Positions 1-64,000 of a stretch of 64,000 nucleotides of DNA are shown here, piece after piece. The first letter of the stretch is position 1. Each line of letters starts with the position of its first letter. A program made the translations under genes and the position numbers. Source of the stretch: a bacterium (lineage in GTDB: Bacteria; UBA8248); NCBI GenBank assembly GCA_965204535.1, contig CBDBEV010000001.1, forward strand, positions 1,088,001 through 1,152,000, in the 5' to 3' direction. The notes below the pieces were generated by a model. That model was given only the letters and a program-made list of their open reading frames with translations, was not told where the DNA came from and did no database searches.

Positions 1-2413
<2,413 letters not shown>

Positions 2414-2497
2414 GATTCGAGATTTCATTCATCGGTTCTCGGTCGAGAGCAAGATGTCGCCAATTGCGTGATTTGATTGTCGGAAATTTTCCAGTAT

Positions 2498-2613
2498 TTC
2501 CGGTGGCTATAGCGGCGGGGCCACACCCGTTCCCATCCCGAACACGGCAGTTAAGCCCGCCAGCGCCTATGGTACTGCGGTCCTTTCCGTGGGAGAGTGG
2601 GTCGTCGCCGGAA
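2498..2613 (+). rRNA. rrf: 5S ribosomal RNA
   Basis: CACACCCGTTCCCATCCCGAACACGGCAGTTAAG...GTGGGAGAGTGGGTCGTCGCCGGA; terminal helix TCCGG/CCGGA; follows the 23S. Confidence 0.97.
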
Positions 2614-2621
2614 TATGAATC

Positions 2622-2658
2622 AAAACCCCGCCGGTCTATACAGCCGGCGGGGTTTTTT
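2622..2658 (+). terminator. rho-independent terminator of the rRNA operon
   Basis: AAAACCCCGCCGG-loop-CCGGCGGGGTTTTTT. Confidence 0.9.
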
Positions 2659-2697
2659 CGTCTTCTCTCGTGGACTCGCCTTGGATTTGAGTATTTC

Positions 2698-2723
2698 GTA
2701 GAGGCGGACCGATGTGTCCGCCC
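2698..2723 (+). repeat. GTAG-type REP hairpin (left member of an inverted pair around mrr)
   Basis: GTAGAGGCGGACCGATGTGTCCGCCC; near-identical reverse complement at 3843-3868, similar copy at 37908-37933. Confidence 0.75.
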
Positions 2724-2797
2724 GATTCTCTTGCATATCCATTCCTCTCTCAAGTGTCGAGATTGACCTCCTCTAGTTGGTCTGAAATGATTTCGCC

Positions 2798-2825
2798 CGT
2801 CATTCCGGCGAATGCCGGAATCCAG
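2798..2825 (+). repeat. CGTC-type REP hairpin
   Basis: CGTCATTCCGGCGAATGCCGGAATCCAG; related copies at 47770-47797 and 60863-60889. Confidence 0.75.
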
Positions 2826-2908
2826 GCTGAGGAGATCGGCATTCACCGCACTCCAGTTCGCAATGCCGGAATAGCACATAAGCGAATCGACTGTAGAAAG
2901 GATTACGC

Positions 2909-3787
2909 ATGACGAAACCATGGGCTATCAAATCTGACGACTTGCTTTGGCCTACCCTGAAGGCTTTGGAAGCGAAAGGAGGTTCCGCTTCTATTCAGGA
3001 ACTCTCGGAACAGATTGCGTCCGACATGAAATTGTCCGATGAAATTTTGGATGTTCCACACAAAGAAGATGGTACTCAATCCGAATTTGAATTTCGCTCT
3101 GCATGGGCGCGTACAGCTCTCAAGAAGATCGGCGCGGTTGAAAATCCGTCGAAGGGCGTTTGGACGATCACAAAGCAAGGCCGACAAATTCAGGGTGAAA
3201 ATGAAGTGCGCAATCTCAACCGGGAGTGGTGGAAGGCTTACCAAGCGCAGAAGGCGAAGGATTTTGTCGCGCCGCCGGATTCGGAGCCTGCGGATGAAAA
3301 CGACGCCGAAAATGTTGACCTGGATGAATCGGCATGGCGAGAAAAGCTACTCAACATCATTCGTTCTATTGAACCCGATGCTTTTGAACGACTTTGCCAG
3401 CGCGTGCTTCGTGAGTCGGGTTTCATAAAAGTTGATATCACGGGAAAATCCGGCGATGGCGGCATTGATGGCGTGGGCGTCTTGCGCGTCAATCTTATTT
3501 CGTTTCATGTTCGATTCCAATGTAAGAGATACACCGGGACAGTTGGCGCGAGTGCGATTCGAGATTTCAGGGGTGCTATGGTTGGCCGCGCGGATAAAGG
3601 GTTGTTTATGACCACCGGAAGATTCACTAAAGAAGCGGAACGAGAAGCAGTGAGAGACGGCGCCCCGGCCATTGACCTTATCGATGGCCTTGAACTTTGT
3701 GAGTTGTTGAAGAAATTAGAACTCGGTGTGAAGACGGAATCCATCGAGGTAATCACGCCGAATGAGGAGTTTTTCTCCGCTCTTTAG
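2909..3787 (+). CDS. mrr: Mrr-family (type IV) restriction endonuclease
   Basis: N-terminal Mrr_N winged helix (FEFRSAWARTALKKIG..KGVWTIT); catalytic FERLCQRVL..GDGGIDG..FQCKRY..IRDFRGA..LIDG. Confidence 0.9.
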   Translation: MTKPWAIKSDDLLWPTLKALEAKGGSASIQELSEQIASDMKLSDEILDVPHKEDGTQSEFEFRSAWARTALKKIGAVENPSKGVWTITKQGRQIQGENEVRNLNREWWKAYQAQKAKDFVAPPDSEPADENDAENVDLDESAWREKLLNIIRSIEPDAFERLCQRVLRESGFIKVDITGKSGDGGIDGVGVLRVNLISFHVRFQCKRYTGTVGASAIRDFRGAMVGRADKGLFMTTGRFTKEAEREAVRDGAPAIDLIDGLELCELLKKLELGVKTESIEVITPNEEFFSAL

Positions 3788-3842
3788 ACTTCTAAGGTTG
3801 CTTTAATCTTCACAACTTATTGCGGGCGGTTCGCAAACGATT

Positions 3843-3868
3843 GGGCGGACACTTAGGTCCGCCCCTAC
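3843..3868 (-). repeat. GTAG-type REP hairpin (right member of the inverted pair)
   Basis: GGGCGGACACTTAGGTCCGCCCCTAC. Confidence 0.75.
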
Positions 3869-4025
3869 GCCTTGTTTCTTTTCGCCCTGTTACGACAACC
3901 TACCTTCTCCGGCCGTAAATGCTTCCCGATAAAGCCGCTGTTTTATTCTCCGCTTTGGTGTATACTCCTTTCCATACTCGTTGAAAATTTTAAGCCGCAA
4001 TCTTGCTAACCGATGGAAGACAGCC

Positions 4026-5006
4026 ATGGCGCAAGAGGCTCACGCATCGAGCGAAGGCGCCGCCGCCGCAGGCGGGCGCGCGGCGTATGGTGTTCTGGTT
4101 CGCTTCGGGCCGGTCATCGGTCTGGCGTTCTTGTGTCTCGTCCTCTCCGTAACGTCGGAAGCCTTCCTGAACCCGGCGAATCTCATCAACGTCGCGCGCC
4201 AGGTCTCCATCAACGCCATCATCGCCGCCGGCATGACGTTCGTCATGATCTCGGGCGGGTTCGACCTCTCGGTCGGCTCCGTCATGGCGCTCTCGGGCGT
4301 GGTGGGCATCATGGCGATGAACGCCTTCGGCGACGCGGCGGGCATCCTCATCATGCTGGCCGTCGCCCTCTCCTGCGGGCTATGGAACGGCCTCCTCGTC
4401 GCCTTCGCGCGCATCAACGCCTTCGTGGCCACACTCGCCGGGATGACCATCTACCACGGCATCGCCCTCGTGGTGACGGATTCTTTCCCTGTTACGCGCT
4501 TCGGCGGCTGGTACCGCAATTTCGGCCAGGGCCATCTTTTCGGGCTGCCGATACCCATCTACGTTCTCATCATCGTCTACGTTGTCGCCCACATCGTGCT
4601 GACGCGCACGGCCTTCGGCACCTCGGTCTACGCCGTGGGCGGAAACGAGGAGGCCGCCCGCCTTTCGGGCATCAACGTGGAGCGCATCCGCACCTCGGTC
4701 TTCACCATCTGCGGCTTCGGGGTGGGCATCGCCTCGCTGCTCATCATCGGGCGCCTGCAGTCCGCGCAGGCGAACATGGGCATCCAGGCGGAACTCGACG
4801 CCATCGCCGCCGTCGTCATCGGCGGCACGAGCCTGGCCGGGGGGGAGGGCCGCGTGTTCGGCACCCTTGCGGGCGCCTTCACCATCGGCGTCCTGAACAA
4901 CGGCCTGAACCTCCACGACATCAGCGCGCACTGGCAGCTCGTCGCCAAGGGCGTCGTCATCGCGCTCGCCGTCATCATCGACCGCCAACTCGTGCACAGG
5001 CAGTGA
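4026..5006 (+). CDS. sugar ABC transporter permease (RbsC-like)
   Basis: GGFDLSVGS, YAVGGNEEAARLSGI (EAA motif), ELDAIAAVVIGGTSLAGGEG; start chosen at ATG 4026. Confidence 0.92.
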   Translation: MAQEAHASSEGAAAAGGRAAYGVLVRFGPVIGLAFLCLVLSVTSEAFLNPANLINVARQVSINAIIAAGMTFVMISGGFDLSVGSVMALSGVVGIMAMNAFGDAAGILIMLAVALSCGLWNGLLVAFARINAFVATLAGMTIYHGIALVVTDSFPVTRFGGWYRNFGQGHLFGLPIPIYVLIIVYVVAHIVLTRTAFGTSVYAVGGNEEAARLSGINVERIRTSVFTICGFGVGIASLLIIGRLQSAQANMGIQAELDAIAAVVIGGTSLAGGEGRVFGTLAGAFTIGVLNNGLNLHDISAHWQLVAKGVVIALAVIIDRQLVHRQ

Positions 5007-5010
5007 GCAG

Positions 5011-6516
5011 ATGCCGGCGCTGTTGACGATGGAGGGCATATCCAAGGCCTTTCCGGGCGTCCAGGCCCTCTCCAAGGTCGATTTCGAGGTCATGCCCGGC
5101 GAGGCGCACGCCCTCATCGGAGAAAACGGAGCGGGCAAGTCCACGCTCATCAAGATTCTCGCGGGCGTCCACCGGCGCGACGCAGGCGAGATACGCTTCG
5201 AAGGGAACGACTACCGGGTCGCCAATCCCCATGAGGCGCTGGCGATGGGCGTGGCCGTCATCTACCAGGAGTTGAACCTTGTCCAGAAGCTCACGGTGGC
5301 GCAGAACATCTTCCTGGGCCACGAACCCCTGCGCCGGGCGGGCTTTGTCGCGACCCGCGAGATGAACGCGCGCGCCGGGGAAATCCTGAAAGAACTCGGG
5401 ATATCCATCGACCCGCGCACCCCGGTCGAAGCGCTCGGCGTCGCGCAGAAGCAGATGGTCGAAATCGCAAAGGCGCTCTCGCGCGCCTCGCGCATCCTGG
5501 TGATGGACGAACCCACCGCTCCGCTGACCCAGAGCGAAATCGAGGTGCTCTTCCGCGTCATCGCGGGCCTGAAAGAACAGGGGCTGGGGGTCATCTACAT
5601 CTCGCATCGGCTCGACGAGGTCTTCCAGATTGCCGACCGCGTCACCGTGCTGCGTGACGGCGAGCGGGTGCATTCGAGCGAGGTGTCCGAGACGCAGATA
5701 GACCGGCTCGTCCTCGCCATGGTGGGCCGCCGCCTCGCCGGGGAAGAACCCCCGCTCGAAGTTCCGGCGGATGCGCCCGTGGCGCTCGAGGCGGAGGGGT
5801 TGTCCGACGGCCGTGTGGTTCGCGACATCTCCTTGCAGGTTCGGGCGGGCGAGGTGGTCGGTCTCGCGGGCCTCATCGGCTCCGGCCGCAGCGAGTTCGC
5901 GCACCTGCTCTTCGGCTCGGAAGCCGCGGCGGGCGGCGAGGCGCGCCTCATGGGCGAGAAGCTGAGCGGAGGCGTCCCCCAGCGGATCGATGCGGGCCTC
6001 GGCATGGTGCCCGAGGACCGCAAGCTCCAGGGACTCGTAATGCAATTACTCGTCAAGGAGAACAGCACGCTCGCCACGCTCGATAAATACACGAGCGGCG
6101 GTTTCATCCGCCGGCCCGCGCATGAGTCCCGCGTGCGGGAGATCATCAAGGAATTGCGCATCGCCACGCGCGGCCCCCGCCAGTCCGTCAAGGCGCTGAG
6201 CGGGGGCAACCAGCAGAAGGTCATCCTCTCGCGCTGGATGGATACGGGCGCCCGCGCGCTCATCTTCGACGAACCCACGCGCGGGGTGGACGTGGGCGCC
6301 AAGGCGGAGATCTACGCCCTCATCCGGGAGTTGCAAAAGCGCGGCGTCGCCATCTTGATGATCAGCTCAGACCTGCCCGAGGTGCTCCGGATCAGCAACC
6401 GGGTCATCGTCATCAGGAACGGACGCGTCGCAGGAGTTCTCACCCGCGAGGAGGCCACACAGGAGAAAGTTTTGCGGCTCATGATGGGAGCCGTCGTATC
6501 GGACAACGGAACCTAA
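5011..6516 (+). CDS. sugar ABC transporter ATP-binding protein (RbsA-like, two NBDs)
   Basis: GENGAGKST, MDEPT, LSGGNQQK, FDEPTRGVDVGAK; 501 aa. Confidence 0.95.
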   Translation: MPALLTMEGISKAFPGVQALSKVDFEVMPGEAHALIGENGAGKSTLIKILAGVHRRDAGEIRFEGNDYRVANPHEALAMGVAVIYQELNLVQKLTVAQNIFLGHEPLRRAGFVATREMNARAGEILKELGISIDPRTPVEALGVAQKQMVEIAKALSRASRILVMDEPTAPLTQSEIEVLFRVIAGLKEQGLGVIYISHRLDEVFQIADRVTVLRDGERVHSSEVSETQIDRLVLAMVGRRLAGEEPPLEVPADAPVALEAEGLSDGRVVRDISLQVRAGEVVGLAGLIGSGRSEFAHLLFGSEAAAGGEARLMGEKLSGGVPQRIDAGLGMVPEDRKLQGLVMQLLVKENSTLATLDKYTSGGFIRRPAHESRVREIIKELRIATRGPRQSVKALSGGNQQKVILSRWMDTGARALIFDEPTRGVDVGAKAEIYALIRELQKRGVAILMISSDLPEVLRISNRVIVIRNGRVAGVLTREEATQEKVLRLMMGAVVSDNGT

Positions 6517-6548
6517 GCGAGAAACCCTAACCAAAGGAGGAGAAAGCC

Positions 6549-7454
6549 ATGAAAAGAATACTCGGTATTCTAGCTCTCGCGGTCGCGCTGGCCGTCGCGG
6601 GGGCGCCGCCGGCCCAGGCGGCGATGAAGAAGCTCCGCTTCGGGGCGTCCTTCTCGGGCCTTCACCACCCCGCCTACGCCACCGTGGCCAAGCACATGCG
6701 CTCCGAGGCGAAAAAACACGGCGTCGACATCATCATCACCGACAGCCAGGACAAGCTCGCCAAGCAGATCAACGACCTCGAGGACATGATCACCAAGGGC
6801 GTGGACGTGCTCTTCGTGAACACGGTCTCGAAGGGAACCGAGCCCACCCTCAGAAAGGCGGCGGCCAAGGGCATCAAGGTCGTCGCCGTCCAGCGCTGGA
6901 ACAGCGACCCCGCCGTGGTGCACTTCGTCGGCACCGACAACAGGGAGATGGGCCGCATCGGCGCCGAGTGGGTCGTCAAGCGCATGAAGGGCAAGGGCAA
7001 CCTTGTCGTCATGTCGGGCATCCCCGGCGCCGCCTCCTCGGACGACCGCAAGACGGGCTCCGACGCCGTGTGGGCGAAGAACAAGGGCATCAAGGTCGTC
7101 GCCCACCAGACGGGCATGTACAACCGCGTCAAGGCGCTCGAGGTGATGGAGAACATCCTCCAGAAGAACAAGAAGATCGACTGGGTGTTCTGCTACAACG
7201 ACTCGATGGCGATGGGCGTCTTGGGCGCCATTCGCGCCTCGGGCCGCAAGGGCATCAACGTCTTCGGCATGGACGCCATCAAGGACGCGGTGCAGGCCAT
7301 CAAGCGCGGCGAGATGACGGCCACCCTCGCCATTCCCTTCGACGAGGAGGGCCGCGTATCCGTGCGCAACGGCATCAAGCTCGCCAAGGGGGAGAAGCTG
7401 CCCAAGTCCCACGTTATCCAGGCCTTCGTGATGACGAAGGACAACGCGCCCTAA
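6549..7454 (+). CDS. sugar ABC transporter periplasmic binding protein (RbsB-like)
   Basis: Signal peptide (AQA), RBS AAGGAGG, VGTDN, CYNDSMAMG motifs. Confidence 0.92.
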   Translation: MKRILGILALAVALAVAGAPPAQAAMKKLRFGASFSGLHHPAYATVAKHMRSEAKKHGVDIIITDSQDKLAKQINDLEDMITKGVDVLFVNTVSKGTEPTLRKAAAKGIKVVAVQRWNSDPAVVHFVGTDNREMGRIGAEWVVKRMKGKGNLVVMSGIPGAASSDDRKTGSDAVWAKNKGIKVVAHQTGMYNRVKALEVMENILQKNKKIDWVFCYNDSMAMGVLGAIRASGRKGINVFGMDAIKDAVQAIKRGEMTATLAIPFDEEGRVSVRNGIKLAKGEKLPKSHVIQAFVMTKDNAP

Positions 7455-7484
7455 ATCTGCGTTTCGCGGAAGCATGATTCGCTA

Positions 7485-7526
7485 GAAAAGCCGGCGGCCG
7501 GCCTCTTCAGCGGCCGCCGGTTTTTT
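7485..7526 (+). terminator. rho-independent terminator
   Basis: GCCGGCGGCC-loop-GGCCGCCGG followed by TTTTTT. Confidence 0.8.
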
Positions 7527-7575
7527 CGTGTCGATGAGACTCGAACCCATAAATAAAAAAGGATTGTGTGAGAAC

Positions 7576-7603
7576 GTAGGGACAGGTCGCGACCTGTCCC
7601 TAC
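7576..7603. repeat. GTAG-type REP palindrome
   Basis: GTAGGGACAGGTCGCGACCTGTCCCTAC; identical at 24854-24881, truncated at 60816-60840. Confidence 0.85.
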
Positions 7604-7892
7604 AGGATTTCCCCCGTTCGGGAGAGTTCCGATTGTAAGCAGGGGCGGCTATGCGCCTCCGCCCTGTTCCGCAAGTGCGGTATTGTCCGCCCCGCAGTCC
7701 GCGAGCCGCTCCCACCATGCGACGCCAAAACGAATGATTTTTCAGGTAGCATCCTCACGCAAAGAGGATTATCTTATAGAGAAGGGCGCGCGCCGGGTGG
7801 AGGGCGTAACGCTTGGCATCAAGGGTTTTTCCCCGGGGTTCGGAGGCGCGCGACTTTCGGCGAGTCAGGAGAACCCTCTCTTTTCGCGGAGA

Positions 7893-8333
7893 ATGAAAAT
7901 GTTCCCCATTCCCTGGGAGGCGCGCAGCGACGCGGGCGTTTTCCTGTTCAATCAGGGGGAATACTGGTGCGCGCATGAGGCGTGGGAGGGCATCTGGATG
8001 CACGCCGAGCCCGTGCCCAAGAAGTTCTACCAGGGGCTCATCCAGATCGCCGCGGGCTACGTGAAGCTCCAGCAGCGCCACCACAAGGGCGCGCTCGCGA
8101 ATCTCAAGAAGGGCCTCGAGCGCTTCCGCGAGGTGGATGAGGCCGTGGGCGACCTCGACGTGCCGATTCTCTACAAGAAACTCGTGAACCAATCGCGCGG
8201 GGTGCGCGTGAGCCTGCTCGATCAGGGTGAAGGGCGCGTGCTCGCCCGCGCGTGGGATTTATGGCCGAAGATTGAATACGCCGCCGACGCGAAGAAGAAA
8301 AAGGTTTCCCACTCGCCGCCGGCCAAAGGATGA
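7893..8333 (+). CDS. DUF309 domain protein
   Basis: LFNQGEYWCAHEAWEGIW..FYQGLIQIAAG signature; start at ATG 7893 after GGAG. Confidence 0.85.
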   Translation: MKMFPIPWEARSDAGVFLFNQGEYWCAHEAWEGIWMHAEPVPKKFYQGLIQIAAGYVKLQQRHHKGALANLKKGLERFREVDEAVGDLDVPILYKKLVNQSRGVRVSLLDQGEGRVLARAWDLWPKIEYAADAKKKKVSHSPPAKG

Positions 8334-8338
8334 GAGAG

Positions 8339-8890
8339 ATGAAACGTCTTGCCTTTTGCCTCACTATTCTGGTTTTTCTGAGCGGTTGCGGGGGTTTCGA
8401 GCTCACCGATTCTCCGTATCAGCGGATCACCCGCACCCAGCCGAAGGAGAGTTATCTCGTGGCCGTTCAGGCCAGGCTGGTTCCCACCGATTCGCACGTC
8501 GTCTCCCCCTCCACCCCCGAGGAGGCCGAAGTTCGAAGGGCCGCCTGCAAGGGGTTGTCGTTTACCCCCCGGTTCCGCTGCGCGCGGATGAGCGAGGCCG
8601 GGGAGCCTTTGGAGAATCCCGACTACGTCGTTCGGATAGAATACGACGTGATCGACGAGCGCTCTTTTCTGTCGCGCCGGTTCACCAGATTCGTGCTCGT
8701 GAGCGGCGGCGACAGGGAGCCGGACGAGGGAGACGACGTGGGCGATGCGGATCATCTCGTGCGCTGGGGCTTTCGGGTCATCAGGCCCGGAGAGGCGAAA
8801 CCCGTATTCCAGAGCATTTTCCGCGATGAGGGCGTCGATACCTGGAACTTCGACGTCGAACAGTGGATGGAGCGCTATTTTTCGGAGTGA
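8339..8890 (+). CDS. hypothetical lipoprotein
   Basis: MKRLAFCLTILVFLSG|C lipobox; directly follows the DUF309 gene. Confidence 0.7.
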   Translation: MKRLAFCLTILVFLSGCGGFELTDSPYQRITRTQPKESYLVAVQARLVPTDSHVVSPSTPEEAEVRRAACKGLSFTPRFRCARMSEAGEPLENPDYVVRIEYDVIDERSFLSRRFTRFVLVSGGDREPDEGDDVGDADHLVRWGFRVIRPGEAKPVFQSIFRDEGVDTWNFDVEQWMERYFSE

Positions 8891-9260
8891 ATTCGCGTCA
8901 ATCGGCACGCCGCATGATTAAATAAAAGAGTTCTCAATATGAAATGACCTATCGGTATCAACCGCGGCGTGGGTTATCGAATTCGGAAACCGTCTTGAGC
9001 CAATGAAGGCGTCTTTTCATAAATTTCTGAAAATTAAATTTCCTGGAAATGACGCCGCGGAATCCGGGCGCAGGGGAATTCTGCCACGAATCGCTGCACC
9101 TGCCATGACGGTATATGTGCGGACTTGTGGGCAACTGCGGAGGTGAAGGGCGGAAATTTCGTGAATCGGCGGTTTTATCGTAGAATCGTGGGCGGTTCGC
9201 GCGCTGCCGGGGGCTTCGAGAAAAACATCACAAGTCTTTTATTATCAGCAGGTTATAAAT

Positions 9261-10508
9261 TCACTCGATGACGACGTGCTCGCGGATGGGTTCGCCCAGG
9301 TGCGTCATGCCCGTCTCGGTGACGAGGACGGTATATTCCGCGTGCACGCCGCCCTCCCCGAATTTCCCCGAGGGCAATTCCACCGAGAGCACCGCGCCCG
9401 AAGGCAGGGAAATGTCTGAATTTTCAGGCAAAAACGGATCGTCGAGCTTCACGGGTTCGCTCAGCGTATAGGGCAGCTCGCGCGCCTCGATCCCTATCGT
9501 GTGCCCGCAGAAAGCGCCGTTATAGCGCGGCAGGCCCGATTTTTTCGCCGCCGCCACCGCCGCGCGAAAAATCTCGGAGGGCTTCACCCCCGCCCTGATC
9601 ACGCCGAAGGCGGCCTCTAATCCCGCCTGGATGGCGTTCCACTGCGCCTTGCGCTCCGCGCTCGGCTCGCCGAACGAACCGCAACAGCCCACGTCCGCGC
9701 AGTAATGGTTCAGCCGCATCCCGGCATCGAAGAAAAAGCCGTCCCCCGCCTCGAATTTTCTATCAGAGGGCGGAAAAATCGAGGCCGAACGCCTACCGCC
9801 GGCTAAATGGAACCAGCTCCATTTACCGCCTCCTGCGGCCACTGTACGGTAATAATGGCTTGCTACTTCGCGCTCGGTTCGTCCTGCGGCCATCTCCTTG
9901 TGGAAGGCGACGACGGCCTGTTCGTTCAAGACCGCTGCGGCGCGCATGCGCTCAATCTCTTCATCAGTCTTTTGGAGGCGAATCAAACGAAACAGGTTCG
10001 AGGCATCCAGGAAAGACATCTCCGGTAATGCCGCCTCGAGAGCGCCGCGCGTGCCTGGGCGGATTCCCTCGTTATCGAGGGCTACTTTTCCGCTCGATAA
10101 TCCCCGCTCCCGCAAAAGCCTGAGCAGGGCATTGGTAATATTCGCTTCGCGCGGAGCGTCTTCGGCGATGAGGGAAATATAATTCCTCTCCTCTTCGGTC
10201 GCTCCCGTCTCGCCGGGCGCCATATCGAGCGCCGAGCGGGGACCATAGCCCCTCACGTCTTTGATCCACGAACCCGTCGCCGCGTAGTACGTCTCATCCT
10301 GCCGGGAGAGTATTAACGCGGGCGGTGAGGCCTGATCCCGAAAAAACAGCGCGAAAGTTTCCGTCGTGGCATCGCCGTAGGTGTATTGCGCCCAGCCCTG
10401 AAAACCCGAGAGATACAAGACGTTATGCCGTGTCGTCGCTATCAGCGCGTCCAGATCGAACCTTTCCATGAACTCGAGCGCGTGTTCTTTATGAAAAAGC
10501 ATGAACAT
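9261..10508 (-). CDS. M24-family (Xaa-Pro peptidase/creatinase-like) hydrolase
   Basis: Creatinase_N-like N-terminus (NVLYLSGF), IRLQKTDEEIERMR, metal ligands FDAG..YCAD, GHTIG, VELP, HAEYT. Confidence 0.88.
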   Translation of the reverse strand: MFMLFHKEHALEFMERFDLDALIATTRHNVLYLSGFQGWAQYTYGDATTETFALFFRDQASPPALILSRQDETYYAATGSWIKDVRGYGPRSALDMAPGETGATEEERNYISLIAEDAPREANITNALLRLLRERGLSSGKVALDNEGIRPGTRGALEAALPEMSFLDASNLFRLIRLQKTDEEIERMRAAAVLNEQAVVAFHKEMAAGRTEREVASHYYRTVAAGGGKWSWFHLAGGRRSASIFPPSDRKFEAGDGFFFDAGMRLNHYCADVGCCGSFGEPSAERKAQWNAIQAGLEAAFGVIRAGVKPSEIFRAAVAAAKKSGLPRYNGAFCGHTIGIEARELPYTLSEPVKLDDPFLPENSDISLPSGAVLSVELPSGKFGEGGVHAEYTVLVTETGMTHLGEPIREHVVIE

Positions 10509-10528
10509 CCTCTAAAAGGAATACTGAA

Positions 10529-13500
10529 CTATGTTTGGGGAACAGGTTTCCTGTAATCCTTGATTTGCCGGACAAGCGGAATCCCGCCGCAAACCAGGCC
10601 CGCTACCAGCATGGTTATGCTGAAGAAAATGACGAACAAGATGAACGCGATGAAGCAGGCGAACAAGAGTATCCGCTCGTATTTGTACAGCCTGTCGAAG
10701 AGCCAGCCTTGCGTTCCCGCCGAGAAAGCGATGAATCCCAGGAGCGTAATGGATGCGGAAAGCGCGACGCGCAACGGACTCGCGAACGTAAGCAGCGCCG
10801 GGTCGAACATGAACAAAAACGGCACGATAAAGCCCACGATGGCGAAGCGAAGAGACATCATGGACGTCTTGAAATAGGGCGCTCCCGCCAGCTTGGCCCC
10901 AACGAGCGAGGCTATCGCCACGGGCGGCGTAATGGCGGAGAGAATCGCGAAATAGAAGATGAACATGTGGGCCGCGACCCGGTCTCCCTTGGCGGCCACG
11001 AACTCCTTGACCCATTCCGCTCCGTAAATATGCGTGAGTTCAGGACCCACGAGTTTTACCAGCACCGGTCCGCCCAGAATGGCGAGCAGAACATACGCCG
11101 CAGTCGTCGGCATGCCCATTCCCAATATGGCGCAGCAAACCGCTGTCAGCAGCAGCGCAACGAAGAAACCATCGAGGCCGATATAATACGCGCATCCCCC
11201 GCCGACAGCGGCGCCGAACACGCATATATCCTGGGCGAGGGCCTCGATCATGAAGGCGAACTTGTTCCCCACGCCCGTAATGGACAGAACCTGAACGACG
11301 ACCTCGATGGTAGCCAGCGTCACGGCGAATTCAGCCCCTTGCCTGCCGCCTACGCGCAGAGCGTTGCGAATGCTGAAAATCCAGTCGGAGGCGCTTTGCG
11401 CAGCCTGCGCGGCAGGGCCGGTCTCACCCGTCTGCTTCGCCCTGCGCAAATAGGTGAACGGATTGCAGGATACGGCCAACACCTGCTTCAGGTTAGGCGT
11501 CGGGGCTTCGGGGTCGGATTCTTGCGAGCCGAATGAAAAAATAACCCTCTGCACGATGACGGCCAACCCGAAAAAGATGAGACCGTCATATATGAACCCG
11601 AAAGGCACGAACCATTCGCCGAAATTCGCTATGGGGGGGACGAGCGCATAAATTCCTTTTTGCACATAATAGGCGCCCACCCAAATCATGACGAAAAACC
11701 AAGGTATGGTCGTGGTGGGTTGCGCTCCTTTGCCCCTGGAAACGGACCATACGCTCAGCAGGGCCAGCACGAGAGCGGCTCCCGCCACGCCGGAAGACCA
11801 GCCGAAGGCGACCCACAAACCCAACAACGTGAGCGGGAAGATGGCGAGCCAGTTGCTTTCTGTCTCGCGCCAGAATTCACCCACCCAGGAGAACATGCGA
11901 GCGAAAACGCTCGCCAGAACAAATCCGACGACACCCAGAGAAAGAGCAGCCTTTATCGCCCCGCCCCAAGTCGGTTTTCCGTATACCCCCAACGGTAATC
12001 CGAAACCCAACTCGAAAACCGTGAGCAACGCGTATAGGAAAAATGTGAAAACCCAAAACGTAACCGGCACGAAAACGAATACATCATCTGCGATCGTCTT
12101 GTCGCCTCTCCTCATAGTACCCAAAAATTCCGTCACGTTCCGGTAAAACCAGATGCCCACCATAATGAATACCGACATGACACCTGCAAACACAGGCGTT
12201 CTGCCCTGAAAGAGGAAATAGACCAAAAACGCCAGGGGCACGAGATAGAACCACCCGCTCCTGAGCTCCGCCTTCCAACTCGGAATTTCGTTAGCGGGCA
12301 ACGGCTGGATGTTCAGCGCGCCGGCTGCGAAGTGGATGTTGATTCCCACGATGGTGAAATACAAGATGGCCGGTATACTGGCGTATCCGATAATCTGGAA
12401 ATACGGCACCTCGATGAGTTCGCTCATGATGAAGGCGCCCGCCCCCATGACAGGCGGCATGATCTGTCCGCCGCTGCTGGCCGCCGCCTCCGCCGCTCCG
12501 GCGATGTGCGGGCTCAGACCGATACGCTTCATGAGCGGAATCGTGAACGTGCCGGTGGTTACGACGTTGCCGGATGCGCTGCCCGATACCGTACCCATGA
12601 GCGCGCTCGAACCCACGGCGGCGAGGCCGGCGCCCGCACGCAGCTTTCCAAACAGCCCCAAGGCGAAGTTCACGAAAAAACGGCCCGCGCCCGATTCATG
12701 CAGAAACGCCCCCAAGATCAAAAACATGATGATGAAGGTAGCCGATATGACGACCAAAAAGCCCAAAACGCCACCGATGAAATCGGTCGAGAGTTTCGCT
12801 TGGAGTTCTATCCATGTATGGCCGCCATGCCCGAAAGGAGGCGCAAACAAATTGCCCCATATACCATAAGCCAAAGCAATCATCGCCAAGGTCGGAAGCG
12901 GGGGGCCGAAGCAGCGCCTCGTCAATTCGAGAGCGACGACGATCATGACGAAGCCGACGCGCGCATCGCCGATTGTCGGCGCGCCAGGGCGATCGACCAT
13001 CTCTTCGTGGTAGTAGAACAGGTAAAGGCATGAGGTCGCCACGAAGAAAAGCATCCCTGCGTTCAAGCCAATTGTGAATCCAGCCGGAAAAGGATGCGCG
13101 GGGTATTCCTCAAATACTTCTTTGATGCGTCTTTTGGCCCAGAAAAGAGGAAAAGCAAGTACGACAACCGGCCAGAGGTAGAAGGCGCTCCTCACCTCAT
13201 CGCTTTGCCCGGCCCACAATCCTACCCGCCACCCAATCAGAATGAGCGCTACGAAAAATACAACGAGAAAAACACCCGCTTTTTTCACTCCCTCGGCAGG
13301 TCTGAAGAAAACCGCAAACAAGGTCCACATGGTGGGAATGGCGGAGCATGCGATTATAAGCCACCAAAAGTTGGGCTCATGCGTGCTTTCGGGCAAATAA
13401 TCCCAATACCAGAACAGTATCGGGGCTGGTACAAAGCCCAAAAACCAGAGAAAAAGGGCGAGCCAGGATTTCTCGACGACCATCATCGCCATCCAGATGG

Positions 13501-13855
13501 CGAACGGTAGCGCATAAACCCACCAAACACTCCAGTCGGACCAGCCTTCTCCCATCTCGTAGACGAAATAATAGAAGATGACGGCGGGGATCAAAGACAA
13601 GAGATAGAATACGGGGAGGTATTTAAGCTTGCGTATTTTATCTCCGTAAATCTGTGGCATCGCCCCGGCGCCGCCGATCAGAAGAATGGTATAGGCCAAA
13701 AGCATGTGCATGTTGGGGTGCATCTCACCCGGCAAAGGCCGGAGATAGACAGCGGATATGTGGTACAATCCTGAGAGCACACACAACCAGGATGCGATGA
13801 AAACCAGAGCCCTTACGAGAGGAGCCGACTGGGTGGGGTCTGATTCTGTACTCAT
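10529..13855 (-). CDS. TRAP transporter fused permease (TAXI-type 4TM/12TM), enlarged to 1108 aa
   Basis: SGSASGNVVTTGTFTIPLMK, ASSGGQIMPPVMGAGAFIM, LGMGMPTTAAY, AHMFIFYFAILSAITPPVA. Confidence 0.92.
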   Translation of the reverse strand: MSTESDPTQSAPLVRALVFIASWLCVLSGLYHISAVYLRPLPGEMHPNMHMLLAYTILLIGGAGAMPQIYGDKIRKLKYLPVFYLLSLIPAVIFYYFVYEMGEGWSDWSVWWVYALPFAIWMAMMVVEKSWLALFLWFLGFVPAPILFWYWDYLPESTHEPNFWWLIIACSAIPTMWTLFAVFFRPAEGVKKAGVFLVVFFVALILIGWRVGLWAGQSDEVRSAFYLWPVVVLAFPLFWAKRRIKEVFEEYPAHPFPAGFTIGLNAGMLFFVATSCLYLFYYHEEMVDRPGAPTIGDARVGFVMIVVALELTRRCFGPPLPTLAMIALAYGIWGNLFAPPFGHGGHTWIELQAKLSTDFIGGVLGFLVVISATFIIMFLILGAFLHESGAGRFFVNFALGLFGKLRAGAGLAAVGSSALMGTVSGSASGNVVTTGTFTIPLMKRIGLSPHIAGAAEAAASSGGQIMPPVMGAGAFIMSELIEVPYFQIIGYASIPAILYFTIVGINIHFAAGALNIQPLPANEIPSWKAELRSGWFYLVPLAFLVYFLFQGRTPVFAGVMSVFIMVGIWFYRNVTEFLGTMRRGDKTIADDVFVFVPVTFWVFTFFLYALLTVFELGFGLPLGVYGKPTWGGAIKAALSLGVVGFVLASVFARMFSWVGEFWRETESNWLAIFPLTLLGLWVAFGWSSGVAGAALVLALLSVWSVSRGKGAQPTTTIPWFFVMIWVGAYYVQKGIYALVPPIANFGEWFVPFGFIYDGLIFFGLAVIVQRVIFSFGSQESDPEAPTPNLKQVLAVSCNPFTYLRRAKQTGETGPAAQAAQSASDWIFSIRNALRVGGRQGAEFAVTLATIEVVVQVLSITGVGNKFAFMIEALAQDICVFGAAVGGGCAYYIGLDGFFVALLLTAVCCAILGMGMPTTAAYVLLAILGGPVLVKLVGPELTHIYGAEWVKEFVAAKGDRVAAHMFIFYFAILSAITPPVAIASLVGAKLAGAPYFKTSMMSLRFAIVGFIVPFLFMFDPALLTFASPLRVALSASITLLGFIAFSAGTQGWLFDRLYKYERILLFACFIAFILFVIFFSITMLVAGLVCGGIPLVRQIKDYRKPVPQT

Positions 13856-14122
13856 ATCTCTCCCTCTTTCTCCACTGTGGTGGATCCTTAATCTTAAGAA
13901 ACTATGTTGATGATCTATACTATTCTATCGGATAGTTTGATTCTTTCGCCAGCGACTTAGGAATTTTGCTTTCTATATTTTTCTACCCACTTGACCAAAC
14001 CAGATGGTTTTGCTTAAGTGTAGCGAACTCGACAGACTCCAAAGTTCGGCATTTTATTCATGAGTTTCGACTTTCTAAGTCGAAACGTGGGAGTAATTTT
14101 CACTACCAAAAAGGAGAAACGA

Positions 14123-15094
14123 ATGAGGAAATCCACGCTTCGGCTGATTACGTTGGCGGCAGGTCTTGCCTTGGTTATCGGCACGGCCCCGACGGCGAAC
14201 GCAGCCAAAATACTTCTGGGAACGTCCCAGCCCGGCGGCGCCACCTTCGAGATTGGAACCGCGATGGGTAAAGTCATCACGGATAACTCCGGTGGAAAAA
14301 TCTCGGTGGCTGCATCCATTACCGGCGGTTCAACCGCAAATGTTCGCACCCTTCAGAAGAAAGACAAAAACCAAGCCCTCCGTATTGGCATGGCCACGGC
14401 GCCTGCCGTCTCGTGGGGACAAGTGGGCAGAAAACCATTCAAGAAACCCCAAGACGTGCTGGCGTTAGGGGCCCTGTACCCGTTGACGACGGTCTATACC
14501 ACCTTCAAGACCTCCGGAATTAAGAAATGGTCCGACCTCACCGGCAAAAGATTCGTCGTCGGCGGACGCGGGGGTTCCATTTACATCGTTACGCAGCTTG
14601 CACTCAAACACAGCGGCGTAAAAGCGAAAAAAGAATTCTTCAACAACCCCCAGAATGCGGCCGCAATCAGAGACGAAAGGGTGGACGCCGGCTTTTTCTT
14701 CCTGAACGCGAATGTTCCCGCACCAGTATACATGGAACTCGCACGCACGCTCTCCGGCAAACTGCATTTCTTCGGTCCGGATGACGCCACCATCAAAAAG
14801 CTGGCTGATAACGAAGCGGGCATCGTACGCGATGTCGTAGCTGCCGGCTCCATTCCCGGTTACAACAAAGACGTCGTTAGCTGGGGCCAGATGTGGACAT
14901 TGATGACCAACAGCAAAATGAGCAATGCCAACGCATATGGGATCGTTAAAGCTCTGTACGACAATCACAAGCAAATCACCAAGTACCATCCAACCGGGAA
15001 ATACGTTACGAAAAAGACCGGCCTTCGCGGCATGAAGAAACTGAAAATACACCCGGGCGCGTCACGCTATTGGAAAGAAGCAGGCATGATGTAA
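14123..15094 (+). CDS. TAXI-family TRAP solute-binding protein
   Basis: Signal peptide, GTSQPGGATF, TGGSTANV, IHPGASRYWKEAG; divergent from the TRAP permease; RBS AAGGAG. Confidence 0.92.
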   Translation: MRKSTLRLITLAAGLALVIGTAPTANAAKILLGTSQPGGATFEIGTAMGKVITDNSGGKISVAASITGGSTANVRTLQKKDKNQALRIGMATAPAVSWGQVGRKPFKKPQDVLALGALYPLTTVYTTFKTSGIKKWSDLTGKRFVVGGRGGSIYIVTQLALKHSGVKAKKEFFNNPQNAAAIRDERVDAGFFFLNANVPAPVYMELARTLSGKLHFFGPDDATIKKLADNEAGIVRDVVAAGSIPGYNKDVVSWGQMWTLMTNSKMSNANAYGIVKALYDNHKQITKYHPTGKYVTKKTGLRGMKKLKIHPGASRYWKEAGMM

Positions 15095-15108
15095 GCAACA
15101 ACAAGCCC

Positions 15109-15141
15109 TAAAAAACCCCCTGCTTCGGCGGGGGGTTTTTT
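15109..15141 (+). terminator. rho-independent terminator (possibly bidirectional)
   Basis: AAAAAAACCCCCTGC-TTCG-GCGGGGGGTTTTTT. Confidence 0.85.
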
Positions 15142-15231
15142 GTCGTCTATTCATGCTCATCATGTGCCTTGGAAATGTTATGATGGCCGAATCTTACCTA
15201 TAGCCAGATAATTCATTCCGGGGGGAAGAAA

Positions 15232-15840
15232 ATGAGCACATCCGGTTTTGAAACCTTTCGTCTCGTAAAACCCGATGAAGCCGAAAGCGAGGTTTCACAG
15301 ATTTATGATGAGATATGCCGATTGAAAGACCCGCGCTGGCTGGGGCCTTTGTTCGGTTTTTTCGCTCATGTGCCGGGTCTCCTACGTGGATTCTGGGAGC
15401 TGCAAAAACGTCTCGAAGTGCTGGATGGTCACATTTCGCGAGAGCTGACCAATCGTATCGCAATGGTTTGCGCGGTCGCCTCGGATTGTCCCCGTTGCGT
15501 GAATTTCCACAAAACCGACCTCATTCACCGCATGGAACTCGATGAGTATGAAGTCGAAAAACTCCATGACTTTGAAAATGCAGATTTGCCCGAGTCGGAA
15601 AAAGCAATATTCCGCGTGGCCAGAAAACTTACGCTCAACGAACAACTAACTGACGAAGAGTTTCAAGCGTTGCGCGAGCACGGCTTTGACGAGCCGGCAA
15701 TCGTGGAGATCGTCTCGGTCGCTCTGCTGGAGGGTGGTTTCGCGCGTCACGCAAGCGTTTTGGCCCGTTTTGAAGATGGGATGGACTGGCCGGTGCAACA
15801 TACCCCATCCGCCGAATACCGAAGTGTCATCGACCGCTAA
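15232..15840 (+). CDS. carboxymuconolactone decarboxylase/AhpD-like peroxidase-related protein
   Basis: CxxCxxxH motif (DCPRCVNFH), GFDEPAIVEIV typical of CMD/AhpD proteins. Confidence 0.75.
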   Translation: MSTSGFETFRLVKPDEAESEVSQIYDEICRLKDPRWLGPLFGFFAHVPGLLRGFWELQKRLEVLDGHISRELTNRIAMVCAVASDCPRCVNFHKTDLIHRMELDEYEVEKLHDFENADLPESEKAIFRVARKLTLNEQLTDEEFQALREHGFDEPAIVEIVSVALLEGGFARHASVLARFEDGMDWPVQHTPSAEYRSVIDR

Positions 15841-15878
15841 AAGCTTACGGACTTATTGGTGCTAAGCGAGAAAGGAGT

Positions 15879-16142
15879 TTATTTCTTGCTATGAACTTGT
15901 GTCAGAAGACTCTTGGGAGGTTGTGTATTTTTAGCCGCTTTGCTTGCGCGAAGATTCTTTGTCTGAGTCAAGGGGGATTGGGGCGGCGCTTTCTTCGTGA
16001 TGTCATACTTAGGTGATTCGGCGGGGTAGTTGTAAAGAGTAACCAGGCACGCATCGGTTTTGCCGTGTGTTTCTTCGGCAAACGCGCTGGACACGCCCAC
16101 AAGAAAGAAAACAACCAACCCCAGAATTTTCAGACAGCCCAC
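15879..16142 (-). CDS. small hypothetical secreted protein
   Basis: Signal-peptide-like N-terminus (KILGLVVFFLVGVSSAFA); no recognisable domain. Confidence 0.4.
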   Translation of the reverse strand: MGCLKILGLVVFFLVGVSSAFAEETHGKTDACLVTLYNYPAESPKYDITKKAPPQSPLTQTKNLRASKAAKNTQPPKSLLTQVHSKK

Positions 16143-16337
16143 AAAATAATCCCCAAGCTATAGACTCATTAGAAAACATACCGGACGATCATACCATGAA
16201 TGTCGACGAAATGGTTCTTCAGCTTGACCCGCTAATTCGTCATGTTGAAAAACAATCTCGACCACTATAAAGTTAGGCAAGTATTCAAAAACTGCAACTT
16301 TACAAATATGGCGGGTAGCGCTAGGCATTCATTCGCT

Positions 16338-16372
16338 TTTATTTGGAAGCTACACACCTTTATTTGGAAGCT
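16338..16372. promoter_or_regulatory. 14-bp direct repeat upstream of ABC operon (candidate operator)
   Basis: TTTATTTGGAAGCT at 16338-16351 and 16359-16372 (21-bp period). Confidence 0.45.
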
Positions 16373-16379
16373 TTATCCC

Positions 16380-18338
16380 GTGCCAGAATCCAAGAATTTG
16401 CTAAAAATGATGAAAATCGACAAGTCCTTTCCGGGCGTTCATGCGCTCAAAGAAGTCGATTTCGATCTCGCCGAAGGTGAAGTCCACATCCTTTTGGGTG
16501 AGAACGGGGCCGGAAAATCCACGCTCATCAAAATTCTGGCAGGCATGTATCACGCCGATTCGGGGCAAATCGAGATTAGCGAAACACCCACCATTATTCC
16601 CGACGCCAGAACCGGGCGCGATCTGGGAATCAGCGTCATCTATCAGGAACTGAACCTGGTGCCTGATCTGAGCGTGGCCAAAAACATCTTCCTGGGTCGT
16701 GAACCGGTCTTGCCCGGTGTCATGAAGCGTGTGGATTGGGCTAAAGTCGAGCAAGAATCCCGCGCAATCATGGAGCGCCTGGACGTGAAAATCGACGTCA
16801 ACGCGCCGGTCCGCTCTCTAAGCGTCGCGGATCAGCAAATGGTGGAGATCGCCCGGGCTCTTGCGTTCGACTGCAAAATATTGGTGATGGATGAACCCAC
16901 GTCTTCTTTGAGCGGCCACGAAATCGAGGAACTCTTCAAGGCGGTCAACCGGTTGCGAGAGCATGGCGTCGGCATCATTTACATCTCCCACCGCCTTGAA
17001 GAAGTCCACGAGATTGGAGACCGCGTCACTGTCCTGCGTGACGGGGAATATATGGGCACGTGGGAAGTCAAGGAGGTGGAACTCGATTTCCTGATCACGC
17101 AGATGGTGGGACGAACGCTCGATGAGAAATTCCCCTGGACGCCCCGTGAACATGGAGAAGTAGCTTTGCGGGTGCGTGGACTCACCCGAAACGGCGTATT
17201 CGAAGACATCAATTTTGACCTCCATTATGGCGAAATCGTCGGCCTCTCGGGTCTCGTAGGCGCGGGAAGAACCGAAGTGGCTCGGGCCGTGATGGGCGCG
17301 GACCCTGTTGATGGCGGCACCGTCGAGATGACCAACGCGACAAAAGAGAAAGAGGAGATACAAAAGCTCCCCCACTACCCGATATGGATGGCGCTCGTGG
17401 ATGTGGTTGTCTTCATGCTGGCTTTGCCTTTGTTCACCGTCATCTTCCAGGGGATTTACGATCCTTTCACGCTCAACATGAACTCACCACCACCACTTTT
17501 CAGTGGGAATTGGTTTTATGAATGGATTCTTGGCGGGCCGTTATACAACATACCGAACGGTCCCACTCCCTATCTCGTCGCCGGCGGATTGGCCGTCCTG
17601 AGGCAATTGGGACTTTGGTTCCTCGAACGTCAGTACCACTGGCGCACCTTGGTCATCGACTTCGCAAGCTGGTACGCCCTGGCGATATGCGCGATGGTCT
17701 TTACGAGTCTGTTCACCCAGAATTTCGTTCTCGAATGGGTCATGATCTGGGGCGGCGTCGCCATGATTGTGATTCGATTCCTGACAATCCTCACGCATGA
17801 GCGCAAGTGGACCCCAACGCTGGCCATACGACGCGGGCTGGGGCTGTTGCCCGAGGACAGGAAAACCCAAGGCCTCACCCAGGTTCTCTCGGTTGCTTAT
17901 AACACCACAAGTGCTAATCTCCGCCGCCTCATCAAGCGTTGGCTGCTCAACCTGAGCATGGAAAAAGATTTCGTCGATGAGCATATCGACCAGCTGAAAA
18001 TCATGACGCCGAACCAGGAGACGCAAATACGCTTTCTCTCGGGCGGCAATCAGCAAAAAGTCGTTCTCGCAAAATGGCTCTTCAGACGCGCCAACGTGCT
18101 CATATTCGATGAGCCGACTCGCGGGATAGACATAGGCGCTAAATTCGAAGTTCACTCGCAGATGCTGCAACTTGCCAAAGACGGCGCTGCGGTTATGATG
18201 ATTTCAAGCGAATTGCCCGAGATTCTCGGGATGAGCGACCGCATTCTGGTGATGCGTGAAGGACGGCTCACCGCAGATATCGACAGAAACGAAGCTACGC
18301 AAGAAGGAATTTTGCGCTACGCAATGACGGCGGATTGA
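16380..18338 (+). CDS. sugar ABC transporter ATP-binding protein with an internal membrane-domain insertion
   Basis: GENGAGKST, MDEPT, GLVGAGRTE, ~150-aa hydrophobic insert, then LPEDRK, LSGGNQQK, FDEPTRGIDIGAK; start uncertain (GTG 16380). Confidence 0.9.
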   Translation: MPESKNLLKMMKIDKSFPGVHALKEVDFDLAEGEVHILLGENGAGKSTLIKILAGMYHADSGQIEISETPTIIPDARTGRDLGISVIYQELNLVPDLSVAKNIFLGREPVLPGVMKRVDWAKVEQESRAIMERLDVKIDVNAPVRSLSVADQQMVEIARALAFDCKILVMDEPTSSLSGHEIEELFKAVNRLREHGVGIIYISHRLEEVHEIGDRVTVLRDGEYMGTWEVKEVELDFLITQMVGRTLDEKFPWTPREHGEVALRVRGLTRNGVFEDINFDLHYGEIVGLSGLVGAGRTEVARAVMGADPVDGGTVEMTNATKEKEEIQKLPHYPIWMALVDVVVFMLALPLFTVIFQGIYDPFTLNMNSPPPLFSGNWFYEWILGGPLYNIPNGPTPYLVAGGLAVLRQLGLWFLERQYHWRTLVIDFASWYALAICAMVFTSLFTQNFVLEWVMIWGGVAMIVIRFLTILTHERKWTPTLAIRRGLGLLPEDRKTQGLTQVLSVAYNTTSANLRRLIKRWLLNLSMEKDFVDEHIDQLKIMTPNQETQIRFLSGGNQQKVVLAKWLFRRANVLIFDEPTRGIDIGAKFEVHSQMLQLAKDGAAVMMISSELPEILGMSDRILVMREGRLTADIDRNEATQEGILRYAMTAD

Positions 18339-18360
18339 ACCGCGTTCGGAGGTAGATGGA

Positions 18361-19374
18361 ATGAGCGCTGCAGTCTCGGCGGAAAATGAAAAATTCATCT
18401 TGGGTTATCCGGTAAAGGATATTCCCTGGGAGCGGGTGCTCCTCATTTCCGCGTTCGTAGTCTTGATGATCTTCTACACTTTTGCGACCGAGAATTTCCT
18501 CACCCTCGAAAACTTCGTGAACGTCGTGCGCCGAGACGCATGGCTCTTCTTTTTGGCCTATGCCCAGACATTGGTCATCGTGTCGGCGGGATTCGACCTT
18601 TCGCAAGGCTCCATCATGAGCGTGGTGAGCGTGATGGCCTGGAGCGCGATGCTGCATTTCGGGTTTTTCATCGGCCTCATCGCCGGCCTCGGCATCGGTC
18701 TGCTTTGCGGCGTCATCAACGGGTTTTTCGTCGGCGTCGTCAGGGTGCAGCCATTCATCGCGACACTGGGAATGCTCTTCATCGGCAGCGGCACGGCCCA
18801 GCTTTGGACCGGCGGCCTTCAGATGGGAGGCGCACGCGAGGGCGCAACGCTGCCGAAGCACGTGGAAGAAGCATACGTCTTTCTGGCGAAAGGGAATCTT
18901 GGGCCCATTCCCTTTACATTCATCTGGATACTCATCGCGCTGGGCACCATGTGGTATCTGCTCAAATACACCCGCTTCGGCACTTACGTGTACGCCCTGG
19001 GCGGAAACGAGCAAACGGCGATTTCCGCCGGCATCAACTATCCGGGCATGAAGATCGCCATTTTCGGCATCGGCGGTCTTCTGTGCGGTTTCGCAGGGCT
19101 TCTTCTTTCGGCGAACGTAAGCGCTGCGGGCGAACCCAGGCTGGGCGGCGGCGATCAACTGCTCCAATCGATCGGAGCGACCATCATCGGCGGCACGCAT
19201 ATTTTTGGCGGGCGAGGCGGCGTGCTGGGTACGACGCTGGGTGTTTTCCTGATCATATTCCTGGTGAACGGGCTGAACATCATGGGAATCGACACCTACC
19301 GACAACAAATCATCGTCGGTTTGGTGATTCTCGCCTCCATCTGGGTCAGCACCCTGCGCGAGCAGAAAAACTAA
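18361..19374 (+). CDS. sugar ABC transporter permease
   Basis: AGFDLSQGS, YALGGNEQTA, IGATIIGGTHIFGGRG. Confidence 0.92.
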   Translation: MSAAVSAENEKFILGYPVKDIPWERVLLISAFVVLMIFYTFATENFLTLENFVNVVRRDAWLFFLAYAQTLVIVSAGFDLSQGSIMSVVSVMAWSAMLHFGFFIGLIAGLGIGLLCGVINGFFVGVVRVQPFIATLGMLFIGSGTAQLWTGGLQMGGAREGATLPKHVEEAYVFLAKGNLGPIPFTFIWILIALGTMWYLLKYTRFGTYVYALGGNEQTAISAGINYPGMKIAIFGIGGLLCGFAGLLLSANVSAAGEPRLGGGDQLLQSIGATIIGGTHIFGGRGGVLGTTLGVFLIIFLVNGLNIMGIDTYRQQIIVGLVILASIWVSTLREQKN

Positions 19375-19389
19375 GGGGGATTCAACATC

Positions 19390-20385
19390 ATGGCGAATGT
19401 AGCGGAGGCTCCGGTCAGACCATCGGCCTCCTTGTTGGCCAACTTCAATTACGAAAAATATGGTTTGCTCGTCGTGTTCATCCTGATGATGATCATATTT
19501 TACGTTCTCCAGTTGATGGGCTACGTGAACAACTTCATCGAAGCCCATAATTTGACCAACCAACTCAGAAACGCATCTCTCCTGTTCTTCATCGTCGCGG
19601 GCCAGAGCATGGTGCTCCTCGTTTCAGGCATCGATTTGAGTCAAGGTTCCCTGCTCAGCCTCTCGAGCGTCGTGATGGCGCAGGGCATACTGGACTTCGG
19701 CCTTGCCGTGGGCGTGTTGATGGGCATCGGAATGGCGACGATTTTCGGTTTCATCAACGGCTACCTCGTGGGCCGCGTGAAGATACAGCCTTTCATCGTC
19801 ACCCTGAGCATGCTCTTCATCTGCGCAGGCATCGCACTGGTATTCACGGGCGGTCGCACCATTCACCAGTTCACGGGCGAGCAAAAAGATATCCTGCAAG
19901 CCATCGGGCTCACGGATTTCTTCCACATCCCCGGCACGCTGTTCATCGCCATCTTCTTCTTCATCATTCTCTACCTGCTGACGAAACGAACGGTGCTCGG
20001 CCGGGCGATCTATCTAACCGGTGGGAACGAGGAGGCCGCGCGCCTCTCGGGCATCGATACCGGCAAGGTGAAACTCATTTGCTACTTGATCAGCGGCATC
20101 TGCGTGGGCATCACCTCGTTCCTTTACCTGGCAAGACTCCCGGCCACGAACGGCCTCGCGGGGTTTCAGCTTGAATTCCAGTCCCTGGCGGCCACCGTGG
20201 TGGGAGGCACGACGTTCCACGGCGGCGAGGGGGGCGTGACGCAAGCCGCGATCGGGACGCTGTTCCTGACATTTTTGCTCAATGGCCTCATTCTGCTGGG
20301 CGTAGGAACATTCGCCCGGGAGGTGGTGGTAGGCTTGTTGCTCATTGCGGCAGTGGTTTTGAGTTCCCGCAAGCGGCGGGAATAG
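19390..20385 (+). CDS. sugar ABC transporter permease
   Basis: SGIDLSQGS, GGNEEAARLSGI, AATVVGGTTFHGGEG. Confidence 0.92.
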   Translation: MANVAEAPVRPSASLLANFNYEKYGLLVVFILMMIIFYVLQLMGYVNNFIEAHNLTNQLRNASLLFFIVAGQSMVLLVSGIDLSQGSLLSLSSVVMAQGILDFGLAVGVLMGIGMATIFGFINGYLVGRVKIQPFIVTLSMLFICAGIALVFTGGRTIHQFTGEQKDILQAIGLTDFFHIPGTLFIAIFFFIILYLLTKRTVLGRAIYLTGGNEEAARLSGIDTGKVKLICYLISGICVGITSFLYLARLPATNGLAGFQLEFQSLAATVVGGTTFHGGEGGVTQAAIGTLFLTFLLNGLILLGVGTFAREVVVGLLLIAAVVLSSRKRRE

Positions 20386-20474
20386 GAAATATGTTTATAC
20401 TGTAGTCATTTTTCCCTTTCGCGGAGGAGAGAACATCCGTCCGTGAAACCCATTCTGCGACGAGGAGATACAAG

Positions 20475-21533
20475 ATGAGAAAACTGTTCCGCACTTTCAT
20501 GATTCTCGCTTCCGTCGTCACGTTTATGTTCGTGTCGATGGCGGCAACCCCGGACGCCGACGCCCGGGTGAAGGCGAAGAAGAAATACAAGATCGCCGTC
20601 GTCGTGCCGAACGGCGTCGACCCCTATTTCTTCTCGAAATGGTACGGCAGCGTCCAGGCGGCCAAAAAAGCCGGTGTGACCGTGACGATGTTCGATGCAG
20701 GCGGCTATGAGTTCCTGCCCAAGCAGGTGGCCCACGTGGAGGACATCATCGCGGCGAAGTACGACGGGATGATCATCTGCCCCATCAGCACCAAGGGGAT
20801 GGTGGACGCCGTACACAAGGCGATGGAAAAAGGCGTCAAGGTCGTCGTGGACAACATCGACCTCGACAGTGATCGCGTCAAGAACCGCGTCATGAAAAAC
20901 AGCTACGAACTGGGCGTTCTCATCGCCTCCACCCTGGCGCATGGCATCAATTACGAGGGCAAAGTCATGATGCTGCCCGGACCCAGCGGCATCGAGATGG
21001 TGACCTCCATGGCCAAGGGCTTCGAGGAGTACATGAGCCACTACCCGAAAATCAAGATTGTGGCCAAGGAATTCACCAAGTCCAACGTGCAGCATGCATA
21101 CCAGACGGCGGAAGACCTGCTCAAGAAACATCCCGACGTAAAAGGCATCTACCCTTGGGCGACGCTCATCGCTCGCGGCACGGTGGACGCCGTGAAAGCG
21201 GCCGGTTACAAGCCCGGCCAGATCAAGATCGTGACGCACAACCTCGTCGTCGGCATCGAAAAAGACATTCGCGACGGCTGGGTGCATGCGGCTGTCCTGG
21301 CCGAGCAGATCGCCATGGCGAGTGAGGCTGTTTATAACGTGATCGATCTGATAGAAGGACGCCTGCCTCCCGGCACACCCTACCGTGGCGGCACGCTCAG
21401 CTACATCCAGAACTACATGGCTTTCCAGCACAACCTCGACATTCTGGATCGAAGCGGCATCGAGGCGCCCAAGAACTGGATGATCAAGCGCCAGAAACGT
21501 GCGGCGAACATCGTGGGCGGAAAACGCCGTTAA
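20475..21533 (+). CDS. sugar ABC transporter periplasmic binding protein
   Basis: Signal peptide, IAVVVPNGVDPYF, LKKHPDVKGIY; RBS GAGGAG. Confidence 0.9.
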   Translation: MRKLFRTFMILASVVTFMFVSMAATPDADARVKAKKKYKIAVVVPNGVDPYFFSKWYGSVQAAKKAGVTVTMFDAGGYEFLPKQVAHVEDIIAAKYDGMIICPISTKGMVDAVHKAMEKGVKVVVDNIDLDSDRVKNRVMKNSYELGVLIASTLAHGINYEGKVMMLPGPSGIEMVTSMAKGFEEYMSHYPKIKIVAKEFTKSNVQHAYQTAEDLLKKHPDVKGIYPWATLIARGTVDAVKAAGYKPGQIKIVTHNLVVGIEKDIRDGWVHAAVLAEQIAMASEAVYNVIDLIEGRLPPGTPYRGGTLSYIQNYMAFQHNLDILDRSGIEAPKNWMIKRQKRAANIVGGKRR

Positions 21534-21556
21534 GTATCATCCCGCCACTGAACACC

Positions 21557-21587
21557 AAAAGCCCCGCCGGGCAACCGGCGGGGCTTT
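21557..21587. terminator. bidirectional rho-independent terminator
   Basis: AAAAGCCCCGCCGG-GCAA-CCGGCGGGGCTTT between convergent genes. Confidence 0.85.
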
Positions 21588-21610
21588 ATCATTGAAACGC
21601 CTGGTTTCGC

Positions 21611-22693
21611 CTACAAGCCCTTCACGTATATGCTGAGCCCCATCCGCCCCGTCGACCCGCCGGGTTGCGGATCGGAAATCTCATCCGTCTGCACTTTTCC
21701 TGCGCCATCCAATGCCCGCACCGTCGCCGGATAGAAACCGTTTTCCTCAAAACGCATGGGAAACGCCCAGACGCTCCAGGCGAGAGGCCCGAGAGGCTTT
21801 TTGAGCAAGGCGGGCGCCCAGGGCCGCAAACGCTCACCCTGCCCATAGGTTACCTCCACCTTGCGGATTCCCCTGTCCCCCGCGAAAGCAGACCCCACGA
21901 GCCACACTTTGGATGTCCGCACCTCAACGCGTCTTCTGGGAGCTTCAAAACGACTGAGCGTCTCGACGATTGCCTCATCCGACCACCCCCGCCGTTGCCA
22001 ATAGCCGCCATGGCCCTTGGTCGCAACCTCAATGGATTCAATCCATTTTACGTTCTTGAGGCCGTAGGTCCCCGGCACGAGGAGCCTGAGCGGAGCGCCG
22101 TGATCTCTCGGCAAAGGTTCTCCGTTCATCCTGGTGCAGAGAAGCGTTCTCGAATCGAGTGCCTGCTCCAGGGATATGGAATCATGATACCCGTCCGCCG
22201 CGCGGAAAATCACCCGGGCGGATACAGAGCGGCGAACGCTTTCCGCGACGCCCGCCCGCTCGATGAGGGTTCTGAGCGGCACCCCTTCCCACAGGGCGTT
22301 CCCAATCTGACCGCCGCCCACGGGGTTCCCGATGCAGGTCATCGTCGCCCAGGTTCGCTCCTGCCTGAGCGCGCCCAACGCCGCATAAGTAGCGGAAAAA
22401 GGCTCCGTTACCTCACCCGTTATTTTCAGCCGCCATTTCTTGCGGGAGAGCCCGGGCGCCGAATGGCCGATGCTTTGCACGTAGAATTTATCGTTCGCGG
22501 TGACTTCGGGAACGACGCGCGCGGCGAAATCGAGAATCCCCTCCCCGGGTCCGGGCGTCTCGACGGGGCGGCTGTTCAGCCAATCGAACAGGCGGCCCAT
22601 CATCGAGGCCTGCGCCTCGCGCGGAACCCCGATGACGGCGAGGGGCGCGACTCGCCCCGCAACCCGCAATAGATGGCGTCTGGAAACCCTCAT
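21611..22693 (-). CDS. Tat-exported molybdopterin-dependent oxidoreductase (sulfite oxidase/MsrP family)
   Basis: SRRHLL Tat motif, TMTCIGN (Mo-ligating Cys), GNALWEGVPL, DHGAPLRLLVPGTYGLKNVKW; RBS GGAGGAG before ATG 22693. Confidence 0.88.
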   Translation of the reverse strand: MRVSRRHLLRVAGRVAPLAVIGVPREAQASMMGRLFDWLNSRPVETPGPGEGILDFAARVVPEVTANDKFYVQSIGHSAPGLSRKKWRLKITGEVTEPFSATYAALGALRQERTWATMTCIGNPVGGGQIGNALWEGVPLRTLIERAGVAESVRRSVSARVIFRAADGYHDSISLEQALDSRTLLCTRMNGEPLPRDHGAPLRLLVPGTYGLKNVKWIESIEVATKGHGGYWQRRGWSDEAIVETLSRFEAPRRRVEVRTSKVWLVGSAFAGDRGIRKVEVTYGQGERLRPWAPALLKKPLGPLAWSVWAFPMRFEENGFYPATVRALDGAGKVQTDEISDPQPGGSTGRMGLSIYVKGL

Positions 22694-23310
22694 GGTGCTC
22701 CTCCACCAGGAAAACCGCTCCCCGATTCTACGATAAAACCGCCGATTCATGAAATTTCCGCCCCTCACCCCCGCAAATGCGGGCAGTTGCGGGCAAATGC
22801 GCGGGAGGCGAAAAACTTTTTTTACCGCTATATCTGAGTGTGGGACGCTCAGATTCATATGATAACTCGTTTTATTACAATGTTTTATCTGGCCATCATT
22901 TTTCAGGAATTTATCGAAAAACCCCGTGAATTTATCGAATTTTACGGGAAATAGGATTATTTGCATTTTTATCGTCATTCCCGAGTCCATGAGCATGATT
23001 TCTCTCCTCAAAACGATTTCCGTCCCTTCCTGAAGACGGTGCGTGGGCGGCGATTACCGCTTTTCTTCGCCGCGCGCACGATAGCGGATTACGGGATTTC
23101 AGGGAGTACGGCAAATGCGGGGAAATGCGCGCGCGGGAGAACCGGGCGGGGAGGGCTGTTCAAAAAGTCCCTGAGAAGGTAATGGCACCCCCCTGAAAGG
23201 GAAACCCCATTAAGGCAACCCCCCCTACCCCCCCTTGTCAGGGGGGTATGAAAAGGCGATGCGCTCCCGCCGGGCTGAGGGGGTTTTGCTTCTTCTTACC
23301 CCCCTGACAA

Positions 23311-24820
23311 GGGCCTGTTGAAAAACCCCTGGTTTTGTGATCGTATGGAGTTATCCCCCCTCGCCCGAGATGGGAGATTCCCCGATGTTGGACCGCAAGA
23401 GGCGCGGGCAGATGGAATTGTTCGTGGCCGGTTCGCTGGAGCAGTTGATTCCCGAAGATTACATATTGTTCCGGGTGAACCGCGTACTGGATTTGAGCTG
23501 GCTTCGCGAGGAGGTGGCGGAGTGCTATTGCGCGGACAACGGTCGACCGGGGATCGACCCGGAAGTGGTGGTGCGGTTGATGCTGGCGGGCCTGCTGCTG
23601 GGCCACGTTCACGACCGGCATCTGCTTCGCGAGGCGCAGGTGAACCTGGCGATCCGGTGGTTCATCGGTTACGAGCTGCACGAGGAGTTGCCGGATCATT
23701 CGAGCCTGACGCGGATTCGCCAGCGGTGGGGGGAGGCGCGGTTCAAGGAGATATTGCGCCGCACGGTTCAGGCGTGCCTGGAGGCGCAGGTGGCGAAGGG
23801 GGAAGTGGTTCACATGGACGCGTCTTTGATACGTGCGGACGTGAGTTGGGAGAGTCTGGCGGCGCGCCACGCGGAGAAGGTGGTGCGGGAGAACGACTCG
23901 GCGGATGAGGCGGGGAAGAAGGGCGGGGGTTCGGGTCCGGTGAGCCGTACGGACCCCGACGCGCGCCTGGCGCGCAAGAGCGCTCGGGCGGGGTTCGAGC
24001 CGAGCTACAAGCACCACGCGGTGGTGGACGATGAGCGGGGCGTTGTCCTCGACGTAGAGGTGACGGCGGGGACGTTGAACGAGCGGGAGATGATGGAGCC
24101 GCAGTTGGATGCGGTTTGCGAGCTCACGGGTCGCGCGCCCGCGGTGGTGACGGCGGATAGTGGTTATGCGTACTCGAAGGTGTATGCGGGATTGGAGCGG
24201 CGGGGTGTTGATGCGCTGATACCGGCGAAGAAGGAGCCTTCCCAGAGCCGTGTTCCGCTGCAGTTGTTCCGCTACGACGAGCGGCACAAGGTGGTGAAGT
24301 GTCCGGGCGGCAAGACGCTGCGTCCCCGGAAGGAGACGGAGCGGGGGCGCTACTATGGTTCGAGGACGCGCGATTGCGCGGGCTGCGCGCTGAGGTCGGA
24401 TTGTCTGCCCAAGTCGCACACGAGCAGGACGGTGCTGATTCCGCATGAATATCCGGCGCTGTTGCGCGCGCGCCGGCGGCACGCGCGCCGGGGGGAGGAG
24501 GAGGGCCGGCTGTGGCGCCGCCACATGTCGCGTTCGGAGGGCTACCACGGCGAAGCGAAGAGTCGGCACGGACTGGGGCGGGCGGTGCGCCGGGGCCTTG
24601 CGAACATGAGGATCCAGGCCTACCTGACGGCGACTGCGGTGAACCTCAAGCGGCTGGCCGCCGCTTTTGCGGCGGATATATTCGCTCTGTGGAGGGCCTG
24701 GGCCGCCCGGAGACGCCGTCTGCGCGCATATCGCGGCCTCACGCGCCGATTGGGCTTCCTATCCCAAGCCGCGTGAGCCGCCATACCCCCTGCTTCAAAA
24801 CAGGGTTTTTCAACAGCCCC
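23311..24820 (+). mobile_element. IS1182-family insertion sequence, copy 1
   Basis: IRL GGGCCTGTTGAAAAACCC, IRR GGGTTTTTCAACAGCCCC, 5-bp target duplication GACAA (23306-23310 / 24821-24825). Confidence 0.92.
23385..24776 (+). CDS. IS1182-family transposase
   Basis: LIPEDYIL, GRPGIDPEV, LPDHSSLTRIRQR, MDAS, ADSGY, Cys cluster CAGCALRSDC, SEGYHGEAK, NLKRLA. Confidence 0.93.
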   Translation: MLDRKRRGQMELFVAGSLEQLIPEDYILFRVNRVLDLSWLREEVAECYCADNGRPGIDPEVVVRLMLAGLLLGHVHDRHLLREAQVNLAIRWFIGYELHEELPDHSSLTRIRQRWGEARFKEILRRTVQACLEAQVAKGEVVHMDASLIRADVSWESLAARHAEKVVRENDSADEAGKKGGGSGPVSRTDPDARLARKSARAGFEPSYKHHAVVDDERGVVLDVEVTAGTLNEREMMEPQLDAVCELTGRAPAVVTADSGYAYSKVYAGLERRGVDALIPAKKEPSQSRVPLQLFRYDERHKVVKCPGGKTLRPRKETERGRYYGSRTRDCAGCALRSDCLPKSHTSRTVLIPHEYPALLRARRRHARRGEEEGRLWRRHMSRSEGYHGEAKSRHGLGRAVRRGLANMRIQAYLTATAVNLKRLAAAFAADIFALWRAWAARRRRLRAYRGLTRRLGFLSQAA

Positions 24821-25086
24821 GACAAGGGGGGGTAGGGGGGGTTGCTCCTTTGAGTAGGGACAGGTCGCGACCTGTCCCTACGGTAAACCATTCGATGAAC
24901 GGGATGCCCTCTCACGAGGGCTTTTTCAACAACCCCCTTCCGGGCGGGTGTCTTCAAGGGAGCAGGAGCGCCCGCGAGACCGTTCCTCCTGCGAGTCGGT
25001 TCTGTTTCACCTTGACAGCATGTTGCATTTTTTGCAGGTTGTATGCTGTTTTCGTATACAAGTGAGAGACCGATGAGGAACCCCTC

Positions 25087-25494
25087 ATGAGTCAACCAAT
25101 TCGCGTCCTGCTGGCGAAGGTGGGTCTCGACGGTCACGACCGGGGCGTCAAGATCGTCGCCCGCGCCCTGCGCGACGCCGGTATGGACGTGATCTACACC
25201 GGGCTTCACCGCTCACCCGAAGAGGTGGTGACCGCCGCCGTACAGGAAGACGTCGACGTGCTGGGCGTGAGTCTGTTGTCCGGCGTGCAGATGACCGTGT
25301 TCCCCAAGATATTCGAACTGCTTCGCACCAGCGGCGCCGACGACATGATCGTCGTGGCCGGCGGCGTCATGCCGGACGAAGACGTCGTCCAGCTCAAGAA
25401 AATGGGCGTAAGCAAGGTGCTGCTGCAGGATACGCCGCCGCAAACCATTATCGACACGCTGACCCGCCTCGTGGAGGAGCGCGGCGCGCGCTGA
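25087..25494 (+). CDS. hcmB: 2-hydroxyisobutyryl-CoA mutase small (B12-binding) subunit
   Basis: DGHDRG cobalamin-binding motif; first gene of the hcm operon. Confidence 0.88.
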   Translation: MSQPIRVLLAKVGLDGHDRGVKIVARALRDAGMDVIYTGLHRSPEEVVTAAVQEDVDVLGVSLLSGVQMTVFPKIFELLRTSGADDMIVVAGGVMPDEDVVQLKKMGVSKVLLQDTPPQTIIDTLTRLVEERGAR

Positions 25495-25504
25495 TCCGAC
25501 ATCC

Positions 25505-26935
25505 ATGGAGTCCTGGTCATTCCCACCCGCTTACGACGAGAAATTTCTTCCGCCTCCGGGCAGCCGCTACTGGTTCCCCCGGCGGGAGACGATGCCGGCG
25601 GGAGACCGGGAGAAGGCCATCCTGGAGCGCCTTCGGCAAGTCTGCGCCTACGCCTACGAGAACGCGGTCCTCTACCGCCGCAAATGGGATGAGGCCGGTT
25701 TTCACCCGAGCCGGCTCAAGTCGCTCGAGGACTTCGAGGAGAAGGTCCCGGTCCTCACCAAGAAGGACCTGCGCGAGGCGCAGGAACGCCATCCGCCCTT
25801 TGGCGATTACCTCTGCGTGGACGAAACGGAAGTCTTTCACATCCACGGCACCAGCGGCACGACCGGGCGGCCCACCGCCTTCGCCATCTCGCAGGGCGAC
25901 TGGCGCGCCATAGCCAACGCGCATGCGCGCATCATGTGGGGGATGGGCCTGCGACCCGGGGATACGATTTGCGTCGCCGCCGTATTTTCTCTCTACATGG
26001 GAAGCTGGGGGGCGCTTGCCGGCGCGGAACGCCTCGGCGCGAAAGCCTTCCCGTTCGGCGCCGGCGCGTCCGGCATGTCGGCGCGCTGCGTGCAGTGGCT
26101 CGACATGTTGAAGCCTACGGCCTTCTACGGCACGCCGACCTACGCCTTACACCTCGCCCAGGTCGCGGAAGACGAGGGCCTGAACCCCCGCGACATGCAG
26201 CTCAAAATCATGTTCTTCTCCGGCGAGCCCGGCGCCTCGATCCCGGCCATCCGCGAGCGCATCGAGGGGCTCTACGGCGCCAGGGTCTACGACAGCGGCT
26301 CCATGGCCGAGATGAGCCCGTGGATGAACGTGGCGAGTTCGGCCGAGACGGACGGCATGCTCTGCTGGCAGGACGTCGTCTACACGGAAGTGTGCGACCC
26401 CGAAACCATGCGCCGGGTCCCCTACGGGGAGCGGGGAACGCCCGTGTACACCCATCTCGAACGCGCCTCCCAGCCGATGATCCGCCTGGCGTCGGGGGAC
26501 CTGACCCGGTGGGTGGACGAACCGAACCCGTGCGGCCGCACCTATCCGCGCCTGCCGCACGGTATTTTCGGGCGCATCGACGACATGTTCACGATCCGGG
26601 GCGAGAACGTGTATCCCAGCGAGATAGACGCCGCGCTCAACGAACTCGCGCACTACGGCGGAGAGCACCGGATCGTGATCAGCCGCGAGGCGGCGATGGA
26701 CGAATTGCTGCTGCGCGTCGAGGCCGACACCGAGACCTTCGCCAACCCCGAGGGCGCCGCCCGGTTCTGCACCGAGGTCGAGCACAAATTGCAGAAGGTG
26801 CTCGGGCTGCGGACGGGCGTGGAGATCGTCGAGCCGGGCTCGATCCCCCGAACGGATTTCAAGGCGCGCCGCGTCATCGACGATCGCGCCGTCTTCCACC
26901 AGATGCAGACACAACTGGATGACGAAAACCGCTGA
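25505..26935 (+). CDS. hcl: phenylacetate-CoA-ligase-family enzyme, probable 2-hydroxyisobutyrate-CoA ligase
   Basis: IHGTSGTTGRPT P-loop, GRIDDMFTIRGENVYPSEI; lies between hcmB and meaH as in described HCM operons. Confidence 0.82.
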   Translation: MESWSFPPAYDEKFLPPPGSRYWFPRRETMPAGDREKAILERLRQVCAYAYENAVLYRRKWDEAGFHPSRLKSLEDFEEKVPVLTKKDLREAQERHPPFGDYLCVDETEVFHIHGTSGTTGRPTAFAISQGDWRAIANAHARIMWGMGLRPGDTICVAAVFSLYMGSWGALAGAERLGAKAFPFGAGASGMSARCVQWLDMLKPTAFYGTPTYALHLAQVAEDEGLNPRDMQLKIMFFSGEPGASIPAIRERIEGLYGARVYDSGSMAEMSPWMNVASSAETDGMLCWQDVVYTEVCDPETMRRVPYGERGTPVYTHLERASQPMIRLASGDLTRWVDEPNPCGRTYPRLPHGIFGRIDDMFTIRGENVYPSEIDAALNELAHYGGEHRIVISREAAMDELLLRVEADTETFANPEGAARFCTEVEHKLQKVLGLRTGVEIVEPGSIPRTDFKARRVIDDRAVFHQMQTQLDDENR

Positions 26936-27939
26936 TGGGCGCCTATGTCCCTTCGGTGGAACTCATCGCCCGCGTTCAGGCAGGCGAACCGGCCGCTATC
27001 GGCCGCCTCATATCGCGCGCGGAGTCGGGCCTGGCGGAGGCGCGCGGCGCACTCGCCCGGATCCACAAACTCGCCGGGCGAGCGCACCTCGTCGGCATCA
27101 CCGGGGTGCCCGGCAGCGGAAAATCCACGCTCGTAAGCGGACTGGCGCAAAGGCTGCGTTCCGGCGGCGAGAAGGTCGGCATCATCGCGATCGACCCGTC
27201 CTCTCCCTATTCGGGCGGCGCCATCCTGGGAGACCGCATTCGCATGAACGACTTGAGCGCCGACCCCGGCGTTTATATCCGCAGCATGGCGACGCACGGG
27301 GCGACCGGCGGCATGGCGCGCGCGGCTCTCGAGGCGGTCGATATTCTCGATGCCGCCGGTTTCGGGGTGATCATTCTGGAAACCGTCGGCGTGGGCCAGG
27401 ACGAGGTCGAGATCGTGCGGGCCTCCCACACCACGGTAGTGGTTTCAGCACCCGGCCTTGGGGATGAGGTCCAGGCGATCAAGGCGGGCCTTCTGGAGAT
27501 CGCCGACATCCATGTCGTGTCGAAGTGCGACCGGGGCGACGCCAACCGGACGCTGACCGATTTGAAGCAGATGCTGACGCTCGGAACGGGCGGGGGCGAA
27601 CCATCCGACCGGGCCGTCCCCGTCATCGGCACCAGTGCTGTTTCCGGAGAAGGGATCGACGAGTTGCTCGAGGCGATTGCCCGGCATCGCGAGGTGACGT
27701 CGAATACCGATGCGGGCCGCGCGCGGCGCAAGAGCATCGCGGAATTCCGGCTGCGCAAAACCGCCGAAAATCTGTTGTATGATCGATTCAACGCCGCCAC
27801 GGCTGCGGCGAGCGCGAAACTCGCCGAACAGCTCATGCGCCGGGAGAGCGACCCCTATTCCCTGGCGGAAGAATTGCTCTCGACGACGCTCGAAAGGGAG
27901 GGAGACCATGAACGAGACGTTCACTCAAAATCCGCTTGA
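26935..27939 (+). CDS. meaH: MeaB/MeaH-type GTPase chaperone of B12 mutases
   Basis: GVPGSGKST, DPSSPYSGGAILGDRIRM, ETVGVGQDE. Confidence 0.9.
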   Translation: MGAYVPSVELIARVQAGEPAAIGRLISRAESGLAEARGALARIHKLAGRAHLVGITGVPGSGKSTLVSGLAQRLRSGGEKVGIIAIDPSSPYSGGAILGDRIRMNDLSADPGVYIRSMATHGATGGMARAALEAVDILDAAGFGVIILETVGVGQDEVEIVRASHTTVVVSAPGLGDEVQAIKAGLLEIADIHVVSKCDRGDANRTLTDLKQMLTLGTGGGEPSDRAVPVIGTSAVSGEGIDELLEAIARHREVTSNTDAGRARRKSIAEFRLRKTAENLLYDRFNAATAAASAKLAEQLMRRESDPYSLAEELLSTTLEREGDHERDVHSKSA

Positions 27940-29599
27940 GAAACTCCTGAGCGAGATCGAGGATTGGGAGAGCAACGAGGTCGCCGCCTTCCTGAAGAAA
28001 CAAGCCGAGCGCAAGGAGCAATTCTTCACAACCGGCGATTTTCCGGTGCAGCGCGTCTATACCGCGGCCGATGTTGCGGAAACGCCGCTCGAGGATATCG
28101 GTCTGCCGGGGCGCTATCCCTTCACGCGCGGGCCCTACCCGACGATGTACCGCAGCCGGGTGTGGACCATGCGCCAGATCGCCGGTTTCGGCACCGGCGA
28201 AGACACCAACAAACGCTTCAAATACCTGATCTCGCAGGGGCAGACGGGACTGTCGACCGACTTCGACATGCCCACGCTCATGGGCTACGACTCCGACCAC
28301 CCGATGAGCGATGGCGAGGTGGGCCGCGAAGGCGTGGCCGTGGATACGCTCGCCGACATGGAGGCGCTCTACGACGGCATCGATCTCGAGAACATCTCCG
28401 TATCGATGACCATCAACCCCAGCGCCTGGATATTGCTCGCCATGTACGTGGCGCTGGCCGAGAAGCGCGGCCTCGACCTGAACAGGCTCTCGGGCACCAT
28501 CCAGGCGGACATACTCAAAGAGTATATGGCGCAGAAGGAGTTCATCTACCCGATCGCGCCGTCTGTCCGCATCGTGCGCGACTGCATATCCTTCTGCGGC
28601 CGCAACATGAAGCGCTACAACCCGATCAACATCTCGGGGTATCACATCTCAGAAGCCGGCGCCTCGCCTTTGCAGGAGGCCGCCTTCACCATGTGCAACC
28701 TGATCGTCTACGTGGAGGAGGTGCTGAAGACCGGGGTGAACGTCGACGAGTTCGCGCCGAGGCTTGGTTTCTTCTACGTCTCGCAGGCGGACCTGTTCGA
28801 GGAGGTCGCCAAGTTCCGGGCGCTGCGCCGCTGTTATGCCAGGATCATGAAAGAGCGCTTCGGCGCGAAGAACCCCGAATCGATGCGGCTTCGTTTCCAT
28901 TGCCAGACCGCGGCCGCGACCCTGACGAAGCCGCAATACCGGATCAACATCGTGCGCACCGCGTTCCAGGCCCTCGCCGCGGTCCTCGGCGGCTGCCAGT
29001 CGCTGCACACGAACGGCTACGACGAAGCGTTCGCGATTCCGACCGAGGACGCTATGCGGCTGGCCCTGCGCACGCAGCAGGTAATCGCGGCGGAAACGAA
29101 CGTCACCAACGTCATCGATCCGCTGGGCGGTTCCTACTACCTCGAGAGCCTGACCAACGAGTACGAGACGCGCATTTTCGAGATTCTCGACTATGTGGAT
29201 GAAAACGGCGGCACGATCAAATTGATCGAGGAAGGCTGGTTCCAGAAGCAGATCGCCGACTTCGCCTACGAGACCGCCCTGCGCAAGCAATCCGGTGAAA
29301 AGCCGGTCATCGGGGTCAACACCCTGGTCGAGGAGGACGAAAACCACGAGATCGAGACCCATCCCTATGATTCCTCGACCGCCGATCGGCAGATCGCGCG
29401 GACGAGGAGGGTGCGCGCCGAACGCGACGACGCCAGGGTCGGGACCCTTCTGGAGGAGCTCGTCTCGGTCGCCAGGGACGAGACGCGGAACATCATGCCC
29501 GTCACGGTGGAACTCGTGCGCGAGGGCGCAACGATGGGCGATATCGTCGAGAAACTGAAGTCGGTCTGGGGCACCTACCGGGAAACGCCGGTTTTCTGA
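27908..29599 (+). CDS. hcmA: 2-hydroxyisobutyryl-CoA mutase large subunit
   Basis: WTMRQIAGFG (Ile where MCM has Tyr and ICM has Phe), STDFDMPT, C-terminal WGTYRETPVF; RBS GGAG before ATG 27908. Confidence 0.9.
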   Translation: MNETFTQNPLEKLLSEIEDWESNEVAAFLKKQAERKEQFFTTGDFPVQRVYTAADVAETPLEDIGLPGRYPFTRGPYPTMYRSRVWTMRQIAGFGTGEDTNKRFKYLISQGQTGLSTDFDMPTLMGYDSDHPMSDGEVGREGVAVDTLADMEALYDGIDLENISVSMTINPSAWILLAMYVALAEKRGLDLNRLSGTIQADILKEYMAQKEFIYPIAPSVRIVRDCISFCGRNMKRYNPINISGYHISEAGASPLQEAAFTMCNLIVYVEEVLKTGVNVDEFAPRLGFFYVSQADLFEEVAKFRALRRCYARIMKERFGAKNPESMRLRFHCQTAAATLTKPQYRINIVRTAFQALAAVLGGCQSLHTNGYDEAFAIPTEDAMRLALRTQQVIAAETNVTNVIDPLGGSYYLESLTNEYETRIFEILDYVDENGGTIKLIEEGWFQKQIADFAYETALRKQSGEKPVIGVNTLVEEDENHEIETHPYDSSTADRQIARTRRVRAERDDARVGTLLEELVSVARDETRNIMPVTVELVREGATMGDIVEKLKSVWGTYRETPVF

Positions 29600-29692
29600 T
29601 TCAAACGCTCGCCCGGGCGAGCGTCCGGCTGCGCGGCCGGGCGCGTCGCGAACGATTCTTCATTGTTTCCCCTATTCCGAGGAAGATGGAAG

Positions 29693-30886
29693 ATGAAAGT
29701 GACTCGAAGCTTCATGGCAATCGCGTTCCTGGGGGCGGCGACGCTCCTCACCGGTTCGGCCCTGGCGTCAGATGAAATCACCATCGGCGGGTCCATCTCC
29801 CATACGGGCCGTTACGCGGAGCCGGCAGGCCGGTTCATCAACGCCTACCGTCTGTTCGCCGACCGGCAAAACGCCAAGGGCGGCCTGCTGGGCAAGAAGG
29901 TGAAGCTGATTCTCCTGGACGATAAATCGGACAAGCAGACCAGCATCAAGCTCTACGAGAGACTTATCGTGCAGGAGAAGATCGACCTCACGCTCGGTCC
30001 CTACTCCAGCGGCATCACCGACGCGGTGGCCAACCTCTTTGAAAGGCACGAATACCCCACGCTGGCGCCGGGCGCTTCCTCCAGAGGGCTGTGGGAGAAG
30101 GGCAGAAAATACCTTTTCAACCAAAACGCCGTAGCCCAAAAAAACCACAAGGGCGCGCTGCACCTCGCCAGGGACATCGGGGTGAAGCGAATCGCCATCA
30201 TCGGCGAGGACAGCCTTTTTCCCCGGCAGTCGGCGGAGGGTGCCGTGGAGTGGGCGAAGAAGCTCGGCCTCAAAGTGGTGCTGAACGAAAACTATCCGCG
30301 CAGGCAGACCGACTTCACAGCGCTGCTTCAGAAGATCAAGGCGCGCCGGGCGGAGGCGCTTTTCTCGAACAGCTACTTCGCGGACGCCGCCGCGCAGATT
30401 CGCCAGCTCCGGGAGCTCAACATCAACCTCAAGATTTTCGCCGGAACCATCGGCCCCGGTCTCCCGAAGTTCGCCGAGCAACTCGGCGCCACGGCGGAGT
30501 ATGTCCTGGGCTTCAGCCAGTGGGAGCCGCAACCCGACGCCCTGAAGTTTCCGGGTATGAGAGAACTCATTGACTCCTACGAGAAGCGCCACGGGGTGAA
30601 GCCGAGCGATCATGTCGCTATCGCTTACGGGGCGATGGAGGTGGTGAGTCAGGCGATTCTGAAAGCAGGTTCCCATGATCGCCAAAAAGTCTGGAAGACG
30701 CTACGCACCTCGGCGTTCCAGACCGTGATGGGAAGATGGAAGGTGGATGAGAACAACCTCAACGGACGGGACGGCCTGACGTTCCAGATTCTCGACGGCA
30801 GGCGCAGAATCGTCTGGCCGAAAGAACTCGCGGAAGTTTCCTATGAGCTGCCGATGCCTGGATGGAAGGAGAGAAGCAAACGCTGA
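29693..30886 (+). CDS. branched-chain amino acid (HAAT)-type ABC substrate-binding protein, orphan
   Basis: Signal peptide, IGGSISHTGRYA, NAKGGLLGKKV, LGPYSSG. Confidence 0.88.
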   Translation: MKVTRSFMAIAFLGAATLLTGSALASDEITIGGSISHTGRYAEPAGRFINAYRLFADRQNAKGGLLGKKVKLILLDDKSDKQTSIKLYERLIVQEKIDLTLGPYSSGITDAVANLFERHEYPTLAPGASSRGLWEKGRKYLFNQNAVAQKNHKGALHLARDIGVKRIAIIGEDSLFPRQSAEGAVEWAKKLGLKVVLNENYPRRQTDFTALLQKIKARRAEALFSNSYFADAAAQIRQLRELNINLKIFAGTIGPGLPKFAEQLGATAEYVLGFSQWEPQPDALKFPGMRELIDSYEKRHGVKPSDHVAIAYGAMEVVSQAILKAGSHDRQKVWKTLRTSAFQTVMGRWKVDENNLNGRDGLTFQILDGRRRIVWPKELAEVSYELPMPGWKERSKR

Positions 30887-30890
30887 AGAT

Positions 30891-30980
30891 GATGGGCGAC
30901 ATCGTCGAGAAACTCAAAGCCGGTCCGGGGCGCCTGCCGGGAAACGCCGGTTTTCTGATTCAAACGATGACCCGGGCGAG
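30891..30980 (+). repeat. degenerate second copy of the hcmA 3' end and downstream sequence
   Basis: GATGGGCGACATCGTCGAGAAACTC...CCGGGAAACGCCGGTTTTCTGATTCAAACG...CCCGGGCGAG matches 29533-29621. Confidence 0.85.
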
Positions 30981-31258
30981 TGCCGCGGCCGCCACATCAG
31001 ATAGCCGGGTTTCTTCGTCCTGCAGCGCTTTTCCCGGGACGCGGCCGACCTGTCCGCGCGTCGTAGAGTTCAAAACTCCGCTTCGATGGTCTCTTTGGGT
31101 TTGGCGAGAGGACGCTCCCTGAAGTTGTAGTCCTCGCCGGCGCGCGACACAAGGGAATCAGCTGCGTCAAAGGGTTTCTTCATGGACGGCTACTCCATTT
31201 TCGCAGGATCTGGCCAGACGCGCATTTGCGCCGCCGGGTTGCTGTCTGCGTATCCGGA

Positions 31259-34201
31259 TCAAGCGATTTGCCTTTTGATCAATTCCTTGAATACCCCGTC
31301 GACTTCCTTGAGTTCATCGAAGGAACCGCTTTGTACGAGTTTTCCGGCCTGCAGCACGTAGATGCGGTCGGCCTGTTCCAGCGTGGACAGCCGGTGGGCA
31401 ATGATGAGCCGGGTGGAAGTCAGGGCGGCGAGGTTCTGCATGACCCTGGCCTGGCTTTCGTTATCCAGCCAGTTGGTCGCCTCGTCCAGCAACATGATTC
31501 GAGGGCTCCCGATTATCGAGCGGGCGATTGTGATGCGCTGGCTCTCGCCGCCTGAGAGGACGGACCCGCTGGTGCCCACCATGGTCATCATGCCCATGGG
31601 CATGTCCCTGACCTGGGCTTCAACTTCGGCGGTCCGGACCGCATCCCATACCTCCTCGGTCGCCACTTCATCATGGTGAGAGACCAGATTGTCCCAGAGA
31701 TCTTGCGGATGGAGTCCGACGGATTGGGGCACCGCGCCGATTTTCCGGCGCACCTGTTTCAGATTCAGGTGCCTCAGGTCGCGACCGTCGTAATACACCG
31801 CGCCGGCGGTCGGGCAGTCTATGCCGAGTGCGAGCCGGAACAGGGTGCTCTTGCCGGCGCCGGACTCACCGGCAATCGCGATGAATTCGCCGGGACGGGC
31901 GCGAATCGTGACGTCGTCGAGAATCAACGGACCATCGGGACCGTAGCGGAAGGAAATGCGGTCGAACAGTATTTCACCGCCCAGGTATTCGACCGGCTCT
32001 CCTTCCGCCACGGTTTCAGGAACGGCGGAGAGCAGCGGGCGCATCTGCTCGAACGCGGGCCGCATGACGGCAATGGCGCCGAAGGACTCACCGAGCCGGG
32101 CGATGGCGGACTGGAAAACGAGAAAAACCGTATAAACGACGAGAAAATCGCCGACCGGAATGTTCCGGTCTCCCGCCGCCGCCACCGCAAAAAGCAGCAC
32201 CCCGCCGGCCAGAAAAGGGAGCGCGGCGCCGAATGCCCGCGAATGCCCCTCAAACGCGCTCAGATCGATCTCCGCGCGTTTCTGCTCACGATAATCCTTC
32301 GCCCAGATGGCGTAAGCCGACCCTTCCGCATTATCCATTCGCAACTTGGAGATGCCTCCCACGATCTGGAACAGTCGACCGGCTACGCGGCGTGCTGCGC
32401 TGATCATCCGCCCATAAGGTGGAATCTGACGCAACCCGAGGACTACGGTGACCAGCAGCGAAGCCAGGCTGAAGACGAGGGTGATGAGGCCGAGGGTGGC
32501 GTCGTAGAAGAAAATGACGCCGAAAACCGGAAGCAGAAAAATGATCGACAGAAAACTGTCGGCGACGACCCCCCGCAAGCCGTCGCGAAGATTCTGGAAC
32601 GTCATTCCCGAGGATGCCAGATCGCCGGCCGGATGGCGGTGCAGAATGCTTGGCGGAAGGCGCATGAGACGATCCCAGAAGGCGGCTTCGAGCCGGGATG
32701 CCGAGCGCCCCTCGAGCCGCATCATCGCCGTGCTTTGAAGCAGGTGCAGCAGTGCGCCGAGCAGGCCGAACGCTGCTACCGCCACGGCAACGGCATAGAG
32801 CGCTTCTGCGCTTCCGCCCGCCAAAATTTGATCCGCAACGAACCCGAGCGCGAGCGCCGGCAACAAGTTGATCAAGCCGTATGGAAGCCCGGAAATTACA
32901 AGCCGCGCCAAATCCGCGCCCGATCCGTGCAGGGCCATTCCCAGCAGGTCTTTCGGTTTCACGTCCTCCGGCGGCAATGGCCGATAGAACATCCAGGCTT
33001 CCTCTTCCAGTGCGGCCGCGCGGTCCGCTGTCACCCGGAGGCTGCGTTTGCTGACCGGGTCGATTTCCCGGTATCGCCCGAACATTCCCGGCAGCAGCGC
33101 CACGGGGCGGCCGTCCTCGGCGCGGAATGCCAGCATCGCGTTGCTGTCGCCGCGCCACCAGCTGCCCTCGGCTTTGAATCGCACGCGCCGGGCGCGTACG
33201 CCCGACGCATCGAGAACGTCAACGAGGCCGACCGGAGAATCGGAAAGTGCCGAGCGAGCCGGTATCTTGAAATCGATTCCTTCATGGTCCCCGATGAGTT
33301 GCAGGGTATCCGCCAGAGCCGTGTCCTCGATACCGGCATCCCGGTCAATCGGAAGGTCATAGATATTGAAGAGCCGCTGCCGCGCAGCATTTTCGGCCGT
33401 GCGGCGGCTGGTTGTCCGCGCGCGTTCGAGATTGACGTCATCGACCACGACCAGTCGGCGGTTCAGGCGTTCCAGAGTGAAAGCAACCGCGTGAAAAGAG
33501 GCGAGCGCCGGCAGCAGCATGCCTTGCTCCGCCAGTGTTTCGGTAGATTCGCCCGTCAGTGTCGCCTCGTCGAACAAGGTGAGGCAGCTTGTCCGCGTCA
33601 GCGGAATAACGGCTTCGTGAGGGCCGCACGCCTCCGCAAGTTCCGCCGAGTCGATAATACCCATGAACAGGCTTGCGCCGCGCGGCGGTTCGGATACCCA
33701 TACCACCCCGCGACGTACGGATAGCGTACAAGGGGCCAGGGTCTGCGTCAGACCGGGTTCGGCCAGCGCAGTCGGACGCGGAAGGGGGCTTGCGAAACGC
33801 GACAGTGTTTCCGTAATGGCGGTCAGCCAGGTATCGGCCTGTTCCGCCAGTTCCGATGAACGAACCTGGGACAGCAAGGAAGCCGGCAGACGTTTCAGAA
33901 GGGTGCCCGGCTGTCCCTTGGCAATGAGGCTGAGCGTCGTGTCCTCGTCACCGTCTCGTTGATCCGGGCCGACACCCGGCAGCAACCAGCCCGATTCCCG
34001 GCGCAACAGATGCTGTGGCGCCGCCTGCTCCACCCCGTCCTTGAATTCGACCAGGAACAGATTGACGGCGCCCTGATCGATGAACCAGACACTATCCGGG
34101 TCGTCGAGCTTGACCGGCAGGTTGGCGGCGCAGGGCACGGATGTGCCGAAGCGAGCGGCGAGTTCGGCTATGGACGTGTATTCCGGCCTTGTATTCTGCA
34201 T
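31259..34201 (-). CDS. NHLP/NHLM bacteriocin-system ABC transporter, permease/ATP-binding subunit (peptidase-less)
   Basis: N-terminal LDDPDSVWFIDQGAVNLF, RARRVRF..WWRGDSNAMLAF, ABC membrane region, GESGAGKST, LSGGESQR, LDEAT; ATG overlaps upstream TGA. Confidence 0.88.
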   Translation of the reverse strand: MQNTRPEYTSIAELAARFGTSVPCAANLPVKLDDPDSVWFIDQGAVNLFLVEFKDGVEQAAPQHLLRRESGWLLPGVGPDQRDGDEDTTLSLIAKGQPGTLLKRLPASLLSQVRSSELAEQADTWLTAITETLSRFASPLPRPTALAEPGLTQTLAPCTLSVRRGVVWVSEPPRGASLFMGIIDSAELAEACGPHEAVIPLTRTSCLTLFDEATLTGESTETLAEQGMLLPALASFHAVAFTLERLNRRLVVVDDVNLERARTTSRRTAENAARQRLFNIYDLPIDRDAGIEDTALADTLQLIGDHEGIDFKIPARSALSDSPVGLVDVLDASGVRARRVRFKAEGSWWRGDSNAMLAFRAEDGRPVALLPGMFGRYREIDPVSKRSLRVTADRAAALEEEAWMFYRPLPPEDVKPKDLLGMALHGSGADLARLVISGLPYGLINLLPALALGFVADQILAGGSAEALYAVAVAVAAFGLLGALLHLLQSTAMMRLEGRSASRLEAAFWDRLMRLPPSILHRHPAGDLASSGMTFQNLRDGLRGVVADSFLSIIFLLPVFGVIFFYDATLGLITLVFSLASLLVTVVLGLRQIPPYGRMISAARRVAGRLFQIVGGISKLRMDNAEGSAYAIWAKDYREQKRAEIDLSAFEGHSRAFGAALPFLAGGVLLFAVAAAGDRNIPVGDFLVVYTVFLVFQSAIARLGESFGAIAVMRPAFEQMRPLLSAVPETVAEGEPVEYLGGEILFDRISFRYGPDGPLILDDVTIRARPGEFIAIAGESGAGKSTLFRLALGIDCPTAGAVYYDGRDLRHLNLKQVRRKIGAVPQSVGLHPQDLWDNLVSHHDEVATEEVWDAVRTAEVEAQVRDMPMGMMTMVGTSGSVLSGGESQRITIARSIIGSPRIMLLDEATNWLDNESQARVMQNLAALTSTRLIIAHRLSTLEQADRIYVLQAGKLVQSGSFDELKEVDGVFKELIKRQIA

Positions 34202-36411
34202 CAGCCCGACTTCACCAGTTTGTAATACGTGCCGTCCCGATCCGCGATCAACTCGTCGTGCGTGCCGCATTGCACCGTGACGCCTTTGTCGAGCACGATG
34301 ATTCTGTCGCAATCCCGCACGGTGCTCAGCCGGTGCGCAACGATCAGGCACGTGACGCCGCGACGCCGCAGGGCATCATCGACATATTCCTCCGTTGCGG
34401 CATCGAGTGCGCTGGTCGCCTCGTCCAGAATGAGCACTGTCGGATTGCCCACCAACGCACGGGCGATTTCGAGGCGTTGCTGCTGGCCGCCGCTGAAATT
34501 CGCCCCGCCCTCTTCGACGAGGGTCGTATATCCCTGCGCTCGAAGCAGGATTTCGTCATGGATATGGGCATCCCGTGTCGCGGCGAAGATGACTTCATCC
34601 GGAATGGCCGGGTTCCACAACGTAATATTGTCGCGCAGGGAAGCGGAAAAGAGCACGACCTCCTGATCCACCATGGATATGGACTGCCGCAGCACTTCTT
34701 CTGGAACCTGATTCCGCGGATGACCATCAAACAGGATTTCACCCGACCAGGGCTGATAGACACCCGAAACCAGACGCGCCAGGGTCGACTTGCCGGAACC
34801 GCTGGGACCGACCACGGCAACGCGCTGCCCCGGCTTGATCACGAGGTTGAAGTCCTTTATCAAAGGCGGTCGGCTCTTGTTGTAGCCGAAGGCGACGTTC
34901 CGCAGTTCTAGTTGGCCCGCAAGTTGGAGCCGGCCGTTGAACGTGGAGATTGACTCCGGCTCCGGACTCCTGCGGCTGAAAACGGGATCTTCATCGGTTT
35001 TGGAGATGTCCTCGAACCGTTGCATATCGGTTTCGAGCGCCTGACGGTTTTCGGCAAACTCCAAAAATCGCTTGACGGGAGCCAGAAACATCTCCGCCAG
35101 GATGTAAAATCCGACCAGCATCCCCAGGGTCATTTCTCCGGTCATGACCAAACTGCCCCCGATGCCGAGAATCGCCGCACTGCGGAGTGCGTCAATCAGA
35201 CCCGGAAGCGAGGTATTGACGGAGCCCAGTTCGGAATACAGTTGGCGCGCACGCAGTTCACGCGCCTGTTGACCACTCCAGCGCGAAAAAAACCGGTCAT
35301 CCGCTCCCGTCATGCGCAGATTGTCCGCATGACGCAACATCTGCATGCCGAGACCAATCAGCAAACCCTGCTCGCGTCTCATCACCTGACTCCGAACAGC
35401 CCGGAGGGCGTTGAGAAAGTGGGCCAGCATTCCGTGCAGAAGGGCCAGCAAAAGCACAACCAGCGTGAGCAGGATATCGTAAGTGAACATCGCTATGAGC
35501 AACACCACGCTCATCGCCATGTCGATGATGAGCACAAGAAACTGATCCGCCAGATTCCTGGCGATTCTGTCGGTGGACGAGACTCGATCGGTCAGATCGC
35601 CCGCCAGCCTGTGCTCAAAAAACTCCACCGGCAACCGCAGGAGCCGTGACATGCCGCGACTGTACCCAATCACCGACAAGCGGACCGAGAGCCGCTTGAG
35701 GAACCGGTGTTTGAGCAAGGACAGGACGTATACCAGGACGCCGCCGCCGAGCAAGGCAGTCACCAATCCGCCCCAGGACCCATGTTTTTTCATTACATCG
35801 TCGACGAAAACACCGAGAGATGCGGGAATAATCAATGTCAATAACGTCAACATGAGTCCGCAGGCAATCACCCCGGTAAGCACACTCCATGATCCGGAGA
35901 GCAAGGCGCCCAATTGCCTGAACAAGTCGGGTTGCTCGCCTCCGGGCCTGAAATCGGCGCCGCACTTGAAACGAAGCGCAATGCCGCTGTAGCCCTTGTT
36001 GAACTCTTCGGCGGAAATCCTGCGCCGCCCCGTGGAGGGGTCGTTGAGGTAGAAATAGCGTCCATCGAATCCGTCGAGGACAACGAAATGGCTGAATTGC
36101 CAGAACAAAATCAAGGGCAACTCCAGCTTTTTCAGTTGTTCGGCGCGTACGCTGAGCCCACTGCATTCGAGACCATAGTGTCTGGAGGCGCGCAAGATGC
36201 TTGCGGCGCTGCTGCCGTCCCGGCTCACCTCGCATTTTTCGCGCAATTCGGTAAGCGGCACCCAACGCCCGAAGTAGGCCAGTACGATGCCGAGACAGGC
36301 GGCGCCGCATTCTGAAACATGCATCTGCAGCAGAATCGGCGTGGTTACCCTCTGCGCCGATGTGTCCGAAGAGGCCTTATCGCCGGCTTGTTTGGAGGTG
36401 AAAGACGGCAT
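34201..36411 (-). CDS. NHLP bacteriocin-system ABC transporter with C39 peptidase domain
   Basis: QMHVSECGAACL (catalytic Cys), SRDGSSA, FWQFSHFVV, LNDP, GPSGSGKST, FSGGQQQR, LDEATSALD. Confidence 0.92.
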   Translation of the reverse strand: MPSFTSKQAGDKASSDTSAQRVTTPILLQMHVSECGAACLGIVLAYFGRWVPLTELREKCEVSRDGSSAASILRASRHYGLECSGLSVRAEQLKKLELPLILFWQFSHFVVLDGFDGRYFYLNDPSTGRRRISAEEFNKGYSGIALRFKCGADFRPGGEQPDLFRQLGALLSGSWSVLTGVIACGLMLTLLTLIIPASLGVFVDDVMKKHGSWGGLVTALLGGGVLVYVLSLLKHRFLKRLSVRLSVIGYSRGMSRLLRLPVEFFEHRLAGDLTDRVSSTDRIARNLADQFLVLIIDMAMSVVLLIAMFTYDILLTLVVLLLALLHGMLAHFLNALRAVRSQVMRREQGLLIGLGMQMLRHADNLRMTGADDRFFSRWSGQQARELRARQLYSELGSVNTSLPGLIDALRSAAILGIGGSLVMTGEMTLGMLVGFYILAEMFLAPVKRFLEFAENRQALETDMQRFEDISKTDEDPVFSRRSPEPESISTFNGRLQLAGQLELRNVAFGYNKSRPPLIKDFNLVIKPGQRVAVVGPSGSGKSTLARLVSGVYQPWSGEILFDGHPRNQVPEEVLRQSISMVDQEVVLFSASLRDNITLWNPAIPDEVIFAATRDAHIHDEILLRAQGYTTLVEEGGANFSGGQQQRLEIARALVGNPTVLILDEATSALDAATEEYVDDALRRRGVTCLIVAHRLSTVRDCDRIIVLDKGVTVQCGTHDELIADRDGTYYKLVKSG

Positions 36412-36412
36412 C

Positions 36413-36991
36413 TTATGACCGCCTCATTCGAAATAGTGCGATCGGAGATTGCCTGCCGAGCTCGATGACAATCCGGCATTTCCTGCCCGCAAGGGAATCC
36501 AAATCAAGACCTTCTTCGAGCGCGATATCAATGCGGTACACGGACACCGGCGCCGCGGACCCAAACGCCGCCAGCCCCCCGGAAAAGGGCACGGCGGAAA
36601 TCGCCCTGACCTCTCCGGCAAGTGCGCCTGTTTCTCCGTCTGCCGCATCCGGCTCAATCACCACCGGCATCCCGGCCTCGATATGAGGAACGATGCCGCT
36701 CTCGACCCAGACGAGGACCTGCACGGACCGTCTGCCGTCGGGCAAGTTTTCGCCTTGTTTGACCAGTGTGCCGTCTACCGCAATATTACGAGCCACGTTG
36801 CCGAAGAAAAGCCATGCCGAGAGGATGCACAGCAAAAGCGCAATGGCGGCGACAAGCAGACGCTCCCGCGGCGTGGAAACTGTCAGTAGCCGATCGAGTT
36901 GTTCGCGTTCTTCCTTCGCTTCGGCAACAGTTTTATGAAATGAGTCGAACGGATTGTTGAACACGACCGCAGAGTAGCCTCCTTGTAGCAA
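36413..36991 (-). CDS. short NHLP-system secretion (HlyD-like) protein
   Basis: EQLDRLLTVSTPRERL followed by a TM helix and C-terminal IELGRQSPIALF, typical of NHLM secretion proteins; lacks the long coiled-coil middle. Confidence 0.7.
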   Translation of the reverse strand: MLQGGYSAVVFNNPFDSFHKTVAEAKEEREQLDRLLTVSTPRERLLVAAIALLLCILSAWLFFGNVARNIAVDGTLVKQGENLPDGRRSVQVLVWVESGIVPHIEAGMPVVIEPDAADGETGALAGEVRAISAVPFSGGLAAFGSAAPVSVYRIDIALEEGLDLDSLAGRKCRIVIELGRQSPIALFRMRRS

Positions 36992-37094
36992 TCAGGCAAG
37001 GTGAAAAATCTCACCCCGTTTGGAAATATCTCATAAAATTACAGGCAATCCAGATCAAGAAATGTCACGGTTTGGGAGTAGCGGATTGCCGTTG

Positions 37095-37255
37095 CACGGA
37101 ACAGATCGTTATCCTCCGGGATGAGTTGCTCCAGAGAACCGGCCGCGAACAATTCCGGTTGCTCGCGTCGCCTGCGTCCCGACATCTCCGGAGACTCCCC
37201 CTCACGGGCGCTGAAAATGATACGAAACCACAGGGCGGGGACTTTTTCAACGGCC
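37095..37255 (-). pseudogene. IS1182 5' remnant (left IR plus first ~30 codons)
   Basis: IR ..GACTTTTTCAACGGCCTG at ~37238-37257; translation MSGRRRREQPELFAAGSLEQLIPEDNDLFR matches the N-terminus of the two full transposases. Confidence 0.8.
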
Positions 37256-37368
37256 TGAAACGGACTCCATACGCAGCAGACAAACGATCTTCTCCGACTT
37301 GCAGACCTTCCTGGCCATCCTCCGCCTCCTCGTTTCTTGACTCGGGGGGCCAAACCAATGGCGTAGAA

Positions 37369-37746
37369 TCAACCGATGTTGAAATTTCCCAAGACCGGCG
37401 CCTGGCAGCCCAGCCCCTGGGACATCTGGCAATAACAGGAGAGAGGGAAGTACGCCAACGTCCGATTCCAGTCTGATTTGTCAATGACCGACTGGTTCTT
37501 CAGTTCAATCATTTCGTCGAATTTGTGGAGCGCAGCGCAACCCACGAACTCAGGGTCCGCCACCTTTCGATGCTGCGGCCAGGCGTGGTCGCGGGCGTAT
37601 CTCCAGAATCTGCTGTCATAGCTGGAGCCGCAGGAATAGTGCCAACCGACGAACAAGCCGAAGCAGAGCATGTTGTTGATGAGGAATCGATTGACCATCG
37701 GCGCGTCGCGATCGAGATTCTCCGCCGAACGGTTCAGGCGTATATG
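37369..37746 (-). pseudogene. C-terminal fragment of a flavin-dependent (tryptophan) halogenase-like protein
   Basis: LFVGWHYSCGSSYDSRFWRYAR resembles the HY..S..DS.FW motif of Trp halogenase C-termini; 5' part replaced by a REP cluster. Confidence 0.6.
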
Positions 37747-37933
37747 AGGGACAGGCCCCCGTGCCCGTCCTGGTCCTGTCCACCCTGCAAAGGACAACCA
37801 CGGGGGGTTGTCCCTCCGGCGGCCGCAATGATTTCGCAGGGGTCAGACATATATGTCTGACTGTGTGTTCTCCCATGCGGAGTCGGGCGTCATGAAACGG
37901 GGCGATGGGGTGGACACGCAGGTCCGCCCCTAC
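37746..37933. repeat. cluster of REP-like hairpins
   Basis: GGGACAGGCCCCCGTGCCCGTCC, AGGACAACCACGGGGGGTTGTCCCT, GTCAGACATATATGTCTGAC, GGGTGGACACGCAGGTCCGCCCCTAC. Confidence 0.7.
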
Positions 37934-38018
37934 ACACCCCGCCCCTTTTGACCTCGTGCCTCCGTTCTCCTACACTCGCGCGCGTTTGTTCGTTCATGGC
38001 GCATTAAGGAGTTAGAAC

Positions 38019-39077
38019 GTGAAAATCGGCATCATCGGCCCCGCTGCCAGTGGCAAGACGACGCTGTTCAACGCGCTCACGGGGGGCGCGGCCATAACGG
38101 GGGGATACGGCGCCGCGCGGGTGAACGTGGGTGCGGCGGCTGTGGCGGACGAGCGCGTGGACGCCCTGAGCGGGGTTTTCAAACCGAAAAAGACGACGCA
38201 TGCAAGCGTCAACTTCGTGGATGCGCCGGGCGTGGGCGATGCGGGCGCCGCGAAAAGCGCCGAGGCCATCCCCCAGGCGCTGGAGGGCGCGGACGCGCTT
38301 CTGGTGGTGGTGCGCGCCTTCGAGGACGCGGGCGTTCCGCACCCGAAGGAGAGCATCGACCCAGCGCGCGATCTGGCGGACGTGCGTTTCGACCTGATGC
38401 TGCGCGACCTCGCCGTCGTCGAGCGGCGGGTGGAGCGTCTGGAGCGCCTGGTGAAGCTGAAGCGCGACCCGGCCGAGGCGGCGGAGTTCGCGCTTTTGGG
38501 CCGCATCCGCGAGGCGCTCGAAGAGGGCCGCCCCGTCCGCTCGATGCAGATGAGCGAGGAAGAAGCGCGCTCCGTCAAAGGTTTCGGCTTTCTCTCCGCC
38601 AAGCCGCTGCTCTTCGTGGTGAACGTGGGCGAGGATCAGATGGGAGAGGCGGACGCTTTCGCCAAACTGAACGGGGAGACGCCCGTCGTCCTGGCCGCGA
38701 GACTCGAAGAAGAACTCGCCCAACTGCCGGACGAGGAGCGGGCGGAGTTTCTCGCCGACTACGACCTCGAATCATCCGCCCTCGACAAGGTGATTCAGGC
38801 GGCGTTCTCGCTGCTCAATCTCAGGTGTTTCTTCACCGTGAGCGAGGAGGAGGTGCGCGCCTGGCCGGTTCGCGCGGGCACGGTCGCGCTCCATGCGGCG
38901 GGGACGATTCACTCCGATCTCGAGCGCGGTTTCATTCGCGCGGAGGTGATCTCGTTCCCCGACTTCATGGCGGCGGGTTCGCTCGCCGCGGCGCGGGACA
39001 GGGGAACCTTGAGACTGGAAGGCAAGGACTACGTCGTCAACGACGGCGACATCTTCCACGTGCGGTTTAATGTGTGA
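38019..39077 (+). CDS. ychF: YchF/Ola1-like OBG-family ATPase (DUF933 TGS C-terminus)
   Basis: GPAASGKTTLFNALT, AGTIHSDLERGFIRAEV, RLEGKDYVVNDGDIFHVRFNV; RBS AAGGAG, GTG start. Confidence 0.85.
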   Translation: MKIGIIGPAASGKTTLFNALTGGAAITGGYGAARVNVGAAAVADERVDALSGVFKPKKTTHASVNFVDAPGVGDAGAAKSAEAIPQALEGADALLVVVRAFEDAGVPHPKESIDPARDLADVRFDLMLRDLAVVERRVERLERLVKLKRDPAEAAEFALLGRIREALEEGRPVRSMQMSEEEARSVKGFGFLSAKPLLFVVNVGEDQMGEADAFAKLNGETPVVLAARLEEELAQLPDEERAEFLADYDLESSALDKVIQAAFSLLNLRCFFTVSEEEVRAWPVRAGTVALHAAGTIHSDLERGFIRAEVISFPDFMAAGSLAAARDRGTLRLEGKDYVVNDGDIFHVRFNV

Positions 39078-39381
39078 GCGTAACTCAAAACCAACCCCCC
39101 CTACCCCCCTTGACGGGGCTGTTGAAAAAGTCCGAGGAGAGAGGAATCACTCCCCCCTTGAGGGGGAGTCGAAGAGCTGAGGGCGTAAGCCCGAAAGCGA
39201 TTCGGTGGGGGGTATAATCCGGAGTGGCGATAAAACGCATTTTACCCCCCACCGATTCAGCCTTCGCACAAACCGCTCGGCTTCATCGACTCCCCCTCAA
39301 GGGGTTGTTGAAAAAGTCCGGAACTCTGGATTTGTCGTATGTAACCGACCGACGAGAGAGAAAAATCACTCCCCCCTTGAG

Positions 39382-40897
39382 GGGCCTGTTGAAAAACCCC
39401 TGGTTTTGTGATCGTATGGATGTATTCCCCCTCGCCCGAGATGGGAGTTCCGGAGATGTTGGACCGCAAGAGGCGCGAGCAGATGGACTTGTTCGTGGCC
39501 GGCCCGCTGGAGAAGTTGATTCCCGAAGATCACATATTGCGCCAGGTGGACCGCGTACTGGATTTGAGTTGGCTTCGCGAGGAAGTGGCGGAGTGCTATT
39601 GCGCGGACAACGGTCGACCGGGGATCGACCCGGAAGTGGTGATCCGGTTGATGCTGGCGGGCCTGCTGCTGGGCTACGCGGAGGATCGCCGCCTGCTGCG
39701 CGAGGCGCAGGCGCATCTGGCGGTCCGGTGGTTCATCGGGTACAGGCTGGACGAGGATTTGCCGGATCATTCGAGCCTGACGCGTATCCGTCAACGCTGG
39801 GGGGAGGAGCGGTTCAAGGAGATATTTCGGCGCACGGTTCAGTCTTGCGTGGAGGCGAAGGTGGCGAAGGGAGAAGTGGTTCACATGGACGCGTCTTTGA
39901 TACGCGCGGACGTGAGCTGGGAGAGTCTGGCGGAGCGCCACGCGGAGAAGGTGGTGCGGGAGAACGACTCGGAGGATGAGACGGGGAAGAAGGGCGGCGG
40001 CGGGGGTTCGGGTCCGGTGAGCCGAACGGACCCCGACGCGCGCCTGGCGCGCAAGAGCGCTCGGGCGGGGTTCGAGCCGAGCTATAAGCACCACGCGGTG
40101 GTGGACGACGAGCGTGGGGTGGTTCTCGACGTAGAGGTGACGGAGGGGACGTTGAACGAGCGGAAGATGATGGAGCCGCAGTTGGATGCGGTTTGCGAGC
40201 TCACGGGTCGCGCGCCCGCGGTGGTGACGGCGGATAGTGGTTATGCGTATTCGAAGGTGTACGGCGCATTGGAGCGTCGGGGGGTCGCCGCGCTGATACC
40301 GGCGAAGAAGGAACCCACCCAGAGCCGGGTGCCGTTGCAACTGTTCCGCTACGACGAGCGGAATGAGGTGGTGAAGTGTCCGGGGGGCAAGACGCTGCGC
40401 CCCCGGAAGGAGACGGAGCGGGGGCGCTGGTATGTATCGAGGACCCGCGATTGCGCGGGTTGCGCGCTCAAGGCCGATTGTCTGTCGGCGTCTCGCACGA
40501 GCAGGGCGGTTCTGATTCCGCACGAGTATCCGGCGCTGTTGCGCGCGCGCCGTCGCCACGCGCGCCGGGGGGAGGAGGAGGGCCGGCTGTGGCGCCGCCA
40601 CATGTCGCGTTCGGAGGGCTATCACGGCGAGGCGAAGAGTCGGCACGGACTGGCGCGGGCGGTACGCCGGGGTCTTGCGAACGTGAAGATCCAGGCCTAC
40701 CTGACGGCGACTGCGGTGAACCTCAAGCGGCTCGCCGCCGCTGTGGCCGCGGGTTTATTCGCTCTGTGGCGGGCCTGGGCCGCCCGGAAACGCCGAATGA
40801 GCGCATATCGCGGCCTCACGCGCCGATTGGGCTTCCTCTCCCAGGCCGCGTGAGCCGCCATACATCCCGCTTCAAAACGGGGTTTTTCAACAGCCCC
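39382..40897 (+). mobile_element. IS1182-family insertion sequence, copy 2 (diverged isoform)
   Basis: Same IRL and IRR as copy 1; flanks TTGAG | CTCAA are inverted rather than direct. Confidence 0.92.
39456..40853 (+). CDS. IS1182-family transposase
   Basis: Colinear with 23385-24776, with scattered substitutions and a 2-Gly insertion. Confidence 0.93.
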   Translation: MLDRKRREQMDLFVAGPLEKLIPEDHILRQVDRVLDLSWLREEVAECYCADNGRPGIDPEVVIRLMLAGLLLGYAEDRRLLREAQAHLAVRWFIGYRLDEDLPDHSSLTRIRQRWGEERFKEIFRRTVQSCVEAKVAKGEVVHMDASLIRADVSWESLAERHAEKVVRENDSEDETGKKGGGGGSGPVSRTDPDARLARKSARAGFEPSYKHHAVVDDERGVVLDVEVTEGTLNERKMMEPQLDAVCELTGRAPAVVTADSGYAYSKVYGALERRGVAALIPAKKEPTQSRVPLQLFRYDERNEVVKCPGGKTLRPRKETERGRWYVSRTRDCAGCALKADCLSASRTSRAVLIPHEYPALLRARRRHARRGEEEGRLWRRHMSRSEGYHGEAKSRHGLARAVRRGLANVKIQAYLTATAVNLKRLAAAVAAGLFALWRAWAARKRRMSAYRGLTRRLGFLSQAA

Positions 40898-40958
40898 CTC
40901 AAGGGGGGAGTGAAATTCAAAAACTTGCACTCAACCAAAATCGCTCCACGGGACTTTT

Positions 40959-42068
40959 TCAACAACCCCCTGACTGCCCGGCTCCCTTTAGAGCCGCCAG
41001 GATTCTATCCCTCGCCTCCCGGTGCGCCTCACACCCGATAACCTCGAGCATCTCCGCGCGCCAGTTCGGGCGGCAGTAGCTCTCCTTGAGCCTGCGTATC
41101 CGATCCGATGAGGCTTCTTCCTGTTCCAGGGGGAGGTCTCCTTCCCGGATCGTCCGTGTGATAGCGTCGCAGGCCGCCTCTTGCGCGTCTTCCAAGTGGC
41201 AGATGAGGGCGATGTCGGCCCCGGAGAGGATGCTTTGAAGCGCGGCCTCTGCGGGGTCGTCTATCGCGCCCATGTCCAGGTCGTCGGTGATGGAGAGGCC
41301 CCGGAAACCGAGTTCTCCCCGCAGGATGTTTTGGAGAAAAACCGGGGACAGGCTCGCAGGAGTCGTTTCGTCTATGGCCTCGAAAACGGCGTGGGCGGCC
41401 ATGACGCAGGCGGGCGGCGCGCGGCGGATCAAGTGTTGAAAGGGTTTCAACTCGCGCGTTCTTAAATCTTGGAGCGTGAGGCGTGAGGCCGGCAGCACCT
41501 CGTGTGGGTCGGGCGCCATGTCGCCGATGCCGGGGAAATGCTTGGCGCACGCGGCGACGCCCTCCTCCTGAAGGCCGGTGGTTACGGACGCGCCCATCAG
41601 TCCGACGACTTCCGGCGTTTCGCCAAAGGCGCGGTCGCCGATGACGGCGCATTCGGGGTCCGTGAGGATGTCCGCGACGGGCGCGAAGTTGACGTTCACG
41701 CCTATGGCCTCTAATTCAGCGCCAGTGACCCTTGCCGCCTCTCGCGCGAGGGCGGGTTCGCCCGCGTCCCCGAAGCCCCGCGCCGCCGGGAAGGTCGTGA
41801 AATCGTCCGACAGCCGGCTCACGCGCCCGCCTTCCTGGTCGATTCCGATGAGAAGGGGGGCTTCGAGCGGCGAGGCGAGGGCGGCTTCTTGCAAGGTGGC
41901 GATGAGGGCGGCGGTCTGCGCGGCGGACTCGATGTTCCGCCCGAAGAGGATGACGCCGCCGACTCTCCCCGCGCGGACGCGCGCCAGGAGCGAGGCCGGG
42001 GCGGCGGTTCCCTCGAAACCGGCCATGATGCGCTGACCGGCCCTGGCCTCCGGCGTCTCCTCACTCAT
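40959..42068 (-). CDS. nagZ: beta-N-acetylhexosaminidase (GH3)
   Basis: GGVILFGRN, IDQEGGRVSRL, NFAPVAD, KHFPGIG, ITDDLDMGA. Confidence 0.9.
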   Translation of the reverse strand: MSEETPEARAGQRIMAGFEGTAAPASLLARVRAGRVGGVILFGRNIESAAQTAALIATLQEAALASPLEAPLLIGIDQEGGRVSRLSDDFTTFPAARGFGDAGEPALAREAARVTGAELEAIGVNVNFAPVADILTDPECAVIGDRAFGETPEVVGLMGASVTTGLQEEGVAACAKHFPGIGDMAPDPHEVLPASRLTLQDLRTRELKPFQHLIRRAPPACVMAAHAVFEAIDETTPASLSPVFLQNILRGELGFRGLSITDDLDMGAIDDPAEAALQSILSGADIALICHLEDAQEAACDAITRTIREGDLPLEQEEASSDRIRRLKESYCRPNWRAEMLEVIGCEAHREARDRILAALKGAGQSGGC

Positions 42069-42075
42069 GCGCGCC

Positions 42076-42768
42076 CTAGCCTTCGCGCATCCGCGTGATG
42101 ACGAACGACTCCGCTATCGGGAAGCCCGCCGCGCGGCCTGCGTCTTCAAGCCGCTGGCGCGTGCGCTTCTCGAAGGCTTCGGGGTTTTTGATCTGGCACT
42201 TGTGCGCGCACACCGCGCGGACTTTCACGTCGAAGGTCTCCGTGATGTCCACGAAGAAATTCGGCTCGCGCGTGTTGAGAAAGAGCAGGTTCTTCGTGTG
42301 GTGCGCGCCGATGCCGGCGTAGGTGAGTTCGGGCAGGAAATGGTGGTCCCGCGCATAGACCACCGCCTTGAACGTGGCGTGGCCGATGGCCTGGTGGTCG
42401 GGGTGCTGGTAGTAGGTGCGCCAGGGGTCGTGGGTGAGGATGGTGTCGGGCTTGAAGTGGCGTATCAGGAAGGCGATCTGGTTCCGGAACGCGCGCGTGT
42501 CCTCGAGTTCCCCGTCGCGGTGGCGCAGGAACAGCGTCTCCTCGACGCCGAGGATGCGGGAGGCTTCGAGTTGTTCCGCCTCGCGGATCCTGGCGAGGTC
42601 GAAGGGGCTGACCTCATCTTTCGTGCCCTTGTCCCCGTTCGTGCAGACGACCGTCCGCACGGTCGCGCCCTCCCGCGTCCAGCGGGCGATACTGCCTCCC
42701 GCGGACAGTTCCGCATCGTCGGGGTGGGCGACGACGACGAGTATTTCCCTAAACTCTTCTTGACTCAA
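42076..42768 (-). CDS. PIG-L/LmbE-family deacetylase (MshB/BshB-like)
   Basis: AHPDDAE, TNGDKG, HPDH motifs. Confidence 0.9.
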   Translation of the reverse strand: MSQEEFREILVVVAHPDDAELSAGGSIARWTREGATVRTVVCTNGDKGTKDEVSPFDLARIREAEQLEASRILGVEETLFLRHRDGELEDTRAFRNQIAFLIRHFKPDTILTHDPWRTYYQHPDHQAIGHATFKAVVYARDHHFLPELTYAGIGAHHTKNLLFLNTREPNFFVDITETFDVKVRAVCAHKCQIKNPEAFEKRTRQRLEDAGRAAGFPIAESFVITRMREG

Positions 42769-42786
42769 TTCCGTTTCCTTCCGTGT

Positions 42787-44091
42787 CTATGAAGCGTGTG
42801 GTGATGAGAGCGCGGCCCCCTGGCGCAGGCGCGCCCAGATATCGAGTTCCGCCTCCGCGACCCGCCTCCAGGCGAACGATTCCGCCCATTCAAGCGCCGC
42901 TCGATTGGGACGCTCACGGGGGTTTTCGAGGGCTTGGATCATCTTCTGTGCATAGGCGTGAATATCGCCGTCCGCGATGAGGTGGCCGCTTTTGCCCTCA
43001 CTCACCGCCTGGGAGAGGCCTCCCACATCGAAGGCGAGCGTCGGCAGTCCGCACGCGGCCGCCTCGACAGCCGTCATGCCGAAGCTCTCGTAGCGCGAGG
43101 GCAACGCGAAGACGTCGGCGGCGGAATAATAAAGCGGCAAATCCTCCTGCGGCTTCGCGCCCAGGAAGGTGATGCGGTCCGCGATTCCGAGTTTGCCTGC
43201 CAGGTCTTCCAGACGCGCGACTTCCGCCCCCTGGGCGGGAGAGGCGAAATCCGCTGCGCGATAGCTTGCCCCGGCTCTCACCGCGCCTTCTTTTATCTCA
43301 CCGCCCAGGTGCAAAAGACGCGCATCGAGTTCCGGTCGTTCTTTGTGCATGACGGCGAAGGTCTCGACGAGTCGGTCGAGACCCTTCACGCGCTCGATGC
43401 GGCCCACACTCAGGATGTATGCGGGGTCGGGCTTGAGACCCAGCCGCGCGCGCGCCTCGGCTTTTGGATGGGGTCTGAACGTATCGGGGTCCACGCCGCA
43501 GGGGACGACGTGGATTTCCGACCCGCCCGATATTTCGCTGATTGCGCGCGCCTCGGCGGGCGATGAGGCCAGAACCGCGTCCGCCGCTCCCGCAAGCCGG
43601 GGTTCGCTCGCCAGCCGCATATCCGACTCGCGCCTTGTGTCACGCGGCAGCGCGTCGTTTTTAAGCGCGGCCAGGGTGTGGAAGCGGAGAGCGAGGGGAA
43701 CGCCCCACGTTTTGGCGAGCATCTCGCCCGCAAGGCCCGAAAGCCAGTAGTGGGCGGAAACGCCGTCGTAGGAGATTCCGTTTTCTTGCGCGAATGCGAG
43801 TATTCCCTCAGCGAAGGCGTCGGCGTGTTCGACTTGCGCGTCCTTATCGAGTCTTATCCTGGGCCCCGCCTCGACCCGGATGAGGCGGGCCCCCGCCGCG
43901 ATGGAGACCTCTCTGGCGGACGAGTCCGACTCCAGTCGTGTGAAGACGTCCGCACCGACGCCCAAGCTTGCGAGCGCCTTCGCCACCTCGCGGGCGTAGA
44001 CGTTCATCCCGCCCGTGAAGTCGCCCCCCAGGGGAGCCAAGGGGTCGGTGTGCATCGAGAGGATGGCGAGACGGGCGGCCTCGGGCCTCAT
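42787..44091 (-). CDS. GT4 glycosyltransferase, MshA-like
   Basis: LSMHTDPLAPLGGDFTGGMNVY, AHYWLSG, VGRIERVKG, PSRYESFGMTAVEAAACG. Confidence 0.85.
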   Translation of the reverse strand: MRPEAARLAILSMHTDPLAPLGGDFTGGMNVYAREVAKALASLGVGADVFTRLESDSSAREVSIAAGARLIRVEAGPRIRLDKDAQVEHADAFAEGILAFAQENGISYDGVSAHYWLSGLAGEMLAKTWGVPLALRFHTLAALKNDALPRDTRRESDMRLASEPRLAGAADAVLASSPAEARAISEISGGSEIHVVPCGVDPDTFRPHPKAEARARLGLKPDPAYILSVGRIERVKGLDRLVETFAVMHKERPELDARLLHLGGEIKEGAVRAGASYRAADFASPAQGAEVARLEDLAGKLGIADRITFLGAKPQEDLPLYYSAADVFALPSRYESFGMTAVEAAACGLPTLAFDVGGLSQAVSEGKSGHLIADGDIHAYAQKMIQALENPRERPNRAALEWAESFAWRRVAEAELDIWARLRQGAALSSPHAS

Positions 44092-45107
44092 CGCGCGCTC
44101 CTCTCGATTTGGATGCGCATCACGCGCTCATCCTGTGCGCCGAAGCGGTACTTGTAGGCCTCATCGCCCCTCAAGAGGTCGAAGCTGGAGCGCCCCGCCT
44201 GAATCGCTTCTTCCACGTTGTGGGCGAGCAGCACCAGTCCCCCGCTCAGTTCGTGCTCCACCGGGTCGAAGCCCGAGTTGTAGAGATATATCCTGTCGCC
44301 GTAATCGAAAGAGAGATTGGCCGCGACGGGGTGGCCGTCCACGCGCATGATCGAAAGTTCCAGGCAGCCGAGTTCGAGCATCGCCCGGGTCACGTCTTCG
44401 AAAAAGGCCCTCCTGTCCGCGTTCCAGAAGTCCGCCTTCTCCGGCTGGCTCAGCGCATGGAGAGTGATGAAGTCTTCCAGATCGGAGGCGAGCGCGTCCG
44501 CCGATTCCGTCCGCTCGTATTCCAGCCCTGCCTCCATGTTGGCCTTGCGTATCTTCCGCCTCAGGTCGCGCTCGTCTTTCGGCGCGAGCATCCCGGTGTA
44601 TTCATCCCACGAGTCGGGAAGCGCGATGACGGGACAGACTTCTTCTTCTGTCACCGAGGCCGCCCCGCCCGCCAACTCCTCTATCGCCGCGACCGTGGGG
44701 GAGGTTTCGGGAATTCCGCGCAGGGAGAGTTCACGCCAATCGGGCGCGTCCGCTTCTTCAAGGACGGCGAGAACCGCCCGCCAGCAGGCGAGGTGCGCCC
44801 CGTCCGCGGCGATGATGTCGAGGTAATCGGAGAGGTCGTCCCCGCCCGTCAGGCGCAGCCGCCCGCCCTCGCTCAGGACGAAGGGCGCCACGCCCGTGAG
44901 CGCGCCGTTCTCATCGCGCAGGGCGTAGACGCGGAGTTCGCCCGCGCCGAAGTTCCGCCACCACGCGGCGTGCCACGCGGGGTCGTAGAACGGGTGCGCG
45001 TGGGCGGAGCGCGCCATCAGCGCGCGCCATTCGGCTTCCAGACCCGTGAACGCCTCGGGCGAGGTGAATGTTTCTATCTGCAATGAGGAGCATGAGCTTT
45101 GCGACAT
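44088..45107 (-). CDS. GNAT-family protein, CelD/BcsL (Acetyltransf_6, Fem-like) type
   Basis: LEAEWRAL, PFYDPAWHAAWW, SDYLD, YLYNSGFD, FDLLRGDEAYKYRFG. Confidence 0.85.
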   Translation of the reverse strand: MSQSSCSSLQIETFTSPEAFTGLEAEWRALMARSAHAHPFYDPAWHAAWWRNFGAGELRVYALRDENGALTGVAPFVLSEGGRLRLTGGDDLSDYLDIIAADGAHLACWRAVLAVLEEADAPDWRELSLRGIPETSPTVAAIEELAGGAASVTEEEVCPVIALPDSWDEYTGMLAPKDERDLRRKIRKANMEAGLEYERTESADALASDLEDFITLHALSQPEKADFWNADRRAFFEDVTRAMLELGCLELSIMRVDGHPVAANLSFDYGDRIYLYNSGFDPVEHELSGGLVLLAHNVEEAIQAGRSSFDLLRGDEAYKYRFGAQDERVMRIQIERSAR

Positions 45108-45157
45108 CGGGATTCCTTCGCATCCATCGCGCCCGCGGGCGCGCGTTGATTCCGCCG

Positions 45158-45751
45158 CTACGCGAACTCAAGACCTACGAACGTGGCCGTCGGGTGTCCC
45201 TCCAGGGGGTCCGAGAGGTTCGAGCGGCTGAAGACGAAAAACCGGTTGTAGTAGAGCGTCTGAAACTGGAGGAAGCCCGCCTTGTCCACGCCGCGCCTCG
45301 AAGCCGTGTTGCTCGCCTCCACGAAGATGAGAGAGCGCGCGAGACCCAGCCCCTCGGCGTATTCGAGCGCGCGCCTGAGCACGGCGGGATAGAGGTTCCG
45401 CCCCCGCCAGGGCTCCAGCGTGAAGGCGTCGTAGAGATAGATTTCCTTGGCGTCGGGCTTCACGGCCTTGTCGATCTCCTCCACGCCCACCACGCCGCGC
45501 GCGCCCCAGATGTAGCTCACCGCCTTGCCGTCCTCCAGTGCGACGAAGCACTTCTCGCCCCGCTCGAAGCGCCGCGCCGTCAGGCTCTCGCCCTGGACGT
45601 CGGTGATGAGGTGGCGGTTCTCCGACGCGGCTTCGAGGATGATGTGCTCGACTTCAATCCTCGCCTCGCTCGGCGGTATTTCTTCGGTGTGCAGAAAGTC
45701 GTAGAGACAAAGCTCCACCGACATGAGGAACGTGTTTTTGAGGAAATCCAA
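45158..45751 (-). CDS. GNAT-family N-acetyltransferase
   Basis: YLYDAFTLEPWRGRNL acetyl-CoA motif A, NTASRRGVDKAGF. Confidence 0.82.
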   Translation of the reverse strand: MDFLKNTFLMSVELCLYDFLHTEEIPPSEARIEVEHIILEAASENRHLITDVQGESLTARRFERGEKCFVALEDGKAVSYIWGARGVVGVEEIDKAVKPDAKEIYLYDAFTLEPWRGRNLYPAVLRRALEYAEGLGLARSLIFVEASNTASRRGVDKAGFLQFQTLYYNRFFVFSRSNLSDPLEGHPTATFVGLEFA

Positions 45752-45766
45752 AAGGGAATGACTCCT

Positions 45767-46789
45767 TTACTTGAGAAGCGCGTCCAGGTAAGGCTTGAGC
45801 GAAGCATGAAGAGGCCCCAAGTCCCTCCTTTTTTCGAAATGTTTCTCCACCATCCGGACGGTATGCGGAATGCTCTCCAGATAGCGTTCCGCCCCGCGGG
45901 CCGCCTTTTGATAGGCGAACGTGCCGATGGCTTTCAGGTTTCGTTGTATGGCTGTCCCGCGCAGGGCGCGTTCGTATTCTTCTTTAGCCGAGAAGAGGCG
46001 TTGGCCGCAAGTCTCCCAGTAGCGATTGATGAGGTAATCCTGTGCGCCGACTCCCAAATCGACGTAGCTGTCGAAGACGAGAGAGGCCAAATCGTAGGTA
46101 GCCGGTCCCATGCGCGCGTCCTGAAAATCGATGGCGATCACCGCATCACCCAGCACCATCAGGTTCCTGCTGTGGTAGTCGCGGTGCGTGAGGCGAAAGG
46201 GAATCCGGCAGATTTCCCCGCACAATTCGCGAAAGGCTGAATCCAGCGCGTGCTCATCCGTCGCCATCCCCAGAAGTTTCTCGAAAGCGTATTTGCGCGT
46301 GTGGTGGAGTTCGTTCGTGAAAAATTCCGCGTCGAAGCGCCGCGCCAGCGCGATTCTCCCGCCTGCGGACGAGGTCGGCGCCTCCTGCATAAGGGTCATC
46401 ATATCGAGCGCGGCGTCGTAAAACGGCCTGGCTTCCTCCCATCCCCCGCCTCGCCATGCGTCTTCGAGCGATTCATCGCCGCAGTCTTCCAGGAGGATCA
46501 CGCCCGCCGCCTCGTCCATCCCGAAAATCTCAGGGACCCTGACGCCGATCTCACCAAAATGCGCGCACACGTCGATGAAGGGGAGCGTCTCTTTCGTGAA
46601 GGGCTCGGGCATGATCATGCCGACCGAACTCGGCCGCGAACCGCCAGGGTGAGTGAGGCGGGCGTAGTCGCGCGTCGAGGCGTCGCCCGGAAGCGGCGTG
46701 AGCGAAGAGACCCCGGCGCCGAAATAATCCTGCGCCAGTGTTTTCAGTCGCTCGTGCGCACGGGTCTGCTCCGCGAGGTTCGCCTTCAT
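45767..46789 (-). CDS. APH-family phosphotransferase, AmgK-like (anomeric MurNAc/GlcNAc kinase)
   Basis: LPGDASTRDYAR, LLEDCGD, HRDYHSRNLM, IDFQDARMGPATYDLASL, QRNLKAIGTF; ATG 46789 overlaps the upstream stop. Confidence 0.85.
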   Translation of the reverse strand: MKANLAEQTRAHERLKTLAQDYFGAGVSSLTPLPGDASTRDYARLTHPGGSRPSSVGMIMPEPFTKETLPFIDVCAHFGEIGVRVPEIFGMDEAAGVILLEDCGDESLEDAWRGGGWEEARPFYDAALDMMTLMQEAPTSSAGGRIALARRFDAEFFTNELHHTRKYAFEKLLGMATDEHALDSAFRELCGEICRIPFRLTHRDYHSRNLMVLGDAVIAIDFQDARMGPATYDLASLVFDSYVDLGVGAQDYLINRYWETCGQRLFSAKEEYERALRGTAIQRNLKAIGTFAYQKAARGAERYLESIPHTVRMVEKHFEKRRDLGPLHASLKPYLDALLK

Positions 46790-47637
46790 GCGGGACTCGG
46801 CTTGATATGTGGAGTGAGCGTCTTCATGGCGCGCGCCGCTGCGGCCAGCGTCTCGGCGTAAGGCTCGTCTTTTCTTCTGAGTTCGAGCGCGAGCGTTCCC
46901 GAGTAGCCATCCGCATCGAGCGCCACGAAGAAAGAGGCCCACTCGAACGCGCCCTCGCCGGGTATCAGGTGCGCGTCGCTTCGCCCGTCGTTGTCGTGCA
47001 AGTGCGCCGCGATGCACATGGGCGCCAGCCGCTCGACGGCCTTTTGGGTCTTATCTCCCTCGGTGATGAGGGCGTGGCCGGTATCGATGCAGATTTTGAG
47101 CCTCGGGTGGTCGATGCGGGAGACGAAATCGGCGAGCGGCTCCGCGCGGCCCAGGGCGGAGGGGATGTTCTCAAGCGCAAGGATGGCGTCGGTCTCCTCC
47201 GCCACTGGGAGAAGCCGCGTGATGCTCGCTTCCAGCGCCTCGCAGGTGTCCCCGTCCCCCGCTTTACCCGGCGCGCTCGGATGGATCACGGCGACGCGCG
47301 CGCCCAGGGGGCGGAAGGCGCGCAGGGCGCTTGTCGTTTTCTGGAGCGCTTCTGCGCGGGCATCTGCATCTGGATCAGCGAGGGAGAGCCAGCGTCCTTT
47401 TCTGGCCTCGCTTAAATCCGCATAAAAAGGCGCATGGAAGGAGGATACGGAAAGGGAGAGATCGTTCATCCAGCCTTTGAGCGATTCAAGCCTGTCTTCG
47501 TCCTCCACGTCGAAATTGGGCGTCATCGCCCACAACTCGATTTTCGAGAAACCGGCCTCGGCCGCTTCTTTTAAGTGCTCGAAGCGGAGAGATTCATAGG
47601 CGAACAGGTGCGCGGAGAGGGCGTAGTCGGATGCCAA
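46786..47637 (-). CDS. sugar phosphate isomerase/epimerase (xylose isomerase-like TIM barrel)
   Basis: FHAPF, LALEN, IDTGHA, HLHDNDGRSDAHLIPGEG, LALE. Confidence 0.85.
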   Translation of the reverse strand: MASDYALSAHLFAYESLRFEHLKEAAEAGFSKIELWAMTPNFDVEDEDRLESLKGWMNDLSLSVSSFHAPFYADLSEARKGRWLSLADPDADARAEALQKTTSALRAFRPLGARVAVIHPSAPGKAGDGDTCEALEASITRLLPVAEETDAILALENIPSALGRAEPLADFVSRIDHPRLKICIDTGHALITEGDKTQKAVERLAPMCIAAHLHDNDGRSDAHLIPGEGAFEWASFFVALDADGYSGTLALELRRKDEPYAETLAAAARAMKTLTPHIKPSPA

Positions 47638-47731
47638 GGGATTTCCTTCGGCGAGGGGGCGGTGAAGTCCGCTTGATGGGGCGCGATTATACGCCCTTCA
47701 AGATAAGAGCGGCAACGCGGGGACGGATGCG

Positions 47732-47890
47732 GGGGGTGTTGGAAAAGCCCCCCGATGTGGGAAAACCACCGTCATTCCGGCGGAAGCCGGAATGACGAAC
47801 AAAGCCGAATCGCATCTGTAGCGGACGGGCCCCTGTGCCTGTCCGAGGTCACGACCTGTCCCTGCGGGGTCGGTGGCCGGAATGACGAGT
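47732..47890. repeat. degenerate IS1182-like left end followed by REP hairpins
   Basis: GGGGGTGTTGGAAAAGCCC then CGTCATTCCGGCGGAAGCCGGAATGACG and GGACGGGCCCCTGTGCCTGTCC; right end not found. Confidence 0.55.
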
Positions 47891-48007
47891 GTTGTGATCT
47901 CTCCGAAAGGATGGCGTAGGGGCGCTTCGTCAAGCGTCAGAAGAACGATGCGGCCGATGCGGAGGCGATCTGCGAGGCGTGGGAACTGGTCCCGCCCGAC
48001 GATGCGC

Positions 48008-48859
48008 TCAAAGGCCCGAGAGGCCGTACATCGCCACGGCCGCCGCAACGATGCTCGAAAGCACTGTCACCACGCCGCAGAGGCGGCGTAGAAAAACTCC
48101 TGTTCCCCGACCGCTTCCGGAAGGGAACATGCGGCTTGTCAGGCCGGGCGCGAACGTGGCCGCCGCCAGTGTGAAGGCAGCGGCGCCCATCCACAGGAAC
48201 CCCGCGTCCGCCCCGCCGCCGGCCCACAGATACAGCAGGGTTATTCCCGAAAACGCCTGGAACGCGAGCCAGAACATCCCCTGGAGCAAGACGGAGAAAT
48301 CCCCTTCCAGGTACCGCTCGCCGCGGCCCTCCAGGGCGCGCGACGCAGCCGCGGCCGCACGGGCACGCCACGCTTTATCCCCTCCCTCCGCTCCTGTGCG
48401 CAGGAAGTCGAACAACCACAGGCGGCGGTACTCGATATCGATGTGCTGTCCCCCGTCATAAATCCGCACGTGGTAGCTTCTGATCACGTCAAGCAGGGGC
48501 GCATGTTTGCGCTTCATCTCCTCGATTATGCTCTCCACGCTCTCGAACTCGCGCCGCGCCCAGCCGGGGAAATGCACCGTGTACCGGGCGAGTACCACGC
48601 CGGGTTCGTCGAACTCCTCCGCCAGGATCGAGCAGACCTCGTCCATCGCATCGGGGTTCAAGGGAACCGGAGCGGGTTTCTCCGGGGGCCGGGGCCATTT
48701 GCGCACGAGGTACCACTTGCGCATGAGGGGTTCGCTCCTCGCGGGCGGTAGTAAGCTTCTCCAAGCCTGCCACACCCGGCAGAGGAGGGAAAGCACCCCC
48801 GTCCTCGTGCGGTCGCCTCCCTGCAAAGGAACGAAGGAGCCATGGCGGTTCACATACAC
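48008..48859 (-). CDS. hypothetical membrane protein
   Basis: Long ORF with three C-terminal hydrophobic segments; start uncertain. Confidence 0.5.
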   Translation of the reverse strand: MYVNRHGSFVPLQGGDRTRTGVLSLLCRVWQAWRSLLPPARSEPLMRKWYLVRKWPRPPEKPAPVPLNPDAMDEVCSILAEEFDEPGVVLARYTVHFPGWARREFESVESIIEEMKRKHAPLLDVIRSYHVRIYDGGQHIDIEYRRLWLFDFLRTGAEGGDKAWRARAAAAASRALEGRGERYLEGDFSVLLQGMFWLAFQAFSGITLLYLWAGGGADAGFLWMGAAAFTLAAATFAPGLTSRMFPSGSGRGTGVFLRRLCGVVTVLSSIVAAAVAMYGLSGL

Positions 48860-48942
48860 CCGAAGCCGTTAAATTCGGACCGTCGGCAGGCCGGACCCCG
48901 GGGGAGGGTTTCAGGAAATCCGGCACGGGTAACCGATGGGAT

Positions 48943-49090
48943 GTGCGCCAGGCTAACTGGTGCGAGTGCAGCCGGTGAGAGTCCGGCGGGAGGGAGAAGG
49001 CCAGCCACCACCTCCACCCGAGTCATGGGCCGCTACCCGCGAGGGTGGGGGTCAAGCGTTGACGGGGGCGCGTGCGTGCGGGGCTATCGA
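48943..49090 (+). mobile_element. 5' fragment (domain I) of a group II intron
   Basis: Starts GTGCG; contains GCCGGTGAGAGTCCGGC hairpin and CCCGAGTCATGGGCCGCTACCCGCGAGGGTGGGGGTCAAGCGTTGACGGGGG, typical of bacterial IIB-type intron domain I; no RT ORF or domain V. Confidence 0.65.
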
Positions 49091-49212
49091 TACGTCCCCT
49101 GCGCTATCTCGACCCGTAGATTATCGTCATTCCAGCGTCATCCCCGACCAAAGAGAGGGGAGGGGGGATACGGAAGTTTCGTCTTTTGCTTTCGTAGGGA
49201 CAGGAGAACGTC

Positions 49213-49506
49213 ATGTCGAACGGGGAAGCCGAGGCGCTCTTGAGCGATGAGGCGCTTTATGATCGCGCCGATGCGGAGGGGGGCGAGTCCTTTCCCGCCA
49301 AGGTCGTGGATCGCCTTCTGGCCGGTCAAAACCCCATTCGCGTTTATCGGGACCATCGCGGTATGACGCAGGGCGCTCTGGCCGCCGCAGCCGGTATCCA
49401 CCCGGTCTACCTCTCCCAAATCGAGACGGGCAAGCGTACAGGCTCGGCGAAGACGCTCGCCGCCATCGCCGAGACCCTGGGCGTCGCCGTGGACGACCTG
49501 ATTTAG
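49213..49506 (+). CDS. XRE-family HTH protein (orphan antitoxin-like)
   Basis: VVDRLLAGQNPIRVYRDHRGMTQGALAAAAGIHPVYLSQIETGKRTGS. Confidence 0.82.
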   Translation: MSNGEAEALLSDEALYDRADAEGGESFPAKVVDRLLAGQNPIRVYRDHRGMTQGALAAAAGIHPVYLSQIETGKRTGSAKTLAAIAETLGVAVDDLI

Positions 49507-49527
49507 GGGAGCGGGGTACCCTGTAGT

Positions 49528-49555
49528 GTAGGGGTCGTTCGCGAACGACCCCTGC
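49528..49555. repeat. GTAG-type REP, identical to 50393-50420
   Basis: GTAGGGGTCGTTCGCGAACGACCCCTGC. Confidence 0.85.
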
Positions 49556-50211
49556 TAATCCGGGTTCTCGCCGACCCGGGGATAGGCGACCTTTCCCCAT
49601 TTCGACCCTGGGTTTTCCTCCATAACGTCGAGAATCGCCGGGACGATGTCCTCCATGATCTGGCGGCCTTGTTCGAGTTGTGTCCGCCCCCAACCTTCCT
49701 GAAACGTCATGCCCCCGTGGAAGACCTGGTTGCGCAGTTGATACAGCCGCCAGAAAATTTCCCGGAAAACGCCGAATATATTCTCGCTTTCCAGGTGTTC
49801 CCAAAAGCCGTCGTTTTTCCGCTTGAATTGCGCGTGCCAGTCCACGCCCCCCGGCTCGTCGCGTACCCACTGCCAGAACGCTTTGAATGCGTACCGATTA
49901 TCCAGAATATCCTGGATCTGCTCGTTATAGGTTTCCAGAAGAATACTCTTTATCTTCTTCCCGTTCCGCTCATCGTGGTATATGACCTTTCTCAAGAATG
50001 TATTGATCCTTTGGGTCTCGTTGGGGCCACCCCCATCCGCGCCGCTCGGCTCGCCGCCATAGGCCGCGTTGAACGCGATCCACAGGCAGATGAATTTCTC
50101 CTCATCGGATTCGACATTCTTGCTCTGTGCCAGCCAACTCCGCGCTCTTCGCATCCGGTGCTCGTTGTGTTCGCTTTGGGGTATCTCGTCGCTGGTTCGG
50201 GTCATCGCCAT
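49555..50211 (-). CDS. HEPN-domain protein (ApeA-like), putative RNase toxin
   Basis: RARSWL, FICLWIAFNAAYG, and R-x4-H motif LYQLRNQVFHGG; RBS AAAGGA. Confidence 0.8.
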   Translation of the reverse strand: MAMTRTSDEIPQSEHNEHRMRRARSWLAQSKNVESDEEKFICLWIAFNAAYGGEPSGADGGGPNETQRINTFLRKVIYHDERNGKKIKSILLETYNEQIQDILDNRYAFKAFWQWVRDEPGGVDWHAQFKRKNDGFWEHLESENIFGVFREIFWRLYQLRNQVFHGGMTFQEGWGRTQLEQGRQIMEDIVPAILDVMEENPGSKWGKVAYPRVGENPD

Positions 50212-50244
50212 GAGTCCTTTTGTTGTTTGATAACGTCGGATCGT

Positions 50245-50340
50245 AAAAAGCGACCTCCCCGACTACTCCGCCTTCCATCGCTGGAGGCTGGAGAGGACCC
50301 CCTGGGTCCTTGTCATCGGGGAGGAACCTTGAGAACGTGG
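50245..50340 (-). ncRNA. predicted structured leader/ncRNA upstream of the HEPN gene
   Basis: Closing stem CCTCCCCGA (50254-62)/TCGGGGAGG (50316-24) enclosing two hairpins (50266-93, 50294-310); U-run follows on the minus strand; promoter-like -35 TAGAAT/17 bp/-10 TATATT at 50375-50347. Confidence 0.55.
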
Positions 50341-50392
50341 CTCGGCAATATACTTCACCCGGTTAGCGGATTCTATAGACGGCGCGCATCCC

Positions 50393-50420
50393 GTAGGGGT
50401 CGTTCGCGAACGACCCCTGC
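50393..50420. repeat. GTAG-type REP, identical to 49528-49555
   Basis: GTAGGGGTCGTTCGCGAACGACCCCTGC. Confidence 0.85.
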
Positions 50421-50548
50421 ATTCCAGACAGTGGTTTCACTCACCGACCTTGCCCCATACATGCGGATAAGCGATATTCCACGCTTTGAGTCAGAAGCCG
50501 GAGCGCGCGGGCGGCGGATAATCATTTCAGGAAAGGGAGAAAAAACGC

Positions 50549-51265
50549 ATGACGTATTTCTACAAGACGGACGAGATGGCGAAGAACCTCGCGGGCGCGG
50601 CCTACAGCTCGGCGGCGGGCGCGTGGGTGACGGGCGAGCGGCTCATATTCGGCAAGATGCGCATGCCGGCCGGGACGCGCTCGGAAGCGCACGCCCACGC
50701 GAACGAGCAGTTCGGCTATTGCCTGGCAGGCAGCTCTCGCCTGAACATCGAAGGCGATGTTCACGTATTGACGCCCGGCGACATTGCCTACCGGCCCGCG
50801 AACGCCGTGCACGCGGCCGAGATACTGGGCGATACGGACTACGAGTTCATCGTGGCGAAAGACACCGCGACGACGATTGAAGGCACGCCCACCGAGATGA
50901 AGCAGACGGCGGATCACGTTCCCTATTTCTACGACACCGAGGCGATGGAGAAGGGCCTGGCGGGCGAGGCCTACAGCCCCACCGAGGGCGTCTGGGTGAC
51001 GGGCGAGCGAATCATCTTCGGCAAGATGCGCATTCCCGCAGGAGCCAGGGCGGAGCCGCACTCCCACCCCAACGAGCAGTTCGCCATCGTCCTGTCGGGT
51101 GCTGCGCGCGCGACCATCGGGGGCGAGACGGCGACGGTCACCGCGGGCGACATCGTCCACATGCCGGCGGACGTCGTCCACTCGGTCGAAATCGTCGGCG
51201 ATGAGGACTACGTCTTCGTGACGGCCAAGGACACCTCCTGGGGCATTCAGGGGATTAAGGTGTGA
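50549..51265 (+). CDS. bicupin protein (two near-identical cupin domains)
   Basis: Repeated WVTGER.IFGKMR.PAG..E.H.H.NEQF...GDI...PA..VH..EI.GD.DY.F..AKDT. Confidence 0.88.
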   Translation: MTYFYKTDEMAKNLAGAAYSSAAGAWVTGERLIFGKMRMPAGTRSEAHAHANEQFGYCLAGSSRLNIEGDVHVLTPGDIAYRPANAVHAAEILGDTDYEFIVAKDTATTIEGTPTEMKQTADHVPYFYDTEAMEKGLAGEAYSPTEGVWVTGERIIFGKMRIPAGARAEPHSHPNEQFAIVLSGAARATIGGETATVTAGDIVHMPADVVHSVEIVGDEDYVFVTAKDTSWGIQGIKV

Positions 51266-51286
51266 GGGGATTACTTTCAGATGATT

Positions 51287-52432
51287 TTAGAGTTCGAGGT
51301 CTGATGGAATTTTGTATCGTCTTTTTACGGGCCATGGGTCATGAGTTATGCCATCATCTCGGATGTTTCCAAAGGCTGGCGATGTCATTGAACGTTGAAG
51401 GCGTTGAATAGCAGCATTGCGGATTCTGCTAGGCAGGGCTTCCCACCAATCAGGTTGTATATGGACGTTTTCACAATACTCGAAAAAGCATCGCAACAAC
51501 GCGGCCGTCACTGACTTATCGGGGATTTCATCCAAACTTTTTATGAATGCACGGCATGATTGGGCATTCTCGGATAGCCACGTGAATGCTACAACTCCAC
51601 ATTCTCCACCAAAAAAGGAGGTGAAGAAGAGCAGATCGGGGATTTCATCCCCCACCACACTTTGTAGTTTGACTCCCTTGAAATCTTGCTCAGGATAGAA
51701 TCCGCCACTACCCATAACTGGCGGTGGATATGCTAATTCTATGATATATGCTCGCACGGCATCGAAATTCTGTGTTTCGAGGATTTTATCAGATATTGAT
51801 TTGTAGTAGCTTAATTTGCGAAGTCCTGCTTCGATAGCCGGTAGGTACTCTTGATAAAATCCTTGAACCTTAAATTGTTCACTTAGTGGTTTTCCTTTAT
51901 CCGCATGATTTCGGGCTAATTCTGCCGAGTTCCTCTGTCCACGCTTGGCGTAGAGTTCTCTGGTTAGTGCCCGGTATCCGAGCAAGAAGCATTGCTCAGG
52001 TGTACCGCAGAATGCCTGTTTCTCTATTGGTGCAAAAATAGCGTCATCGTGATAGGAACAGAATCCTGTAAATGTTGAAGCCTTGTTGATCCCTAACGAC
52101 TCTGGTTTCAATTTCTCTTGGCTCTTTAGCCGTTTGTTTTCATCAAAGGGTCTTATACTTGGATTAAAAGAGTATACGTGTCCTTTGCGTGCGATTTGTT
52201 TAAGACTTCCAGATTTCGGTACGGTATGTGCTTCGACAATCTTGCCGCTACATTTGCTCTGCCGTGAGTCTGGTGCGAGGCATATCCCGTCACTAAACGC
52301 TTGTTTGTAGAGCTTAAGAGCTTCCCAAGGTTTTAGTGGCGGTTGATTCTCTCGATCAAGATGGCAGTGTTTATATTTCTTCCCAGATCCACACCAGCAT
52401 GGCTCGTTACGACCAATCTTTCCTCGTGACAC
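51287..52432 (-). CDS. SEC-C motif protein of unknown function
   Basis: GRNEPCWCGSGKKYKHCH at the N-terminus; GTG start 1 nt after the higA stop; visibly AT-richer than its flanks. Confidence 0.82.
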   Translation of the reverse strand: MSRGKIGRNEPCWCGSGKKYKHCHLDRENQPPLKPWEALKLYKQAFSDGICLAPDSRQSKCSGKIVEAHTVPKSGSLKQIARKGHVYSFNPSIRPFDENKRLKSQEKLKPESLGINKASTFTGFCSYHDDAIFAPIEKQAFCGTPEQCFLLGYRALTRELYAKRGQRNSAELARNHADKGKPLSEQFKVQGFYQEYLPAIEAGLRKLSYYKSISDKILETQNFDAVRAYIIELAYPPPVMGSGGFYPEQDFKGVKLQSVVGDEIPDLLFFTSFFGGECGVVAFTWLSENAQSCRAFIKSLDEIPDKSVTAALLRCFFEYCENVHIQPDWWEALPSRIRNAAIQRLQRSMTSPAFGNIRDDGITHDPWPVKRRYKIPSDLEL

Positions 52433-52433
52433 T

Positions 52434-52688
52434 TCATTCCTCTTGGTTCTTCTGGGCGAAGTCATAGTCCGTCTGGAGGCGGTACCATACATCCGCCCCT
52501 CCGCCGAAGGCTTTATCGAGGCGAATCGCCATCTCGGGCGAGATGCCCGAACGGGAGTTTACGAGGCTCGAGAGCTCCTTGCGGCTCACGCTCAGTTTTC
52601 GCGCGGCTTCTGTCACGCTTAAAGAGAGCGGCTCCAGGCAGTCATGCCGCACGGAAAGGCCGGGGTGGGGTAAATTCTTCATAGGCAT
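52434..52688 (-). CDS. higA: HigA-family antitoxin (orphan, C-terminally short)
   Basis: [47 protein letters not shown]. Confidence 0.85.
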
Positions 52689-52836
52689 TTCTCTTATTTT
52701 CTCCTGTGACGGACCGAGATAATTATTTCGGCGTTGACTTTACCACGTAACCGAATTTTTCATATATTCACTACAAAGGATTGGGACTTACCCGGTCGAC
52801 AAGAGGCCCCTGAAGCGTTCGGGGGCTTTTTGTTTT

Positions 52837-53496
52837 CTACGGCCCCAGCCGTTCCACGCGCCAATCACCACTATCCTCCAGCGTATATCGCACGCGGTCG
52901 TGGAGGCGGCTGTCGCGGTGCTGCCAGAATTCAACGCAATGCGGCTTCAGGACGTAGCCGCCCCAGTGGGGGGGGCGCGGAACCTCTTGCCCCAAGTATT
53001 CTTGTTCCAGGGCGCGTTCTTGCTCTTCGAGCCAGGCGCGGGAGGGGACTACGCGGCTTTGGGGCGACGCCCACGCGCCGATTTGGCTTGCGCGCGGGCG
53101 GGTGGCGAAATAGGCGTCTGAGATATTTTCGGGCAGCTTTTCCACGACGCCCTCTACGCGCACCTGCCGGGCGGGGGGTTTCCAGTGGAAGACGAGGGCG
53201 GCCCTCGCGTCGCGCGCAAGCTGCTCGGCCTTGTCGCTCTCGTAGTTCGTGAAGAAGGGGAAGTCCGGCTCCGCGTAGCCCAAGTCTGCGAGGTCCTTAT
53301 ACAGCACGATGCGGGCGGCGGGCGCGCCGTCCGGCCCCACCGTGGCGAGCGTCATCGCGTCCTCGCGCGGGATGCCCGCGCTTCTCGCCTGCGCGTACCA
53401 GCGGCGGAACTGTTCGATGGGATCGCTATCAACGCTTGTGACGTCGAGGGCTTCCGCCGCCATCTGCTGAATTAAATTCTCATCCATTTCATTCAT
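52837..53496 (-). CDS. pdxH: pyridoxamine 5'-phosphate oxidase
   Basis: DPIEQFRRW, AMTLAT, ARIVLYK, FFTNYES, RQVRVEG, SQIGAWASPQS, EFWQHRDSRLHDR, RLGP. Confidence 0.95.
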   Translation of the reverse strand: MNEMDENLIQQMAAEALDVTSVDSDPIEQFRRWYAQARSAGIPREDAMTLATVGPDGAPAARIVLYKDLADLGYAEPDFPFFTNYESDKAEQLARDARAALVFHWKPPARQVRVEGVVEKLPENISDAYFATRPRASQIGAWASPQSRVVPSRAWLEEQERALEQEYLGQEVPRPPHWGGYVLKPHCVEFWQHRDSRLHDRVRYTLEDSGDWRVERLGP

Positions 53497-53525
53497 CGCT
53501 CATTGCTCAGTCAGGCGGCGGATTC

Positions 53526-53840
53526 GGGGGTGTGGAAGAAGTCCTGATTTCGTGATTCCACGTATGGAACCGATTATGGAGGGATGAAACTTTACTCTTC
53601 CCTTGCAGAGTGTCAACCAACCACTCCCCTCTTGAGGGGGAGTCGAAGAGCTGAGGGCGTAAGCCCGAAAGCGATTCGGTGGGGGTATAATTCGGGATGA
53701 CAAGAAAACTCATTTCCCCCCACCGATTCAGCCTTCGCACAAACCGCTCGGTTTCATCGACTCCCCCTCAAGGGGGGAGTGAACTTCAAAAACGTGCGCA
53801 AAACTCAAATTCGCTTCCCGTAAACTTTTTCAACAACCCT
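53526..53840. mobile_element. non-autonomous element with IS1182-like ends (315 bp)
   Basis: Left GGGGGTGTGGAAGAAGTCC, right CTTTTTCAACAACCCT, ATTC duplicated on both flanks; interior nearly identical to 39148-39300. Confidence 0.72.
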
Positions 53841-53854
53841 ATTCAGAGCCGCTA

Positions 53855-54322
53855 CTATTTCCCCGCCACGCCGACCTGCACGATGCGGGCCTTGTCCACG
53901 CCCGCGACGCCCACGTACTTGAAGGGTTTGCCGTCCAGTACGCGCGCCTGAAATCCCTGGACGACCACCTTCTTGGCCCCGCTCAAGAGCGCGGCGAAAG
54001 GAGCGGCCTGCGACTTGGCGTTCACGTTGGTCGGGAACTTGAAGCTCATTCCCGGAATGTTGGTGAACTCGACCCGGCCCTTCTCGTCGCTGACCCAGAA
54101 CTCCGATATAGCGGAATTGTTCGCCACCTTCGTGAGGACGGCGTTGATTTCGGCTTTGCTCATGCCCGCCTTGACGGCCGCGGCGATGAAGTGCGCCGTC
54201 AGGGTCGCTTCGGCGACCATGTGCTTCGAGACGGCATCGTCCATCGCGCGGGCGCTCTTCACCCCGACGCTTAAGGTGATGCAAACTCCGAGGATGAGGG
54301 CGGCGATCAGGGTCTTTTTCAT
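53855..54322 (-). CDS. secreted protein, stand-alone Cache-like sensor domain
   Basis: Signal peptide; ISEFWVSDEKG..DGKPFKYVGVAGVDKARIVQVG resembles extracellular sensor domains; RBS GGAGG. Confidence 0.65.
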   Translation of the reverse strand: MKKTLIAALILGVCITLSVGVKSARAMDDAVSKHMVAEATLTAHFIAAAVKAGMSKAEINAVLTKVANNSAISEFWVSDEKGRVEFTNIPGMSFKFPTNVNAKSQAAPFAALLSGAKKVVVQGFQARVLDGKPFKYVGVAGVDKARIVQVGVAGK

Positions 54323-54396
54323 CGGGTTTCCTCCGGGTTTTGGATAGAGCGCAAGATTCGGCGAGATGATACTAGGCGCGCAAACGCGCACGCAAG

Positions 54397-54663
54397 AGGG
54401 TTGTTGAAAAGCCCTCCTGAGGAGGGGAGGATTCGGTAGGGGTCGCATACATGCGACCCGGCCTTTTCTTCCGAGCATGGGACATATGTATGCGTCCCCT
54501 ACACACCCCCTCGAATAACGACTGTAGGGGCGTCGAACTTCCCGAAGAGGGGAGTTCGACCGTGCCCGCCCTTCCATCGTATTCACTCCGACATCGGACA
54601 GGCACGGGGGCCTGTCCCTACGAACCCCTCACCCCTTATTAAAGGGGCTTTTTCAACGACCGC
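54397..54663. mobile_element. non-autonomous element with IS1182-like ends (267 bp)
   Basis: Left AGGGTTGTTGAAAAGCCC, right GGGCTTTTTCAACGACCGC, 5-bp duplication GCAAG (54392-96 / 54664-68); interior of GTAG-type REPs. Confidence 0.72.
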
Positions 54664-54696
54664 GCAAGTGAGCGAATCCGCGCCGCAGCTTCGCGC

Positions 54697-55404
54697 TCAG
54701 GCGTCTTTTTTCACCGCCTGTACGTCGTTCTGCGCGGGGTCGCTGGGGTGGACCCTGTCGGGCATGATGTAGGGGGCCTGGATCTCGAAGATGTCCTGCG
54801 TGCGGCAGTACCGGGGGCCGCCCAGCCTGCCCACGGGCTGGAGCTTCGCCGGGTCGATGTAGATCTTCTCCCCATCGATGAGCAGCATATCCTCGCGTAC
54901 GTGCCAGCGCAGCACCTCCCCGATGATCAAGTGCGTCACCCATTCGTCTCCGAAGGGAATCATGCGCTCGAAGCGGCACTCCATCGCCACCGGGGCGTCC
55001 TTGATGCGGGGCGCATCCACGAGGTCCGAAGGGGCCATCTCCAGACCCGCCGCCTCGAACTCGCTTTCATCGGGTGCGAAGTTTCCCGAGGAGGCGTTCA
55101 TGGCCTCCTCCCAGCCGTTCACCACCGTGTGGATGACGTAGCCCTTGGTGTCCAGAATGTTGCGCGCGGTGTCCTTGGGCCTCATCTCGCCCTCGCTGAT
55201 GGATATCCGCTCGCCGACGGAGATCGACGCCATCGGCGGATGGTGCGACACCATGGTGAAGAAGCTGAAGGGCGCCAGGTTCGCCACGCCGTCCGCGCTC
55301 ATCGTGCTCACCCAGGCGATGGGCCGGGGGACGACCGATCCGATGAGCAGGCGGTAGATCTGCTGGGGATTGATCTCTGAGGTGTTGAAGACGCGGTAAT
55401 TCAT
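54697..55404 (-). CDS. flavin reductase-like protein (DIM6/NTAB family)
   Basis: VVPRPIAWVST, NLAPFSFF, KDTARNI, VGRLGG..Y. Confidence 0.9.
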   Translation of the reverse strand: MNYRVFNTSEINPQQIYRLLIGSVVPRPIAWVSTMSADGVANLAPFSFFTMVSHHPPMASISVGERISISEGEMRPKDTARNILDTKGYVIHTVVNGWEEAMNASSGNFAPDESEFEAAGLEMAPSDLVDAPRIKDAPVAMECRFERMIPFGDEWVTHLIIGEVLRWHVREDMLLIDGEKIYIDPAKLQPVGRLGGPRYCRTQDIFEIQAPYIMPDRVHPSDPAQNDVQAVKKDA

Positions 55405-55441
55405 CGTGTGTCCCTCATGTCGTAAGGGGAAAGGGCGCGGC

Positions 55442-56548
55442 TCAGTTCCAGGCGGCCGTCTGCGGTTCTAGCCGCGCGGGGTTCGTGTCCGCGAGGAGCG
55501 GCATCACCTCACGCCCGAAAATCTCGGCTTCTTCCAGATGCGGCCAGCCGGAGAGGATGAAGTTGCGGACGCCCAGGTCGACATATTCCCTGAGCGCAGA
55601 AGCCAGCATTTCCGGCGTGCCGACCAGCATCGCCGCCGCGCCCGAGCGCACCTTGTTCACGCCCATCCAGAGGGTATCCGTGAGCCAGGGGGAGCCGCCC
55701 TCATACAACTCGTTCATGCGGCGCTGGCCCTCGCTCTCGGAGCGATTCCGCTGGTCGGCCCACATCCGCGTGTTCTCGAGCGCGCTGTCTTCTAACAGCG
55801 CCTCCGCCGCGCGTCGGGCTTCCTTCTTGCTCTCGCGGCACATCACGTGGAGCCTCAAGCCGAAGCGCAGGTCGTCGCGCCCGATTTCCTGAGCGCGGCG
55901 GCGCATGTCGGCGGCGTCTTGGGCGACCTGCTCGGGCGCCACCGCCCACATCATGTGCACGTCGGCGTGCTTGGCCCCCACGCGGCGGCCGGCGTCCGAG
56001 CTTCCGCCCAGGAATATCGTGGGGTGCGGTTTCGATACGGCCCTGGCGTAGAGGGTGGCGTTTTCGATCCGGTAGTACTCGCCCGAATAACTCACCGGTT
56101 CATCGCTCGTCCAGAGCGCCTTCACGACGTCGAGAAACTCCTCCGTTCGCGCGTATCGCTCCGCGTGGTCGAGGTGATCGCCGTATCGTTTCTGATCCAC
56201 AGGCGTCGAGCCCGTCACCACGTTCACGGTGAGCCGCCCGCCCGTCACGGCGTCGTAGGTGTTCGCCTGCTGGGCGGTGAGGACGGGACTGGCGAGTCCG
56301 GGGCGGAAGGCCACGCAGAACTTGATGCGTTCTGTACGCTGCGCGACGGCCAGGGTGATCATCCAGGCGTCCAGGCAGTGCGTGCCCGTCGGCACGAGGA
56401 GGTTCACGAAGCCCGCCCCTTCCGCCGCGCGCGCGACTTGCGCGATGTATTCCACCGTCGGGGGACGCTCGGGCGTCTTGGCGTTGATGGTGTGGCCGTC
56501 GCCGTATCTTCCCGTCGGCAGAAACCATGCGTATTCGGTGGAGTTCAC
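55442..56548 (-). CDS. LLM-class flavin-dependent monooxygenase (SsuD-like)
   Basis: WFLPT..DG, AEGAGF..LLVPTG..CLDAW, VAFRPG, NVVTG, FILSGWPHLEEA. Confidence 0.9.
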   Translation of the reverse strand: MNSTEYAWFLPTGRYGDGHTINAKTPERPPTVEYIAQVARAAEGAGFVNLLVPTGTHCLDAWMITLAVAQRTERIKFCVAFRPGLASPVLTAQQANTYDAVTGGRLTVNVVTGSTPVDQKRYGDHLDHAERYARTEEFLDVVKALWTSDEPVSYSGEYYRIENATLYARAVSKPHPTIFLGGSSDAGRRVGAKHADVHMMWAVAPEQVAQDAADMRRRAQEIGRDDLRFGLRLHVMCRESKKEARRAAEALLEDSALENTRMWADQRNRSESEGQRRMNELYEGGSPWLTDTLWMGVNKVRSGAAAMLVGTPEMLASALREYVDLGVRNFILSGWPHLEEAEIFGREVMPLLADTNPARLEPQTAAWN

Positions 56549-56596
56549 GTTCGCTCATCCTTCGCGATGCGGATAGAAAAGGGCGGCCTGCCGCAT

Positions 56597-56894
56597 GGGG
56601 TTGTTGAAGAAGTCCTTACGGATCGAGCCAAACCATTCTCCCCTTGTAGAACCCCCAACAACCACTCCCCCCTTGAGGGGGAGTCGCGGAAACCAAGCCC
56701 TTGGGCGAAGGTTGACGCGGTGGGGGGACACGCCACAGAAAATGCTCCCCCCACCGATTCAGTTCTCGCATAAAACGCTCGGCTTCATCGTCTGGCTTTC
56801 CCCTCGGGAAGCCAGACCCTCAAGGGGGGAGTGAATCTTGCTCTTTCATCGGGTGAGCCAAACCCTCGTTCATCAGGGGTTTTTCAACAACCCC
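56597..56894. mobile_element. non-autonomous element with IS1182-like ends (298 bp) inserted in a terminator loop
   Basis: Left GGGGTTGTTGAAGAAGTCC, right GGGGTTTTTCAACAACCCC, GCAT duplicated; empty site rebuilds AAAAGGGCGGCC-TGCCGCATG-GGCCGCCC. Confidence 0.78.
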
Positions 56895-56966
56895 GCATGG
56901 GCCGCCCGTATATCCAGAAAACCTCTTGCTCATCCCCAAAAAGGGAAGTTTCTTTCGGCTCTTCGA

Positions 56967-57617
56967 CTAGGCGGAAGCCGCCGCCCCGGCCTTCTGCTCG
57001 GCCAGCAACTCGTCGAGCAACTCCTCGACGCGCGCCGCTTCCATCCAGTCGGACTTGTAGGCGATCCTGCCTTCCTTATCCACGATGAACGTCATGTTCG
57101 GCATGCGGCCGAAGGCGTGCACGACGCTCTCGTCCAGGTCGTCGATGAGCACGGGCACCTTCATCCCGAACTCCTCCACCATCTCCTGCGCGTATTGTTT
57201 CTTGTGTTCATACGTGGTGTGCTGCGCGTACTTCTTGAAGTGGCTCGTCTCGCCCGCGTGGGGTTCCTTGGAGTAGACGACGAAGAAGACCACGTCCTCA
57301 TCCTTGTACTTCTCCTGCAAATCCTCGACGCCGGCCACCTGCCGGCGGTAGGGGGGTCACGTGATGGCCCCGAACTCGACCACGATGTTCTTCTTGCCGA
57401 AGAAATCGGAGAGGTCGAACGCGACGTCGTCGGTGGTCTTGAGGCGGACGTCCGGCATCGGCTCGCCCGGTTTCAGGGTGTCGCGGAACGCCTCCTTGCG
57501 CTGCTTGCGGTAGCCCATGAGCATCCGCTTCGCGAACTGAAACTTGTCGATGTAGAACGCGCTCCATAGCCCGAACAGCGGCCCCGGCGGCCTGTCGAAT
57601 TCGTCCGATACTCGCAT
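56967..57617 (-). CDS. iodothyronine-deiodinase-like / peroxiredoxin-fold selenoprotein (in-frame UGA = Sec)
   Basis: Track ORFs 57357-57722 and 56967-57338 share a frame, joined by TGA at 57357-59: VVEFGAIT-U-PPYRRQ...VVYSKEPHAGE; hairpin immediately 3' of the UGA; RBS GGAG before ATG 57617. Confidence 0.82.
57329..57347 (-). promoter_or_regulatory. candidate bacterial SECIS element
   Basis: Minus strand CGCCGGC-AGGTG-GCCGGCG stem-loop starting ~10 nt after the UGA. Confidence 0.65.
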
Positions 57618-57867
57618 AATCGCTCCAAATATGAGGGTGAAAAGACGCCGCCCCATTAAAGACGAACGGGGCGTGGAGTGCAAGGGGAGGGGGTCTCGAT
57701 ACCCCCACTCCTCCATGGACAAAACGAAAGCCTTGTTTTACCTTCACCTGAGAACAAAACCGGATTGTAAAGTCTGCGCTTGGTCCATCTCCTGGAAAAC
57801 TCGTTCAATTTCGTGTATATTTCGTTACACGTAGGTGGCGTAACTGCTCCCCCCGAAGGAAATCCGC

Positions 57868-58404
57868 ATGACAATCCGCTTCGAGATGAACGAAGACAAG
57901 GCTATCGAGGTTTTGACCTGGCTGGCGAACGAACAGCCGGGGATCGCTGCGTTTCACGTCTCGAAGGTTCTCTATTATGCGGACAAGGAACACTTGAACC
58001 GCTACGGCAGGCCTGTAGTCGGGGACACGTATATCCGAATGGAATTCGGCCCCGTGCCTTCGAAAACATACGATCTGATCAAGAAAGAGAATTTAGGGCA
58101 AAGCGTCCTCAAGAGATTCAGGGAAGCCGTCGATGTTCGGGGCGGTTTTCGGCACTTGCATCCGCTCAGAGAGCCGAACATGGAGATGCTCTCGCGGACG
58201 GATGTCGAATGCCTCGCGAATGCGCTCCAAAAATACGGAACCCGCGATTTCGGGGTTCTGAGCAGGATTTCACATCGTGAGACTGCATGGGCGAACGCGC
58301 CGGAAAACGGTCCGATGGACTATGAGCACATGATTGAACAAGGCCCGAACCAGGAAGAGATCATACAAAACCTCAAAGAGCATTCGCACCAAATCGCATT
58401 TTAG
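57868..58404 (+). CDS. Panacea-domain (DUF4065/SocA/GepA-like) antitoxin
   Basis: KVLYYADKEHLNRYGRPVVGDTYIRMEFGPVPSKTYD, LSRISHRETAW. Confidence 0.85.
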   Translation: MTIRFEMNEDKAIEVLTWLANEQPGIAAFHVSKVLYYADKEHLNRYGRPVVGDTYIRMEFGPVPSKTYDLIKKENLGQSVLKRFREAVDVRGGFRHLHPLREPNMEMLSRTDVECLANALQKYGTRDFGVLSRISHRETAWANAPENGPMDYEHMIEQGPNQEEIIQNLKEHSHQIAF

Positions 58405-58407
58405 GGG

Positions 58408-58893
58408 ATGCGCTCCGGCGACGTTTTTCATTACCACAGCCGCATTACCAGACCGCCGAAAGACAAGTTCATCATCTGTGTTTGCCCCGAAGAACTTCTG
58501 TTCTTTTTCATAAACTCCAACCCGCCCGTACCGGATGGGGCGGGGGTCGAAATCACACCATCCGATCTTCCCTGTCTGACCCATGTATCTTATGTCGATA
58601 CGTCGATGATGATCATGGTGTATCCCGACGAACTGGAAGAGACATCGGCAAGAGGCGAGATATCATTGTCCATGCGTGAAAAGGTTGCGGCGTGCGCCCG
58701 AAGCCACGGAATTCTCCCAGGGAGATTCTTGGGGATACTGGAGAGGAATTTCCTTGCATATTTTTCTATCCAACCCCCGTGGGCAAGGTTGGATGTAATT
58801 TGCTTCCTCCCCCCCCCAAATTCACGCCGCCCTGTGAATCTGATATGCTCGGACCGTGCGCCTCGCAAGCCTTGCGCGGCGCCTGCCGAATAA
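58408..58893 (+). CDS. putative toxin partner of the Panacea antitoxin (possible MazF/PemK-like fold)
   Basis: Starts 3 nt after the antitoxin stop; GDVF..PPKDKFIICV..FINS..LTHVSYVD pattern; C-terminal ~40 aa may be read-through extension. Confidence 0.55.
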   Translation: MRSGDVFHYHSRITRPPKDKFIICVCPEELLFFFINSNPPVPDGAGVEITPSDLPCLTHVSYVDTSMMIMVYPDELEETSARGEISLSMREKVAACARSHGILPGRFLGILERNFLAYFSIQPPWARLDVICFLPPPNSRRPVNLICSDRAPRKPCAAPAE

Positions 58894-58929
58894 ACAAGCC
58901 TGCCGCTATGCTCCCCCAAGGAGGGGACG

Positions 58930-60756
<1,827 letters not shown>

Positions 60757-60815
60757 TGTTGAAATAATGTTGATTTCGAGATGTAGTGTATGAAACCAAC
60801 CGGGGAGGAGGGTCT

Positions 60816-60889
60816 GTAGGGACAGGTCGCGACCTGTCCCAATGAAGTGGAACGGTTTTGTTCGTCATTCCGGCGAAAGCCGGAATCCA
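60816..60889. repeat. GTAG- and CGTC-type REP hairpins
   Basis: GTAGGGACAGGTCGCGACCTGTCCC and CGTCATTCCGGCGAAAGCCGGAATCCA. Confidence 0.75.
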
Positions 60890-60954
60890 TTTGAATTATT
60901 TTTTGCCTTTCGTTTTTGTGTTGTTCAGAAGGACGAGATGCTCGGTTGGAATTT

Positions 60955-62088
60955 TTAGTAATCCTCGGCGTGCTCCTCGTATTCTTCGATGATGGAATCA
61001 TTCGTATGTTCGAGGTGAGGCTTGTTTCCGAGTTCCTCCAGCGCGTCGTAGGAGAGGAAAGAACAGTTTTTGTATAAAGGGCCCCGTTCGAGCAGCGAGA
61101 ACACGGGGCGTTTGATCTCGCGCAATACCTTTTCCCGTTTTTCATCTGCCGCGACGATGTGAAGCCGGATGTCCATGTTGGGTTGAAGCGCCAGGAGGTC
61201 CGCCATTCTCAGCAAGCCCGAATACACTGCCGTGGTGTGTTCGACTTCGAACGCCCTCGCCATCGCTCGGCCCTTTAGCCAGATGACGTCAATCTGCTCG
61301 ATGGTGCGGAGTGTCGTATCGTCATAGTTGAGCGGCAGACTTTCCAGAAAATTGGGTTTCATGCCATCGGAGACGTTTGCAAGCACACGCTCTTTGTCGT
61401 TTCGCGGCACCCAGACTTGAAAACCCATTTTGGCTCCCATCTCCGCGATTTTCGCCTGTATCTGTATGGATTTCCGAGTTTCCGAAGGCGCTGTGGCTTC
61501 AACTAAGGCTTCCGCCGCATCGCCGCCGTCCTCGTCGCCTACGGGAACTTCGACCGATACTTCGCCGCTTGGGGTAGGAACCTTCAGTTTCTTTGTAAGA
61601 GAGCGTCGATCCGTGTCCGTGAGGGGATAGTCAATTCGGCTATCGCCTTGTTGTTGCCGTTTGAGGCGAGATACGAGGAAATCACCGTCAGAATCGTTTA
61701 TGGTTCGTAGAGAACTGGCGATGTTCGCACCCCAGCCCCGAGCCCCCTTTTCTATGTTTTTGGTTATGGAAAGAGTGTACCAGATTTCATCGTTCTCAAT
61801 CGGTATCGAGTGTTCCGGATCGAGGATGACGATCGGTTCCACCTTGAAGTGGACCTCCCAGGGCATGGGGTCTTCGGGAACCGGCCCGTCGTCATAGGCA
61901 TCGGAAGCGATTCGCAACACGCCACACCAACGCTTTGTGTAAGCTAGATAGCAAACGAAGATGTCGCCGGGTTTGATGCTCGCGTGCGCCCTGCTGCGGT
62001 GCCCTTTCGTAAAGCTGCTGATGCTGGCGCCGCGCTCCCGGAAAATCGACCAGGTTTCAGGGGTAAACAGATTAAGATAATAAGCCAT
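60955..62088 (-). CDS. EVE-domain protein fused to a PD-(D/E)xK-like nuclease
   Basis: N-terminal YYLNLFTPETW..IKPGDIFVCYL..WCGVLRI (EVE/PUA-like); C-terminal IDVIWL..AFEVEHTT..YSGLLRMADL. Confidence 0.72.
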   Translation of the reverse strand: MAYYLNLFTPETWSIFRERGASISSFTKGHRSRAHASIKPGDIFVCYLAYTKRWCGVLRIASDAYDDGPVPEDPMPWEVHFKVEPIVILDPEHSIPIENDEIWYTLSITKNIEKGARGWGANIASSLRTINDSDGDFLVSRLKRQQQGDSRIDYPLTDTDRRSLTKKLKVPTPSGEVSVEVPVGDEDGGDAAEALVEATAPSETRKSIQIQAKIAEMGAKMGFQVWVPRNDKERVLANVSDGMKPNFLESLPLNYDDTTLRTIEQIDVIWLKGRAMARAFEVEHTTAVYSGLLRMADLLALQPNMDIRLHIVAADEKREKVLREIKRPVFSLLERGPLYKNCSFLSYDALEELGNKPHLEHTNDSIIEEYEEHAEDY

Positions 62089-62179
62089 GAGGCGAACCTA
62101 TCAACGACTGCGTGAGATCGTCAATTGTGTTCGCTTCGGTGGTGAAGTGAACGGAGCGTTCCGTGAGGGGTACCTACCT

Positions 62180-62620
62180 TCAAAATGAAAAGCTGTATGT
62201 TCCGTTGCCTTCGACAGCTAATGAACCCACCGACAGGATGTCCATTCCGAGCAGGACGTCGAAATCGCCGCGAGGCGCGATGAACTCGGCTCCCTGCACG
62301 GCGGAACCGACAAGGTGTGTTTCGGCGATGTTCCGACCTTCGGCCTTCACGGTGAAGGCGACGTGAAACAGATACGCATGATGGAAGGTTTGACCGGATA
62401 CGCCGCTGATGGGTACTTTGCCGACAGGCTCCAAACCGACGGCCTCCACCACGTTTTTCGTGAGGCACGTCAAGGAAGCGCCGGTGTCGACCAGCGCCTT
62501 GAATACATGTGGGGTTTTCTCGCTCATTCCCGCCGGGAAACGCTCCGTATCTTCCAGGGATAGGATATGGACGTCCACGAATACCTGGTTCCCGTCGTGT
62601 TCACCCCAGATGCACGGCAT
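62180..62620 (-). CDS. retropepsin-like aspartyl protease
   Basis: ALVDTGAS and DVLLGMDIL motifs. Confidence 0.85.
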   Translation of the reverse strand: MPCIWGEHDGNQVFVDVHILSLEDTERFPAGMSEKTPHVFKALVDTGASLTCLTKNVVEAVGLEPVGKVPISGVSGQTFHHAYLFHVAFTVKAEGRNIAETHLVGSAVQGAEFIAPRGDFDVLLGMDILSVGSLAVEGNGTYSFSF

Positions 62621-62864
62621 GGGAATAAGACCCCAGACTGACGGGGGTGTCGTCGATTTTCTGGATCGAAAAGAGTCCGTCCTCGAACAATCGGGCGCCC
62701 GCCGTCTGCGCGTCTCCGGGCGTGTCGAAGACCGCGACCAGTTCTTTATTCTTGAGAAGCGCGAACTTGCCGAAGTGATGCTGCTTTAGGCGAGGAAACT
62801 CCGCCAGGAAAAATTCGAGGTTGTCGTCGATTTCCCGCTCTTTTTGTTCTCGCGTCGATTTCAT
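62601..62864 (-). CDS. small protein (DUF5678-like) coupled to the aspartyl protease
   Basis: NLEFF..L..HHFGKFALLKNKELVAVFDT..DA..G..FSIQ; overlaps the protease start; RBS GGAGGAGG. Confidence 0.65.
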   Translation of the reverse strand: MKSTREQKEREIDDNLEFFLAEFPRLKQHHFGKFALLKNKELVAVFDTPGDAQTAGARLFEDGLFSIQKIDDTPVSLGSYSHAVHLG

Positions 62865-62950
62865 CGCGGCCTCCTCCCCGCTTTTCCGAAACTATAGCAC
62901 ACGTAACGTGATTCGTTGAGCCGATGCGCGTTCCTCCTGGGCGAAGGCGT

Positions 62951-63059
62951 CCCTCGATACGGCCCTTCGGGCCTACTCGGGATGAGGGGTTTTGAGGCGT
63001 CTGCGTAACCCGAATTCTCTCCCTCACCCTGAGTAGCTGCGAAGCAGCGTATCGAAGGG
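62951..63059. repeat. inverted pair of REP-like hairpins
   Basis: CCCTCGATACGGCCCTTCGGGCCTACTCGGGATGAGG ... CCTCACCCTGAGTAGCTGCGAAGCAGCGTATCGAAGGG. Confidence 0.7.
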
Positions 63060-63082
63060 CGACTGCCTTTCCCTGCCGCCCC

Positions 63083-64000
63083 CTAATCCTCATCACTCAG
63101 CGTGAACGCGCCGTCGCTGGCCGGGATGTAGGTCTCGGGCAGGCCGAGTTCCTTCTTCACGATGTTCGTCCCGCGCGCCAGGGCCACCATCTTGTAGAAC
63201 GCGTGGCGGCGGCTCATGCCCTCGCGCCCGAAGCCGCAGTCGGTGGAGATGCAGAGCCGCTCGGCGGGAACCGTCTCGAGCGCCTTCCGGATGAGGGCGG
63301 CCACTTCTTCGGGGCGCTCCACCTGGAGTCCCCGGTGGTTGATGACGCCGATGGCCACCTTGGGTTTCGTGATTCGCTTGCCGATTTCGCCTAAGTCCAT
63401 CCCGCCCGTGCTCGCGCACTCGAAGGTGAGCACGTCGACGTCCAGTTCGTTCATGTATTCGAGGGCGGGCGCGTAGCTTTTCGAGGACTCGTAGAACCGC
63501 TGCTGGGCCGGGTTGCCCCAGCAGGTATGGCACCAAAGCTCCAGCTTGTCCCGCAGGCCCGCCACGCTCCTGTTGAACGCATCCACGTAGAACTCCATCG
63601 ACATCTCCGAATCCTCGGCGTGGAAATCAAAACGGTGCACCCAGGGCTCTTCGACTTGAAAAATCTGGCAGCCCGCGTCCGCCAGGCGGTGGAATTCCGC
63701 GTGCATGATTTCGCACAGGTCGAGGCATAGCTCGCGCCTGTCGTCATAGAACTCGTTCGAGACGATGGATTCCACGCAATCAGCACTGATGGAGCCGAAC
63801 TTGAGTGGCTTGTCCGTCATCGCCTGCGCGCAGCGCCACATCTGGGCGTATTCGAGGGGGCCTTCGCCGACTTTCGAGGTGACCTTGGGCAACATCCTGG
63901 CTTCGAGCACCTCGAACATGATCTCCCCCGGCACGGAACCGCCCCAGGTGGCGTGGCTCCTCGACGTTTCGTGGCCCGAGAAGCCGGCGAGCCTGTCGAC
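63083..64000 (-). CDS. cobalamin-independent methionine synthase II (MetE C-terminal domain) family protein, 5' end outside window
   Basis: IFQVEEP, Zn ligands WCHTCWGN, TFEC, STDCGFG; VERPEEVA. Confidence 0.85.
   Translation of the reverse strand, partial: VDRLAGFSGHETSRSHATWGGSVPGEIMFEVLEARMLPKVTSKVGEGPLEYAQMWRCAQAMTDKPLKFGSISADCVESIVSNEFYDDRRELCLDLCEIMHAEFHRLADAGCQIFQVEEPWVHRFDFHAEDSEMSMEFYVDAFNRSVAGLRDKLELWCHTCWGNPAQQRFYESSKSYAPALEYMNELDVDVLTFECASTGGMDLGEIGKRITKPKVAIGVINHRGLQVERPEEVAALIRKALETVPAERLCISTDCGFGREGMSRRHAFYKMVALARGTNIVKKELGLPETYIPASDGAFTLSDED

What the first reader, a model, noticed from the sequence alone, without database searches (positions are those of the whole stretch)
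17331..17813. Sugar ABC ATPase with a ~4-helix membrane domain inserted inside NBD2
Seen: compared with the ordinary paralog at 5011-6516, where about ten residues separate 'GGEARLM' from 'PQRIDAGLGMVPEDRK', this protein has ~160 in-frame residues between 'DPVDGGTVEM' and 'PTLAIRRGLGLLPEDRK'. They include about four hydrophobic segments (WMALVDVVVFMLALPLFTVIF; YLVAGGLAVLRQLGLWFL; FASWYALAICAMVFTSLF; WVMIWGGVAMIVIRFLTIL). The Walker A of NBD1, the LSGGNQQK signature and both Walker B motifs are intact, and two full permeases plus an SBP follow, so this does not look like decay or a permease fusion. Known: RbsA/MglA-type (CUT2) ATPases are soluble. Inference: a membrane-anchored importer ATPase with an extra periplasm-facing loop that could sense a signal or gate ATP hydrolysis, an ABC importer architecture I do not recognise.
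Basis: partly seen in the sequence, partly recalled or inferred. Interest (0 to 1): 0.78.

Follow-up and report, generated by a model that had tools for sequence, protein, structure and literature searches.

The report
Membrane module inside transporter motor domain
In one family of uncultured marine and sponge bacteria, the normally soluble ATP-burning subunit of a nutrient importer carries a conserved 152-residue insertion predicted to form four membrane helices, which likely acts as an extra membrane arm that helps hold the transporter and its binding protein together; I found this layout in no paper or solved structure that I searched.

Summary
Real and under selection. The CUT2 (RbsA-type) ATPase at 16380-18338 carries a net 152-aa insert at the tip of the beta-hairpin between Walker A and the Q-loop of NBD2. 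It is present in 27 of 51 genomes of the phylum, all in one family. The Walker A-to-Q-loop spacing is identical in 26 of 27 orthologues. dN/dS is 0.12, and contigs from other runs bridge both junctions. The nearest sister operon lacks it.

AlphaFold and charge bias predict four membrane helices with both ends cytoplasmic; helix 2 is only weakly hydrophobic. Conservation concentrates on the predicted periplasmic face (40-aa Pro/aromatic loop, dN/dS 0.07). No relative outside these ATPases was found in 1.84 billion cluster representatives, Pfam or PDB; a WcaJ-like origin was not supported.

The binding protein is TorT-like, so 'sugar' is only a family label. Best guess: an accessory membrane arm whose outer cap docks the binding protein or permease loops (0.45); rivals are a plain anchor (0.22) and a sensor (0.2). 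The scan found what looks like this family before on other DNA, and similar inserts in archaeal importers. New variant of a known kind.

The parts
16380..18338 (+). CUT2-type tandem-NBD ABC ATPase, 652 aa, with nested hydrophobic insert
   Evidence: PF00005; AraG/RbsA/XylG models, below equivalog cut-offs
17331..17813 (+). insert region, aa 318-478 (net 152 aa) at the tip of the NBD2 beta-hairpin between Walker A2 and the Q-loop
17382..17450 (+). predicted membrane helix 1 (aa 335-357; invariant W336, D341, P350, F352, T353, F356, Q357)
17451..17567 (+). Pro/aromatic-rich loop, aa 358-396, predicted periplasmic (GIYDP..LNM..PP..S..WFYEW..G.P..I...P); most conserved part of the insert
   Evidence: (dN/dS 0.067; mean K+R 0.5)
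17565..17624 (+). predicted membrane helix 2 (aa 396-415; weakly hydrophobic, invariant R408, Q409, W413)
17640..17714 (+). predicted membrane helix 3 (aa 421-445; invariant D427, W431, M439, V440)
17730..17804 (+). predicted membrane helix 4 (aa 451-475; preceded by invariant TQNF, invariant E452, W453, R466), running back into the NBD hairpin
16497..16520 (+). Walker A of NBD1 (GENGAGKS); by family knowledge pairs with signature 2 to form the one catalytic site
   Evidence: PMC11466899 passages
17250..17273 (+). degenerate Walker A of NBD2 (GLVGAGRT, no Lys), 19 residues before the insert
18036..18050 (+). ABC signature of NBD2 (LSGGN)
18361..19374 (+). permease 1 (BPD_transp_2, 337 aa, full length; non-canonical EAA motif EQTAISAG)
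19390..20385 (+). permease 2 (BPD_transp_2, 331 aa, full length; canonical EEAARLSG)
20475..21533 (+). periplasmic binding protein (Peripla_BP_4), TorT-like

Best explanation
This is an intact CUT2-type ABC importer whose ATPase carries a conserved insert predicted to form four membrane helices, which likely makes the motor an integral membrane protein and probably serves as an accessory arm of the transporter, its conserved outer cap likely docking the binding protein or the permeases' outer loops. Shown: the insert, its site, its fixed length, its selection, the intact catalytic motifs, the four-gene operon and the outside-heavy conservation. Predicted: four membrane spans with both ends in the cytoplasm. 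Inferred: the helices pack beside the permease that couples to NBD2. They would pin the non-hydrolysing half of the motor (degenerate Walker A2) to the membrane. The 40-residue cap would hold the TorT-like binding protein near the gate, as the MalF P2 loop holds MalE, improving capture of a dilute solute. ATP hydrolysis would still run at the single Walker A1/signature 2 site through the ordinary coupling helices. The solute is more likely an amine, N-oxide or amino-polyol than a plain monosaccharide (weak inference).
For: Insert in 27 of 51 phylum genomes. The binding-protein orthologue (76% identity or more) is in those 27 plus G017, whose contig starts inside permease 2, so insert and operon travel together. 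Spacing is 193 aa in 26 of 27 orthologues. dN/dS: insert 0.12, loop 0.067, NBD parts 0.046-0.052. Mean K+R per segment is 3.6 / 0.5 / 1.95 / 0.1 / 4.5 for N-linker / loop 1 / loop 2 / loop 3 / C-end, as four spans with in-out-in-out-in topology would give. AlphaFold puts four helices at 335-357, 396-415, 421-445 and 451-475; the insert alone folds at pLDDT 75, pTM 0.68. Invariant columns: 39 of 84 in the predicted outer half against 19 of 77 in the inner half (Fisher p 0.005, sites not independent). Loop identity between genera is 0.81, like the permeases (0.81, 0.85), against 0.58 for the inner half. A lipid anchor would not need a conserved outer face. Precedent for a periplasmic loop holding the binding protein: MalF P2, Kd 7-22 uM (PMC6906923, passages).
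Against: No contact with the permeases or the binding protein was tested. The conserved outer face may simply be the folding core of the small domain (Pro/Trp-rich cap over the helices). The insert-less sister operon of G043 has the same gene order and already shows a non-canonical EAA motif in the permease-1 orthologue, so this transporter type can exist without the arm and no compensating loss in the permeases was seen. Helix 2 is weakly hydrophobic (1.25), and only helix 4 showed a one-sided variability pattern (p 0.03; others 0.08-0.30). The full-length model is weak (pLDDT 61, pTM 0.47; residues 473-570 under 50). No CUT2 ATPase was found in the PDB at E 1e-25, so the hairpin's position against the membrane rests on recalled structures of other ABC ATPases.
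Confidence: 0.45

Rival explanations
1. Plain anchor or assembly aid: the helices tether the ATPase to the membrane so that it finds and stays on its permeases; the outer loop is conserved only because it caps and stabilises the bundle.
For: The helices change faster than the NBD (dN/dS 0.14-0.18 against 0.05), as lipid-facing surfaces do. The loop is rich in Pro, Gly and aromatics, which could be purely structural. Earlier scan notes report membrane inserts in many unrelated importer ATPases (unchecked), which would fit a generic benefit.
Against: A 40-residue loop with half of its columns invariant and no length change across three genera is more than an anchor needs; a two-helix hairpin would do.
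Confidence: 0.22
2. Sensor or gate: the outer cap binds a ligand, ion or the loaded binding protein and signals through the helices to the NBD2 hairpin just upstream of the Q-loop, switching ATP hydrolysis on or off.
For: Conserved aromatic and acidic residues face outward (Y360, D361, W378, F379, Y380, E381, W382, E452, W453). Helix 4 runs straight into the strand before the Q-loop. TorT-type binding proteins are known to signal through membrane sensors (PMC8050422, passages).
Against: No match to any sensor family or fold. The insert sits on the half of NBD2 that lines the degenerate site. No regulator gene was recognised next to the operon.
Confidence: 0.2
3. Fewer than four spans: only two helices cross the membrane and the others lie on or dip into it, or the insert is a hydrophobic bundle packed on the cytoplasmic face.
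For: Helix 2 averages only 1.25 on the Kyte-Doolittle scale and holds invariant Arg and Gln. No dedicated topology predictor was available.
Against: Charge bias alternates as for four spans; AlphaFold gives four helices of 20-25 residues. The invariant D341 could neutralise R408 inside the bundle (inference).
Confidence: 0.08
4. Tolerated passenger: a fragment of another membrane gene landed in a permissive hairpin and is kept only because deleting it cleanly is rare.
For: The site is a surface hairpin tip that is 12 residues long in relatives.
Against: dN/dS 0.12 and 0.067 in the loop, no indels in 26 orthologues, GC3 equal to the rest of the gene (0.70 against 0.66-0.68).
Confidence: 0.04
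5. Assembly artefact.
For: The genome is a metagenome assembly with 5.3% estimated contamination.
Against: Same insert at the same site in 27 genomes and 22 database proteins; contigs of other runs bridge both junctions.
Confidence: 0.01

Closest known systems
CUT2 importer ATPases RbsA, AraG, XylG, MglA (TC 3.A.1.2; TC number recalled)
   Same: Two NBDs in one chain, one catalytic and one degenerate site, operon with BPD_transp_2 permeases and a Peripla_BP_4 binding protein; 47% identity to the window's ordinary paralogue and 60% to the G043 sister outside the insert.
   Different: 652 aa instead of about 500; a 152-aa hydrophobic module inside NBD2; predicted to be an integral membrane protein; below every equivalog cut-off (AraG 553 of 689 bits, RbsA 518 of 745).
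MalF P2 loop of the maltose importer
   Same: A periplasmic element between membrane helices that holds the binding protein through the cycle (PMC6906923, passages); this is the role proposed here.
   Different: P2 is a roughly 185-residue Ig-like domain of the permease; here the element is a 40-residue loop carried by the ATPase. No homology is claimed, and the role is untested here.
TagH of Bacillus subtilis TagGH
   Same: An ABC ATPase fused to a membrane helix that leads to an extracellular part (PMC11466899, figure legend passage).
   Different: An exporter; one helix leading out of the NBD, not four helices nested inside the NBD fold with the chain returning to finish it.
N-terminal four-helix membrane domain of WcaJ/WbaP/CapD (next to Pfam PF13727)
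   Same: Four helices of similar spacing with Asp in helix 1, G-L-aromatic after helix 2 and Arg at the end of helix 4 (pattern noticed by eye); nearest named Atlas cluster at 0.80.
   Different: Profile comparisons not significant; second Atlas query blank. Common ancestry is not shown.
TorT, TMAO-binding periplasmic protein (for the binding protein)
   Same: Best NCBIfam match (102 bits, next 79); D-x-Y-[FW] and AGGY..L.KQ motifs shared with PDB 4YHS; two database hits are named TorT by JGI.
   Different: Below the cut-off of 200; lies in a transporter operon, whereas TorT serves the sensor kinase TorS (PMC8050422, passages).

Membership tests
CUT2 importer ATPase (RbsA/AraG/XylG/MglA type) | two ABC domains fused in one chain | tested here: met
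CUT2 importer ATPase (RbsA/AraG/XylG/MglA type) | catalytic site from Walker A1, Walker B1 Glu, His switch 1 and signature 2 | tested here: met
   GENGAGKS, ILVMDE, H204, LSGGN invariant in 20 of 20 aligned homologues
CUT2 importer ATPase (RbsA/AraG/XylG/MglA type) | degenerate second site (Walker A2 without Lys, deviant signature 1) | tested here: met
   GLVGAGRT and LSVAD; described for RbsA and NupO in PMC11466899
CUT2 importer ATPase (RbsA/AraG/XylG/MglA type) | encoded with BPD_transp_2 permeases and a class I binding protein | tested here: met
   all four genes in order in 21 of 22 loci, the 22nd ends inside permease 2
CUT2 importer ATPase (RbsA/AraG/XylG/MglA type) | soluble, no membrane segments, about 500 aa | tested here: not met
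   652 aa with four predicted helices; the other four tandem ATPases of this type in the genome have 0-1 hydrophobic windows. Prediction only; filed as a variant derived from the family, not a canonical member.
CUT2 importer ATPase (RbsA/AraG/XylG/MglA type) | ATP-driven uptake of a monosaccharide | not testable with these tools
   Binding protein has Met, Ala and Asn where 2IOY has Arg, Asn and Asp; that these bind sugar is recalled from RbsB.
TorT (NF008185) | score above the curated cut-off of 200 bits | tested here: not met
   102.4 bits
TorT (NF008185) | works with sensor kinase TorS | not tested
   No kinase among the neighbours scanned; the genome was not searched for TorS.
WcaJ/WbaP/CapD N-terminal membrane domain | significant profile or fold match | tested here: inconclusive
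   hhalign probability 0.1-0.7%, P 0.08 at best in the expected register; 30 of 60 within-segment shuffles reach the observed score.
Fused TMD-NBD ABC transporters (exporter type) | membrane domain lies outside the NBD fold and forms the pore | tested here: not met
   Insert is inside NBD2; two full-length permeases are present.

The most novel reading that the evidence does not exclude
The ATPase carries its own transmembrane signalling arm: the periplasmic cap grips the loaded TorT-like binding protein (or a second ligand) and pulls directly on the NBD2 hairpin next to the Q-loop. This would be an outside-in route to switch on ATP hydrolysis that bypasses the permease coupling helices, and the same solution would have arisen repeatedly in importer ATPases of bacteria and archaea.
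Probability: 0.2. Interest if true: 0.85.

Novelty: new variant of a known kind. Interest (0 to 1): 0.64.

Why it matters
Importer ATPases are taught as soluble subunits that learn about substrate only through the permease coupling helices. A conserved membrane module threaded through the middle of an NBD shows that this fold tolerates an integral membrane domain, and it gives the motor a possible direct line to the periplasm. The natural pair (insert-bearing clade and the insert-less sister operon of G043, 60% identical outside the insert) makes a clean test of what a motor-borne membrane arm adds to coupling, assembly or binding-protein capture. The system is kept in nearly every genome of a genus found in sponge metagenomes, so its unknown, probably non-sugar, solute may matter in that symbiosis.

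Tried and rejected

Origin from the WcaJ/WbaP/CapD membrane domain: raised from memory and by a sub-threshold Atlas lead (0.80, 131 of 256 features). hhalign against the genome's own WcaJ, a 21-row local profile and a 27-row broader profile gave probabilities 0.1, 0.1 and 0.7%. The WcaJ-domain HMM did not list the ATPase among 163 domain rows in the genome. My own profile alignment scored 27.3, equal to within-segment shuffles (mean 27.4; 30 of 60 at or above), though above 18 permease windows (16.5-24.6). A second Atlas query with a diverged homologue gave no usable named hit. WbaP structures exist but were not among the 50 rows. Left as unsupported, not excluded.

Fold searches with the insert model: Foldseek 0 matches at E 0.001. 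VIA-align best row 8b5l_t, Z 9.6, rmsd 3.3, 111 aligned, 8% identity, under the level of about 13 that the tool gives for helical bundles; second look best Z 7.5.

Family scans: Pfam and NCBIfam found nothing for the window's insert. Among 20 homologues, PDR_CDR matched 8 (best E 2e-4) and RseC_MucC 6 (best 0.026); I read these as hydrophobicity matches and did not follow them. PDB sequence search best was EmrE at E 0.75.

Stand-alone or donor copy: none in the genome (next best E 0.18, a membrane protein that I recall as Bax-inhibitor/YccA-like). Shorter proteins: 2 of 111 candidates, both bearing PF00005 on contigs of 1.2-1.5 kb. Proteins over 1,141 aa were not searched in that database, but the unfiltered HMM search found one cluster only.

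Permease decay or compensation: both permeases are full length. Promoter and terminator scan: 3 promoter-like sites against 3.8 expected, uninformative. RNA depth was not used to rank genes, because contigs cannot show level.

Host as nitrite oxidiser: G000's best match to TIGR03479 is 138 bits in a 964-aa frame. Three genomes of the neighbouring phylum have 213-218-bit matches in frames of 1,158-1,175 aa that I take for NxrA (inference). In 41 sampled genomes of that phylum the NBD2 flank matched once, in a 506-aa frame.

Full report
Observation. The window holds a four-gene operon on the + strand: ATPase 16380-18338, permeases 18361-19374 and 19390-20385, binding protein 20475-21533. The ATPase aligns to the ordinary paralogue at 5011-6516 in two blocks, with 168 query residues against 15 between them. 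Against insert-less relatives the extra sequence replaces the turn of a short beta-hairpin: 'GTVEMT[insert]HERKWTP' here, 'GNIVLRGERLRPRTP' in the G043 sister. The net insertion is 152 aa (193 against 41 residues from Walker A2 to PEDRK). The catalytic motifs are intact and the second site is degenerate, as described for RbsA and NupO (PMC11466899; I saw passages only).

It is not an artefact. A word-seeded search with the insert found 22 proteins among 604 candidates, 59-92% identical, all bearing PF00005. A profile found it in 27 of 51 genomes of the phylum: G000, 21 of 22 others of the genus, 4 of 5 in a second genus, 1 of 1 in a third, and none of the 9 genomes outside the family. The binding-protein orthologue is in the same 27 plus G017, whose contig begins inside permease 2. 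Every genome with an NBD2 flank of 82% identity or more has the insert next to it. The spacing is 193 aa in 26 of those 27; my motif pattern failed on the 27th (G056), and on one of three more distant loci (L157); the other two gave 41. One contig of run X8 spans 16408-21053, and contigs of X4, X19 and X20 bridge single junctions. Of 22 listed runs, 11 are labelled sponge metagenome, from 4 studies.

It is under selection. I used 22 of 23 genes (L041 dropped for an indel after the insert) and pairs with synonymous difference under 0.6 (166-196 of 231 pairs by region). dN/dS was 0.046-0.052 for the NBD parts, 0.12 for the insert, 0.067 for its long loop and 0.18 for helices 2-4; GC3 matched the rest of the gene. 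With the insert removed, 9 insert-bearing ATPases form one clade (100/99). The G043 protein is its sister with moderate support (91/91) among 16 rows. This fits a single insertion within the family, followed by retention.

Anatomy of the insert. Mean hydropathy peaks are 2.49, 1.25, 1.63 and 1.92 against 1.02 outside. Among 91 ABC-like frames of the genome it is the only one with several hydrophobic windows between NBD parts. AlphaFold gives four helices in the full protein (overall pLDDT 61, pTM 0.47, much of the second half of NBD2 poorly modelled) and in the insert alone (pLDDT 75, pTM 0.68, with a further short helix in the loop). Lys+Arg counts alternate 3.6, 0.5, 1.95, 0.1, 4.5, which fits in-out-in-out-in and leaves both NBD halves in the cytoplasm. 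An odd number of spans is excluded by logic, since it would split the NBD across the membrane. Splitting the insert at the helix midpoints, 39 of 84 outer columns and 19 of 77 inner columns are invariant, against 259 of 479 in the NBDs. The cytoplasmic loop has no invariant column. This topology is a prediction; no dedicated predictor was available.

Origin. No relative outside these ATPases was found: 1 hit among 1.84 billion cluster representatives, none in Pfam or NCBIfam for the window's insert, no clear fold match. A likeness to the WcaJ/WbaP membrane domain was tested five ways and not supported; the only hints were an Atlas lead at 0.80 and a P 0.08 local match in the expected register.

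Partners. Both permeases are full length. Permease 1 has a non-canonical EAA motif, but so does its orthologue in the insert-less sister. The binding protein's best family is TorT, at half the cut-off. It shares D-x-Y-[FW] and AGGY motifs with 4YHS and has Met, Ala and Asn where 2IOY has Arg, Asn and Asp; the sugar-binding role of those three is recalled from RbsB, not shown by a call. Close relatives were few: 10 proteins at E 1e-40 among 3,158 candidates, all 79% identical or more. The solute is unknown, and 'sugar' is a family label.

Mechanism. I commit to an accessory membrane arm (0.45). The helices would sit beside the permease that couples to NBD2 and pin the non-hydrolysing half of the motor. 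The conserved cap would contact the binding protein or permease loops, as MalF P2 does for MalE (PMC6906923, passages). A plain anchor (0.22) explains the faster-changing helices but not the long invariant loop. A sensor or gate (0.2) fits the outward aromatic and acidic residues and the link into the Q-loop strand, and TorT-type proteins do signal through membrane sensors (PMC8050422, passages), but nothing here shows regulation. No partner contact was tested.

Host. Several records are titled Nitrospinota by their depositors. PMC10839748 (passages) notes that such genomes are split over several GTDB phyla, UBA8248 among the neighbours; that this family is UBA8248 is my recall, not a result. 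G000 lacks the long molybdoenzyme match seen in the neighbouring phylum, and that phylum gave one insert-less-sized match in 41 sampled genomes. I therefore found no support for the insert in the main nitrite oxidisers.

Novelty. Six full-text searches listed no title or abstract start describing membrane helices nested inside an importer NBD; I saw listings only, the library lacks most subscription papers, and I read no supplements. The nearest described case I saw is TagH, an exporter ATPase with one helix leading to an outside domain. No CUT2 ATPase turned up in the PDB at E 1e-25. PMC9531527 was consulted in passages for the taxon name only. Earlier notes of this scan describe what appears to be the same family in other genomes, and membrane inserts in archaeal OppD/OppF, Asgard and clostridial nucleoside-type ATPases, one at a hairpin of the dead second domain. 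These are unchecked leads; my profile search found none of those inserts as relatives, so if real they would be separate origins.

Verdict. A real, conserved, lineage-restricted architecture that a transporter specialist would find surprising, with a natural insert-less control and an untested function. New variant of a known kind; interest 0.64.

Noticed in passing
window 10529-13855 (-): The neighbouring fused TRAP permease is 1,108 aa, the longest of 12 DctM-like frames in the genome, with two extra hydrophobic blocks (about aa 41-175 and 580-820) missing from most of 7 aligned paralogues. The second block is in 38 of 51 phylum genomes, 36 of 41 in the family, so it is more widespread than the ATPase insert. 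Two adjacent, unrelated transporters carry added membrane blocks.
   Followed up: partly
window 21611-23011 (-): A molybdopterin oxidoreductase gene (PF00174, twin-arginine-like leader by eye) converges on the binding-protein gene in 21 of 22 loci and in L044, L048, L086, L087, L088 and L090, but not in L049. It may hint at an N- or S-oxide solute.
   Followed up: partly
L084 (G043:C6), 8134-12934 (-): Insert-less sister operon with the same gene order; ATPase 60% and binding protein 38% identical; neighbours look like cobalamin-dependent methyltransferase genes by eye. A natural control.
   Followed up: partly
L090 4571-6536 (-), G056: The orthologous ATPase is split by a frame break near aa 533, after the insert; assembly error or decay not determined.
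   Followed up: no
window 23337-24776 (+): Transposase-like gene between the oxidoreductase and the cobalamin-binding-domain gene; no match in the 22 loci, including L022 and L025 where the flanking genes lie closer, so likely a recent insertion.
   Followed up: partly
window 15879-16142 (-): 87-aa frame with a signal-peptide-like start, divergent from the ATPase, matched in 19 of 22 loci at 47-95% identity; no Pfam family.
   Followed up: no
window 15232-15840 (+): AhpD/CMD-like gene between the TAXI binding protein and the ABC operon, full length in 18 of 22 loci and partial in one.
   Followed up: no
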